Origin: Botryllus schlosseri
Taxonomy: Eukaryota
DNA length: 64,000 nt
Direction of reading: 5' to 3'
NCBI GenBank assembly: GCA_051294905.1
Contig: CM119383.1
Span: 6,262,001 to 6,326,000 of the forward strand
Both the position numbers and the translations under genes were made by a program. Shown in pieces: positions 1 through 64,000 of the stretch. The notes below the pieces were generated by a model, which saw only the letters and a program-made list of their open reading frames with translations, had not been told where the DNA came from and ran no database searches. Positions within the stretch are counted from its first letter, which is position 1, and every line of letters starts with the position of its first letter.

Positions 1-1205
1 ACAGTTTTACAGTCTTACTTGATAATGTGGCCCGCGTCCAGTCTTCCACGACATCTCACTGCTTGCTTACTACGTCTAGTTATAGTGACTGAGAACATGA
101 ACATCAACAAGACAAAGATGCGTTTCAATCAAACTGATGTCCACGTGCAAGTGCAGCATTTATCAAGGGTTTCTACTGGTGCGGAGCATGGATCGGAGCC
201 GGATTGGATATCCGGCCGGACTTTTTCATTTTTGGCCGGATCAATATCAGAATCATTTTTGATAAGCATGACTTTTGTAACTAAATAACTACGACCACAC
301 GCAAGTAACCGCCAAGCCGGTGCGAAAATAAACGAGCCATATTTATAAATTGTCGGAACCACCGTGTCGTCACGTAGGCCGGAGCATGGACCGGAGCCGG
401 ACCAGAGCATCGAAAAACAGGATCGGAGTCGGACCGAAGAATTTGTCGATCCGCTCCGCACTAGTTTCTGCGTCCAACATGCGGCCAGAGTTCGAAGAAC
501 ATGTTGACAACTTTGATCGACCGCAGATATCCCATTGACTTCAACAGTTACGTTGATAAATTCATTAAATAGAATACTGTTCTTGGTCTCTATGCTTTAA
601 ACTTGAAGTTTGCGTTAAATACGATATATTCCTTGTATAGGTGGGTAAATGCGCGACTAGTGTGTTGCTTCAGCAATCCGTCCCGCCCCCAATTTCTTCA
701 TTTTCCGATATCAGGCCCGCCCGTGAACTAGGCGAAACACCCAGCTTAATATATTTTTGAAAATCGCACCTAGGCATATTTGTAGTGTCATTTTGCGTTA
801 GACGCTAGGATACACCTCGCAATTCCGAAAATAGCAATTAACTGTTAGAAGTATAGGTGACCCCTCGAGACTACCGACTTGGGTGCTTTTTAGAGCTTCA
901 TTTTCAACTTCCACTTGGAGTAGGTATGACGTGTAAATCTAGAGAATACTTCTACTTGTAATCCAGTAAAAATTACGGCGTTTCTTCTACTTATAATCAA
1001 CCAACGCTTTGACCACCTCTGGCTTTCAGGCGAATGGCGACTGATCACTTGTATGACATATGCAGTTATGCACAGTTTGCACACCCCAAAATATCGCCCA
1101 TTTGCGGTACATCTAGCGCGATTTACGAAGACTGCGTGGCTAATTTTATATCAGACAAAGTACAACGCAGGCGTAGACTGAATGTAATCCAAGTCGGCGC
1201 GTGCA

Positions 1206-1215
1206 CCTAAAATGG
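1206..1215 (+). promoter_or_regulatory. CArG box (SRF site) upstream of the actin gene
   Basis: CCTAAAATGG matches CC(A/T)6GG exactly, about 460 bp upstream of the inferred actin TSS. Function inferred from known muscle actin promoters. Confidence 0.5.
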
Positions 1216-1635
1216 AGAAGGCCAGGGTTATTCGAATGCTTAAGTTATCTTGTCATTGTACACCCGCGCGAACACCGTACATGGTCTTGTCAATTCTGTA
1301 CCAAAGCTATCGCGCAGCGGCTGGGGTTCGTCTCGCTTGGAACAATCTTGTCTCGCATCAACCTCAGGATAGTAGCGACGGTTATTCGCAGGCGTGGTTT
1401 TGACGTATCGCAGCTTACATATCCAGTGACAGCCGCACTGCTCCGCGGCACCTTCCAAACATGGAAGCGTGCGGTTGATTCTGAATGGCCATTAGCTCTC
1501 TAGCGAGAAAGTCTCTTGAGAGCATGTTGCTGATGAGGGAAAGTTTGTGTATATTAGAAAGAGCCATCTTGCGGCTGTGGATGAGTAATTTTAGATAAGG
1601 AAAGGAAACAAATAAAGAAGAGCGAACTATCGTGC

Positions 1636-1718
1636 TATATATATGCCGTGTCAGCATCGAAGCCTTCATTCGCTTGAAGATCCCGACCAGGACGCCAGAT
1701 AAGAAGCCGATAGGAAAA
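1636..1718 (+). promoter_or_regulatory. Probable actin core promoter and non-coding exon 1
   Basis: TATATATAT at 1636, Inr-like TCATT with A at 1668 (32 nt downstream), GTAAGT donor at 1719, and acceptor TTTATTCAG ending at 2652, 16 nt before the ATG. This gives a 5'UTR intron 1719-2652. Confidence 0.55.
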
Positions 1719-2353
1719 GTAAGTAATTATCGGATGTAATTGGAATAAGATATTCAGATCGGCTCAGCAGTACTTTATAAAATTTGACTTGAGTTTGTTT
1801 ATGCGCTGCAGGTACAGCGGAAAAAGCAACCGTGATACACAGCATTTACGAAATAATGCAGGCTACTATACCGCTAACTATTAATATAGAGCTTGATTTT
1901 TATCAAATGTGATAGACCTATACCACGCGTTCGCTCTGTCTGAAATCGGTAGCTTTGTAACGTTTGTTGATCACTTGTGTTATAAAGCGTCATGGCAGTT
2001 CCATTTTATCGTGACCTTTTGTAAGGCAAATTCTGGCAGTTTTTATCTGCAATCCCAACTATAATTTGTTTCCAACACCTATCGACTCAAATCGAATGAA
2101 GAACATAAGATTTTTTTCTATGCCGTCGCGTACCGGTATGTTTTCTGACGTAACCTGTCGGAGATGAGTCGAAATCGCCGCAGCATACATGCGAACTTTC
2201 GATCTGTACTTTGTTACGTTATCATAGTTGCGAGCTTTAGAATCAGGGCCAGTCAATGTCCTGCTGAATTCAATAAATAGTTATCGCCAGTCACGATTGT
2301 GCGGCCTGTGTAATAGAGCAGTGCTGAATCCCGTGTAAGACGAACTCGCTCTT

Positions 2354-2555
2354 CCTATTTAGGGGATTTGGTGATTTCATTTTCGTTGTTCACGTCACGG
2401 CGCCTATGTGACTGCGAAACTTTTTCGCCCCTTTCAAATTATCATTCCGGTCACGCTCCTAGCTACAGACTTGGCTAACTCTGGTCCCCTGGGATGGTGA
2501 TACCGGTACTATGATACCACAACAGCTGAGAAATTTCAAAAACGATTTGCAGCTG
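2354..2555 (+). promoter_or_regulatory. Candidate intronic muscle enhancer (CArG plus two E-boxes)
   Basis: CCTATTTAGG (2354-2363, exact CArG) and CAGCTG at 2523-2528 and 2550-2555, inside the inferred first intron of a muscle actin. Confidence 0.5.
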
Positions 2556-2659
2556 CCCTGTCACACAGAGCAGATACGATAACAATTCGTTCATTTCAAT
2601 TCGCTACGGTGCACATAATAGGATACCTGAAAAACTATCTTCATTTATTCAGATTATAA

Positions 2660-4646
<1,987 letters not shown>

Positions 4647-4767
4647 TCTCTTTGCGTTGCGGATGTTTCAATTCTATCCAATATAGTGTTCGCGCTAAAA
4701 TCCTGAGTTTTCTATAAGTTACCTGAATTGGTTTTTTTTCAGTTGTTTGTCACCGATGTTTGCGCAC

Positions 4768-4773
4768 AATAAA
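4768..4773 (+). terminator. Polyadenylation signal of the actin gene
   Basis: AATAAA about 120 nt after the stop codon. Confidence 0.6.
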
Positions 4774-6034
4774 CGAATTTAGACGATGTTTTGAGGGGGC
4801 TGTGTTCCGCGGTAGTTAGTATGCAGAAAGACGAATTGACGGGCTAGTAGCCTTTGAGAGACACAGAAGCACAGAACTGCGATTAGTGATGAAATATCGT
4901 TAGGGTATACGCGTAGATTAAAAACTTCTTTGCAAACACTACGAATAAAGTATAATATCGATTGCGATCAGTACACTCAGTACACACTCAAGGTAGCGAG
5001 AGACGTTGAAAGAGTACGCAAAACAGAACTAGAAGTGAGGCGGGTATTGCCTGGTTTCTGTATGAAATGATTGCTATTTGTAATTGTAACGGTTTCGCAT
5101 GCGATTGTTTCGCGAAAGTCCAACTCCTGATCTGGTCAGTTGTCATTTGTCAACCCTAGAGTATCCATTCGTAGGCCTTTATCTTCATTGCGGATAACGC
5201 CCATAACGGTGAACGTAAACACTATCAAAAATGCAACTCGCGCTGTCTGTGCAAAGGTTCACGAATTAACTTCGTCATCATCTTATCTCTATTACATGTT
5301 TTGTTGATGATATCGAACTAATTTAATATTTCTATACAAACTGAGTTATCTTCTGAGTTGAGTATAAACAATGGCAGAATTAAACAGCAATGTGGATATA
5401 CACTGGCTTTGAATTTATGGTGTGGGTCTGCGATAGCGGCATGTCGATGGCATTCCAATATGTCAGCTGTTATAGCAGACCTGGGCAAAGTGCGGCCCGC
5501 GAGAGGATGCTTGGGATTCAAAACATAAAACCTGCTTTTTGAATGTTGATGCGTGGACTAAAAGCATAGGCTGTATCAACTGGACAGGAAATTCGTTTAC
5601 TTTGAAGCAGTGGCGGCTCGTCCTATAGGGCAACTGGGGCATTGCCCCACCTAAAATTCTGTTCAATAACAATTTAACCATTTATAGACGCACAGCAATC
5701 AGTATATACCGAGATCACGGCGAAACCCGCATTATTCTTGTGCTTTCGCTAACAAATGCCCATACATAGCGAAGTCTCTGCGAAAATCGAATTCTCTTCT
5801 GTGTTTTCGCTTTGTGAATGCCTTGCCGGGGCTTGCCCCGGTAGCGCTCATAACAAGCTTTCACTATCTATTCTCTCAAAGCCGCGCACAATAAAGAAAC
5901 GGTGATTTACTCTCTCCTATTCGTAAAATGGCCGAGCAAGTGGGGCAACTATGCCTGTCGCCCTTAAGGTGTGATGTAACAATCGTATCTATATCTGAAC
6001 TCGGTTACCGTGATATGCGTTGACTCGACCTTTG

Positions 6035-7020
6035 CTGGTATATGTCGATTTTGACGGTGTTTCGCACCATGATAATTCTTGAAACTTGGTACGATATGTC
6101 GTGAAGGTAGTATTTAGCACTGCTCCAAGTTTCAGGCTTGCTACTCAAAGATAAGGGTGGTAATTTCGTTTCCGAAGTTCAGTGTGTGCTGATCTATCAT
6201 GTACATTGTACAGCAAACAGATTTTACTCAAAAGCCGGTATTGGTCTCCATTGATTTTGACGATGTTCCATACCGAGATCGGTCATGATATTTGGCACAG
6301 TAAGTCTTAATGTTAGTATCGACCGCTGTAATAAGTTTTAAATTTGTCACTGAACTATGTGGGTGGTAATTTCGTTTCCAAAGTCGAGTGAGAGCTGACT
6401 CTTCATTTATCGCTAACAGATTTACGCAAAACCGTTATTGGTCTCTATTGATTTTAACGATGTTCCATACCTAGATCTGTCATGAGCTTTTGCACGGTAT
6501 GTCTTGATTTTAGTATCGAACGCGGTGCCAAGTCTTAAAGTTGACGCTCAATGATTGAGGCAGTTATTTCGTTTTCGAGGTCCAGTATGGTAGAGATGCG
6601 CGCTGATCTGATACTTAGCCTACCTACATCATTGCGGATCTCACGGAAAAGCCGGTGTCTGTCTGTGCTAATCTAGTCTGCGTTCCATAACGAGATCGGT
6701 GATGATATTTCCAATGGTATATCTCGATGATCGCATGAAACAGCTAACTAAGATTCTCGGTTTGCATTCAAATATTCACATAATTTTATGTTCGCCAATG
6801 TGCATTTCACTGTGAAATTGTGGCCTTCAAACCATTTGCTTACAATCCCCTGTCAAATGCGATAGCTATTTCATTTTCGATGTCGGGTAACAGCTGATCA
6901 TTCGATCAGCCTATTCCTCGATCTATTTTACTCAAAGTTCGGTGTTCGTCTGTTTGTATTGATTTTGACAGTGTACCATGCCGGAATGGGTTATGAGATT
7001 GCGAATGCTACTTCTCGATG
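6035..7020. repeat. Diverged tandem repeat, about 5 units of 200-290 bp
   Basis: Recurrent core resembling CCGGTATTGGTCT..ATTGATTTTGACGATGTTCCATACCGAGATCGGTCATGA near 6040, 6233, 6431, 6651 and 6940. Confidence 0.7.
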
Positions 7021-8204
7021 ATTTCATGTAACAGTATGCTAAGTTTACGGCTTTCATTCATGTATTTATTGATTAAATATATTTTCCAACGGCGATTTGG
7101 CAGCAGACAGTAAGCCGTATGTGTTGCGTCACAATCTCCAGTTTCAAGGCCAAAATGTACTATGTTGTTCCGAGACCGAAGTTCCGAGGCTGCTGTCCTT
7201 AGTTCTTCAAAGACCATTCAAATTGATGTTCTGGATTCAATATGACAGGCCCAATCTATGAGATAACAATTGCGTATGTGTCCGATGTCGTTGACCTTTG
7301 CAGTTAGGCTTACGCAATCTCTCGAGTTCTAGTCATTGGAATTAGTCTGGTCAAGTCAAGTGCGAACATGAATCGTATTGAATCTTTGCTCCGTACGTAG
7401 GCTAGTTTACGCAGTTGCCTTTAGAGCGAAAATTAAAGGTCTAGAAGACTACTCCTTGTCGCTTCGACATATTCCTGTCTTTTCATTGTGTCGCATTTTT
7501 GTGGTGTATTGAACTGATAAAATTGCTAATAAACCAATGATGATGATGATAGAAATTGTCCAGTCCATTGATCCAATCGTACGCCGGGTACCTCCGCTTT
7601 GGTTGCCTATCACCTGGTCGTAACTCGTAACCACCAGCTCAGTGGTCGTAACACACCAGGATCGTGTACGAAACACTTTCGGACGGCCTATCGATTTGCG
7701 TAATATCTAACTCTACCATGAAATCATAACGCATGCTACTAAGGATGACCTGATAATTGATTCGTGGCATAGGGACGATTCTTAGTTCACGTACATTATG
7801 TAAAATAATCCTTTGATTAAAAAAAAATGAATAAAACATTTGTTACCACACTTCAAGTCACGGCTCACCGGCAAACCTCTCGCGGCACCTACGTTAAAAT
7901 CACTGTTGTCGGGAAATTCATGTGACCATCATATTAAAGTTACTTTTTTACGTTGGAAAACGCCATTGTGACGTCATGTTGATAAAAGTCGCTCGCAGCC
8001 CTTGCCCCACCACCCGATATTGTCACGAGCCGCCACTGCTTTGAAGCCTGTTAACTAATACGCCAGGATTACGCTGCCTACGTACCTCGCATGCGTAATC
8101 CAGATTCAAAATAAAGTCCATGTAGCAAAGTATGAGTAGCAATTAATGTCGCAAGAAATCACTCCTTCCGTATAGTTTATAGTTCGCACCTTGTTTGTTG
8201 CCAT

Positions 8205-10638
8205 CAGACATGGGGTGATTACTTCATGATTGTAATCGATTGCGATTACGATTACTTCTGAATGACGCGATTACGATTACGATTACAGCAAAATCAGGAA
8301 GTAGTCGATTACGATTACATTGGAAAAGTAATCACGATTACTCACGATTACATTTAATTTGCATCTTGGAAGCTATGTTGGAAAACAATATATGGATTGT
8401 TGGTTACGTCATAATGTACCCATTGCCGATTTTTATAGAGTTCAATTTATCGCACCCAATGATTTGCATTCTTGCCAGGGCCATAATTGCCGCACCTCAA
8501 ATTTCCCAATAGGGTGGGGAGTGAGCTCGAAGGGGGCTCAAAAAGTATTTCGTAAAGCAACATAAGTTATAGAGTATTTTCGAGAGATCTAAATAACTTG
8601 AAAATCCTCTCTAGATCAGTGATTCCCAACCGCGGCTCCCATTGACGTTGGAAAATCCAACAAAAATATTATAAAATCAATTTAGAACAAATAAAAAAAT
8701 TGATATTAAATAATTACACTTGCTTGGCTTAGAATCTGGAGTTTATAATCAAGGGTGGAGACCAATTCCTTTGCTGTCGAGTAGCGATTCTCTACTCAGC
8801 AACGATTTCGTTACTGAACTCACGTCAAAAAGTATGCTTACAGTCAAATGCGTTTGGATCGTCACTCAAATTTAAGTGTGCTCATCATCAGACTTAATTA
8901 GGTGCAGGTGGTGTTCCAACCCGTTTTACAACGCTATCTGACCATCAAACCAATGGATCATTTGACTTGATTGTTAAGTTGAACGGCCGCATTGACGGAA
9001 TGAATGTTTTTTTCCCCATGATGAAAATATTTTCATGTCCTAATGCAGTTAATGTGGCCACTGACCACGGTAATTTACAATTTGAGTTGCTACACATACA
9101 TTCAGATATAAAAGACATGACAATTTGTTTGTGCGTCTCACGAAAGTTTTTCTTCTAGTCTGCTACGCTTGAGCCGCTACAATATCGTTTGATTATATAA
9201 CAAATTATATACCTCACGAATTAACAACATACACTAAAGTAATTATAACAAAATACCAGAGGTTATAATTATGAATTACGTGCCCCCAGCTCTACATGTA
9301 GGTAATTGTGTGTCGAGATAGCGCAGTGGTATAATCCACGGCTACAATGCCATTGGGTTTCGGGTTCGAGTCCGACCGAGGTCGACTTCAGAATTCCTTT
9401 CTAAGTGTTGGAGGTTTATCTAGGCTTCTCGTCGCCGCCTCATCCGCGTAAGCGGTGTCTTACAATAAGCCTAGAAGTGGACCGTGCTACAATTCGGCAG
9501 ATACGGAATCAAAAATGCAGAAAATCGCCTGGTGTAACTGACCGTTGTAGTCGACAAACACCAAGATTACCTCAAACAAACAAACTCTACAGGATCTGAC
9601 CATCGGGAGCTGAGAGAGGATTAAAAACAAAAGTAATATAATGCAATTTTCGACGAAATTCAGTCTTCAACTTGCGATTACCACCCTATAGGGGACGTCT
9701 TGCTGTTTTGGTCCTGATTCCGCTGCAACCCATGCTAAGATGATATATAAGCATCATGATATATAAGCCCATGGCCATGGCGGCAGGTCCCAATGTTGAG
9801 TAGAGAATTGTGAAATACCGGTTGGCGCCCTTTCAAGTAGAGTCTCATGAGAATAAGACGAAGCGAACATAAAAAATTCTGCCTTCAACTTAATACAGAT
9901 ATTGTACTGCAAGCGGCTGTTACGAGAAACGGCAAACACGGCTCGGTTTTGATATATATATATATATCACCAGCTGTTGATTTTTACTGCTTCGTTGTGG
10001 AAATCGCCATGTTTTATTTGACGAGTACAAAATTTCAAATCTTTGTCCGGTGTACGTACAGGTACGTACTATAGATAGGCCTACTGCTCGCCAAGCAGCT
10101 ACGGTCAAATTGCGTTTAACTAAGCATAAGCATAACCAAACATCAACCATAAGTTACTATTTGAAACTAGGCATAGCGGAGATAAATTATACTGCTGCGA
10201 GGTAGTGGCGTGTGGAACGTGTTGATGACCTGATATACAGCACGGCGGGTGTTCTTACAATGACACTAATGTACGACGTACGTACACCGAATATCTATTT
10301 AGTGTGGATACTTCTTACACAATGACGTGCAAAGCTAATAGGCTGTTTCTGACGTAATAATGAGCTGTGGCGTATGAAAATCAGACGTTTGTGCTGTCGC
10401 GAGCCTGGTATAATATCTCTTCCTTGTTCACGAATGTTCAGTTTATGTCATAGTCCTTGCAAAAATAAAAAGTAATCGTTCTTTCACAAAGAAATCGATT
10501 ATATATGGGAAGTAGTCGATTACGATTACGATTAATTCGGAATTTTTTCGAATGTAATCGATTGCGATTACGATTACTTGAAAATGCTGTAATCGTCGTA
10601 ATCGATTACGATTACTAATCGCGATTACCCCATGTCTG
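8205..10638. mobile_element. Non-autonomous hAT-type DNA transposon with GATTAC subterminal repeats
   Basis: TIR CAGACATGGGG / CCCCATGTCTG, exact 8-bp TSD GTTGCCAT (8197-8204 and 10639-10646), GATTAC arrays at both ends, nested SINE inside, no transposase ORF. Confidence 0.85.
9312..9570 (+). mobile_element. tRNA-derived SINE, near full length
   Basis: Head with box A TAGCGCAGTGG and box B GGTTCGAGTCC. Body (CTAGAAGTGGACCGTGCTA...CCTGGTGTAA...GTCGACAAACACCA) recurs at 39039-39265 (-), 42247-42378 (+), 42681-42722 (-) and 45520-45598 (+). Confidence 0.8.
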
Positions 10639-11067
10639 GTTGCCATTGTCACATTACGTATTATACAGTCTGTGTTTCAAATTGTTACGTGATACGTTTC
10701 CAAATCCCTAATTCGTAAAACAAGTCAATCAGTGCTCGCGATTATAGGCTCATCATATCTATCACCCATAAAGGATGAACGGGCATGTCAGAAAAGGAAG
10801 CCGAAAGCTGAATTTCAAAGAAGGTTTAAAGCACTAAATATTTGTATACTGGAGTCAGAGGTAAACCTTTTAGCCTGTACCGAGCATGTTGCCGAGATTT
10901 AGTATTTTAATTAAAGTAGTTCTTATGACAAAACACGAAGACAGACACTCGGTCAATGGAAAGCGAATGTCAGAAAACATCATGGCTATTTAAGCTGCAC
11001 ACTGCTCGAAAGGCAGCGACCAATACAATAAACTTTGTAGGCCTACTATCCCAAATACATTTCAGCG

Positions 11068-11376
11068 CAGTGGTTCTCGAACCGGGGAGCGTGAAAGCAT
11101 GTGAAGGGGCCGCGAAGCCGAGGTTAAATGAATTTTTTTCGCGCTATGCGTGATTTACACTCCAGCTCATAGTTATTGCTCTGTGTATTGTCCAACTTTG
11201 ATATTTCAGAATTCTCTTAGCAACAGCCATCACCTTCCATGCCATCAAACTACCTGTTGGGATTTGCTAGCATTCTGGTTGCTCTTTTTAATATTTTGTG
11301 ATATCATGATAAGAGGGCGAGGAATTTCTCACTATCATAAAGAGGGGCGTGCCTAAAAAAGTTTTGAGAACCACTG
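11068..11376. mobile_element. hAT-type MITE (CAGTGGTTCTC ends)
   Basis: TIR CAGTGGTTCTC / GAGAACCACTG, decayed TSD TTTCAGCG / TTTTAGTG (6/8). A related copy lies at 46517-47462. Confidence 0.75.
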
Positions 11377-11946
11377 TTTTAGTGTCTCAATAGTAGAACC
11401 TGGATACGGGTTTAAAGAGAGTTGAAAATGTATCATGTTTAACATTGTTTCGAATCATGGCGGAAAATAGATATTTTTAATTAGCAGTCAGTTTCTCATA
11501 ACCTAACATCAACACATTCACTGAGCAGCACTTATTAACAATGTAATTTAGAAATATAATTAAACTACGCTGCAGAATATAGCTAAAAAAATTCACTCGG
11601 CCCGCCAACGTATTTTCTACTTCTCATTTGACCCGCGGAGAAAAACAATTGCCCACCCCTGTGCTATATAGGGTACTAGTCTATTGCCTCAAATCAAGCT
11701 TCAATATTACTGTGGGGTGTAAGCTCAAAGCTTTTGATCTCGCGCCTGATTCGTAATCTGTGTGCTCGGCCAGATCCAACCTAGGAGCCGTATTGTTAAG
11801 GGTAATATGTATAGCCCGGCATTAACAGCAAACTGCACAAGTGCGAATCCATGATTATAGATGGGATTATGGAGTCATTCCGTTGTTATGCGTTTAACGA
11901 GGCTCAGGGTTTAAGAGCATACCGACAGGGTAGTGGACGCCACCTG

Positions 11947-13147
11947 CAAAGGTGGTCGAAAGTAGCCATCATTGGTACTCAAGTAAATTCAATGCCATAA
12001 ATTTTATTGCAGTTTTGCATCAAAAACTGTGAAGTTGAATTGTAGGTATAGTCTGAAAACGTTATCCCTTGAGTAAGTAGGGAAAGTAGCCAAATGTACT
12101 GGAGTTCGCCGAAGAAGTCGAAGCGGGTTCATTCGATACTGACCAGTGACCACCTCTTACTAACCAGGAAACCTTTTGTATTCCTTTCTTCACCGATTAT
12201 TATAGTTAATCCGGTTACACATTATCGGAGGTGGTCAAAGTAGTCGAAAACGCCTCTCAAGCAGAATTAGCGAGGCAAAATTCTACTCAAGTACAAGTAG
12301 AAGGTTTGCTTTTAGAAGCTGTCTAAAGTTATTTCAAGTAGAACTAGAATTATCTCCATTCTGGAAAATTACTCAGGTATAACTAATGAAAAAGCAGTCA
12401 CTGATACGCTCTCGTGGACGGTAAAAAGCTGGAAACTGACATATGTGGAGTTGGATTCGTGCTGCTGTATTCTAGGAAGTATAAATTTACAACAGTATAA
12501 CAATCCGACCACAATGTGTGATGGAAATCATAATCTTGCTCTGGAATAGCGGTTCTTGTCTTTTTTGCCTCGGCGCTCCTTTCCAGAAAATGTCATTGCG
12601 TGGTGCCATCTCCGTATTATATGGCATGTACTCAAGACAATGCGCGATACGGAGAAGTTGTATCGCTTTGCATGAACAGGAAGTTAACAAAAATATGGTA
12701 TAGCGTAAAATACGCTCTACTCAGCCTTTACTTTTGCTTCCGGAAAATAGAGGGCAGTGCTATACTTAGTTTTTAAATTCAGCATACACGTCCTCCAAAC
12801 AAAGCGAACTTCACCGACCAACCCCAACCTCACTCATATGTATTATATTATATGCTATGTATCTTGGACGATGAAGGTCTTATAAGTTAGCTACAATCTA
12901 GATCTGAACGCAAGGATGATCACATGACCGAGACGAAACGGGTCGATGAGAACATTTCTCCGTGGAAGAAGCCCCTAAATTGGATTCAGTCTCTCTCATT
13001 GAAAAAACATAATACTTCTACACAAACTGTAAATAGCGAAGAGTAAGTAAGGCACAAATATGAAGAAGTAGTAAGTGCTGCAAGTAGAGGAAAACTACTT
13101 GATTACTCCCGAAAAGTAGTGCTGCGTTACTGACCTGACCACCTCTG
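11947..13147. mobile_element. Decayed copies of the CAGAGGTGGTCA-ended MITE family
   Basis: Terminal motifs (C)A/GGAGGTGGTC and TGACCACCTCT at 11947, about 12150, 12226 and 13147, with AAGTA/TACT-rich interiors. Same family as 40702-41191 and about 63455-63938. No matching TSDs found. Confidence 0.55.
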
Positions 13148-14646
13148 CGTATAACATACGATTTTTCGAATAGATATTTTACGTTAGTACAAACGTCAAC
13201 GAGACAGCGTAAATGCAACATCTAAATGACAGTGTTTTTAGTTATAAGACGCCATATGTTTGTTCGGTATGTTGTTTTCCAATATGAATTTCGAGCAGCT
13301 ATTTTGTTCCGACCGCGTGGTGGTGACAGAGAAAGATTTCATGAGCTCATATCCGCTGCACAGTATTTCAATGTGGTCGTTTTATTGCGAAAAACTCCAA
13401 ACATTACCATTCATAGTAAAGAGGGATTCCTATCGTGACATAGAATACCCATCGCATATGACACGAACTTATACAGAAATTCCACCCATGCGACCATCAC
13501 TCCATCAGAATGGTCAGAGTTGAGCTGTATATTTAGAAAGTAAATTTAAACTTTGAAGTAGAGGCCTAATCTTTTGCGCGAAGCGCAATTTGTAAAGTAA
13601 AACCAATATACGTACATATACTCTACAATGCTAATTCAGGTATATTATAGATTTTCTAAAAAGTATAGAAGTATGAATGGCAAATACTATATGTGTTGTG
13701 TTTGAATTATCAAGTCAATAGTAATGCGCAAAAAATAACGAGATCGATTGATTACTTTAGTGTTGACTACAATATAACGATGGTAAGATGTCGCTTATTT
13801 TATTGGAATGTTTTGATTCAAAATTTGCCTCTCATCTAAGCTAACGAATTTTCAACCACTACTGAATGTTTTATAACTACCCATGCAAATAAATAAGTGA
13901 AGGATGTCGTATGTAAATTATCGGAATCGCATCACGTTCGTAAAACGGTATTATCTTATTAGCGCAGGTGCCCGACTGTATCAAATTAACACAGTTCCTG
14001 GTCTAAATGCAATTGAAGATGCTTGTTTGCGGATAAACATCGTACGGGTGGTCCGTTTATAGACCTATCGTAATTGCACAATACACAGCAGACTATTGCC
14101 GCGCTATACCGCATAGGACGGTATTTTCACGCAATGCAAATATCTTTGAACCGCGAATCCGAGATTTTCAGAAAATCAAGCAGGCGGAGCAAATGGCTAT
14201 ACGTCATTCGTGAGATTTGAATTTGAACATACTCACTGTTTTCACTTATACAGCGGAACTGCACTTTTCGATATTTTAATCTCTCAGATTGCATGCATCG
14301 CGCAGTAGCGTTGCTAAATAAATTACGCCGTTACCGATAGAAGTACTGGGCCGTATATTTCCTCGCGCGCGTTTCTGTATACATAATAAGAAGAAACCTT
14401 AACCGCACCCATAAGCCTAATAATAACTTTCGTTCGGCTCAAATTATATAATGCAAGTTATTCGTACAGAATTAAAAGCGAGCTGAAATATTCAAACAGT
14501 TAATTTCTCGCATATTTATATCGCGAGTCGCGGCATAGGCTGGCTTCCCTTGTATTTCCCAAAACGACGAGTTTGAAATTCGTATGATTGCTTTACCAGA
14601 ACGATGCAGCTGAAGTTCACACTTAGGCAGTGTGTGATCTGCTATC

Positions 14647-16109
14647 CAGGGGTCGGGAACCTTTTTCGTCTGAAGAGCCATATTGGCTCGATATTTTCCA
14701 TTTTAACCCCCAAAGAGCCGTATATGTCAATCCACTCTTACGTCACAATGGAACTTTTGTGGCTTTATCATAGCATAAATTCGAACTCACTATACAAATA
14801 CATCGGCTTCGTAGTGTGCGTCACATTTCTCTGTAAAAACTTGTACTAATCATGCTGGTTGCCTTATTTGGTAATTTGAGCATGCGAAACTTGAGTTACA
14901 TAGATCTTTTGCAAGTTACATCTTTTTAATTGTATTACAGTGAGAGTCCTATGATATTTTTTCGAAACTGAAGACAATTACCATTTACAACAGATGTAAA
15001 CAACAGTAAAACTGTGAATGAACTTTCGTCAGTTATACGAGATCGTAGGCTCGTCTTGATGCTCCTTTTTAATATGAGGCCCCATGATCACATGCGTAAG
15101 TGGAGCCAAACATGGTCACCACAGCAGTACATGCTCACTTTAAAGTGTGATACGTCAGTGACGTGGGGTCAGAGAAGGCAAGTGAGGAAGTGCACCTGTC
15201 GTCGGGATGAGTGAACGAAAATTGTGCAATCTATAATGAATAGTGGTATTTTCTATCGATGTCTATGAATGACTAGATTTTGAACATTTTTACTCCCATA
15301 ATCACGTAATTTGCATATTTATTGTTCAAAAATAAAGCGCGAAAGGAGATGTATAAGGCACATGTGAGGCTCGCACGGGTCACATAGGTGAGGCCACGTA
15401 TCAAACCTCACCCATGATAGCGCAATTCATCACAAATAGCTTAAAATATATATTTATCGAATGAAACTGTCGCACTGATTCTGAAAATCTAAATATTGAT
15501 AGACTTCTCAATTTTCAAAGTATTCGTAGGTAAAATAACGTTGCGCAACACGCCTACATTTTAACGCCGGTGACTAATCAAGAACGTCGACATAGACAGC
15601 TATGGCGTTGTTGGTAATACGAATTTGTAATTGTGAATGTCACCTCCGCGGCATTCCATTTCTCGCCGTTGATCAGGAAGACAATGTGTATTGGAAAACT
15701 GCATTGCTATACATGGGTCGCGATGTCTGCTATTCTATTTGATCATTTGATTATCGAATGTAAACATGTTAACATTCGATAATTTGATCAATCAACGAAT
15801 CGTGCAATCCGAGATTTTGATGCGCGCGATGTCGGGTGGATCGAGCTCGAAAGTAATATCTGTCGCCTGCGCGAAAGCATCTTGAATTTTAGGATTTTGA
15901 AAAGGGCGCCCGGGCCCCTAATACTGTATACGCCACTGTATTGACCTCTCAAAGTAATTTTTATACAGCTACGAGAATAATTCTGGCCCTAATGAAAATT
16001 TACTAACAAGATGCTGCATATTGATAAATTAAGTACAAAAATAAATATTTGGAAAAGAGCCACCCAAAAGAGTCATACATGGCTCGCGACCATAGGTTCC
16101 CGACCACTG
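14647..16109. mobile_element. hAT-type MITE with nested repeat fragments
   Basis: TIR CAGGGGTCGGGAACC / GGTTCCCGACCACTG, partial TSD TGCTAT on both flanks. Confidence 0.7.
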
Positions 16110-16782
16110 TGCTATGTGGATGTCGACGGTAGTATGATATACCGGTAACTCTGCTGCGTTATGTATGGTGGAGCATAACTTTTCCCGCTTCTGAAACTGA
16201 TGGGTATACCTGGAATCTCAACGCTATAAAAGCAAATGCTTCCTCTTCACAAATTGACGACTTTCTTCAACCCGCTGTTGTCATATTTGTTACGTCGTAA
16301 TTGAAACATGGTGGGTCTGCTGTGTATATTTGTATAGAATGAAAGTTGTGTCTGGCGCGGCAATGCTTCATTGTAGATTTTTCGGTTGTAGTCCTACTGG
16401 AGTTTGCACCCTAAAAATATAATCATGATTCATATTTTACTTGTTCACTAAATTGTGACAATTCGTATTTTATATATCGGCTGACTGCTGTTTATTTATT
16501 TGTGTTGACTCCAGCCAATAAAATCAATTCATCTTCGACAGGCACGTGAATACTCTCACCGTGATGTCAACGACGGGAGGAATGTGGAATTGTCCGATTA
16601 TCATTAAGGCAGCGTAATGCCTAATGCACCATGCACTGGCGGCGTGATTAAGATGCAAGCTTGGGGCAGCTCGTGAAGTAAGTTTCTAATTTAGCTTATC
16701 TGGTCACTTTGATTTACGCACTGGACTAAGACAGTGTTGCCAAACCTTTCTGACCTTGCGACGTCCGCCCAACGTTCTAAAT

Positions 16783-17957
16783 CAGTGGTTGTCAAACTTT
16801 TTCAGACACGCTTCCATGATGTTGGTGAAAAATTTCGCGCCCCCCTTATCGTCATATAAAAAATATTAAAAAGAGCAACCAGAATGTTTGCAATCTCATC
16901 ACATAGTGATGAAATGAATGTTTATCACTATTGAGACACCTCTCAAATATGAAATCTGGAATATATACAGATCAATAATTATGAGGTTGAAGCAAATCGC
17001 GACGAGCGCAAAAAAAACTTTCAGTTGAATATATCGTCAAAAATAATCATGAGCAACGGTAGCACGTAACATATACATAGTTTAGCGATTTTGCTGTCTG
17101 ATCCCTTCTATTTCCTGACTCGGGCTTGGCTCAAACGTACCTGACCATGAGCTAAATCAAAAACCAAATGGCGTGGGCCGCAGGTCATTCAGACTTGGCA
17201 CTTCTTCACGGGACAAACAATTTTTCTCTTTGGGTCCCAGGTGTTCAGCAGGAGAATAATTCAATTGATTACTTATGGGCTGCCATGAAATGCGCTTCTT
17301 AAGAATGGCAGCATTCTACAAAATGTGCCCTAATTGAGTATAGGCCTATACTCGGAGTGGCTACATCGACGTCATCGACGTGAGATACTTCAATCTAAAT
17401 CCTTGCTTGTCAGATTCAAAAGGCAAATTATACATGGCACGCGACATGACTTTATAAGCAAATATCTTGTTTCTTTATAACTTTGTGTCTTTATACGCTA
17501 GTGGTTCCCAAACTTTTTTAGTCACGCCCCCCTTTATGATAGCGAAAAAATTCGTGCCCCCTTATCGTCATTTCACAAAATGCAACCAGAATGCTGGCAA
17601 TCCAAAGGCTCATTCATTCATTTGGTGGCATGGAAGGTTATGACTGAAAAACCATAAAGGTATTACCTAACACCTACACCTACAGTTCTACACGCATTCA
17701 CCAGCCAATCCTAATTCAAAGACATCTTCTGATCGGTGAATTGTCCTGTATCAGTCACAATCTACCACCGGTGATAGATAGCACGACGCTACGCTACTAT
17801 GACATTTAACATCCAATATAATTAGGTTTATTGCAGTTGTTGAAACTTGGAAGTTCCAGCACAAATTAAACTCATTCCGAGTTCATAAACGTCATTTTTC
17901 TCTGGCGAATTCGTGCCCCCTTCAGATGCTTTCACGCCCCCAGTTTGAGAACCACCG
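16783..17957. mobile_element. hAT-type MITE with a duplicated left end
   Basis: Left end CAGTGGTTGTCAAAC, right end GTTTGAGAACCACCG, TSD TTCTAAAT / TTCTAAAC (7/8). A second copy of the left-end sequence starts at 17499. Confidence 0.7.
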
Positions 17958-19170
17958 TTCTAAACAGTTTGCGGCACGCTGACGCCAAACATGATTTTCC
18001 ACAGTTTGCATACATCATATTACCCGTGCCTTGCCCAGCTCATCGTAGCTTATCCTTATCGTTTCCAGCATGTTGTTCCATTCTCCGTTTTATCGGTAGT
18101 GTTGCTAACGCCAGGTTTGTTGCTTTGCTGCTGACGAAGCATTGATGAGTAGCAATTAGCTTAGCAGATTGAATACGAAACCACTGTGAAAATATTGGCA
18201 TGACACGTAGTATAATTTGCTGCAGTGATTACTGCGAGTGTGAGTGCTGTTTCGGTCCTGATCTAATCTGTACTGTCGAGTATGCAACAGCTAAACGTCT
18301 GGCTGGAATTGAGACGTGTATTCCTGTGACTCCTAACGAATTTCAAACTCCAACGCAGGGGCGTCAGCAGGCTACTTCACCAATCATGAATGTCATGGTC
18401 TTTGGGCCGCAAAATTGCAATAACTGAATCTGTCACAGTCCCCTTGAGCGTTGCAAATGGCACTCACGATGCTGCGGTACCCCGATCGGGTAACGCTGAG
18501 AAGGACTAAAAATATATACATATAAATGAATATGCTGAATTTGTACATAGATATTTTTAAATAATAATAATAACCTGAAAGTTTACGCTCTGTCGATTCA
18601 CCTTCACCTGTGCAAGATTGTAGTGTTTTCCGATGTTGACTTTGAAGTCTTGCCATCATCGGTATCAATTTTCAATTATGTGTGGCCTTCCAACTAAGGC
18701 CACGTTATTCATATGCGACCCGCTTGGCTATGAGTTTGCACAGTGCACACTCATGCGATAATTCGTAGTAGTATGACTGCCGTTTAGTTCTTTATATTTA
18801 TTTCAGTTGTTAAAATCATCTAATTTACGGCAGGCACACGACATCTCTCACTGTGACACCGAGGGCGAGAGGAATACGGAAACTATACCGATCAGCGTCA
18901 AGGCAACGGAATGCGCCGCTGATGCAGGTTGAAGCGATGGCATTGAAGACTTCGATAACCGCATTTGTTATATCCAGCCGTGTCAGTTTAGTCCTTCATC
19001 GCAAAACCGTCTGCAGGCAAACCGTAATGTGGTTAGTCTGGCGCAAAATTCATTATAGGAAACAGCAAACCGCCCAGTTATTTTCATGTTAGAGTACGCA
19101 CTCACCTTCAACTACCTGTATTTTCGCAGCCGACTCGCCTCTCTCTCCCTCCGGGCCTCAACTCTTCGAA

Positions 19171-19257
19171 GGTGTCTGAGCTGAGATTCGAACCTGCGAC
19201 CTTGGTGTCATGCCAGCTGCGCTCAGTTGACGCATTAACCAACTTCGCCAACACGCC
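19171..19257 (-). ncRNA. Pol III-type small RNA-like unit A (87 nt)
   Basis: Minus strand GGCGTGT-TGGCGAAGTTGG (box A)...GGTTCGAATCT (box B)...GACACC; ends complementary. Confidence 0.5.
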
Positions 19258-19374
19258 GACGTGAGGTCGTGAACGTTGTATGCATTTGTACTTCCACTTG
19301 CACCGGTCGGTGTAATGCACAGAATTTCATTTCAAAATACGGATGTTATTGATGAGTGTGCCTTCAGCTGACAG

Positions 19375-19460
19375 GGACTCAAGCCGAGACTTGAACCTAG
19401 GCCGCTGTGTCACGCCACGCCACCATGCTGGATGCAATAACCGGCTTCGTCAACACGTCC
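19375..19460 (-). ncRNA. Pol III-type small RNA-like unit B (86 nt)
   Basis: GGACGTGT-TGACGAAGCCGG...GGTTCAAGTCT-CGGCTTGAGTCC; GGAC/GTCC and AAGCCG/CGGCTT can pair. Confidence 0.5.
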
Positions 19461-19578
19461 ACGTGCACTGCACGCGTGTAGGTTGTATGTTTTTGTACTC
19501 CTACTTGAGTCGGTGCACGAAATTTCTCTTCAAAAGGTGACTGCTATTGTCAATGTGAAGTATACCTCGAGTTGAAAC

Positions 19579-19664
19579 GGACATCGGCCGAGACTCGAAC
19601 GTAGAACGTTGGCGTCACGTCACTTCCATTAGACGGACGCACTAATCAAGCTCGCCAACACGCC
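19579..19664 (-). ncRNA. Pol III-type small RNA-like unit C (86 nt)
   Basis: GGCGTGT-TGGCGAGCTTGA...CGTTCGAGTCT-CGGCCGATGTCC followed by GTTT; TGGC-GAG pairs with CTCGGCCG. Confidence 0.5.
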
Positions 19665-19776
19665 GTCGCGAAGTTTGAGTGTAATTATACTCCTACATAC
19701 CTGAGGGGATTGCTTTAATACATTTAAATTTGATTCAAAATATGCCAGATTTTATCAAGCGGTTGTTGAGAGTGAA

Positions 19777-19837
19777 GTCACTTCAATCGGATTCGAACGT
19801 GGGCGTTGACCGACTCCGCTAACTCTGCAGACACAGG
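19777..19837 (-). pseudogene. Internally deleted unit D of the Pol III-type array
   Basis: Box B CGTTCGAATCC intact, box A-like sequences present, central region missing. Confidence 0.35.
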
Positions 19838-19946
19838 GAGATTGTATGTATATCTTTATATCCTTGCTTAGGACACTGTGTCGGGTGGGAATAAAATTCA
19901 AAATATTCCAATTATTTCCAATCTTGGGACTCTTGGGACACTAGGA

Positions 19947-20032
19947 AACGTACGCGGACGGGATCGAACCTGGGGCTCCCGCGGCACGTTGGCCGGTCCA
20001 GCTGGGAGTTCAGCCAACTACGCCAACACGCC
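19947..20032 (-). ncRNA. Pol III-type small RNA-like unit E (86 nt)
   Basis: GGCGTGT-TGGCGTAGTTGG...GGTTCGATCCC, central CTCCC/GGGAG stem, ends in ACGTTT. Confidence 0.5.
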
Positions 20033-20118
20033 GACGTGTAAACACTCGCGAGTCGTGTGTTTGTATTTCTACTCGAGCCTATGGGACGGAAATCTTAACT
20101 GTGCGAGTGTACGTCGAC

Positions 20119-20204
20119 CTAGGAAATGGTTTTCACTCGGGGCCTCTTTGTCACCCCGGTTGCATGTGAAATGTGAACGCATTCACTATCTGCGCCAACC
20201 TGCC
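20119..20204 (-). pseudogene. Degenerate unit F of the Pol III-type array
   Basis: Box A TGGCGCAGATAG and GTGAA/TTCAC hairpin present, box B lost. 3' boundary approximate. Confidence 0.3.
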
Positions 20205-20309
20205 GGCTACGCTAGGTTGTATATATTTGCATCAGGCGCTTTAAACTATTAAATTGAAAAAATATATCACTCATGTGGACTTAAAGCCACGTTGTTGCTA
20301 GCTCTAAAC

Positions 20310-20382
20310 GGTATTCGGGGCAAGACTCGATCCTGGGCCTCATAAGCCACGCTGCCAACATTCCTAACTCCGCCAACTCACC
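20310..20382 (-). ncRNA. Pol III-type small RNA-like unit G (73 nt)
   Basis: GGTGAGT-TGGCGGAGTTAG...GGATCGAGTCT-TGCCCCGAATACC followed by GTTT; GGT/ACC terminal pairing. Confidence 0.45.
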
Positions 20383-20504
20383 GACGTGTGGATTAAAGGA
20401 TATCCTCATGAGAAGGTCACTTTATTCTACATATAAATTCAAAACATAATAATCTCGACAATTCGTAAACATTTTATGGACTCTATGCCCAAGTCGTCGC
20501 CAAT

Positions 20505-20590
20505 CCTAGTAAGCCTGGACTAGAAAACAGGGCCCTCGTGCCGCGACTATTGCGTTAGCTGAGTGCAATAACCAACTTTGCCAATTCACC
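20505..20590 (-). pseudogene. Degenerate unit H of the Pol III-type array
   Basis: Box A TGGCAAAGTTGG and TATTGC/GCAATA stem present; box B decayed to TTTTCTAGTCC. Confidence 0.35.
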
Positions 20591-20723
20591 GACTTGGATT
20601 TTTGCGGCCGGTGTGTATCTGATTCAGTCGCTTTATCACTCGTCGATTCAATTCAAAATATGCCATTTCTATCATTCATGTAGTGTGAACCTTGAGCCCA
20701 CGCTGACGTCAATAGTAGGAAAG

Positions 20724-20797
20724 GGATTCACGGCGGGACTCGAACCTGGGTCTAATGCATCAGGCCTGATGTGGTAGCCGAATCCGCCAATGCATCC
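20724..20797 (-). ncRNA. Pol III-type small RNA-like unit I (74 nt)
   Basis: GGATGCA/TGAATCC and GGCGG/CCGCC form a panhandle; box B GGTTCGAGTCC; central palindrome CATCAGGCCTGATG; followed by CTTT. Confidence 0.5.
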
Positions 20798-22433
20798 ATG
20801 TGTTGATTTCAATATGTTGTATGAATTATTACTTCTGTACTTGAGCTTGACACTTTATCGTACGGAAATCCAATTAAATATATGTCAATTCTAGTCACAC
20901 ATGTTATCCTGAGCGCAGGTGAATGATGGTGATCCCTATACTAAGGAGTACACTATTGTGCTGAGATCAAAACCTGCAGGGTGCAGCATCACACTGACTG
21001 CATTATTTGATCATTCCAACTCAGAGATAGTAGATGATATTTTACTCGTATTACCTGAACGGGCGCTTTATCGTGCGCCCGAGAATCAACTCAAAATATG
21101 GCAGTCTTGATCTTGTGCTCATGTAAACCATAACACTATGAAAGAATGAAAACATCGCATTAACCTGAAAATAGTTCTACACACCGTTTCATCTCCCACG
21201 AAAGCAACTTCTCTAACTTCAAAATTAACCTCGATTTTATCATGCATCGAAAGTGATTCGCGGAGAAATAAATAGTGTTTATACCAAAGCGATGGTTTTG
21301 AATATGGTTGTACTGGGAGATACTGTGAAAGAAATAGGGACTACAACTTGTGTAGGATTGAAAACCGACAGAAGAGTACCACGGGGATGTGTGACGCAGT
21401 GAAATGCCGTGTTCGAAGTCTTTTGAACGGATATTACATCAATCTCTGTGTAAATATTGGCAAGTCGTGCATGACTTCTGTACAGTGGTTTCTCTGCAAA
21501 CTTCTCCAAAACTATGGCTTCCATGCACAAATTCACATAAAGTAGTGGCATATTTGCGCAGATATCTGAAAATCATGGGCTCTCCGTACCAATTTTTGCT
21601 GATATGTGGCCACCGTGCACTGCACAACTTTATGGCAATCGTGCCTCTGCACAACTTTTCGGATACTGTGCCCTCTCTGTACATGTACATTGTACAAGTT
21701 AGTGGATTTGTGACACCTCTGTACAAAATTTATCAAATCGTGGCATCTATATACAAACTTCCGCCCAACCGCGACCCCTGTGTTTAAATTTTCGGAAATT
21801 GTCGCCTCCGAACAAAATTCCGGAAATAGCAGTCTCTCCGCACAATGTATCAGTAATCCTTCCATATATTTATCGAAACTACCTATAAGTATCTAATATC
21901 TATACATAATTTACTCATATTAAACAATTGCACAATTTTTCTTCTGCAAGAATTCTGATTTTTAATCACGCTTCAAGTTTTTCTTACGTATAGATATTTC
22001 TGTTTTGCCGGTTTTATTTGAGATGTTCAAAAGAAGCAGAGTTAACTTATCTTCTTATATGTGAACCTTTAGCGAGGCGGCGATGATTTCCCCACCATTG
22101 CCAGGCGAAATACAATACTAGGATTGGCCGCATCACGTCACTCCGTCGTGGGTGATGCCTGCAAATATGTGGCGTGGAATTCGGTCTGAATACAAACAGG
22201 AAGAAATCGCGCTGTTACGGTCGATCGCACAGTCGCGTGCCTCCGGCTCCGAGAAAGCGAGGACTTTTCAAGTTCTCTGGTCGTGATCGGAAGTCTCAAC
22301 TCATGTTCATCGCGAATTGCGGGATTTTCTGAATATTTGTCGACGTTTTTCAGTTGTCCTCCTTTTCATTTAACAAGTAGGTGGTAATTTTGCAGATTGC
22401 AAAATCACGCAAGTGGTAATTACAAGATGTAAC

Positions 22434-25400
22434 ATGGCTTCTGGAGGTGTGACAATTCAGGAAACAGCGATCGAAGACTCAGTACAAGAACAGCAACGGT
22501 GAGAAGCATTCTATCGCAGAGAATATAAATTAAGAACAACGATTTTTCTAGTCTAATTAATGCCTTGCTGGATCAAGCGTTGGTTAATTGTATGTTTAGA
22601 TAAGCTGTCGTAATCTAATATCAATTAATGCGCATTACATAATCTGTAATAATAATAGTTCTCTTACGTTAACACGGCGAAGCGCTTACATAAACCGTTG
22701 GACATAAGTCATTTTTACCATATCCATTTCGGGGTTTTCGGTGATTTAGTACACTTTACTCCACTGTGTCAATTTGCGTGACTTACGCTTGGACGTGAGG
22801 TTAGTTCTCTTGAAAGGTTTGGTTCACTGTGTAATTGCCGGGGTCGACTTACTACTAACACCCCGCCTTGATGCATCATCGACTCGGAATGTCAAAGACA
22901 CATGGAAGACATATGGAAGCCGTTTGCATTATTTCCAGGAATACGGCATTAGACAGACATGTTAATGTGATTGCAGTAGAAAATTGTGCAAATTTTGGTT
23001 TATTTTGTTATTTAGACTAATGGGGCAAAGCCACATTGAATCGTCAGTGACTTGTATTTTTAGATTATCTAGAATCGTCTGTGGTTTAAGAAATTCTTTT
23101 TACAGGCGTCTAAATATAAATTGAGTTGTGTATATATTTGACCTACTATAGAGCTATATGTCGCGGAGGGTATGTTTAACTTTCGCACAAGGGATATATA
23201 GGCGTAACTAAACCCAAGAAAGAGAATGGAATTCCTTAACCAAAACATAATTTGAAGCCGTAGATCAGAACGCGATTACACAAAGATTTCGCTTACGAAC
23301 CGCAGACGATAGGAGATATAGCTAGAAGTAAATTTACTTTGGCTTTAGTAGTCAGTTCTCTTAAGTTGGCGACGTAGGTGTGGTACAACGAAGACTATGT
23401 GACGGGATGGTACCAAATTTTCTTGTAAAATAGGAATTACTTTTCATGTTTAAATCATTGATGTCACCCGAGAAGATATCAGAACCGGATCAGCCATAGA
23501 ATGCTACATTCCAAATCTGGGCCGAAGGGAAGGTACAATCTCTAAATCCAGGCGAGATAGATCGCATTAAATTGAGGAAAAGCCTGCCTTGAAGGGATGC
23601 GCAATTGCGTGCAAAGATTACGTCGCGTACTATTCTTTAATTTATAGAACAAACATGACAAAATTCGTTAGATTAGCCCTGAGGTATTTTTTAGATTGCT
23701 ATTTCATAACTTGGCGACAAGCCTGAACAATAGAACCATTCTAAACGCAACGTCACAAAATTCGTGGTAAATTATGTGCATGGTGCTGTACTCGTTATTA
23801 TTAATCAGAGTATCATCAGTGCATGAACATCGAAGAATGATCATCCATATATGGTATCCGCTCATACTTCCAACCGAAGAAGTGGACTACTTTCAGTGGT
23901 GACTTTTGGGGTGGGCGAGGTGGGCGGTCGCTCGGGCCCCCTGGTCGAAGGGCCCCCTCTTTGGTTTAAGCGCTTTTTCCCGGATTATAGCGAATAAACA
24001 TAGAAATCCGTGCACCAATCAGGAATAGGATTCCGTACAGATGGATCAATCATCATCAAATCTCTGCATTTGCTAGAAAAGTCCCATATTGCGATTATCA
24101 TCACGTCTCTGCATTCGGTAGAGTTACTTAGTTTTGATGCAGTCTATCCTTACACACATGCAATAATAGATATGTGGCCTAATCCAGCGCCTGGCTCAAA
24201 CCTTGACGTGGTATGCTGGCTTATTACTAATGTCAGCCGATAGCCTTCCAGATTAGTGTGGTTTATTCATCCTGCGGCAGTTGTATCGGTATTCTATTAT
24301 TTCACGCTACATGCCATACATCTTCAACATGAAGACATGAGCTATAGTTAACTGTATTACTTCTTTTATAGTTTGACAATGTGTGATAAAAGAAGACTCT
24401 GGAGCTAGAGCAATTCCACATTTAAGCCTGCTTCAAAAGCGCGTTATAGTGTCATACACTCACCGCGTAACTTCGTTCCATGTGGCGCACTAATATGAAG
24501 TTGGTAATAATAGATGCGAAAGGTTGTGATTACATATTTATAACCCTCCCCCCAATCGTAGGGCCACCACTAAGCATTTTGCAGAGTAATATTTATCAAA
24601 CTCTTCAATTGAAACCTTCTTTAGAACAAGGCAAACCCTAGTTTTGTGGCGTAATCGTATCTACCGATTGTTTGTTTGATAAGCTATGTACGGATTTGTT
24701 TATTTTTGCTCGCCATCGACGATTCGAGAATATTTTCGCGATCGCATGGTAATTGGGTTGCTAAAGCATAACAAAAATGCGTCGTGCAGTCAATGTTATC
24801 GATTCAAGTCAACCGTGACCGTTCTGCCGTACTTTGACGCACCGTGAAGGCTTTACCGTAAGGCAGTCGGGTTGGTAACGCTCGTCCTTTTGATAAATAT
24901 AGTACTTAGCCCGAACTTAACTTCCAAGACAACAAAGCCATTGTGAGATTATCGTGGGAAGCTTTTGTTCAACGTTAAGTGCGACACGGATGAGATTTCA
25001 GAAGGTGTATCCTTCTAGCGACCGACGAACGAGAGTTTTGTGAAGCAACGTGCCGTATATCGTCACTCATTCACAAGCACACGTTACTCGGGCTATCTCT
25101 AGACTCACGTTTTTCTTTTGAAGCTGATTGATACTGACAGCTTGGAAAGTCATGGTTACATCACAAGCTTGCGCTGCGAGACGCTTAGCCAGCTGAAAAT
25201 TGTGTTTTTCCTATGTTACAGTACCGTACCTAGATTTCAAACCTGTTCAGACTACAGCAAGATATCGTCTACCAACGATGCCCGAATCAATTTCGGGTTA
25301 CAAGGTCAATTAATGATTCCCATTTACCGCAATATTTATTAATTTCCCAACCAAAGTGCGAGCGGCCATGTCCGAGATACCCATCAGAAATGCTTGTGCG

Positions 25401-28400
25401 CGGGCGGTGTGAAGAACTGTCGAAAATGTAGATGTATAGTGGACATTCTCGATTACGTAGGCCTGTGGGAAAATCGTACAAATAAACCCAACGCAAAACA
25501 ACTATTTCCGAAAAACGATCTATCATTTGACTGAAAAAGAGTTTGGCGTGTGCCGGCTTGATATTCCGTAGCTACGTCGCGTTCACAACGTTAATGAAAT
25601 CGCGTCAGTGATTCATAACTTGGTAAATCCCTCGCCCTGCGATGAGGGTGGAACTGCCGAAGACTTGACCTAGTTCATCTCGAGCATATTGCAGATTGCC
25701 GTAATGTAAGGCTAAATAACTCAATTGTGACAGAGAGGTACCACGGTTTCCTGACGAACGGGCATAACCCATTTGTCCTCAGCCGTGAAAGTGTTGTTCG
25801 GTTCTTTAGATCTCATGTAGATAGGCACATTTCTGTGGAAGAATATAGACTTCCTATAACATCTCAGTACCTCGTTTATCTCGAAAAGGATTATAAAAAG
25901 AGAATGAACTGGTATTAAGTGGACATATCCCCTTTATGATAATTTTAACGTGTAATGCGAATATAACATGGCGATCTGTGCTATAATGTGCGATGTCCAT
26001 TGATTTTGTGCGTGGTATATTGGAGTCGACGGGTAATACGCATGCACGACAGTACGTGAGGAGATAGAATGTATTCACATTGAAAGTATTAGCGACTTGA
26101 AATTTTTGGTAAAGAGTCGAGTTTTTGTGTTGTCAGAACAAAAACGATCGCTCTTGCATAGACGTATGAATGAATGCGTTATTTTGTTCATACGGTTCAA
26201 AGGGCACAAAACAACACAACGGAATAAGGCGCTAGGACTGGATTTTGGTTGAAATTTAGATCAGAAAAATTCTCCTGTATTAATTCGCAATTGCCTATGG
26301 GTATTGATTAGCATAGCATAGCAAGCGAGTGGGGTTTAGTCAATATTATTCGACTGACGATTTATGTTTCATATTTATTTGCGTTCCTCGCAGGCTACTC
26401 AATGCTTGTAACAATATTGAGGTATATTGTGGTTAATTTCTGCATTTGGATATAATTAGTAGAAAGGCGATATTTTTCCGATGTTTTTTCCATGCGTCAC
26501 AGACTCACGGGATGTACCGCGCTGTTTCCCAACTATCCATGAATTCCGTAATAGCGTGTGGTACGATAGGTTAAATTGTAACTATCGTTTCGATATATAG
26601 CCAAATGATCTTGCGACGCGATTACAGGTTGTAATATTTCTAATCCGGGTCCACTGTGAGACATGTTAGATCTTGATTATGTTTCTGATCCCGATAGCAT
26701 TTCCGTATGGGTTTGGTTACTTGCGGAGCATTTCTTCTGCGAAAATATGCGCTATCGCGATTTAGAATGTGTCGTCTACATATATGCCGCTTCCGCTTGC
26801 GGATCCGTTGAAATTGTTAATAATAAGTCACCCGCGGTCGCTCTCGAACAAGGCAACGTGAAATCTCCATAATCTATGATAAGTGACACTTACAAGCACT
26901 ACCGATCTCGAAATCTCGCAGAAATTGCGGTGTGCAGGACTGTGTCACATCCGGTGTCGCCTCGGGCCGGCGCTAGGTTAGCGTATTCGTTATCAGGGTC
27001 GATTCGCGGAGGTGGAAAGTCTGATGTTTATAGGATAAAGTAGAAACATTTCCTATTCAAATACCTGAGCAACGTATCAACCTGCCCGAGGGCTTAATTT
27101 CTGAAGATAACATTATACGAACGTTAAATTCTATTTACTTTGCTTCAGAATCGCGGTGCGAAAAATGGCTAGTTCCCAGGATCTATTAACGAGGATAAAT
27201 GAAGAGTTTTTGACTTGCCAAATCTGCTTCGAAAACTATACCTGCCCGAAAAGTCTTAACTGTCAGCATACGTTTTGCAAGAAATGCCTGCAGGAGTACT
27301 TCACTCCCAACTCTACAACGTTGCAGTGCCCAACGTGCAGATGCATGCAGCAGATGCCGAGCGGCGGGATCCAGGACTTGAAGGACAATTTTTTCATTTC
27401 GAGCATGTCAGACATGCTGAAGACGGTGAAAGAGATTAGGAGTGACGACAAAAACAGCTCGTCGTTGCTGTGCGACACATGCGACGAGGATTGCCGAAAG
27501 CCGGCTATGTCGCGATGCCTTGACTGTACCGACTTTTTGTGCAGCGATTGCTCCCTTTGGCACAGACGCACGAAACTCACTCGCGGCCACAAAATCGTTT
27601 CCCTAAAGGAGTTTGAATCGGGGATTCACAACGAGGAATTGAAGAGTAGAGCGAAGATATACTGCACGGTAAGGTTACCATGAATAGAACCGTGGGAGTA
27701 TTCGAAGGGAGAATCGTAAACGTGATGTATCCAGCTCGTCGAGTGTTTTGTTGTTAGCGTCGCAACTGTTTAGTATCAATTAGATCGCACTAACCGCTGA
27801 GCGGGTACGTAGCATTATGTTTGATAATAGCACTTAGTAAAATTGTGTAGGCGATTTCTTCATCGTACAGGTAATTCGTCAAATACACGGCTAGGTATAT
27901 GTAGCTAGAATTAATTATGTTCCACCCACAGCGTTTTAACGTCGCTATTGTGTACGATGTTCGGAAGCCATGTGTTTCAATGCGCTACCCAAAATACGTT
28001 GGTTTTGAGGGAATTGAGTATGTTTATGATCTCACGTTTTGCGTAAATGACCCTGTACCACCTCTAAAAGAGCCCACTGTTGACAAAGATTATTTTGCAG
28101 CCTGATCCTGCTGCCTATCATGTCACGTTGTATATATTCTATTACAAGTAAGTCAGTAATAGGATTATCGCCTGTTATGGAGCCTTAAAATACTCAGGAA
28201 TCACGTTCAACAAGGTGCTTTGTTCGTGTCAATTTATGGCGTTCCTTCGATCATTCAGACGGTTGTCAGTGAATTCGGGACTTGGCCACTTTGGCATTGG
28301 AAATGTACTATAATAAGCGATGCATCAATATTGGATTCATAAATTTGAACATGCATGTTTCACTAAATATGAGCGTGAATGGTGATATACGGCACTTGGT

Positions 28401-31400
28401 GAAGTCGGTTTGTCGAAATCAGCACTAGTATTGGGATGTATGTATGTATCTATCAATTAATTCGAGTTCAGAGTTAGGGTGAGGTTAAGGCTAGGGGTTT
28501 GGGTAGGTTAGGATTAGGAATTCGGGGCCGTCAAGTGTCGAATTTATTGATAACTACTCTGAAACCCTGCCCATTATAATAAATGCCATGCTATGCTATT
28601 CAAATTTCTTTCCTGACCTTTAAAACAAGTCCTTTGCGGCAGAATCAAGTTTTACAGAATTTATGGAATGATTCTTTACCCACAATGACGTATTATAGAG
28701 ACAGAGAAGTCATTCATGGATATTGTCACGAGCAGTTTTACTGAAGTTCGGCATCGTTATACAAAGATATTAATCGTTCCGTATCGTAGTAACGTGCAGA
28801 CGAGGTCGGTATTACCAACGTTCGTCTGTACGCTTCATCAACCCCGTGTAATCCTAGGCGGAATTTGCCGCGTAGACTATCATAATAAACACAGCTAACA
28901 TTTAAGTCTGAGCGTATATCTTCGCGTTTTCGCAATCACAAATACAAAATACTTACACAAATGACAGCAAGGAATGACTGTCAAGTTTAGATAATCGTAT
29001 CACGACCCAGTGGCGACAATGTAGTTTGCAGTTAAACTTGGCGGTGATTATCGAGATAAGATATAATTGAATTTGACGATGTTTCTAGTGGACTTGGTGA
29101 TGAAGATTACCGCTGATATCTGTTCGAAAGATTCCTAATGTCGCGCAAATGTGAATCCGAACAAGTCGACCCCAATCGAATCTGCAAATTCGTGATCAAC
29201 GTTTAACGATGTAGCATTTGTGAAATAGTGTATTGCGCGAAATTATATTCGTTGTGGCTATTGATATGTACCCATTAAAAAAGCTAAACCATGATTTACA
29301 TTATTCGTCTCAGCCAATGTAATCCCAATCATTGCAGAAATTCGACTATGTGTCGATTTAATAAGATAAACCCCTGCTCTTTAATATTCAACTTGTCAAT
29401 GTAATCCCAAAATCCTAAGCGGAATCGTAAACGATTCGTGATTGAGTGGAACCGAATTTTGAATACAATTCGAATTTTGCTACTCACTTTATCGGAGCGC
29501 AACCAAGGGCGAAGGGGGGCGGGGGCACACATGCGAATAAATATATATGTGATAAATTATTCGAGTGTGGAAAGGATCTGTCATCTCGTTGTGTTATACT
29601 TAGGCCGCACAAGTGTTGTCCGTGAAATCCTTCTGCCACAATATTTCTGCCTTGGCGTCGCTGAGTGAAAATTTTCATATTGGTAATATTTTTGTCGTTA
29701 ATTGTGACTGTGCATTGTACAATTACATATCCAATATTGACGTGAATCGACTACGAAACCTAACGCGTCATTTCCTGAAAGTAAGAGCCGAAACTGAGAA
29801 TGGAGCCTATTAGTACAGCCCGGTGTACAATGTCGTTCAAAGTCTTTGATTTCGCGAGCAGTAAGCACACAAATTTCAGATCGTTACAAAATAAATGCAC
29901 CTTTAATAGCCGTGTCTATTAATCCCGTTTAGACACGATTTCATCTGTACTGTGAAGTCTCCAAACCGTGACCAATTAACCTCTCAAACACCGCTACGAT
30001 AGAGTTTAATAGCCACCTTGTATTAAAACCGCGCAACTTGGTCATCATATCGAGTAATCATTTCTGAATGGGAATGCAGCGGCCACCTGTCGGTGGGAAA
30101 CTTGACTGAGATTTTGATTGCTGTTGTGGTCACATTAGATATGTAAGTAGCATGAGGCTCTATGTTAGAATCTGACATCTTAAAACGTACCCGAGAAATA
30201 TAACGCGTAATTCGAAAGGCATATCTTTAAGCAACAGAGGGAATGATTATATCGTCATATTCGCTACTTCTTTTTAAATAAGTGTATGGCATGTGTGTCA
30301 GTCTGTGCATGACGTCGCTGTAGAGCAGTTATGTGTTAAGCTATTTCTGAATTTGCGATTTTGATTGCTATCTTAATATTGCGACTATTGTGTCGTGTTA
30401 CGACAAATTAAGAACTGTCGCGAAAATTCACAAAATAACGTATGAAGACATATCTGACATAGGCTGGCGCAATATTAAGATAACAATCAAAATCGCCTTG
30501 TCGTTCTTTACTCTGAGGAACGGATTGATATGTTCCAATTGACGCAATCGTTATTAATCAAGACACATAGTTACATTTATCATTCTCACAACTATGACCT
30601 GAACATATCTTATTTACCAGGTACACGAAGGTGAAGCTGCGAAAATGTACTGCAAAACCTGCGAATGTCCGATATGCCACGAATGTATAGAAAGCGGACA
30701 CGTTGGTCACAGTAGGTGCTCGTTGAAAGAAGAGGTTACAACTCAAAGTCTTCAGGCAATACGAAGTTTTATTATTCTGACGTGTCCAGTTAAATCAGTA
30801 CATGCTCGCCGAACACGAATCTACGAAATAATTTGCTACCATGATACCAATTTCCAGTAGTCCTAGCACGTGTCCTTGAGGGGTATAATTCCTTGGTCCT
30901 AGAGCGCATCGCGTGCTGTGGTACATGGCGCGTGGCGTACACTAGGGTAACATCGAAGTGAAAATCATAAACTGCATCAAAGTTTGTGTTGCGACGCAAC
31001 ATAGATAGTGTCTTGTTCCGCTTCACCAAATTCATCTGGATTGACGGGATGATAGTCTCCTTTCAACACCTCAGTTTGTCATAGAATAGAGTGGACATTG
31101 TCCTTTGTGGATTGTTTCAAAGACCTCCAATATAGTCGTACATTACGTCCTGTTGACTTTTAATAACCCGTACACGACCATTTAAAGAAATATTTCTACC
31201 ACTAACGCTTAAAAATGAAATGAAGCTATTAGGTTACATGCATTTCAAAGGATTCTTCGGAGTAATTTGATACCTATGAATAGTTTGGTAACAAACATGA
31301 AACTCGAAGGGATATTTTTCCGAGAAATAATTATTCAGCAACAAAGCCGACACAATCTCTTACTACGAAAAGTCTTTGTATTTTGTACGATAAGCGGAGG

Positions 31401-34400
31401 CGCTGGTGATCCTGGCTGTACGCGCCGCCGCACAACAAATCCGATTATGCGGATGTCGAAGTGCGTCGGAAGTAACCAAACAAATGGATTTATGCTTGAA
31501 AAGCAATTTGCCATATTGCTTCACTTAAAATACCATATGTCTATAGTAAGTAAACTGAGAATTCTTCCAGCCTGGACTCGCGGAATTTTAGTTGAGAAGT
31601 CCTTCTATATTATAATGATCATGGTACTACATACAGTGACGTTTATTGCAAAGTCACGCCTTGTACATCACAACAGTAAGTTCGTAATGTCGTTCTAGCA
31701 ATAATAATGATTCTTTCATAAATAATGATCATCGCAAAGATTCGCATTTGGTTTTAAAAACAGATGATCAAATAATAATTAACCATGTAGATTATATATA
31801 TTCAAGCATTGATTCAGAAATAAGCCTACCATGCTTCCCACCTTCCTACTAGGACCCGGAGAAAATTAATGCTCACCAATGATGATATATACAATAGTGG
31901 ATACCTGACGTTGGTAACGCAGACCTGTGATGCTCTGGGGCGTAACATGAGCGAACTATACGTGTAAAATCCATTTATCTCACTTAAATCTACCTATATT
32001 TGTCCCTACAAACCATCTACAAATCACTTATCCATATCGTCTGAATCTTATTGCGTAGTTCAAGACGAGAAGTAATCCAAGTGCTCAAACACTTTGAGAG
32101 ATAATCCCAAGTTATGGACTTTCTTTTGTTTGTTAGTAGTTGTGGAATTTTTACCGTTATCGATATCCAATATCTTCATAACATGAACACAAATTATTAG
32201 AACTTGGCGTTTAGACTATAGGGTTACCATACTTGAGAATGTCTAATCCGACAACGTTGGCACTATTTGATACGAGTTCTGAGCTGTATCAAATATTGAT
32301 TAAGAACACAGTTACTATTGAAGTAAAATATGAACGATAAATGGATTTTTACGGAAGTAATTAAAAAAAAAAGAAATCGTGACCTCCAAAGCCAGTGAAT
32401 TAGTAGTAAATAAAACTGGTCTGGACACCAACACAATTTTTATAATAGTCAGTGCACCATAGCTGAAAATGCACGATACCAGAATAACCACCTACGTTGC
32501 ATTTATCAACTTTAAAATATTGCGGACGTATATTATCACAATCGATATTTCATGGAATATACATTGAATGAGTATATGGGTTGGATTTGAAGGTCAGATA
32601 CGATGTAAGATTTGAAATTGAAAGCACGAAGACCACTCACTAGGCCTGGCGTGGAGTAGAAATTAAAACGATTTTCAGAGCCACCACGATCTTATACAGA
32701 TGATATTAACTATGTCATAGCATGATAGTTGACCATAGACCCATAGTGAGTTCAGGTTAAATCCTAGACCACATTTCTACAACGAGTTATCCAGCATCGT
32801 GTTGAATTCTAGTCAACCACGCAACGAAATCACTTAGGCCATACCGCTATTGCCTTTCATAGCAATGGCAAGCCCCTACAACTGTTACGTGGGACATCCT
32901 GACACGCAGCGGTGGGGAATATGGTATGAGGTACGCGCCTGTCATGAGCTGGAGAGATCAAGAAGTCACATATGATCTTGGCTGTGAATGATCATCATTT
33001 CTAAATGTTTAGAAACGTAGTATCATAAAAAAACTGGCCCAGGATAAAAAAAAATTAAGCATACATATCAAAAACGCATATATTAACACCCAAAGTCGTC
33101 TGGGGAAATTCACATGCATGGCAACGCTAGTTTAAGCGATGATTAGTCGAATCGGGAATGCGACAAATGACTACCTGCATAACCAGCTTCTTGTATATGT
33201 TATTTAAGAACTTCATATACTTGAATGAACGATATTGACATGTTGGCATCCACTATCCGGTAGTACAATATATACGGTACTTCATGCGTGTTGTACAGTA
33301 CATTGTACAAGATGAACGAGCCTGTATTTACCAGCACCGATAAGATGCAGGCATGCTGCGAATACTTTTAGGATAAGTAAACAGCGAGCAATATTAAACA
33401 CAAATACTCCATTTTCAGATCGAAAAACTGCTGGTTTACGCTCAGAGTAAGATGGATGTGATGCAAGATATGATTAAAAGTCTGAAAGATATCACCGAGC
33501 TCAAGCGAAAGTCTTGCCAAGAAACGGAGTCGATGATAATTCAGACAACTAACAAATTGGTTCAAATGATCGATAGGGTAGGTAACTAGGTATGTAGCAA
33601 CGCAGGGGGAATTGCGGTTGGCGTGCAGCGTGCACACTGCACACTGCACACTTGCACAGGTCTGGATCACAAACAATATGATTTGAATAGCGATGCAGTG
33701 AGCAGATCGTTATACAAACCTGGACTCAGTCGATCACTTATATTATTTATATTATACTGAATTGTGTGCAAATGTCAAAATACCTAAATTTGTTGTATCG
33801 CAGCGCTTGTCCGGTAAACAAAATAAATTCTATAATATATTCTACACATCAATCTTAATGAATTCGTGACGTCAGTACCGAAGGTTAAAAAGATATTGTA
33901 TAACTAGACAACCAGATATCTCGTGCTTTTTGACAAACTGGAGAATAGGAGAAAGTGTCCGTGAAGTTTCTGCGTAAATAGCCGGTACGGCATGCCCCAC
34001 CTGTGAGCATCGTAAATGTGATCGATGTGTCAAACTTCACATACAATTCAGTGTCATCGATGCAATTACTTGTGACGTAATACAACAATATCTGCATGTA
34101 CTTATGGTTGAAGTTTACAATCCATCCTTTCTCATTAGTGCGCATCAGTTGCCTCTAAGAGAATTCATTTTCGTAATATGTCATCATCTACTCTTGGTTA
34201 TTACGCACCTGTTTCAGAACACGGGATTAAGATACCACCCCTATGAAAATTGTTAAGCCTAAAATCGGTCATAATCAAACCCGTGCTTTATAGAGGGTGG
34301 TATTGTTGATTAAATCAGCTGCCCGTTTGACTTCGCGTCGCCAAAGTGTAGATAAGATCGCGTGATAACAGCGTTATACCGGACGGTATAGATATCAGAC

Positions 34401-37400
34401 ATGGGCCAGGCATATGAATATTTATTATTGTTGCTGTCTTTTCCTTGTTTAATACCGCTGTAAGCATCGCGGGCACATTGCGATAGGTTGTTATCAGAGA
34501 CATCCTGAAGTAATACGTTGCTCTTTCAGAGGAAGCAAGAACTAATCGACGAGGTTCGCTCCATGCAACAAAGCGAAGAAAAGCAAATTGATGCCGACTC
34601 GGACGCCGTGGAAATGCAAATAAATTCACTGGTGTCATGTTCCGAGTTTTCAAAGAAGGTATACACATTATATATATGCGTAAGATTAATCATAGACAAT
34701 ATATACACACATATGAAGATTTAGATATAGATATAGCGGATCCGAAGTAAACCAAAGTAGAATTTGACTATGACTGTGTAAGTGTGTAATTTAGGCGTTC
34801 AATACTACGATACATCCCATTCCGAATTATAGCGATGCGGTATAGTTAATCGTCGGATTATTTCAGCAACGATGCCGCGATTATCCAGAAAATCTTTTAA
34901 CCTTAGCTTCCGGACGCGGTAACGTTTTAATCTGATTTGTGGCGTCGGGTTGCTCTGAACCGTATGAATCATAACCCGAGCCGGCCGCTGTATATAATGA
35001 TCACGCATGATATACGGTGTATGCTGGCTATGTTTCTTGACATCTGTCGGTCTCGCTGTTGCCACATCAATAGCATTTGACTTGCACCTGATATTACTCA
35101 ACTCGATGGATGTAGACGCTGCGTGGTTTATTAATTAACAACAAGGAGTAGTGAAAAGAGAATTGAGCTGGAGGCCACGGCAATACTTTCATCTTCTCCG
35201 ATGAATGACGAACAAGCACTTGCACTTCTGACACCGCATTCGAATTGTTGATCCTAATCCCGACATAATCGACTGGGTTATTTTGAAGAGATGACGACTA
35301 CGTTTTAGCATGATATTTTCACGATTTCATAAACCGTTCCCCCAAAAGCGCGCTTTGCCCTTTATACTCTATAGAGATCAAAAGTTATCAATTCATCAAC
35401 TGCTAACTGGATGTAGCTTAGATCCAGTTTGCCCATTGGTCAAAACAACCAATGTGTATAAAATCACATTTCTGCAATTAACTGAATTGGCAAATTTGGA
35501 AAATCGAGTCTATATAATAAACCAGGGGCGGGCAACTTCTACGGTCGGCGGGCCTGATATGGTAAAATGAAGCACTTGACGGGCCGGAATACAGAATCGA
35601 TACATTACGCGTATTTATTCACCTATACAAGGAATATATCGTATTTAATGTAAACTTTAAGTTTAAAGCATAAAGAGACCATTATTTAACGAATATATTA
35701 ATCTAATGTACTTTAATAGCTGTTGAAGTCAATCAGGTATCTGTGGTCGATCAAAGTTTTAACAAGTTCTTTGGTCTCTGGCTGTATGTCGGATGACGAA
35801 ACACTCAGACTGCACGTGGACATCAGCTGTATTGGAACGTATCCTTGTCTTGTTCATGTTCATGATCGAAAATGTTTTCTCGCAAATGTATGTAGACTCG
35901 AACAGAACAAAGTTTCATGACCACCTGTCTCAGGTTGGCAAACTTGGGTTCATTCTGTGACGCATATGATTTGTCAATACTTTCAGATTAGAATTTCACT
36001 TCCAGGGTAGAAATTCTCTGCGGGACGCTCAAAATCCCGACGTGGGCCGTATGTTCCCCGCCCTTGCAATAAACTATAATCCTTAGATTTCCCTGTCGCT
36101 GTGGACGCCAACAATGTTGCAGTAAATCGTCTGTAACGCAATTTAATTTGACTCGACTTTATACTTGTTTCCAAGATTCCAATATCACTCCGTTCCTTGA
36201 AAGGTTTTAGAGTACGGGACCCCAAAGGAAATTCTGGGCTTGAAAAACCAAATGACACACATGCTGAAACAACTTCTCGAGACACACCCGGTGGAACAAT
36301 ATCACAAAGACAACAGAACTGAACAAACGGAATACTTGTTCAACGGCGGCAACGCGGAAGAAATCGACGACATTTTCGGAAAGGTCGGAATCGTATCGAA
36401 GCCGTTTCCCGACAGCGTTGAAAAGGTAAAACAGGATGATCTCTTTACAGCTGTCACATAACGTGTGAGGCGTGAGTACGTCACGAATTCGCCAACCGCG
36501 CCATTGAAATCGCAGTCGTAGTGTGGTCTTATTTTCATTAATGTTTCTTTTTACTCACATGTTTGTGTCTACAGACTCGTGTGTTCGTGTGGTCATTTTT
36601 GTTTGTGCTAATGTCATTCTACGTCTCAACACGCGTTCGTGTGCGCGAGAACGATCATTTTCGTCGCCAGATATATGTCGTAGGGTACGGTGTCCTGTCA
36701 ATACCGAGAAAACCATTACCGAGAATGCCATTACCGAGAACGAGAATGGTCATTACCGAGAATGGACATTACCGAGAATGGACACCACCAATAATGGACA
36801 TTACCGAGAATGCAATATATGGAATGCAGGCATGTTATGCATATGAACAGGTCGTGTGTGTGCATCACGGCGTTGCCACATTCGGTGTCGATGCCCTGGT
36901 ATAAATTTCTTGGCAATGTCAGTCCCAGGAAGCTATTTTCTTGACATTGGCCATTCTCGGTAATGTCCATTCTCGGTAATGGTATTCTCGGTAATGTCCA
37001 TTTTCGGTAATGTCTATTCTCGGTGGTGTCCATTCTCGGTAATGTCCATTCTCGGTAATGTTCATTCTCAGTAATGGTTTTCTCGGTAATAGTATAAAAC
37101 CGTAGGGTACATCGGTTCCTTTTCGTATTATCATGTTTCGTGACCGCATATGGACTTAATTCTGCCGACCTATATATAGCTAATTGACATATCGTTTCGC
37201 ATCGTGACCTTTGTATATAATGTCCGCTAATAGATTTTGTGTCGGTCATTATTTGGACGTGGCGATATCAGAGTAATATAGGCCTATAGGAACGTTCGTG
37301 TGTGCCTACTGTAAGTGAGTGAATTCCTGGTTATTATTTCATAGGTCCTCCGGAGTCTCGACACCTTCTGCGCGAAATGCCCGCTTCCTTCAAAGTCTAT

Positions 37401-40400
37401 TAGCGAAGATATGCCCACGAAGGAATGCGTGGAGATTAACCTAATTCAACAGGTAAGTCAAGATTTCCAGTAATAAAGAGCGGACTAACACTCTGAACTA
37501 TCTCATGTTCATAAATCAACTGCGGATAACTCCATTTAGCAAGTAGGAAGTTCTCACAAAGTTCTTACTGGGGTTAAGTTCCTGTAAATTGAAAGTTATA
37601 ATTTATATATTTCTTAACAAAAGATGAGGAACACTTACTGATCCACCTTTATTATAACACAAGTTTAAAGACACCGTATAGAACAAAAATTGCTTGCGAT
37701 GTAGAGAAGTAGGCACCTCACGTTCACACCATCCCTAATATATAGTGCCAGGGAACAAAATCGCCATTCTTTAAAATCATTGAGCAGGTTCGTATCTTAC
37801 GACAATTTTGTGCGTCACGAGCAATTACGCGCATCCGTAGTTATATACCTGTCTGAGAATAAAGACATCAACGCCGAGCTGTTGACCAACGTCTGCTAAT
37901 CCTGCATTGTATTCCAGCTGGGTAAACAAGGTGACGAAGACGGCGAATTTGAATCGACCCCAAACCTGGCTGTCAACTCCGTGGGGGAAGTAATTACATC
38001 CGACACGGACGGGTGCAAAATACAGATATTCGATCCTATCGGAAGGTTCAAAGACGCTTTCAAGACTGAGGTTAGACTTATAGCTTAAATGAATAGTACA
38101 TCGAGTTGTTACCCAATGACTCAAGAAATGATCTTAACATCATGGTCGCATTTCGGGTGACCAAATAAAATTATTGAAAACTTAACATACATATCGTAGT
38201 AATTTTTCCCGCTTAAGACCAGTTGCAGAGATCTTTCGTGTCCATTATTACGTGAATTAATTGTGACTTTCAATAATGATTAAGAACTTTGTATTCCGCT
38301 ATACCAAAACCGACCGATTTCTACAACCATAATATTATTATTATTATTATACACTTATACAGCCCAACATTGATGCTACATAAAGTCAATACAGATCGCA
38401 CGAATTCCTTAATGTTTGCTTACAGATTTGTAACTTCAGTAGTGAAGTTCGCTTCGAATTGACCTCCGAAATATAATTGAATTCCAACCTTTGCATTTAA
38501 GGTTAAAGGAAAACGCTTGCACCCGTCGGGTGTTGCCGTACTGCGCAATGACGACATTGTGGTCTGTTGCGAGGACCAGATCTACGTGTGGACTTACGAA
38601 GGGAAGTTGCTGCAAGGCATCGGGAAGGGATTTTTCACGAACTGCAACAGCGTCGTTGTCGATTCGAAAAACAGGCTTATCGTCTCCGATATCGCGCAGC
38701 GAGCCGTGCTTATTTTCGAGTGAGTTCCTTATCGCATTGATCGTGTAGATGGGCGTGCGACATGATAACCGCGATTGTCGGCTGGATGAAAAGTCACAAC
38801 ACATACGGCGATTTATGATTCACGAGTTCATTCGTTCCTTGTGTTGACGAAAAAAGTTTTCAGCGTCAACATTGGAAGTCACAACTGGTATACGTTATCC
38901 GACACAAAGCTATTGTTCTCAGTATGATGGCTGTGAACCGCGAAAGAACAATTGGCCACTCGCCACAAGTGTCAAATTAGAGCAGGGGGATAGTTCATTC
39001 GTTACCAATTCAGTAAATTAGTTGTTGTTTGTGGCATTCATGGCGTTTGTCGACTACTATGGTCATTTACGCCAGGCCAGTTTTCTTCATTTTCATTCCG
39101 TAGCTGCCGACTTGTAGCACGGCCCACTTCTAGGCTTTTATAAGACGCCACTTACAAAGATGAGATAGCGAGGAGCCTAGATAAACCTCCAACACTTGGG
39201 TAGAAATTCTAGAATCGACCTCGCAACCCATTGGTGTTGCAGCTGTGGATTATACCACTAAGCTACAGTGTTGGGATGACTCGAGTCATGACTTGACTCG
39301 AGACAGACTCGAGTCACATTTTTCGTATGACTTGACTTGACTCGAGTCACTTTGCTAAAATGACTTGACTTGACTTGACTCGGCGTATGTGGATTGACTC
39401 GTGACTCGGAGCAAAATTCACGAGTCAATTTCGAGTCATCAAGCAATCCATGTCGATAAAAATCATTGTATCTTGCATATGTTCGGATTGTACGCGAAAC
39501 GCTGGTGTAACCCGTGAGAACGACCAATCATTCAATGACCGTGCGTTTTTACTGAACCTCCGTTGTTCTCTCACAAATAAATTGACCGCAAATGAAGTGA
39601 TCTAAGCTTACCGCTTACGCTGTCGTAATCTAATAGCAAAATGTGTATTTCTGTTCTCTGCTCTTACCTTGACTAAACCTCTTGTTTTATTGAAATTGAA
39701 TTCCAATATCGTTTATATAGTCCTCAAACCATTGGCACAGGCTAGAATTGTATCATATCAGTTCGTAAATGGGTAATGTATCGCATCTTATCAATTCGTT
39801 TCTCTATTCTCTATTTTGGCTGGTAACTATAATCCGAGGCTATGCAATTACGTAGTTTAGCATTTCTACGTATATATATGTGAGCGATAAAACGCCTTCA
39901 TGAGTTTATATTTAACTCTATATTCGTTTATAGGTCCAGAATCAATGACCACTCAGTCTGTATTTCAGACAGCTAGCAAAATGCAATGACGTAAGCATGC
40001 CTCTTACTTAGAAAAGGCAACTTGACTTGAATTCTGACTTGACTCGTGACTTGACTTGACTCGAGTCACCTCGAAAAATCGAGTGACTTGACTTGACTCG
40101 AGTCACCTTCGAAAATCGATTGACTTGACTTGACTCGAGTCAAAATCTGCAATGACTCGAAATGACTCGTGACTCGAAGGTAGTGACTTGATCCCAACAC
40201 TGCTAAGCTATCTCACCACTATGCAAATTAGTATTCCAGTTGGTGGCCGGGACGTGGGCAAAATAATACAAGAACGAGATAACATCACAACCACATTCCT
40301 TACGTAACCAAAGAACATGACTTTACAGACACATTCATGACGTAACGAAAGAACATGGCGTCAAAACGCAAACACCGATATTTTCGCGGGTAAAATGGCC

Positions 40401-43150
40401 TTTCCCCGGCATAGCCATGAGCAGCTGGATTGAGCGAACCCTAAATTCAAATATCCGAGCTGTTGGGAGTTGGGCCCTGTTGCGTTGCACACCGCCACCA
40501 TTGATTGTAACAACAGTGTGCAGACATATTCATTCGGTTTCAGATCTGACGGTACTTTCGTATGTAAATTTGATGGGAGCGAAAACGGGTCGACGGGGAA
40601 GTTGGTGGAGCCGCGCTACGTGACGTGCGATTCAAAAGATAACATCATCGTATCCGACGCTGGAAACTGTAGCGTCAAAAAGTTCAATAAAAAGGTAAGT
40701 ACAGAGGTGGTCAAAGCAACACTAATCATGCAAATTTGCACTGAATTATAAGTGAAAGTATCGATTTCATTTTCTAGATAAGCATACTTTTAGTACAAGT
40801 AGATAGCGGTTTCAAAGTACTCAAGTAAGTAGTTTGAAAAAGTAGATGTAGTCGAGAGTGCTTTTAGTGCTGAATCATTGGCATTGAAGTATCAATGATC
40901 GCGACCGATCCAAAATCACTGACGGCAATGAGATAAGAGAACCTTTCGAAAAATGATTCGGCTCTCAGGAAACAGGAGCTATTTCACTCGGTTTTCATGG
41001 CAATTTCAATTGAGAGAGCGATGAAAACCTATCCCAAAATTATTTTCTATACTTTAGGGGTTTGGCTTTGCTTCAAAATCTGTAAAGTGAAAGTGGTCTC
41101 AAGGCATAACCAGTCGACTAAGTATCGAAAGTAGGCCAAGCCTACTAGAGTAATCCAAAAAGTAGAAGTACCTTGTTGCTGACCATATCTGGGTAAGAAG
41201 GACAGAAAATGGTGCACGACGGCGCTGTGTGCACACCGGGTATTCTCAAAATCGATTACTCTCGTAATTACCTGGTCGTTCCTTAAAATTGAACAAAAAC
41301 AGTACTAATGCCGTCGCTGTCATTTTATCAGGGGGAACTCCTTCGAATGTTCGGCGAAGAAGGCTCAATGGAGGGGCAGTTTCAAGGGCCGCGCGGCATA
41401 TGCACCGACGAGTATGACAATATCATTGTCGCCGATTGCTGGAGTCATAGAGTAGACGCGTTCACGCCGGAAGGCAACTTTATGCGCCATCTTATATCAG
41501 GTAGATGAGTAATGATGAATAATTGCCAATTTCAATAATGGTATGGTCATTCATAGCCGGTTAACACCGTGTTCTTTAATTTAAGGCGCCGATGGTCTCC
41601 ACTTTCCGTGGTCGGTAGCTATGACATCATCCGGGAGAATGATGCTTTCCGAAGATTACAGTTGGGTCGTGAAGATATTCTCGTTGCCAGGTATGTACAT
41701 TAACCCACGGTTTTAAAATACGAAAATTAGCGCGTGTCATGGCAAACTGTTTTCACAAAATACTTGATATGATGTTGTCATTATCAGAATATCGAGGGGA
41801 CACCCCACCTCCGGATACCGACAGCGACGTTACGTCTCCGGTTACGCTGATTCGAGGGTTGGAATTGATGCACGGGCAATTCGACATGGCGAACATTAAC
41901 AAACTTTCAAGATGGCTGAAGTCATCCACGAACGAGGCCGCCAACGACCACATATGTAAGTGGGAGTATACTTCATCGGGCACTGCTATCGATGACTATA
42001 TTCGTAAGGATATGTGACTATTCTGTGAGCATGTTCTCTTCCCTATCGACGCGATGGTGAACCGTGAGTCAAAATTACGACAGTCTCTTAGCCGCCAGCC
42101 AGCTTTTTATGCCCGACCCAAACTATAGTGGTACAGGTATCAAACCGGTGCCCATTGTCCGATATGATTGAAATATATAGGCCACCGTTACTCATCTAGG
42201 GATGAAATTACGCCGATAGAAGTGATATAAAAATACGTACATGCCACGTGATCTGCAAAAGCGGTGTCTTAGAAAAGTCTAGAAGTGGACCGTGCTATAT
42301 AAGTCGGTAAATACGGAATCATAATACAGAATATCGGCCTGGTGTAAAACGACCAATGCAGTCGAAACACCATGATTATCATAGACAACATATACTTGTA
42401 TAATGTTTGCGATATATATGACGGTCTTCAAACAGAACTGATTACAGATTGCTAACCCATCGTAGGTTTGTAATCTATAGAACTGATTGGACACGACTTT
42501 ACTCAACCCATAAATATGAAATAGATCTCATACTGATAGCAGGATAATGTCGTCGAACCCATCCTAATCTAGGCACATTATAACACCACGGCCCCATTCT
42601 ATTAAAAAGTATAGACCTGGCGAAATCCAGTACGCCGATTCAACCCAAATTTATGTGCAACCGTTGTTGTTTATGGTAGTCATGGTGTTTGTCGACCACT
42701 ATGGCCATTTACACCAGGCCAAGTTTCTTAACAATGTACATTGTACAACCGTGATAGCCAAACTATAGGTTAGCCAATAACGTTTGATTAACTCTCTAGC
42801 GTTGGTTTTGTAAATATATTTAGTTTTTATCGTGAGGCGCTGTCATAAGTCAGAAATTGATTGCGTTAATTCTGATATTATTCGATAATCATATTCCTTC
42901 TTTCTCTTTCGAAGGGAGAAGTTTACGGATCCCGAACAATCCTACCTACCAGGATCGCGAGAAACCGATCAAGCCCGCTTCCAGAAGCAAATCCTTCACC
43001 AACGACTCCTATTCCCGCGAACATTTCTCCCTTCAACGGCCATCAAGGCAAACTCGCGCAAGCGCCAATGACTCTTCCGCGCCATTTCAACTGTCTCCCG
43101 ATCCCTTCGTGTTGGACGATGGTAATAACGGGATATCTTTAGATGAATGA
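22434..43150 (+). CDS. TRIM-NHL family E3 ubiquitin ligase (RING, B-box1, B-box2, coiled coil, 6 NHL, C-terminal tail), 845 aa
   Basis: Coding exons 22434-22498, 27149-27668, 30621-30755, 33419-33577, 34530-34658, 36204-36425, 37345-37452, 37918-38070, 38502-38719, 40544-40694, 41332-41500, 41586-41690, 41788-41955, 42915-43150 total 2538 nt, all phase-compatible. C3HC4 RING (CQIC..CQHTFCKKC..CPTC), two B-boxes, NHL motifs such as GQFQGPRGICTDEYDNIIVAD. The first exon and the exon 3 donor are the least certain parts. Confidence 0.92.
23894..24572. mobile_element. hAT-type MITE (CAGTGGTG ends), older copy in TRIM intron 1
   Basis: First 190 bp and right end (CAATCGTAGGGCCACCACT) closely match 45611-45955. 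No TSD match. Confidence 0.7.
28388..28570. repeat. Short interspersed element with central telomere-like (GGTTAG-type) repeats
   Basis: Degenerate GTTAGG run flanked by unique arms. Similar elements at 51987-52217 and about 58293-58552 (inverted). Confidence 0.55.
32400..32670 (+). pseudogene. Decayed non-LTR retrotransposon reverse-transcriptase fragment
   Basis: Translates TNTIFII and TYVAFINFK (32490-32516), resembling the LINE RT motif IF..RQ..EK...YxAFIDFxKAFD. Frames are broken. Confidence 0.35.
36686..37104. mobile_element. MITE with inverted arrays of a 16-bp repeat (CATTACCGAGAATGGA)
   Basis: Repeat array on + at 36705-36815 and inverted at 36950-37092; ends TACGGT / ACCGTA (possible TA target). 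Confidence 0.75.
39039..40217 (-). mobile_element. tRNA-derived SINE interrupted in its head by a MITE
   Basis: Reverse complement of the 9312 family at 39039-39265; the head resumes after the insertion (TCTCACC, 40211-40217). Confidence 0.75.
39266..40202. mobile_element. hAT-type MITE with GACTT/GACTCGAGTC subterminal repeats
   Basis: TIR CAGTGTTGGGAT / ATCCCAACACTG, exact 8-bp TSD CTAAGCTA (39258-39265 and 40203-40210). Confidence 0.9.
40702..41191. mobile_element. hAT-type MITE (CAGAGGTGGTCA family) next to a TRIM splice donor
   Basis: TIR CAGAGGTGGTCA / TGACCATATCTG, TSD GGTAAGTA (40694-40701) / GGTAAGAA (41192-41199). Confidence 0.75.
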
Positions 43151-45610
43151 AGCGCTCTTCGCGTATGGAAGCGTCTTTTGGTGGTGACGCCTAATTCCTG
43201 ATTTAACTGAATGAATGTTGAGAACATCCAGTCCCGTCCATCGTGAGGGTATTCGCCTCCACTAAGTTTGGGAAGAGGATTCTGGAGTTATGCAAACCAC
43301 CCTATATAGTTATCATAATCATGGTATAACCGAGGAGTTAAACCTGGTCCAGCCGGACATGGTCAGATATTCTTTCAATATAAAGATGTCATCGTGAAAA
43401 TTCTTTCTTTACCTGTTGTTTTATATTTTTAACCATGAAATAAGTTCCACTATACTTCTATCTTGTTATTTCTTCTGGGCTAATGCCCCAACACTGCTTC
43501 TGTGCATTTCTTATTTTGCAAACTATCTTCGTACGCAAAGCATTCGGTCGGTATAGTGTGGCGTCATAGTATGAAAGAGCCTTTCTATGTTTTACCTTGT
43601 CGTTGATGCACATTGCACATGCACAGTACAATTTCTTGCTCAATATATATTTTCTATTTTAGCCGAAGTAACTGATGGGCAATGAACTGAATGACGCCAG
43701 AAATGTTATATTAGAAGTATTATTTGTTACCTTTTCATGATAACATTCGCCAAATATATACTGCCTCGCAATAACGATAATATACGTTTGTGTTTAAACT
43801 ATAATGGGTTTTGCACAGGTATATTTCACAACTTCGATTAACTAAATTTGTACTGTTGTTCATGTTCAGTTCATAGGCAATAGGAAGTCACGCATTATGA
43901 AGGAATGCCACGTAGAAATGTGCAGATCATGTTTTTCGGGGATCTTGATTAGTCCAATTCTGATATCATTTCCACCTCTAAATTCAAGATTCTAATCCGC
44001 TGATACTCTGCTTACCTTCAAATCAATGAGTGGAGTTTCGACACCCTGATACGCCTTTGCAAGATACCGAAGTTTGTTATCAAATACTACAGACAAGTGA
44101 TTCCTCGCGGAAGTAATATGAAGAAAGCTAAAAAAATTGAGTTTCATAAATTAGAAATTCGACATTCTGATCCAGGAATTTCGAAAAATATGCAAACCTG
44201 TGTCAAAACATGTTGCCGGGCTTCGCAGCAGCTGGCACGAAGACCGTGGCTTCGCATGCAATGCATCGGCTCTGCGGTCTCTGATTATTTACAACCCGAC
44301 TTGCAATTGCAACTATTATGGTATCAAGGGTGTTGTACACTTTCGACAGTATACGACGGGAGTCCGGGAATTCTACACATTAATCAATACGTTCGCGAGT
44401 TTTACAGTTTCGGAACAACATACAGGTTGCTATCATCGGACACGCATGGTTTAGTTTAACTAGAATGGTGCAATGTCCCGTCTCACAGGAGTCATGTTGC
44501 CCACCGTGTTTTTTTCTGTGAATAGTTCGTCAAATTACGTGTATCAAATAAAACAACAGCAGTGACGTGCGGTGAGGTTCATGGCTGCGGTAAGGCACTA
44601 CCCCCCAAGCCCCGCACACACACATACACACACACTGGTAAATATACACAAATATATGAATAACAACAGCGAGAGAACGTGGTTAGGCGGGAACGGTTTC
44701 TCTGCACCATGTTAGCCGTTGCATTTTTACAATACATATTTAAATATTAACCTTTAGTGAAATTACAGACTAGAAATTAGTAATTACTAATTAGTAGGGC
44801 AAGTTTTTGCAACTTTTGCAACTTTTTTTTAAAGCTTCCAGCAGCTTCCTAAATGCTCGGAAGATATGTAGAATGCTGTTTGAAGGAATCTTATGGTGCA
44901 ACTTTTTGTAACTTTTGTTCATTATCTTTCATGCAATATTTTGCAACTTTTTCGATTTTTCATGAAAGTATTTTCGATTTTGGTGAAATTCACGGCCAAA
45001 TACAACTAAATCAGCACTGAAGTAACGCTCTTACGGGTATTTCAGGAGCTGAGCCGGAAAGTTGACCTTTTCTTTTTTTAGTCAATCAGGAGTGGAACTG
45101 GGAAGGTGACCTTTTTTTAGTGAACTGAGCAAAATGTGATGTTTTAGTACTACTTTTGTGAAAAATAAATGCAACTTGCCACGAATTTAATTTGCCCTAG
45201 TAACTAGTACAGATTGCGCAACGAAAAAAAACGAAAGAAATAACGAAAAGTTATTTCATTTAAGGCTCGTTCAATTCTCTTTTTTACGAGATTGATATCT
45301 ACACTGTATCATCAAAACCGAATATGTCATTGACTAACATCAAACTTAAATGGTTGAAAACATCATTCAGACTGTGGAAAATCAAGCTTAGATTGATGAA
45401 CGCGAATGCAGATTTCCTTGGAATGAGGTTCGCAAATATATCAAACCTACAAGGCTAGCTCATTGAGTTGGCGACCTGTTTGTTATAACATTAGCAACCT
45501 TCACACGCAGGCTATCTAGGATGCGCCTCGCCATCTGATCCGCGTAAGGGGTGCAATACAAAAGTCTAGAAGTGAACTGCATGTGATACCGGTCGGTTAA
45601 TTAATATGGA

Positions 45611-45955
45611 CAGTGGTGACTTTTGGGGTGGGCGAGGTGGGCGGTCGCCCGGGCCCCCTGGTCGAAGGGCCCCCCTCTTTGGTGTAAGCGCTTTTTCAAG
45701 GGCTGTAGCGAATATACGTGGAAATCCTTGTACCAATCAAGAAGATGATTCCGTTCAGATGTGTCAATCATGAAATCTCCGCATTTGTTATTAAAGTCCC
45801 ATATCACGACAATCATGAAGTCTCTGCATGCCTGTTAAGTTGGTAGGCGAAAGGGGGGTCTGGGGGGCGTAGCACCCTTGAAACTGCGATTGCATACTTA
45901 TAGGGGGCCCCCCGGAAGTCTCACCCAGGGCCCCCCAATCGTAGGGCCACCACTG
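45611..45955. mobile_element. hAT-type MITE (CAGTGGTG ends)
   Basis: TIR CAGTGGTG / CACCACTG, exact 8-bp TSD AATATGGA. Confidence 0.9.
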
Positions 45956-46659
45956 AATATGGAATCATAATGTTAGATATTGGCCCGTGTAATCGACCGT
46001 TGCAGTCGAAAAACATCATAAATGCCACAAACAATAACAACGCAGGCTATGTAAGTAGCTATCAAGCCCACATACTACAATTTAAGGAAGGCGCATGGAG
46101 GGAAAATGAATTACAGCTACATCAGCAAGGTAATGTATCTGCTCCGCAATACGACTTGGCCGTCGCGACTCCACGATTCATACAGCATTGAAAGCGATAG
46201 TGCGTTTCACTGTGCTGCGATTATCCAATTGTTAGAGAATAATGAGAGGCAGATTCGATAGTACCTCACTTGGCTATATCACCTGCTAAAGTAGAATTTC
46301 ACATTCCTTGGCGAATTTGAGGGGGTTATGGTGCTCTGACATTGTAAATATTCGGATTTTCGGAATCAGCGCGTCAATAGTATTAGATGGATGCCAGTTA
46401 ATATAAATTCTGAGCTGTTTATGATGAATTGCATTGTCGCAGGTGAGGCACGGCCAGCCCGCGTGCCTCACCTGTGCCACACCTATCCTTTCGCGCTGTA
46501 ATTTTGAACAATAAATATGAAAAAGCATCTGAAGGAGGGCGCGAAGCTGCGGTCAACTGAAAGTTTTTTTCCACGCTCCACGGGATTTACCTCCATTTCA
46601 ATATTATTCATTGCTCTGTGTATAGTCCGAATTTTATATTTGAGATTATCTCATCAACA

Positions 46660-47306
46660 GGGGTCTTCAAAAATGACATTTTTTTGTCTCAGATTGTACT
46701 GGGTACTTGATAAAATTGTTAGGTTACCTGATTTCAGTCTACACACCAAATTTGGTTCAATTCCAGCCAGTAGCCGCATTGCTACAGGAGAACAAATTTT
46801 CTATTCATTATATAAAAATCTATTAACAAAAATTGCAAAATTTTCTGTACACCCCGTGAGAGTGTTAGGTTGTCTGTAGAACAGATGTTCATAAAATTTG
46901 GCTCAATCCCAACCAGTGGAAGGGAAGTTATTGTCGTGGAAAAATTTGGATTTGAACAAAATAGTATTTACGGTGGGCACACCTACAATAAATAATTAAA
47001 GAATTGGTCACCGTAAATACTATTTTATTGATAATCGAATAACTCCGCTTTCACTGGTTGGAAATGAACCAAATTTTGCGAACATGGTTTCAATAGACAG
47101 CCAACATTTTAATGGGGTGGACGGAAAATTTTGAAATTTTTATTCATTTATTTTTATATACTAAATAGAAACTTTGTTCTCCTGTAGCAATGCGGCTACT
47201 TACTGGAATTGAACCAAATATGGTGTGTAGGCTTAAATGAGGTAGCCTAACAATTTTATTAAGTAGTCAGTACAATTTGAGAAAAAACGTCATTTTTGAA
47301 GACCCC
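46660..47306. mobile_element. Long-TIR palindromic element nested in a hAT MITE
   Basis: GGGGTCTTCAAAAATGAC... and ...GTCATTTTTGAAGACCCC with arms of roughly 300 bp. The flanks rejoin into the 11068-11376 family sequence. Confidence 0.85.
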
Positions 47307-48036
47307 TAATCAACATTCATAACCAATAACCATCAATGCCATCAAACTATCCGTTGGGATTGCTATCATTCTGGTTGTATTTTGTGATATGACGATAAGG
47401 GAGCCTCGAAATTCTTAACCATCATACAGGGGGGCGAGTCTATAAAAGTTTGATAACCACTGCTCTACACATTGTTATTCAACATTCTATCTTTGAAAAT
47501 ATCTCATTTGTTGTTTAGTTAGCAGTAGGTCGATGTGGACTATATTGACAGTTTGATTCGTCGTAGCGCATTTTGAATAAATGTTACCGCAAGTGGGCGA
47601 CACTATATCGTGGTGCAGTACAGAATACGTTGAAAATACCGGACTTTTGTCAAGTTTGATATGTCATGCGAAGGAGCTCATCTATTCACGTTATTTTACT
47701 TAATGAGACTCAACAACAGTCGCAAATTCCAAACGTCGTTCAAATTGCTTCAATGGCCGCTCGGGAGTGCAATGTCTTCAGCTGTCTACATTCATCAGTA
47801 CGGGGCATGGTATCACAGGCATATCCGCCGGATTCCATTTGAAAGAAACGGGATCGGAGCCGGACTCAGGAATTTACCGATCCGTCCGCACTAACAATCT
47901 AACATCCATTTCCCTATCATCCGGTACCGACCCATTGCAGAATACAATATAGCAGTATATATATACCCACCGAATTCACCGGTAAATGCGAATAGAAATT
48001 ATATTGGTAGCAGCGAATGAGTATTGAGTAGCTCAC

Positions 48037-51000
48037 GCTATATGTTGTGCCTTTCCTCTGCGATAGAGGACAGAACTATATACGAGGAAACATCCAACTT
48101 TGATGTGCAAGTACGAATAATAATAAAAATAATTTCGTGCGATATGCATCTGTTGCAAGTCAGTTGTTGACAGAGACCCTAAACTTACATCGGACCTCAC
48201 CGTATCGATCGATGCCGCCACGTACACGTAATTTGCCTCCGTTATAGGATGATCCTTTAATTCGTGAATGGGAAAACTCCATTTAACCGACGTCGATTCA
48301 CGGCGTAAAAACAGTTGCTTGTGTTCCGCAAAGTCAAGACATGTCATGTCCATACCATAAAGCTTCACTATTCAACTCAACCTAATAAATATTCATTCAA
48401 ATATGAAATCCGGTAGCTTCCATAATACAGTAATGACCCCAGAGCGTAAGTCGAATACAACGGACACATGCTCAAATTGCGTAAGTATATTGTACGCTCT
48501 GTGCTGCATTAACGCAGTTAGTGGATCGGACAGTTGCAGAATGCGGCGCAATCGCGTCACCTGATGACTCGGAATTTCGGTGACTATTCACGTTTCACAA
48601 TCAAGGAATGTTTGCTAAGGCGCAGGGTAATCCACTTCACCGTACTTCTTTAACTATACGAAAGTTATTCATGTAAAGTAAATCAAATAGCTTGTCCGGG
48701 TACGGTACAGTGCCGTGATTTCGCGAATCTTTTACACTTGTTAGTAATCCAACCCGTTGTCCAGACATACCTTAATAGACGAAACGCTTTGCAATTGATT
48801 ATAAAAGTTTGGAGACCGACAAAAGTCTTAGGGAGTATAAAGGCAGGATGGTGTAAATGAGTTAAAAACCTAGACCGAGCATATTTGTTGGTGTCAAGTA
48901 AATTATGGTGCTCACTGTTTGCATTGCACTGTAATTGCAGGATTGCGGGATAATTTTCAATTTCTTTCGTTCATACACAACACATCAGAATAGAACGTAG
49001 CTGTGTATCGGGGATAGCATGCTGCTTGGTTCAGTCTTGTTAGGGTACAGCGTTTTCGGTGCTCCATGTAGGTTTGGAGCCTATACTTCAAATTGCAGTA
49101 TACGATTTTTTCAGTTATGCGAGCTCGTTGCTGTCAGGAATTTGATGACGATTAGCATTGAAGTTTAATAAAACTGGCATTGGGAGGTGAGGGTAACTTT
49201 TAATTGGACTAAGCGACTGAAACAATTTATATTCAAACTTGCTCTAACGTCACTTTGTTGATCGTTCGATTCCTACTATTTTCGGGGTTTTTAACAGCGT
49301 TCTAAAACGTCACCATTCTCACCATTCTTCTTGATGACTGGTTAAGGTAGCTATATCATGGTTATTCAATTGTCACAATGCACTGTAGCGTTCAGAATTT
49401 TACCTTGGCCTGCCAACATAATATGTTACCGCTATTGAGGCGGTATGTTGCTTTCATATCAATCGTCGCCGTCGTAATGTTTTGAATACACCGAACGTTT
49501 CGTGATAAATTGGGTTACGCGCGAAGAATTCATTTTAGCGTTGCGTCGGCGTGACGCAGTTGTATTTTGCGGAGCCATTGCATATAGTGTAAGTTTGAAG
49601 TAATATGGTTTTCATTTCGGGGAATCAGTCAGTTCAGCGTGTTTTCTAGGTTATACGTCGCTGTAACGTCAGTGACTGCGTAACTCGATATGAAACATAT
49701 GACCGAATATAATAATTATACATAGCAAAATGGTAAGTATTTAAACTGAAATTGACGAAAATAATCTGTAAAAAATATATGAAATATGGTAACATATATA
49801 CCTGTATAAAAAGTTCGCATACGAATTACCAAGCATCAAATCGAAGCCACAACGGAAAGATCCCGCGCCTATGATGGCGTTTATGACGTTTATAATCTTA
49901 AGCAATTGATGGTCCGGCAGGTGACAACGTATTCTTTGGATTTCGCTCTGGATATCTGCAAGCTGCGGCGTGAGATATATATGTAGAAACTATAAATATT
50001 ATAACTTAATGCTATGTGACGATATATATTAAGAATTGACATAATAACCGGCCATTGAAAGACAAACGGCGAATTGCTTAAGCGTGAGGATATACGAGAT
50101 TTAGCCAGGCACATTCACTATCCCTTATCCGTATATTTATGGGATGTTATGTCACGGTCCTGAATTTTTTAGCATCTCTGTGTAACTCAGCATATGAGGT
50201 TAGACGACTTGATAAAGGTAATTGCGTCGTTCATGCCATTTCCGGTGAATCCCGCCGGGGTCACTAATAATTGAAGCCAAATAAAAGTCAAAGTTGAAAC
50301 CATAGTGTCGTGTCGACACAAGCAAATCTCACACCTCAATGAAATTGTATCACGTCACAATTTCCATTTGGCTACAGGCGATTTGACGGTCATTTTTGAC
50401 CGGCTTGCCGAGCATTAAATTTGGTAAAACGGGTATCAATCGAAAGCTGACTCTGCACTGATGACGAAAATATAAATTTTATTCCGCTCGTGGCCCTGGA
50501 ACTCCCACAATCAGCCTCGAATTTTTCATTGTTATGGAGATTGGCATTGAGACGCAACAATGCTGTCTGGCGAAACGAGAGATTGGCATTGTTGCGTCCC
50601 AGTGCCAATCTCCATAACAATGAATAATTCGAGGCTGTTGCGTCCCAATGCCAATCTCCATAACAATGAAAAATTCGAGGCTGATTGTGGGAGTTCCAGG
50701 GCCACGAGCGGAATAAAATTTATATTTTCGTCATCAGTGCAGAGTCAGCTTTCGATTGATACCCATTTTTCCAAATTTAATGCTCGGCAAGCTGGTCAAA
50801 AATGATTGTCAAATTGCCTGTAGCCAAATGGAAATTGTGACGTGATACAATTTCACTGAGCCGTGAGATTTGCTTGTGTCGACACCATATAGGACACTAT
50901 GTTGAAACCATTCTTAGTATGCTGCCTATCAATCAATTAAACAATAGACACGACCACAAACGTATGTGTAGAAAATAGGCGATCTGTGAAATATGAATTG

Positions 51001-54000
51001 GTACCCGCTATATAGCGTAGGTATTCACATTCTTTCATAGTCATGTTATTAATTTCGACTGTAGCACTATTTTACATCATGCAAACAAGCATATTTTGCA
51101 AGCCAATATACAATGCCAATTTCATTATCGTTTAAGTTTTATATGTTTACCTTCATAAAAAATTGGAATTTGAAATCTCGATGGGCAATTGAGACTATGA
51201 TTGTATTGACCTGGGCGAAGTTCCCGGAATACCGTATAGATGTTGATGTAAATACAGGTGTACAGCCGAAGTCTGACAGCAATTTTGATGTAATAGTTTA
51301 TTGTGAATACAGACGGGATATATAAAAATGACAGAGAACTGGTATGGGGAGGGTTATGCAAACTTGGGACGTGCGACATTGATTGAGGCAAAACCCAATA
51401 GTCTTACAAAGCGTCTAGAAGCAATTCCCGCTGAATGATCCTACTACAGAAAACCGATATGTAGTGGCGGGAAGAGCGGATAAAGCTTCCGGTCGATTTC
51501 AATTACCATGTTCACGCCTAACAAGATTAGAGATTAATTTTTATCGAGAAACATGCATATCGGTTATTTTCGGCGTGATTATCGGTCGAATTGCAAAATT
51601 AACCGGGTCACAGGTTTGGAATTTCTCTTCAAATCCATTTGGACCGGATGAGGATGAGAGGGTCAGTAACTGAATAACGGATGAAATGGTATACCCAACG
51701 ATTTGCAGGCTATACAGTACCTGTTAGATGCGTTGCCGGTGTAAAACTTCAATTGTATCCTATTTCCAGTATAGATCGGTTGGATTGCTAGCATGTATCC
51801 AAAGTTATCCGGTAAGGTTAATATTACTGGTTGAATTATTTACTTCAATCATTCGAATTCAAATAACCAGAATAACGTATGTTAAAGAAGCGAAAAGGTA
51901 CAAATGGCATACATTACTCTTACACATATATAGCACAGGTTGAAAGGCAAAGTGCAAAACCGAGTCAGGATGGGGTATACCATAACGGTTACCATAGAAC
52001 TCAGTATGTTGAATTCAGCTCTTGGTGATGTCGGCTCTCGGGACTTGGTATGTGTGAATGTAATCTGGTAAGGGTTACAGGTCAGGTTGAGGTTAGGCTT
52101 AGGCTAGAGTTAGGCTTAGGTTGAGGTCAGGGTTAGTGTAGGGTTAGCGTTAGGTTATGGCTGGGATTAGGCCCGCCAAGTGACAAAATCACCAAGTGTC
52201 AAATTCACAGGTAACCACTACAACACTTGGTGATTCCATACGTTCGATATTGCATTAATCGCCAATGCTTCAATTCTGGATTAGCGTACACAAAATACTG
52301 TACGACTTGCCACCGATTACATAAGAATGAGTAAAAATTAAAATGTCATCGAAATTAACACGAAATAACGCCTTTGACCTAGCCGAAGTTATAAAATCAA
52401 TCAATATTTCAAACAGAAGATGATACAAATATTCGAAATGTTTACTTTGCACTTATCGTACTACACTACTGTTGATATCTATAGAGAAGTTAGTGCCACT
52501 TCAATTCTGAAGTATTCGTGATATCTGTGATCTCATCGATTAATAACATAGTTACTTTTGAGGCATTGCCAATTTGTGTGCCTGGTGAGTCTACTCAAAA
52601 CAACAATAGATGCGCAATAAAATTTCCTTTGCGATCTCAATATACATTTTAATAACACTAAAAATAATTCCCTCTCGTACAAGTGATCCACACCGTTAGG
52701 TGGCAAATTAGTTAGCATGATGACAAGAGCTATGAATCACTAACATCATACGTCGAAATTATAGACGGTAACCCAAGTTCCTGGTTGTGATTGGAAATAT
52801 TTACTACCATGAAATCAAGCGAGACTCCGCTCTATTTGCACAAGAGATAAAACGCTAGATTTGACATGAGGATCTGCGTTTTGAGACAAGATTCCATAAC
52901 GCACGGAATCGTGACCGGACTGCGTGCGGTAACGAGGTGTCCGTAAATGTATTGTTCGTGAACCATGCGATGCGACATGTAAATGAGGTAATAGATGAGT
53001 ATCTTCGCGGGATTGACTAGCTCATCGCTAAAATATACTGAATGCATCTATAAGTATATAAGAGAGCATACCTTTCTGTAATAATGTTAGTTTAGGCGTT
53101 TGATAGTGCTATTTTTACCTCTCCGTATCGCGGACATATATATCCTTGAAATTCTCAAATTTGAAACATTCATGTAAATCCCAAGGTTCTTGATTTTGAT
53201 TGGCACTTGTAGGGCCAGACTCCACATCCACATATACGTAAGCATAATCGCGGAATTCATGAGTGCACGCTGTATTTTTGGCAAACTGGAGGCTTCGAAG
53301 GAGGACAAGCGGTGAAAACGAAATGGCATGTGTCGGTAAGGGAGGTCGATAGGTTAGATCAGTGGTTCCCAACGTGGGTGATATCGCCCCCCAGGGGGCG
53401 ATTTGGTGGCCTAGGGGGGCGAAAATGACGAAGGGGGCGATAATGAACAAAGGGGGCGACAGGGGGCGAAAATAGCGAAGGGGGCGATAGGGGGGCGATG
53501 ACGCGTTAAAACGGCTATATTGGAGTCAAGTCGGAGAAATTACCTTTTTTTATAGTCAACCCACGGAAATTTAGTTGCAAAAGTGTAAAATTCGACAATG
53601 AGCCGAAAAGTTGACCTTCTTTTTTTGTAGTCAACCCGCCGATGATTACAGATTGTATGCCGATTTTTCGGTTCACAAAATCTGGGGGGCGATGATCGGC
53701 GTTGAGCTTGAAAAGGGGGCGATGAGTCGAAAAAGGTTGGGAACCACTGGGTTAGATTGTGGTCCGGTAATATCGAGCGCTGATTAGTATGTAGCATTAG
53801 CGTTTAAAATGTCCTTTACCTTGCACTCTTGCTCATCCCTATTCCGATTAGGATTACTACGTATGAGGTGTAGTTGTGGACTGGGGTTTATCAGCTTAGA
53901 GTAAACGGAAAAGGTTGAATACCACTGCTCTAGTGGTCGGCAACCTTTTTACGATGCGACTCCAATATAAAGTAAAATTGAATCAGCATTTACACGCGAT

Positions 54001-57000
54001 CTCATTTTGTTTTCCGATGCGGAGAAATGTATTTCAAGTGATGCTGAAGCTAAATAATAAGAGTTAAGTATGGACATTTGGACAATTACAGACAAATGTT
54101 AATACACCAAAGTATTCCAAAGTGATTGTTTCAATAACTTTCGAAATTGACACATGGATTTGATTTCACGAAAGCAGAATCGTCAGTTCGTTTCAACGCT
54201 TAATTTACGCTGTTAAGTGTTAATGGGATGGTTGCGCCTGCACTGCATGCTGCGCAGTAGTTTTTAAAGATGCAGCTTAGCTTCGCATAAACTTAACCGC
54301 ATGTCATGATCTATACTTCCAATCGATTACAATGTTACGTTTTATTATACTCATTGTGTTTAATCTGGCTTCCTACAGCCATGTGGTTAAAACAGGACAA
54401 GTCGTTGAATAACAAAATTTGATATAGCCGGGTACGTAGCGCACATTGACATCCAACGGTAGCGATGATGCCGAGACGAGCCAAGTGATGCGATTATAAA
54501 CAAAGCTGATATGGCTTGGGCATTGGGCATGTGCCTGTTGTCTATACATTTCCTAAATCCAGTTTACATACCCCTTGGGATATTCTTCGGGTATATGTCT
54601 TCAACCCTTCGAGTGCAATGGTTTTAATATGGAACACGGAACAGTGAATCGACAGACAAATAAGGTATACAGAGTCACCTGTAGCACCGCACACGAGTCG
54701 CAGGTTGGTTGTTGCTATTGAATGACGACCCGTGCTCAGTATCTTTATTATCGGGTCTCAATTGAATGCTATTGTCGCACAGATTCCGAAAATATTAATA
54801 AATCTCGAACCCGAGTGATTCGATTCCGATTCGAGTCTAGTATCACTCGTTATGACGTCATAATAGAATGAAAGATGCGGAAAGTTCAAATATGTACCTT
54901 TTATGCTACCATATATTTATATATGCCTGCTCTCCGTCACAGTAAAGATATTTTGACCACGTATATCTCATTATACAATTGAAGAGTATATTGATATTGA
55001 AATGAATATACTATTCAATTGTATACTGAAGTTCTGTACCTCCAAGAAGCTCTTCGCATATTTCATTCCATTTTTTGACAACGAAGGGGGTCGATAACGA
55101 CTTCACAGACATGTCATTTCTACTAACGTGCGTAGCTTTGTACCGTATGTTTCGTTTGTGCGATACGAGCAATTGAGGTTTTACGGCTTCCACATAAGGA
55201 ACTACAATTTTCATTGATAAATTGGGTTGGCGATTACTGAATGCTTCTATGCTGGAGTTACAATCCATGCTTGTTCTGTTTTGGTAGGAGGTTGTGTAAT
55301 TTGAAAATGTGACATCGAGCAACTGGAAGTACCAACAAACCTGAGCGGCCTCGATCGACGCCTCCAAATTATGATAAGGAACGACTTCAGCGATAAGATG
55401 GATTGTCATGACTTCATTTAAATCCAATGAAGGCACCCTTTACAATTCGAAAACCAAGGCTGCTATGCTAAGGTTAAAATGACTTGGATGCTGTCGTACG
55501 TTTACCTAAAGCGTTTGCCTTACGAAATTATCTACGGTTTATATTGCATTACCATCCTCGGTGACAGATGCCGCTCTCTTCCGCAAACGTAGTAATGAAA
55601 TTTCTGATTATATAGAATGACGGAGTCGAATCAAATTTACATCTAGGACTTCACAGCTACGATACTGCTGGTTTGTCGGAGCAGAAGTGAGAGAACTTGG
55701 CGAGATAGTTTCAATGCTGGGGTGTGTGTTATACATCAGACCTGTGATACAGTCAAGTTGAGAGGGTTTATTGATGTCCTTGATTTTTGTTTGACTGGGG
55801 AGACAGAAAGTGTGTCAACTTGATTTTGACTTTGATTTTTGTCCAGACAAGAAGCCTTTCAACTTGTATATGTATAGAGTCGTTTATATCTCAGAAGGAA
55901 ATGGATTCACATATTGTAGAAACCTAGAAATGGAATTGAAATTACATGTAGAGCTATATGTTTGACATGAAATTGAACATGGTCGTTTGAGCTAAGTTGC
56001 GTCTATATTTAACGAAATCCGTGGCACATAGTTATTTCGGCACAGTATCGGCGGTATTGGTTCCGTGACACGCCATCATAGCCGTCATTAAACAACCTCT
56101 AGACTAGATGTTAGAACCTAGTTATGGTTTTAAAGACAGTCAATTTGTAATCATTGATCGGAACTATACACGGGGGTTGGCATTAGGGTAACGATGCAGG
56201 TTATAAAAATTTAGCACAAGTATGCGAAGCAACCACAGGCAGTCTTTTGACTTGTGACTATCACAAACTTACGTAACTGTTGCATTGACTTGATGGCGAA
56301 GCTCGTGTAATCATGTCTTCCCTGGAGACTTTTTGATTACATATTTGCAGAAACGCTTTTAAAACAGTAACTCTATCGGTTCTCTTCTTTGATACACACG
56401 TGGAAACCTCGTCACTGCGGTTGCTTAGGCGATAATGAGTGGATACAATATCAGTGCGGTGACTATATGCGACGTGACTCCATTCATTGCTACAAGGCCA
56501 TATAGTTCAACTCATAAATAAACTATACATTGCTTCATACATGAAGGCATTATCTGTAGTAAGTTTTTGCTAGAATGACGATGTGCGTAGAACCAGACAA
56601 GTGCTTTCCGAAAGACGGATTCTATTCTAAGTTATGCAACTCTCTTTCGGGTTGTTTCTCGTATTATTTGTCAAAATCATGTGTAACACATACAGAACTT
56701 GCGTTGATTTCACGAATCGCATGGAATTTTTGAAACCATCTTTGGCGCGTTTCTAGCCGTTCATAGCACATTACTTCACATCATGTAATTTAGTGTGATC
56801 GTTGTCAATACTAATAAATATGATCATATTGATCATTCGTTTGTCGCCATACTTTTAATCCAGTCTCGAACCATAGGGTATAGCGTATACAAATATGGTG
56901 TAATGTTTCACTCTAGGAATATGAGATACTCTTTTGATAAATTTGCTTTGGCGATAAACGTCTCGCACATATAAGCTCACTGACGGTAGTAGATTGACCG

Positions 57001-59821
57001 TATTGAAAACAGTATATTGAACGCATGGAATAGGTATGGTCCAGGGTTTAATCCCTTGTTTTAGATCTTAGATTCTCATCAAATGATAGAGAGTATGTAT
57101 CAGTAGAATTATGTTGTTATTTGAAACAGAAGGTAAAGTCTGTAGTTGCGCACTATTCAAGGTATATGCGATTAAATCCTCTAACGGAAAAGTGGATAAC
57201 GACACTCTGCAGTATTCGTTGATCACGCACCGCAATAGACTAAAACAACACAACGCGAAAGTGATGAAATTAAGATTGATGATTATGATCATCACCTTCC
57301 AATGTCCATGCCGTTTCGTCTTCTGAAATTCCTGATTAATGGCGTTGTGCATGGATCGTCAGCAATGCCCCTAAAATAGCTCTATAAGAATGTGATCAAA
57401 TTCGAGTTAGTGTCGATGCGGCCTCTTTAAGTTCAAGAGTATAGACGGATTATCAAACATGTTTTGACAGCCACTATTGACGTTTGCGCTGGCAGTCATC
57501 GCAAGTCGGCTCCCAGCGGACTCCGGCAAGGCTGATTTCTCATAATATTTTTATTAATGCTAATAGGAACCTCTTCAAATACGTAAGCTCTGGATAAGTA
57601 AGATGAAAGAGAATTAAAGTCAGATGAGATATATATAGTAGTTATTGGAGTACATACTCTTGAAATCACATGTATATAGAATTAATCAATTAGAAGGGCT
57701 TCCACAAATTACTGTATGGTAGCATAGGATGTAACGCAAGATAGTGGACGATATAGATCGGCTAAAGCTGGAAAATATGTAGCAGCAGCTAGAATGCAAG
57801 AACCGGCGATACGTGCCACGCAACTAAATAAATATTTTCAGGTGAATAGGCTTGGAATGCTCAGGACTCGTACAGGAGACCATCCACGATTGTCTAATTT
57901 ATTAGAATAGGATTTTCTGATAAGTCCAAAATTTCTTAACCATACGATGAATAGTCGCATAGCATGCTATATCCGCGCTCGAAAACGTGTTCGTGCTGAT
58001 TTTGTTTGCACTGGCTCCGTCATATTCGTTGCCGTTTTGACTCAATATTGAAATTGTTAGCTCGTTCAGTTTTCACTATAAGTGTGCTGAATTAACGCAT
58101 CTCATGCCAACAAGAGGTGCATAAATTTACCTGGATCAAAATTAATCTACGCGACACGACTGTTAGTACGGATTGATCTGCGACGAATGACAGCACATTA
58201 TAAACGACTTTTCGCTACTTCAGCAACAGAGTATCTTCAACATAAGTTGCAGAGTTATTGTGAAGTATATAAGTCGGCCTACTGGCTTACGAGTGTCAAA
58301 ACTTCTAGTTCAAAACAGCGAGGCATTTAGTATATAGCAGGTGCATTCAAACGGCGAGTCATTCAAAATAGTCAAACTAATCTGAACCCTTACCCAAACC
58401 CAAACCCTAACCCAAGCTAGCGCTAACCCGTACTCGCTATTTTGATGTAACACAACCTAATCCTCAAGAAAGCTAATCTTTGACCCCTAACCCTAACCTA
58501 AGCTATAACACTAACTCTTTCGGTGTGAATGCTTTGCTACTTTGTCACTTGTTTTTTTTAGGGTGCTACATAAATCACGTGTATGAGATATATGCGCTTC
58601 CAAGCGCCACCATCAAATAATATTTCAAGAAAGTAGCTCGCTTATTCATCCTGACAGCTATATTTAGAGAAAGTAGACACATTGAGTGAATGCGTAACCA
58701 GCCTGGGTCCATCGCTATTGATTGGTTGTGCTGTGTTATGGCCGTCATTTTAATATCAGAATAGTCAATTACATGCAGGATTCTTAGGTGAGCCGTAGCA
58801 GAATTAGAACAAATCGGTAGTTGAGAGCTGATGATAACCAAGTGCAACTTTACTATATTATCACATCGGTTCTTTCAGTCCGTGCATTCGTTTGAGAATC
58901 ATGAGTTGATAAATAGTTAGACGTGGGCGCTTCACACATTCGATACTAGAACACTTGAAACGTACCGTTAATGAGGTTGTTTTGTTTGACACTTGACTCG
59001 GTTTTGATGTCATATATACTGGATTGTCCACTAAGAGAGGCCATTAATGCGTTTCTACGTAGTAGCACTTGACAATACGTAAACTTATATGCATATGCAC
59101 AATTGTGCAAGACACGGGGCGGGGAAAACTTTATTGTTATGTTGCATTTGATATTATTTTTGTTCGTAGGAATATAAATGCGTTTCTCCATCAGCTCACA
59201 ATGAATGTTACAATACCGGATCCAAATGTATATAGCTAGGGCATACAGCTAGTTCCGTCATCGCCGACTCTCTCGTAGCCACTTTTCATATTTCTTGCTA
59301 TAAATTTCAGCAGCATAATTACATTTAATTATGTATCTCCAAATTTTTAAATACATATACAATGGTATATTTCAAGATCGCTTTGATTCTAGGAGTTCTG
59401 TTGAGTTGCGAATGAACCTAATCGATATTGTATTGAGAAAATCACAATTCAAATTGCATTAGAAACGTCATTTGAGTAGTCACCAGAGTGCTTTCTATAG
59501 TCGTTCCGAGCCAAAATTGAACAATAGAGACTTTTTCGGGAAGGACAGAGTGCATGGTGTTACTTACCGTACATTCAATCAACTGTTGACGTATTTTCAT
59601 TAAGGTAGCAATGCTTTTGGTTCCATTGTCGATTTGAGATAAAGACCAGCAAATAGGCAGGCATATGTAATGGGTACTCGAAAATCTTGTACTTGCAATG
59701 GATGAAGGTTTGGTCAGGGATAGCTCTACACAACAATTTCGAATGGGTCTTACGGCGAAGATAATCCCAGATGCTATGGGACATTGGAAATGTGCGGTTG
59801 TCAATCGGCATTGTTTGAAAA
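48037..59821 (-). CDS. Unresolved multi-exon gene(s) of unknown function
   Basis: Candidate exons with AG/GT ends and open frames: 59821-59568, about 55340-55040, 53292-53119, 53027-52905, 52657-52595, 52378-52321, 48928-48771, 48057-48037. The four exons at 53292-52321 join in phase. The full model and family could not be determined. Confidence 0.35.
50302..50900. mobile_element. Foldback-type palindromic element with 9-bp target duplication
   Basis: About 250-bp near-perfect inverted arms, outer ends ATAGTGTC / GACACTAT, direct repeat GTTGAAACC at 50293-50301 and 50901-50909, 47-bp internal duplication. Confidence 0.85.
51987..52217. repeat. Element with telomere-like core and GGTTACC/GGTAACC ends
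   Basis: GGTTAG-type run at 52070-52170 between short inverted ends. Confidence 0.55.
53360..53749. mobile_element. hAT-type MITE with AGGGGGCGA repeats
   Basis: TIR CAGTGGTTCCCAAC / GTTGGGAACCACTG, exact 8-bp TSD GGTTAGAT. Confidence 0.92.
58293..58552. repeat. Element with telomere-like core (CCCTAA-type), inverted orientation
   Basis: Degenerate AACCCT/CCTAAC runs at 58380-58515. Boundaries approximate. Confidence 0.5.
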
Positions 59822-62800
59822 CTGCGAAATGTATTGAAAGATTGAAAATATGTACTTATAACAGGCTAATCCCGTGTTTTATCAAGTTACTGCCATCGGG
59901 GATTAATGCGACTATCGGTATAAACGGCACTTGCATTGCGTGGAATCATCAATTGCAGTTTGCAGACATGACCTTAAACCCGCCGGCGTTTACTCGGGTG
60001 GAGAGGATGAATGAAGGTAACGGGTGTTAATCCGCGCATTGCCTCATCGATTGTGAAGCTTTACCATGCTTTCGTTTGAATGTGAAAAAACATAGTTACC
60101 GTGTGAAATGATGTGGAAGTGTTCGTACAGCTGAAGAGTGACGCATCTTTTCTGCGTTTAGGTTTGTTACATATATTACTATAATTTGGTTTGCTTGACA
60201 GCATTCAACTCATAACGATGCCGCTAAAAATGTACCCGCAAGCTGTACCGGTGTACATGTACTTGTACAATGTACATGTACGTACGTACGGCAGGTGATT
60301 AAACTCCAAACTATTTACATGCTTTGCAAAATATTCGGCTGTTACTCCTCAATTCCTCATGCAGTAAATGTGAGTCTGCATCATTAATGGAATAAAACCA
60401 AAATCATAGAATTTTAGTGCAATATAGACTCCAAAGCATTTTTCGGAACGTGTCATTTGCGATGTATTATATGTGGTGAACAACAACAGTAAGGCTCCCC
60501 GCTGCGTTAAAGTAAATACGGAAAATAAAACTATATGATCGATGTTAGAAATCCGATTCATGTGGTGATACACATCGGAATACGAGCGCATTAGTGACAA
60601 AGTGTGGCCTCGACGGTTATTCAAACATGTTTTTCAGTACAAAAGATTTAGGAACTTCTGAAACACTGATGTATGTCCTGCTATTGACTGATAAGTAAAA
60701 ACTAAGGCTGTCGAAAAAGTTTATCTACTGGGTGTGATTCGTGATTTTGAACGTTCGGAAAGTAACACCTGAATGAATTCGAGCTGCGAAAATATTTGTC
60801 CAACAAACTACGCCAGAAATTTTGTGTGGATTTAATGAAGCTGCGTCGGCCGGCTGAACGATCCACTCAAAAGGTGTCAGGAAATTCATTGTGACAGAAC
60901 ACTGATCGGTCGATTTCCTCAAGTATCACGCCTTCACAAACGGATAGGCCGCTAGTGTCGATGATAATTCGATAGCCTATTGTAGGATACGTCTGATGTA
61001 ACAACTATGCCGAGATCAAATATCAAAACATAGTCCAATCCAAAACCAGAATAATCTTCCACATCCTATATCTTTTACGTTCGTGTGACGCATTTCTGTT
61101 ATTGATCTCAGTTCGAGTGAATAGGATTTAAGGGTTAATACGTAACATACTGTTAAAAAGCTATTGTCTGCATTTTTATTTTATTTTGCGCACACTATTC
61201 CCGCCAAATATCATCTACAAGATTTGTTTTTATGGAAGTTATCAATTATTACGGGGTCCATAGTATGGCCTCAAACGGCAATAAATAATTTAAATCTAAC
61301 AGGTATGTAGCGTAGGACAGATGAGTACAATTCTTATGATATGTCAAGCAAATAGATATTAGGTAATTTGATTCAAATGCTACGGATCATAGAGGACTAT
61401 GATAAATGTGTGAGAACCGCTTATCTCATAGATTTAGCTATAACCGATGATTCGCAACATCTTCGTATGTAGTACATAGTTCATGTAAAACCTTAATTCG
61501 CGCCAACTTGAAGGTATTTTACAAGTAAGCGGTGTCTTTTTACTCCGCGAGCCTTTCATCCAATAATTTGATAGACCGAAATTTTCGGAAGCGTTACATT
61601 TCAATTATAGTTGACGGCTTTGTGTGCGCGGATGGGTAACCTGATACATAACCTGCCATATAGACGACATTAACGTGTTGACTTTGCGTGAATAGTCGCA
61701 GGCACATTGCGGTATTATAATTATTGGGTGGCATCGAATGAAATGCAGCCAGAATCGAATTATTAGCAACATAGATCATTTTAGAAGCCATGTATTATTA
61801 TCAACGATCAGTTGGGAATCGCTTCGTCGGAGTCCGCAGTGCTGAGACGAAACTGAATCTGTGCACCGCTTCGGTGCCAAACATTGGTTGAATTACGTCG
61901 ACAGGGGTTAAATTACTGTTCATCTTGAGAAATTTCCAAGTTCATGGCGGAATTTACCTTTTTAAGTATTACTTTTAAATGTGCATAACGATCGATTTGT
62001 TTGCAATTAGATAGATGGAGTTTTTGAAAAACGCGTACTGAGTACGTTTCATAGTTTTCAATGTTATAAAACACATTGACCTATCAATTTATCCGGTCGC
62101 AATAGAATCAAATGAATCATAATGATAACGCACATATATTGGCAGCATATTTTCTGCTGGTATATAACCATTTTTCAATTCGCAAGGTTAGTTTACGAAA
62201 ACAATGATACGTACCAAGAGGACAGTGTCATGTCCTACGCTTTCGGTAATTTCTGGATTGCAGTATCATATTACTTTTGGTATCGGGCATCAAGTTAATT
62301 TTTAATTGCATACGCGTTCAGATCGTCAGTATCGAAATAAAATACGTCACTGTGATGGCAAGAAGAATTTTCCGTGCGGACTTCATGTTTCGTCCCACCA
62401 TGGTTATAAGTACAACTACATATATAAAGTAAACAGCAGTCACTTCATGATATACAGCCAAACTATCTGTATAGCTAAATACGGTTGCAGCTGAGCAGCG
62501 CGTTGGTTCGTCACGTCGCCCGAGTGTAACCATGACTACAGCAGAAGCCAATTGGTCTGCAGAGTCACTGGGAATTGTAGCTTTGCCGTAAATCAAACAC
62601 GATCATATCTCTATCCATAGCCCATTTTGCGGACAAAAGGATATCATATTTAAAGTATGTTTGCTCTTTTTCTCAAATTGATTGTTCCTGTAAATGTAAT
62701 GTCAACGACTCCAAAAAACTACTTCCAGAACAAAGTGGTGAGCGCGACATGGCCATAAATCGAAAAGCGAGGATATTTTATTTTTGAAAGGACTTGATGT

Positions 62801-63454
62801 ATAGCGAAAGCAGCTTCAGTTAATAGGGCAACAGAATAGGAGTATGAGAGCATGCTACATAAAGTAGCTGGGCACGGGTATCAGTAGTCTGTGATAACAT
62901 CTTGATGACAAAAGATGGCGTGTGCCAGACATCCCAGCAGTAAATTGTTCGCTTTGAATTACCGCGCTTTGCGCGAGAAAGATCCGGTCTTTGCAAGACG
63001 TTTCTGCAGATTCATTTGACAGATCACAATAAAAATAGCAACCTCCTATCATTCCTAATATAGTATAAAATATCATGTTGGCGAGAGATTGAAGTGGCAG
63101 GATTGTTTAAAAACGATTTTCTATGCACGGAGCAGGAAAATTCTAATGTTTGACTATGCAGAAATGCCACGTTTTGAAGTGATAATGTCTATGGCCGGGT
63201 TGTCCAGGATGCAAGACAGTGAACGCTAAGGAGAAGCTTGAAGAGGAGAGGCCGCAATGGGAAAAGCAAATATATAATCAAAATGACGTCACTGTCTTAA
63301 TCATTGTACTGATTTTTATTACGTTCTTCGCGTACTTCTTGGCGACCTCTGCTTATTTGACACTCAAAGTATGATTTTCTGCTATAGCAAAAGTAATGTT
63401 TGCAAATTACAAACATCAAAACTGCACTACAATAATGTATTGGCTTGTGTTGCT

Positions 63455-63938
63455 CCAAATTTGGAAGAAGTGCTGCTCAAAGAAGTCATTGTTCGTACGT
63501 GAGTCGGAGTACAACCAATGACGAAAATATCTGATCAAATACAAGTCGAGTAGTGATTTTCAAGGCACCAAAAAATAATTCGAGTTAAAGTATAAAACCG
63601 ACATTTTAAGAACTACTCAAGTAGTAAGAAGCTGCGGTGGGATATTTGAAATTAGCATCTGACCAGAAAATACAGGACTCGCATCTCCAAGCTATCATGG
63701 TCATTTCACTCAAGAAAGTGACGAATGTCTAGTGTCTGTCTACTCATATACTATACTTTCTAGTTGGCAGAAGCTAAAACGCAAATACTAAGTATAGTTT
63801 AGCGTCAAACACAGTTGAAGTAGAAGTCAAAGTAGTAACTATAAAATCATAACCAGCATTTCAGTAAGTAGCAGAAGTTAACAAAAATCAATTGAGTACT
63901 TCAAAAAGTAGTCGTACTTGGTTACTGACCACTTCTCC
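63455..63938. mobile_element. Decayed MITE of the CAGAGGTGGTCA family
   Basis: Right end TTACTGACCACTTCT, AAGTAG/TACTCAAG-rich interior, degenerate left end. Confidence 0.5.
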
Positions 63939-64000
63939 ATTATTTAGACAAGATCGGATTTGATTTCAGTGGCCGACAGGCCTAGGCGTCCATATTTATT

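Follow-up and report, generated by a model that had tools for sequence, protein, structure and literature searches.

To our knowledge, the Pol III transcriptome of tunicates is little known beyond tRNAs, 5S, U6, 7SK and 7SL. The primate snaR and rodent 4.5SH RNAs are encoded by tandem, lineage-specific arrays of Pol III small-RNA genes derived from other Pol III templates, and the mascRNA-type RNAs provide a further tRNA-like Pol III comparison. snaR is described as a tandem family of Pol III small RNAs (PMC3045588), and in the tRNA-miRNA units of murine gammaherpesvirus 68 a tRNA-like element drives Pol III transcription of a trailer located downstream (PMC4337559). In tunicates, direct tandem tDNA clusters are common, and vault and Y RNAs have not been identified (PMC5006418). 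Vault RNAs (vtRNAs) are reported to have a conserved handle that does not vary in length (PMC9179338).

We compared these systems with a tandem array in a stretch of 64,000 nucleotides of Botryllus schlosseri DNA, hereafter the window. Like tandem tRNA clusters and tRNA pseudogene arrays, its units lie head-to-tail at ~200 bp, have their boxes at tRNA positions and an acceptor-like terminal stem, and possess a D-loop and a T-loop that are tRNA-like in sequence. Unlike the members of such clusters, the units have broken stems in the D, anticodon and T arms and no cloverleaf, and two to three nucleotides more than usual separate the T-loop from the 3' strand. Both ARAGORN and the Rfam tRNA model draw a blank on them; the copies, which are not homogenised, share only 44-67% pairwise identity. 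With the vault RNAs (RF00006) the units have in common a candidate Pol III type 2 promoter with upstream elements, the arrangement in a small cluster, a variable centre and the pairing of the ends. However, their handle is short, unconserved and in differing registers, their 3' end is not followed by a T4, and they do not match the vault covariance model. The array recalls snaR and 4.5SH in being young, lineage-restricted, tandemly amplified, equipped with putative internal Pol III promoters and apparently derived from a pre-existing Pol III gene, but those arrays are highly homogeneous and experiments have demonstrated their RNAs, whereas the present one is very diverged and its RNAs are putative. 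Finally, like the gammaherpesvirus 68 tRNA-miRNA and mascRNA types, each unit would consist of a non-aminoacylatable tRNA-like body with boxes, followed by further sequence before the terminator; here, unlike there, the trailers (45-55 nt) have no conserved hairpin and the tRNA-like fold is not kept. The proposal of the first-pass annotation, that of a tandem family of tRNA-derived, non-tRNA units with Pol III-type internal boxes, is supported.

Organisation of the array and its promoter-like elements

The array occupies positions 19157-21115 on the minus strand and comprises ten head-to-tail repeats with periods of 172-230 bp, each made of an upstream block, a tRNA-derived body of 52-87 nt and a trailer. 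The DNA on either side is unrelated to the repeat. A search with a repeat profile (nhmmer) recovered nine full repeats, with E values from 1e-22 to 1e-48, and the spacer of a tenth. The first-pass annotation had listed nine minus-strand units, and all nine are present at the 5' ends that it gave, the spacings between units A-I being 203, 204, 173, 195, 172, 178, 208 and 207 bp. Its count has to be extended by a decayed tenth unit, J, which can be aligned with the other nine; the 5' end of J is at ~21027, and the upstream spacer that belongs to it runs to ~21115. The mixture of intact and decayed members that the annotation described is also evident, four or five of the ten having visibly lost their box B, their 5' strand or their centre.

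Box A (TRGCNNAGTNGG) is matched at 8-9 of 9 positions in units A, D, E, G, H and I and starts at position 8 or 9 of the unit, which bears out its earlier placing at tRNA positions 8-19. Box B (GGTTCGANTCC) is matched at 8-10 of 10 positions in units A, B, C, D, E, G and I, the same number of units, seven, in which it had been called intact or near-intact. The two boxes start 22-56 nt apart, a distance that would be workable for Pol III, and in consensus and spacing the predicted boxes conform to a Pol III type 2 promoter. Across the 64-kb window, box A-like and box B-like matches both outnumber those in all 100 shuffles, and they are clustered in the array.

The region upstream of the units also has a recurrent layout, with a TATA-like TACAAA..CATACAAC at ~-33 to -18, CAAGT at ~-43, ATAAAG at ~-60 and ATATTTTGAAT at ~-85, and CACGTC immediately precedes the first G of the unit. 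The block CAAGT..GTACAAA..CATACAAC, which includes the TATA-like element, lies at 19275-19301 (minus strand) upstream of unit A, with homologues at 19482-19508, 19675-19704, 19841-19867, 20052-20076, 20216-20230, 20816-20844 and 21029-21058. The ATATTTTGAAT motif, found at 19329-19340 (minus strand) upstream of unit A, recurs at 19527, 19732, 19895, 20252, 20436, 20650, 20872 (a degenerate copy) and 21088. It is absent upstream of unit E, where the spacer is devoid of both the ATATTTTGAA and the ATAAAG motifs. Beyond the preceding unit, the first T4 is that of ATATTTTGAAT, so this motif may act as a terminator, as an upstream element, or as both.

Five units look transcribable. Unit A (87 nt, 19171-19257; all units are on the minus strand) has the best-kept boxes, with box A at 9/9 and box B at 9/10. 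Unit B (86 nt, 19375-19460) has the terminal pair GGAC/GTCC, and AAGCCG/CGGCTT pairs its box A with the tail. Unit C (86 nt, 19579-19664) departs from the second haplotype in five places over 46 nt, and at three of the five the base of the second haplotype is that of the box A or box B consensus. Unit E (84 nt, 19949-20032) has good boxes and an 11-bp pairing of its 5' strand with the centre instead of the tail. Unit I (74 nt, 20724-20797) combines a perfect box B with a near-continuous panhandle of ~12 bp (GGAT.GCA.TGGCGG / CCGCC.GTG.AATCC, -16.9 kcal/mol).

The other five look dead or dying. Unit D (19777-19837) keeps its boxes and has an internal deletion of ~35 nt of the centre, and unit F (20122-20204) appears to be a dead copy that has lost box B (5/10). 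Unit G (73-75 nt, 20308-20382) has a shortened centre; it had been classed as intact and is polymorphic, 5 nt being deleted and 1 nt inserted in the second haplotype. In unit H (20505-20590), likewise an apparently dead copy, the decay of box B to GTTTTCTAG created an internal T4 at +64. Unit J (20950-21027) has its 5' strand deleted and its box B decayed to GGTTTTGATCT, with an internal T4.

Homology searches, end pairing and 3' ends

ARAGORN found no tRNA gene in the window, and at relaxed thresholds it returned spurious intron-containing calls only. We searched both the complete region and individual units against Rfam, using the gathering threshold as well as E<=10. At E<=10 the tRNA model failed to match any of the stretches of 2.3 kb, 331 nt and 121 nt, in agreement with the earlier view that the units are not tRNAs. 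The Vault model RF00006, the match suggested as a check on a vault-RNA affinity, likewise yielded nothing at E<=10, single units included, a model that may be insensitive outside vertebrates. The matches that Rfam did report (STnc320, ceN42, OmrA-B, sR11 and a viral pseudoknot) are due to chance.

By blastn and nhmmer, no copy of an array unit occurs elsewhere in the 64 kb. A true tRNA-headed SINE family has five copies in the window, all of which were recovered; its head aligns with the units only at generic tRNA positions. A tRNA-like element at 9319, considered as a member of the same family as the units, is a separate SINE. The whole set of contigs from a second individual gave just two further short matches at >=85%, at single-copy-like depth. 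On two of its contigs other than the array contig, the design of upstream motifs plus TTGGCAAAGTTGGTT recurs at a single-copy-like depth of 52-85, that of the array contig being 101. In the window and these contigs, the unit does not behave as a dispersed SINE, but single-copy-like loci of this design occur outside the array. A metagenome pattern scan with CGNCGGCGTGTTGGCG returned 120 loci, which we regard as chance matches in unrelated DNA because none fits the repeat profile. Homologues of a neighbouring TRIM-like gene (74-87% identity) lie on contigs that do not reach the array, these being 1.3-4.5 kb long and the array 6 kb away.

In the T-stems of the units no more than 1-4 of the 5 pairs persist, and the T-loop is followed by 13-15 nt, as had been noted (a mostly unpaired T-stem and more than 12 nt). 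The claim that each unit's own ends pair specifically has statistical support: cognate 5'/3' duplexes have a mean energy of -4.2 kcal/mol vs -2.4 kcal/mol for non-cognate combinations, an excess with permutation p values of 0.0002-0.003 across 16 window settings. Matched changes can be seen by eye at the ends of units B (GGAC/GTCC), I (GGAT/ATCC) and G (GGTG/TACC). The further pairing proposed between box A and the sequence after box B is real in units B and I, but its registers differ and it is not significant overall (p 0.17-0.30). Similarly, the centres described as hypervariable hairpins are indeed variable, but no hairpin is common to the units. RNAalifold found no shared fold (consensus -2.0 kcal/mol), single-unit folding z-scores are around 0 (range -1.3 to +2.1), and the 3' strand of the putative handle is the fastest-evolving segment. 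With the inner helix falling short of significance, the extended, vault-like panhandle is not supported in the form proposed for the family.

None of the ten units has a T4 terminator right after the stem; the longest run there is a T3, which only units C, E, F, G and I possess. Six units have their first T4 at +98 to +140, unit A at +210 and unit F at +302, and in units H and J it falls within box B. The trailers, inspected for hairpins of the tRNA-miRNA or tRNA-snoRNA type, contain no shared hairpin and no C/D boxes.

Constraint, decay and competing explanations

The explanation that we prefer, and to which we give an even chance, is that the array is a lineage-specific family of tRNA-derived small-RNA genes for Pol III, some of them live and others dead. 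A single repeat of ~200 bp would have been duplicated in tandem and then subjected to birth-and-death evolution, with loss of the ancestral tRNA's D, anticodon and T arms and free drift of the centre. TFIIIC would bind the boxes and TFIIIB/TBP the TATA-like element. Pol III would start at the GG or a few bases upstream, read through the weak T3 that closes the tRNA-like body and stop at the T4 within the next ATATTTTGAAT, giving a primary transcript of ~100-140 nt. This transcript may be trimmed to an RNA of 73-87 nt ending in a short acceptor-like stem, a terminal minihelix that would suit recognition by tRNA-end-processing or tRNA-binding proteins.

Evolutionary rates were analysed on a 10-sequence alignment (A3) of repeats A-J. 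The box A and box B columns, fixed before the test, evolve more slowly than the background on the ML tree (0.23 and 0.24 vs 0.36 steps per lineage; p 0.004 and 0.02, respectively). The upstream block is also slower (p 0.011), for a motif picked after the data had been seen. A model with rate heterogeneity is preferred (2*delta lnL = 15.2), the heterogeneity being mild (alpha 3.2). Box A, box B and the complementarity of the 5' and 3' ends can be read as signs of selection. The unit-specific cognate complementarity would require compensatory change after the units diverged; this co-variation could date from an earlier functional period, and would then be silent on the present.

The strongest competitor, possible in our view though not probable, is that the array is a dead relic, an old tandem cluster of tRNA or tRNA-like genes that is decaying neutrally and whose features are leftovers of past selection, with TFIIIC at most still binding some copies. 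Such decay is compatible with the broken boxes, 5' strands or centres of four or five of the ten units, the indel polymorphism of unit G, the mildness of the rate heterogeneity, the lack of a consensus structure and of a terminator at the stem end, and the abundance of tRNA pseudogenes and tandem tDNA clusters in tunicates (PMC5006418). Polymorphism points the same way. The window was compared with one second haplotype, which yielded a list of 35 SNPs in the array and two further differences; SNPs are not depleted in the units (15 of 33 SNPs within 19171-20797, where the units make up 47% of the stretch), and the conserved columns, chosen by leave-one-out, show no significant depletion (4 vs 6.8 expected, p 0.17). 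Two bulk RNA-seq runs also gave 0 reads from the array, from a type of library that rarely captures small Pol III RNAs. However, the total tree length is 4.7 substitutions per site, yet box B retains at least 8/10 matches in 7/10 units and box A at least 8/9 in six. Neutral decay also sits poorly with the slower box columns, with the compensatory change that the end pairing needs, and with terminal branches two to three times shorter in intact than in broken units, the shortest belonging to the promoter-intact A (0.20), B (0.26) and I (0.26), vs 0.67 in F and 0.59 in J.

Another possibility, which we consider unlikely, would be that the units encode diversified Pol III RNAs built on a constant tRNA-derived promoter and scaffold with a variable cassette, or tunicate counterparts of the vault RNAs. 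In the first case, the shared part would consist of the 5' 30 nt, box B and the terminal minihelix, and a fast-changing central cassette of ~15-20 nt could provide, for example, guides, decoys or protein-specific ligands.

That the units are tunicate vault RNAs in the strict sense, namely RNAs of the vault particle that Pol III transcribes from box A/B promoters and that have a panhandle at their ends around a variable centre, is very doubtful, and their vault-RNA identity is unsupported. Their boxes and upstream elements, clustering, length of 73-87 nt, variable centre and end pairing would all suit such RNAs, as would the extended two-part or continuous panhandle of units B and I, and the slot may be open because homology search found no vault or Y RNAs in D. 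vexillum (PMC5006418). Nevertheless, the Vault model finds no match even in single units, the handle varies in sequence, length and register, in contrast to the conserved vtRNA handle (PMC9179338), the 3' end has no T4, and the box A region and T-loop are far more tRNA-like than a vtRNA needs.

The least probable explanation, a passive satellite from the head of a dispersed tRNA-derived SINE, is in keeping with the tRNA-headed SINEs of this genome and with the SINE-derived satellites described elsewhere (PMC10702118), but is countered by the confinement of the unit to the array in 64 kb in which the real SINE gives five matches, by the restriction of similarity with the SINE head to generic tRNA positions, by the two short, single-copy-like matches in the second individual, and by the promoter-like block upstream of each unit, which retroposed SINE copies would lack.

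Implications for tunicate Pol III genes

To conclude, the locus appears to be a tRNA gene cluster that is turning into something else, in which the cloverleaf has been lost and the promoter and the end stem remain under detectable constraint, with live-looking and dead-looking copies side by side. If no unit is expressed, the array would be a dated example of the slow decay of Pol III promoters in a dead array. The diversified-scaffold or vault-counterpart explanation, if true, would add a Pol III RNA class that is unannotated in the closest relatives of the chordates. If even one unit yields a stable RNA, the array would represent a new chordate-lineage family of Pol III small RNAs and a clean system for studying the re-use of tRNA genes.

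Extent and anatomy of the array

The array consists of ten head-to-tail copies of one repeat on the minus strand (about 19157–21115) with a period of 172–230 bp, and the sequence outside both ends is unrelated to the repeat. The first-pass annotation had described nine units (A to I, named from the lowest coordinates upwards), and a profile built from their repeats found all nine again (E 1e-22 to 1e-48). The same profile also matched the spacer portion of one more repeat (21036–21110), and reading and aligning the surrounding stretch revealed a decayed tenth unit, J, whose 5' strand is gone and whose box B now reads GGTTTTGATCT. A GGGCGC..GCGCCC hairpin lies in the spacer upstream of J, around its ATAAAG motif (21041–21092); Rfam returned only a chance-level match to it (STnc320, E 3.9).

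The tRNA-derived unit bodies are 52–87 nt long. Box A (TRGCNNAGTNGG) begins at position 8 or 9, and six units (A, D, E, G, H and I) match it at 8–9 of 9 positions. For box B (GGTTCGANTCC), seven units (A, B, C, D, E, G and I) reach 8–10 of 10, in agreement with the seven intact or near-intact copies counted earlier; F, H and J no longer have it. Upstream, the alignment shows CACGTC common to the repeats at −6 to −1, followed with increasing distance by the block CAAGT..GTACAAA..CATACAAC, whose TATA-like element spans roughly −33 to −18, then by ATAAAG (about −60) and ATATTTTGAAT (about −85). From this layout we infer a putative Pol III gene with internal boxes and upstream TBP-type elements.

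None of the ten units carries four T's directly after the terminal stem, and three T's stand at the stem end in C, E, F, G and I. Six units (B, C, D, E, G and I) have their first T4 between +98 and +140; in H and J it is part of the decayed box B, and in A and F it comes as late as +210 and +302, respectively. Since the T4 of the first six always falls inside the ATATTTTGAAT of the next repeat, this motif may act as a putative terminator, an upstream element or both. J, which has no unit before it, also carries the motif upstream, and the motif is missing after A; this fits a duplication unit starting at ATATTTTGAAT. The 45–55 nt trailers share no hairpin.

Pairwise identity of the units is 44–67% (median 51%, aligned columns), A and B being the closest pair, and the maximum-likelihood tree of the repeats is nearly star-like, its branches adding up to 4.7 substitutions per site. 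Such divergence argues that the array is old and has escaped homogenisation. It does not overlap any sizeable coding ORF. Among recognisable genes, the closest are actin exons near 2.9–3.9 kb (2878–3874, plus strand) and a RING plus B-box (TRIM-like) exon (27156–27683, plus strand). The second actin ORF loses its reading frame after the actin-like part, pointing to an intron or a frameshift. The nearest named relatives of the TRIM-like exon are amphioxus TRIM56-like and TRIM2, and homologues 74–87% identical occur on several other short contigs, which suggests a multi-copy TRIM family in B. schlosseri or a closely related species. The window also holds a 197-bp unit in about 1.8 tandem copies (6155–6574; 80–81% identity) and two 16-nt-repeat arrays in opposite orientation (36702–36812 and 36951–37090; CGAGAATGGACATTAC / CCATTCTCGGTAATGT), a foldback-type structure.

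Constraint and variation among the units

Four tests for selection on the array gave a mixed answer. One concerned the unit ends, for which unit-specific pairing had been proposed. Every 5' end was matched in turn with all of the 3' tails, which were set relative to box B and not tuned per unit. Between 5' nt 1–8 and tail nt 6–15, cognate pairs averaged −4.2 kcal/mol versus −2.4 kcal/mol for non-cognate pairs (permutation p 0.0006), and the advantage held over 16 window settings (p 0.0002–0.003). The matched changes can be read directly as GGAC/GTCC in B, GGAT/ATCC in I and GGTG/TACC in G, and unit A has GG.GTGTT with its matching partner. Because neutral decay from a common ancestor predicts no cognate advantage, these changes are taken as compensatory and as postdating the divergence of the units. 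For the helix proposed between box A and the sequence after box B, by contrast, the cognate test was not significant (p 0.17–0.30), and the register differs between B (positions 13–18) and I (positions 9–13).

Fitch steps counted per column on the maximum-likelihood tree were fewer in box A (0.23 per lineage; p 0.004) and box B (0.24; p 0.02), both defined beforehand, than in background columns (0.36; one-sided Mann–Whitney). The upstream motifs are slow too, but were chosen after the alignment was seen. The 3' tail (0.47) and the centre (0.43) are fastest. A gamma model beats equal rates (2*delta lnL = 15.2) with mild heterogeneity (alpha 3.2). Terminal branches measure 0.20, 0.26 and 0.26 in the promoter-intact units A, B and I, and 0.59 and 0.67 in the broken units J and F.

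A contig from another individual or haplotype spans the array in full; the two sequences are about 97% identical and differ by 43 substitutions and 23 gap letters over 2 kb. SNP density equals that of the flanks; 15 of the 33 SNPs listed for 19171–20797 fall in units, which make up 47% of that stretch, and conserved columns (leave-one-out) showed no significant depletion (4 versus 6.8 expected, p 0.17). This low-powered comparison thus provides no evidence of population-level constraint. Unit G, listed earlier as intact together with A, B, C, E and I, has a 5-nt deletion and a 1-nt insertion in the second haplotype; the mixture of live-looking and dead members stands. In unit C (19601–19646), five single-base differences are packed into 46 nt, compared with about 2% in the background, and at three of the five the second haplotype has the consensus base of box A or box B; the cluster could reflect gene conversion, transcription-associated mutation or chance. 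In two bulk RNA-seq runs labelled as the same species (6–13% of each was read), no read mapped to the array; small Pol III RNAs are rarely represented in libraries of this type.

Relation to tRNA genes, vault RNAs and SINEs

That the units are not tRNAs is borne out by several observations. ARAGORN found no tRNA in the whole window, its calls at relaxed thresholds being spurious and intron-spanning. Rfam gave no match at gathering thresholds and no tRNA or Vault match at E<=10 (2.3-kb region, units A plus B, and unit I alone). The T-stems keep 1–4 of 5 pairs, and 13–15 nt follow the T-loop, compared with 12 in tRNA. Single-unit folds have z-scores of −1.3 to +2.1 and no architecture in common, and the RNAalifold consensus of the seven better units (−2.0 kcal/mol, with a positive, penalising covariation term) lacks a 5'/3' stem.

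Vault RNAs, 88–143 nt long, are type 2 Pol III transcripts; their 5'/3' handle is conserved and constant in length, and their centre varies (PMC9179338). In contrast, the handle of the array units is short, variable and without common register. The covariance model finds nothing, and the terminator lies in the wrong place. Membership is thus unsupported, and so are the extended panhandle and vault label of the first-pass annotation. Vault and Y RNAs have so far not been found by homology in the tunicate D. vexillum (PMC5006418), so true vault RNAs keep a small probability.

A SINE-derived satellite is the least probable reading, since blastn and nhmmer found no other copy of the unit in the 64-kb window and the genuine SINE there is distinct from it. 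This dispersed tRNA-headed element of about 260 bp (9319–9579, plus strand) has canonical box A TAGCGCAGTGG and box B GGTTCGAGTCC, and its head, which ARAGORN does not call as a tRNA, aligns with the units at generic tRNA positions only. Including further copies or fragments at 39025–39265 (minus), 42243–42378 (plus), 42667–42719 (minus) and 45513–45577 (plus), it occurs five times in 64 kb at 76–83% identity. In the contigs of the second individual, two other short pieces match at 85% or more, at depths of 52–85 versus 101 for the array contig. Their unmatched flanks share the same design, with ATTTGAATCGAATTGAC..ATAAAG upstream and a GAGTTGGCAAAGTTGGTT box A. Together with the lack of other copies in 64 kb, these pieces suggest a family with a few further low-copy loci rather than an abundant retroposon.

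Tunicates typically have direct tandem tDNA clusters, which hold about 40% of the tDNAs of Ciona intestinalis and Botryllus schlosseri and 90% of those of C. savignyi; their tRNA pseudogenes number hundreds or thousands (PMC5006418). The most economical origin of the array is such a cluster. The earlier observation is confirmed, with ten units in place of nine. Its interpretation holds in part: the tRNA-derived family of Pol III type stands, and so do the co-varying ends. A functionless relic is the strongest alternative, with a lower but substantial probability. Our preferred reading, held with about even confidence, is that of a birth-and-death family of putative Pol III small-RNA genes, at least some members of which would be active.
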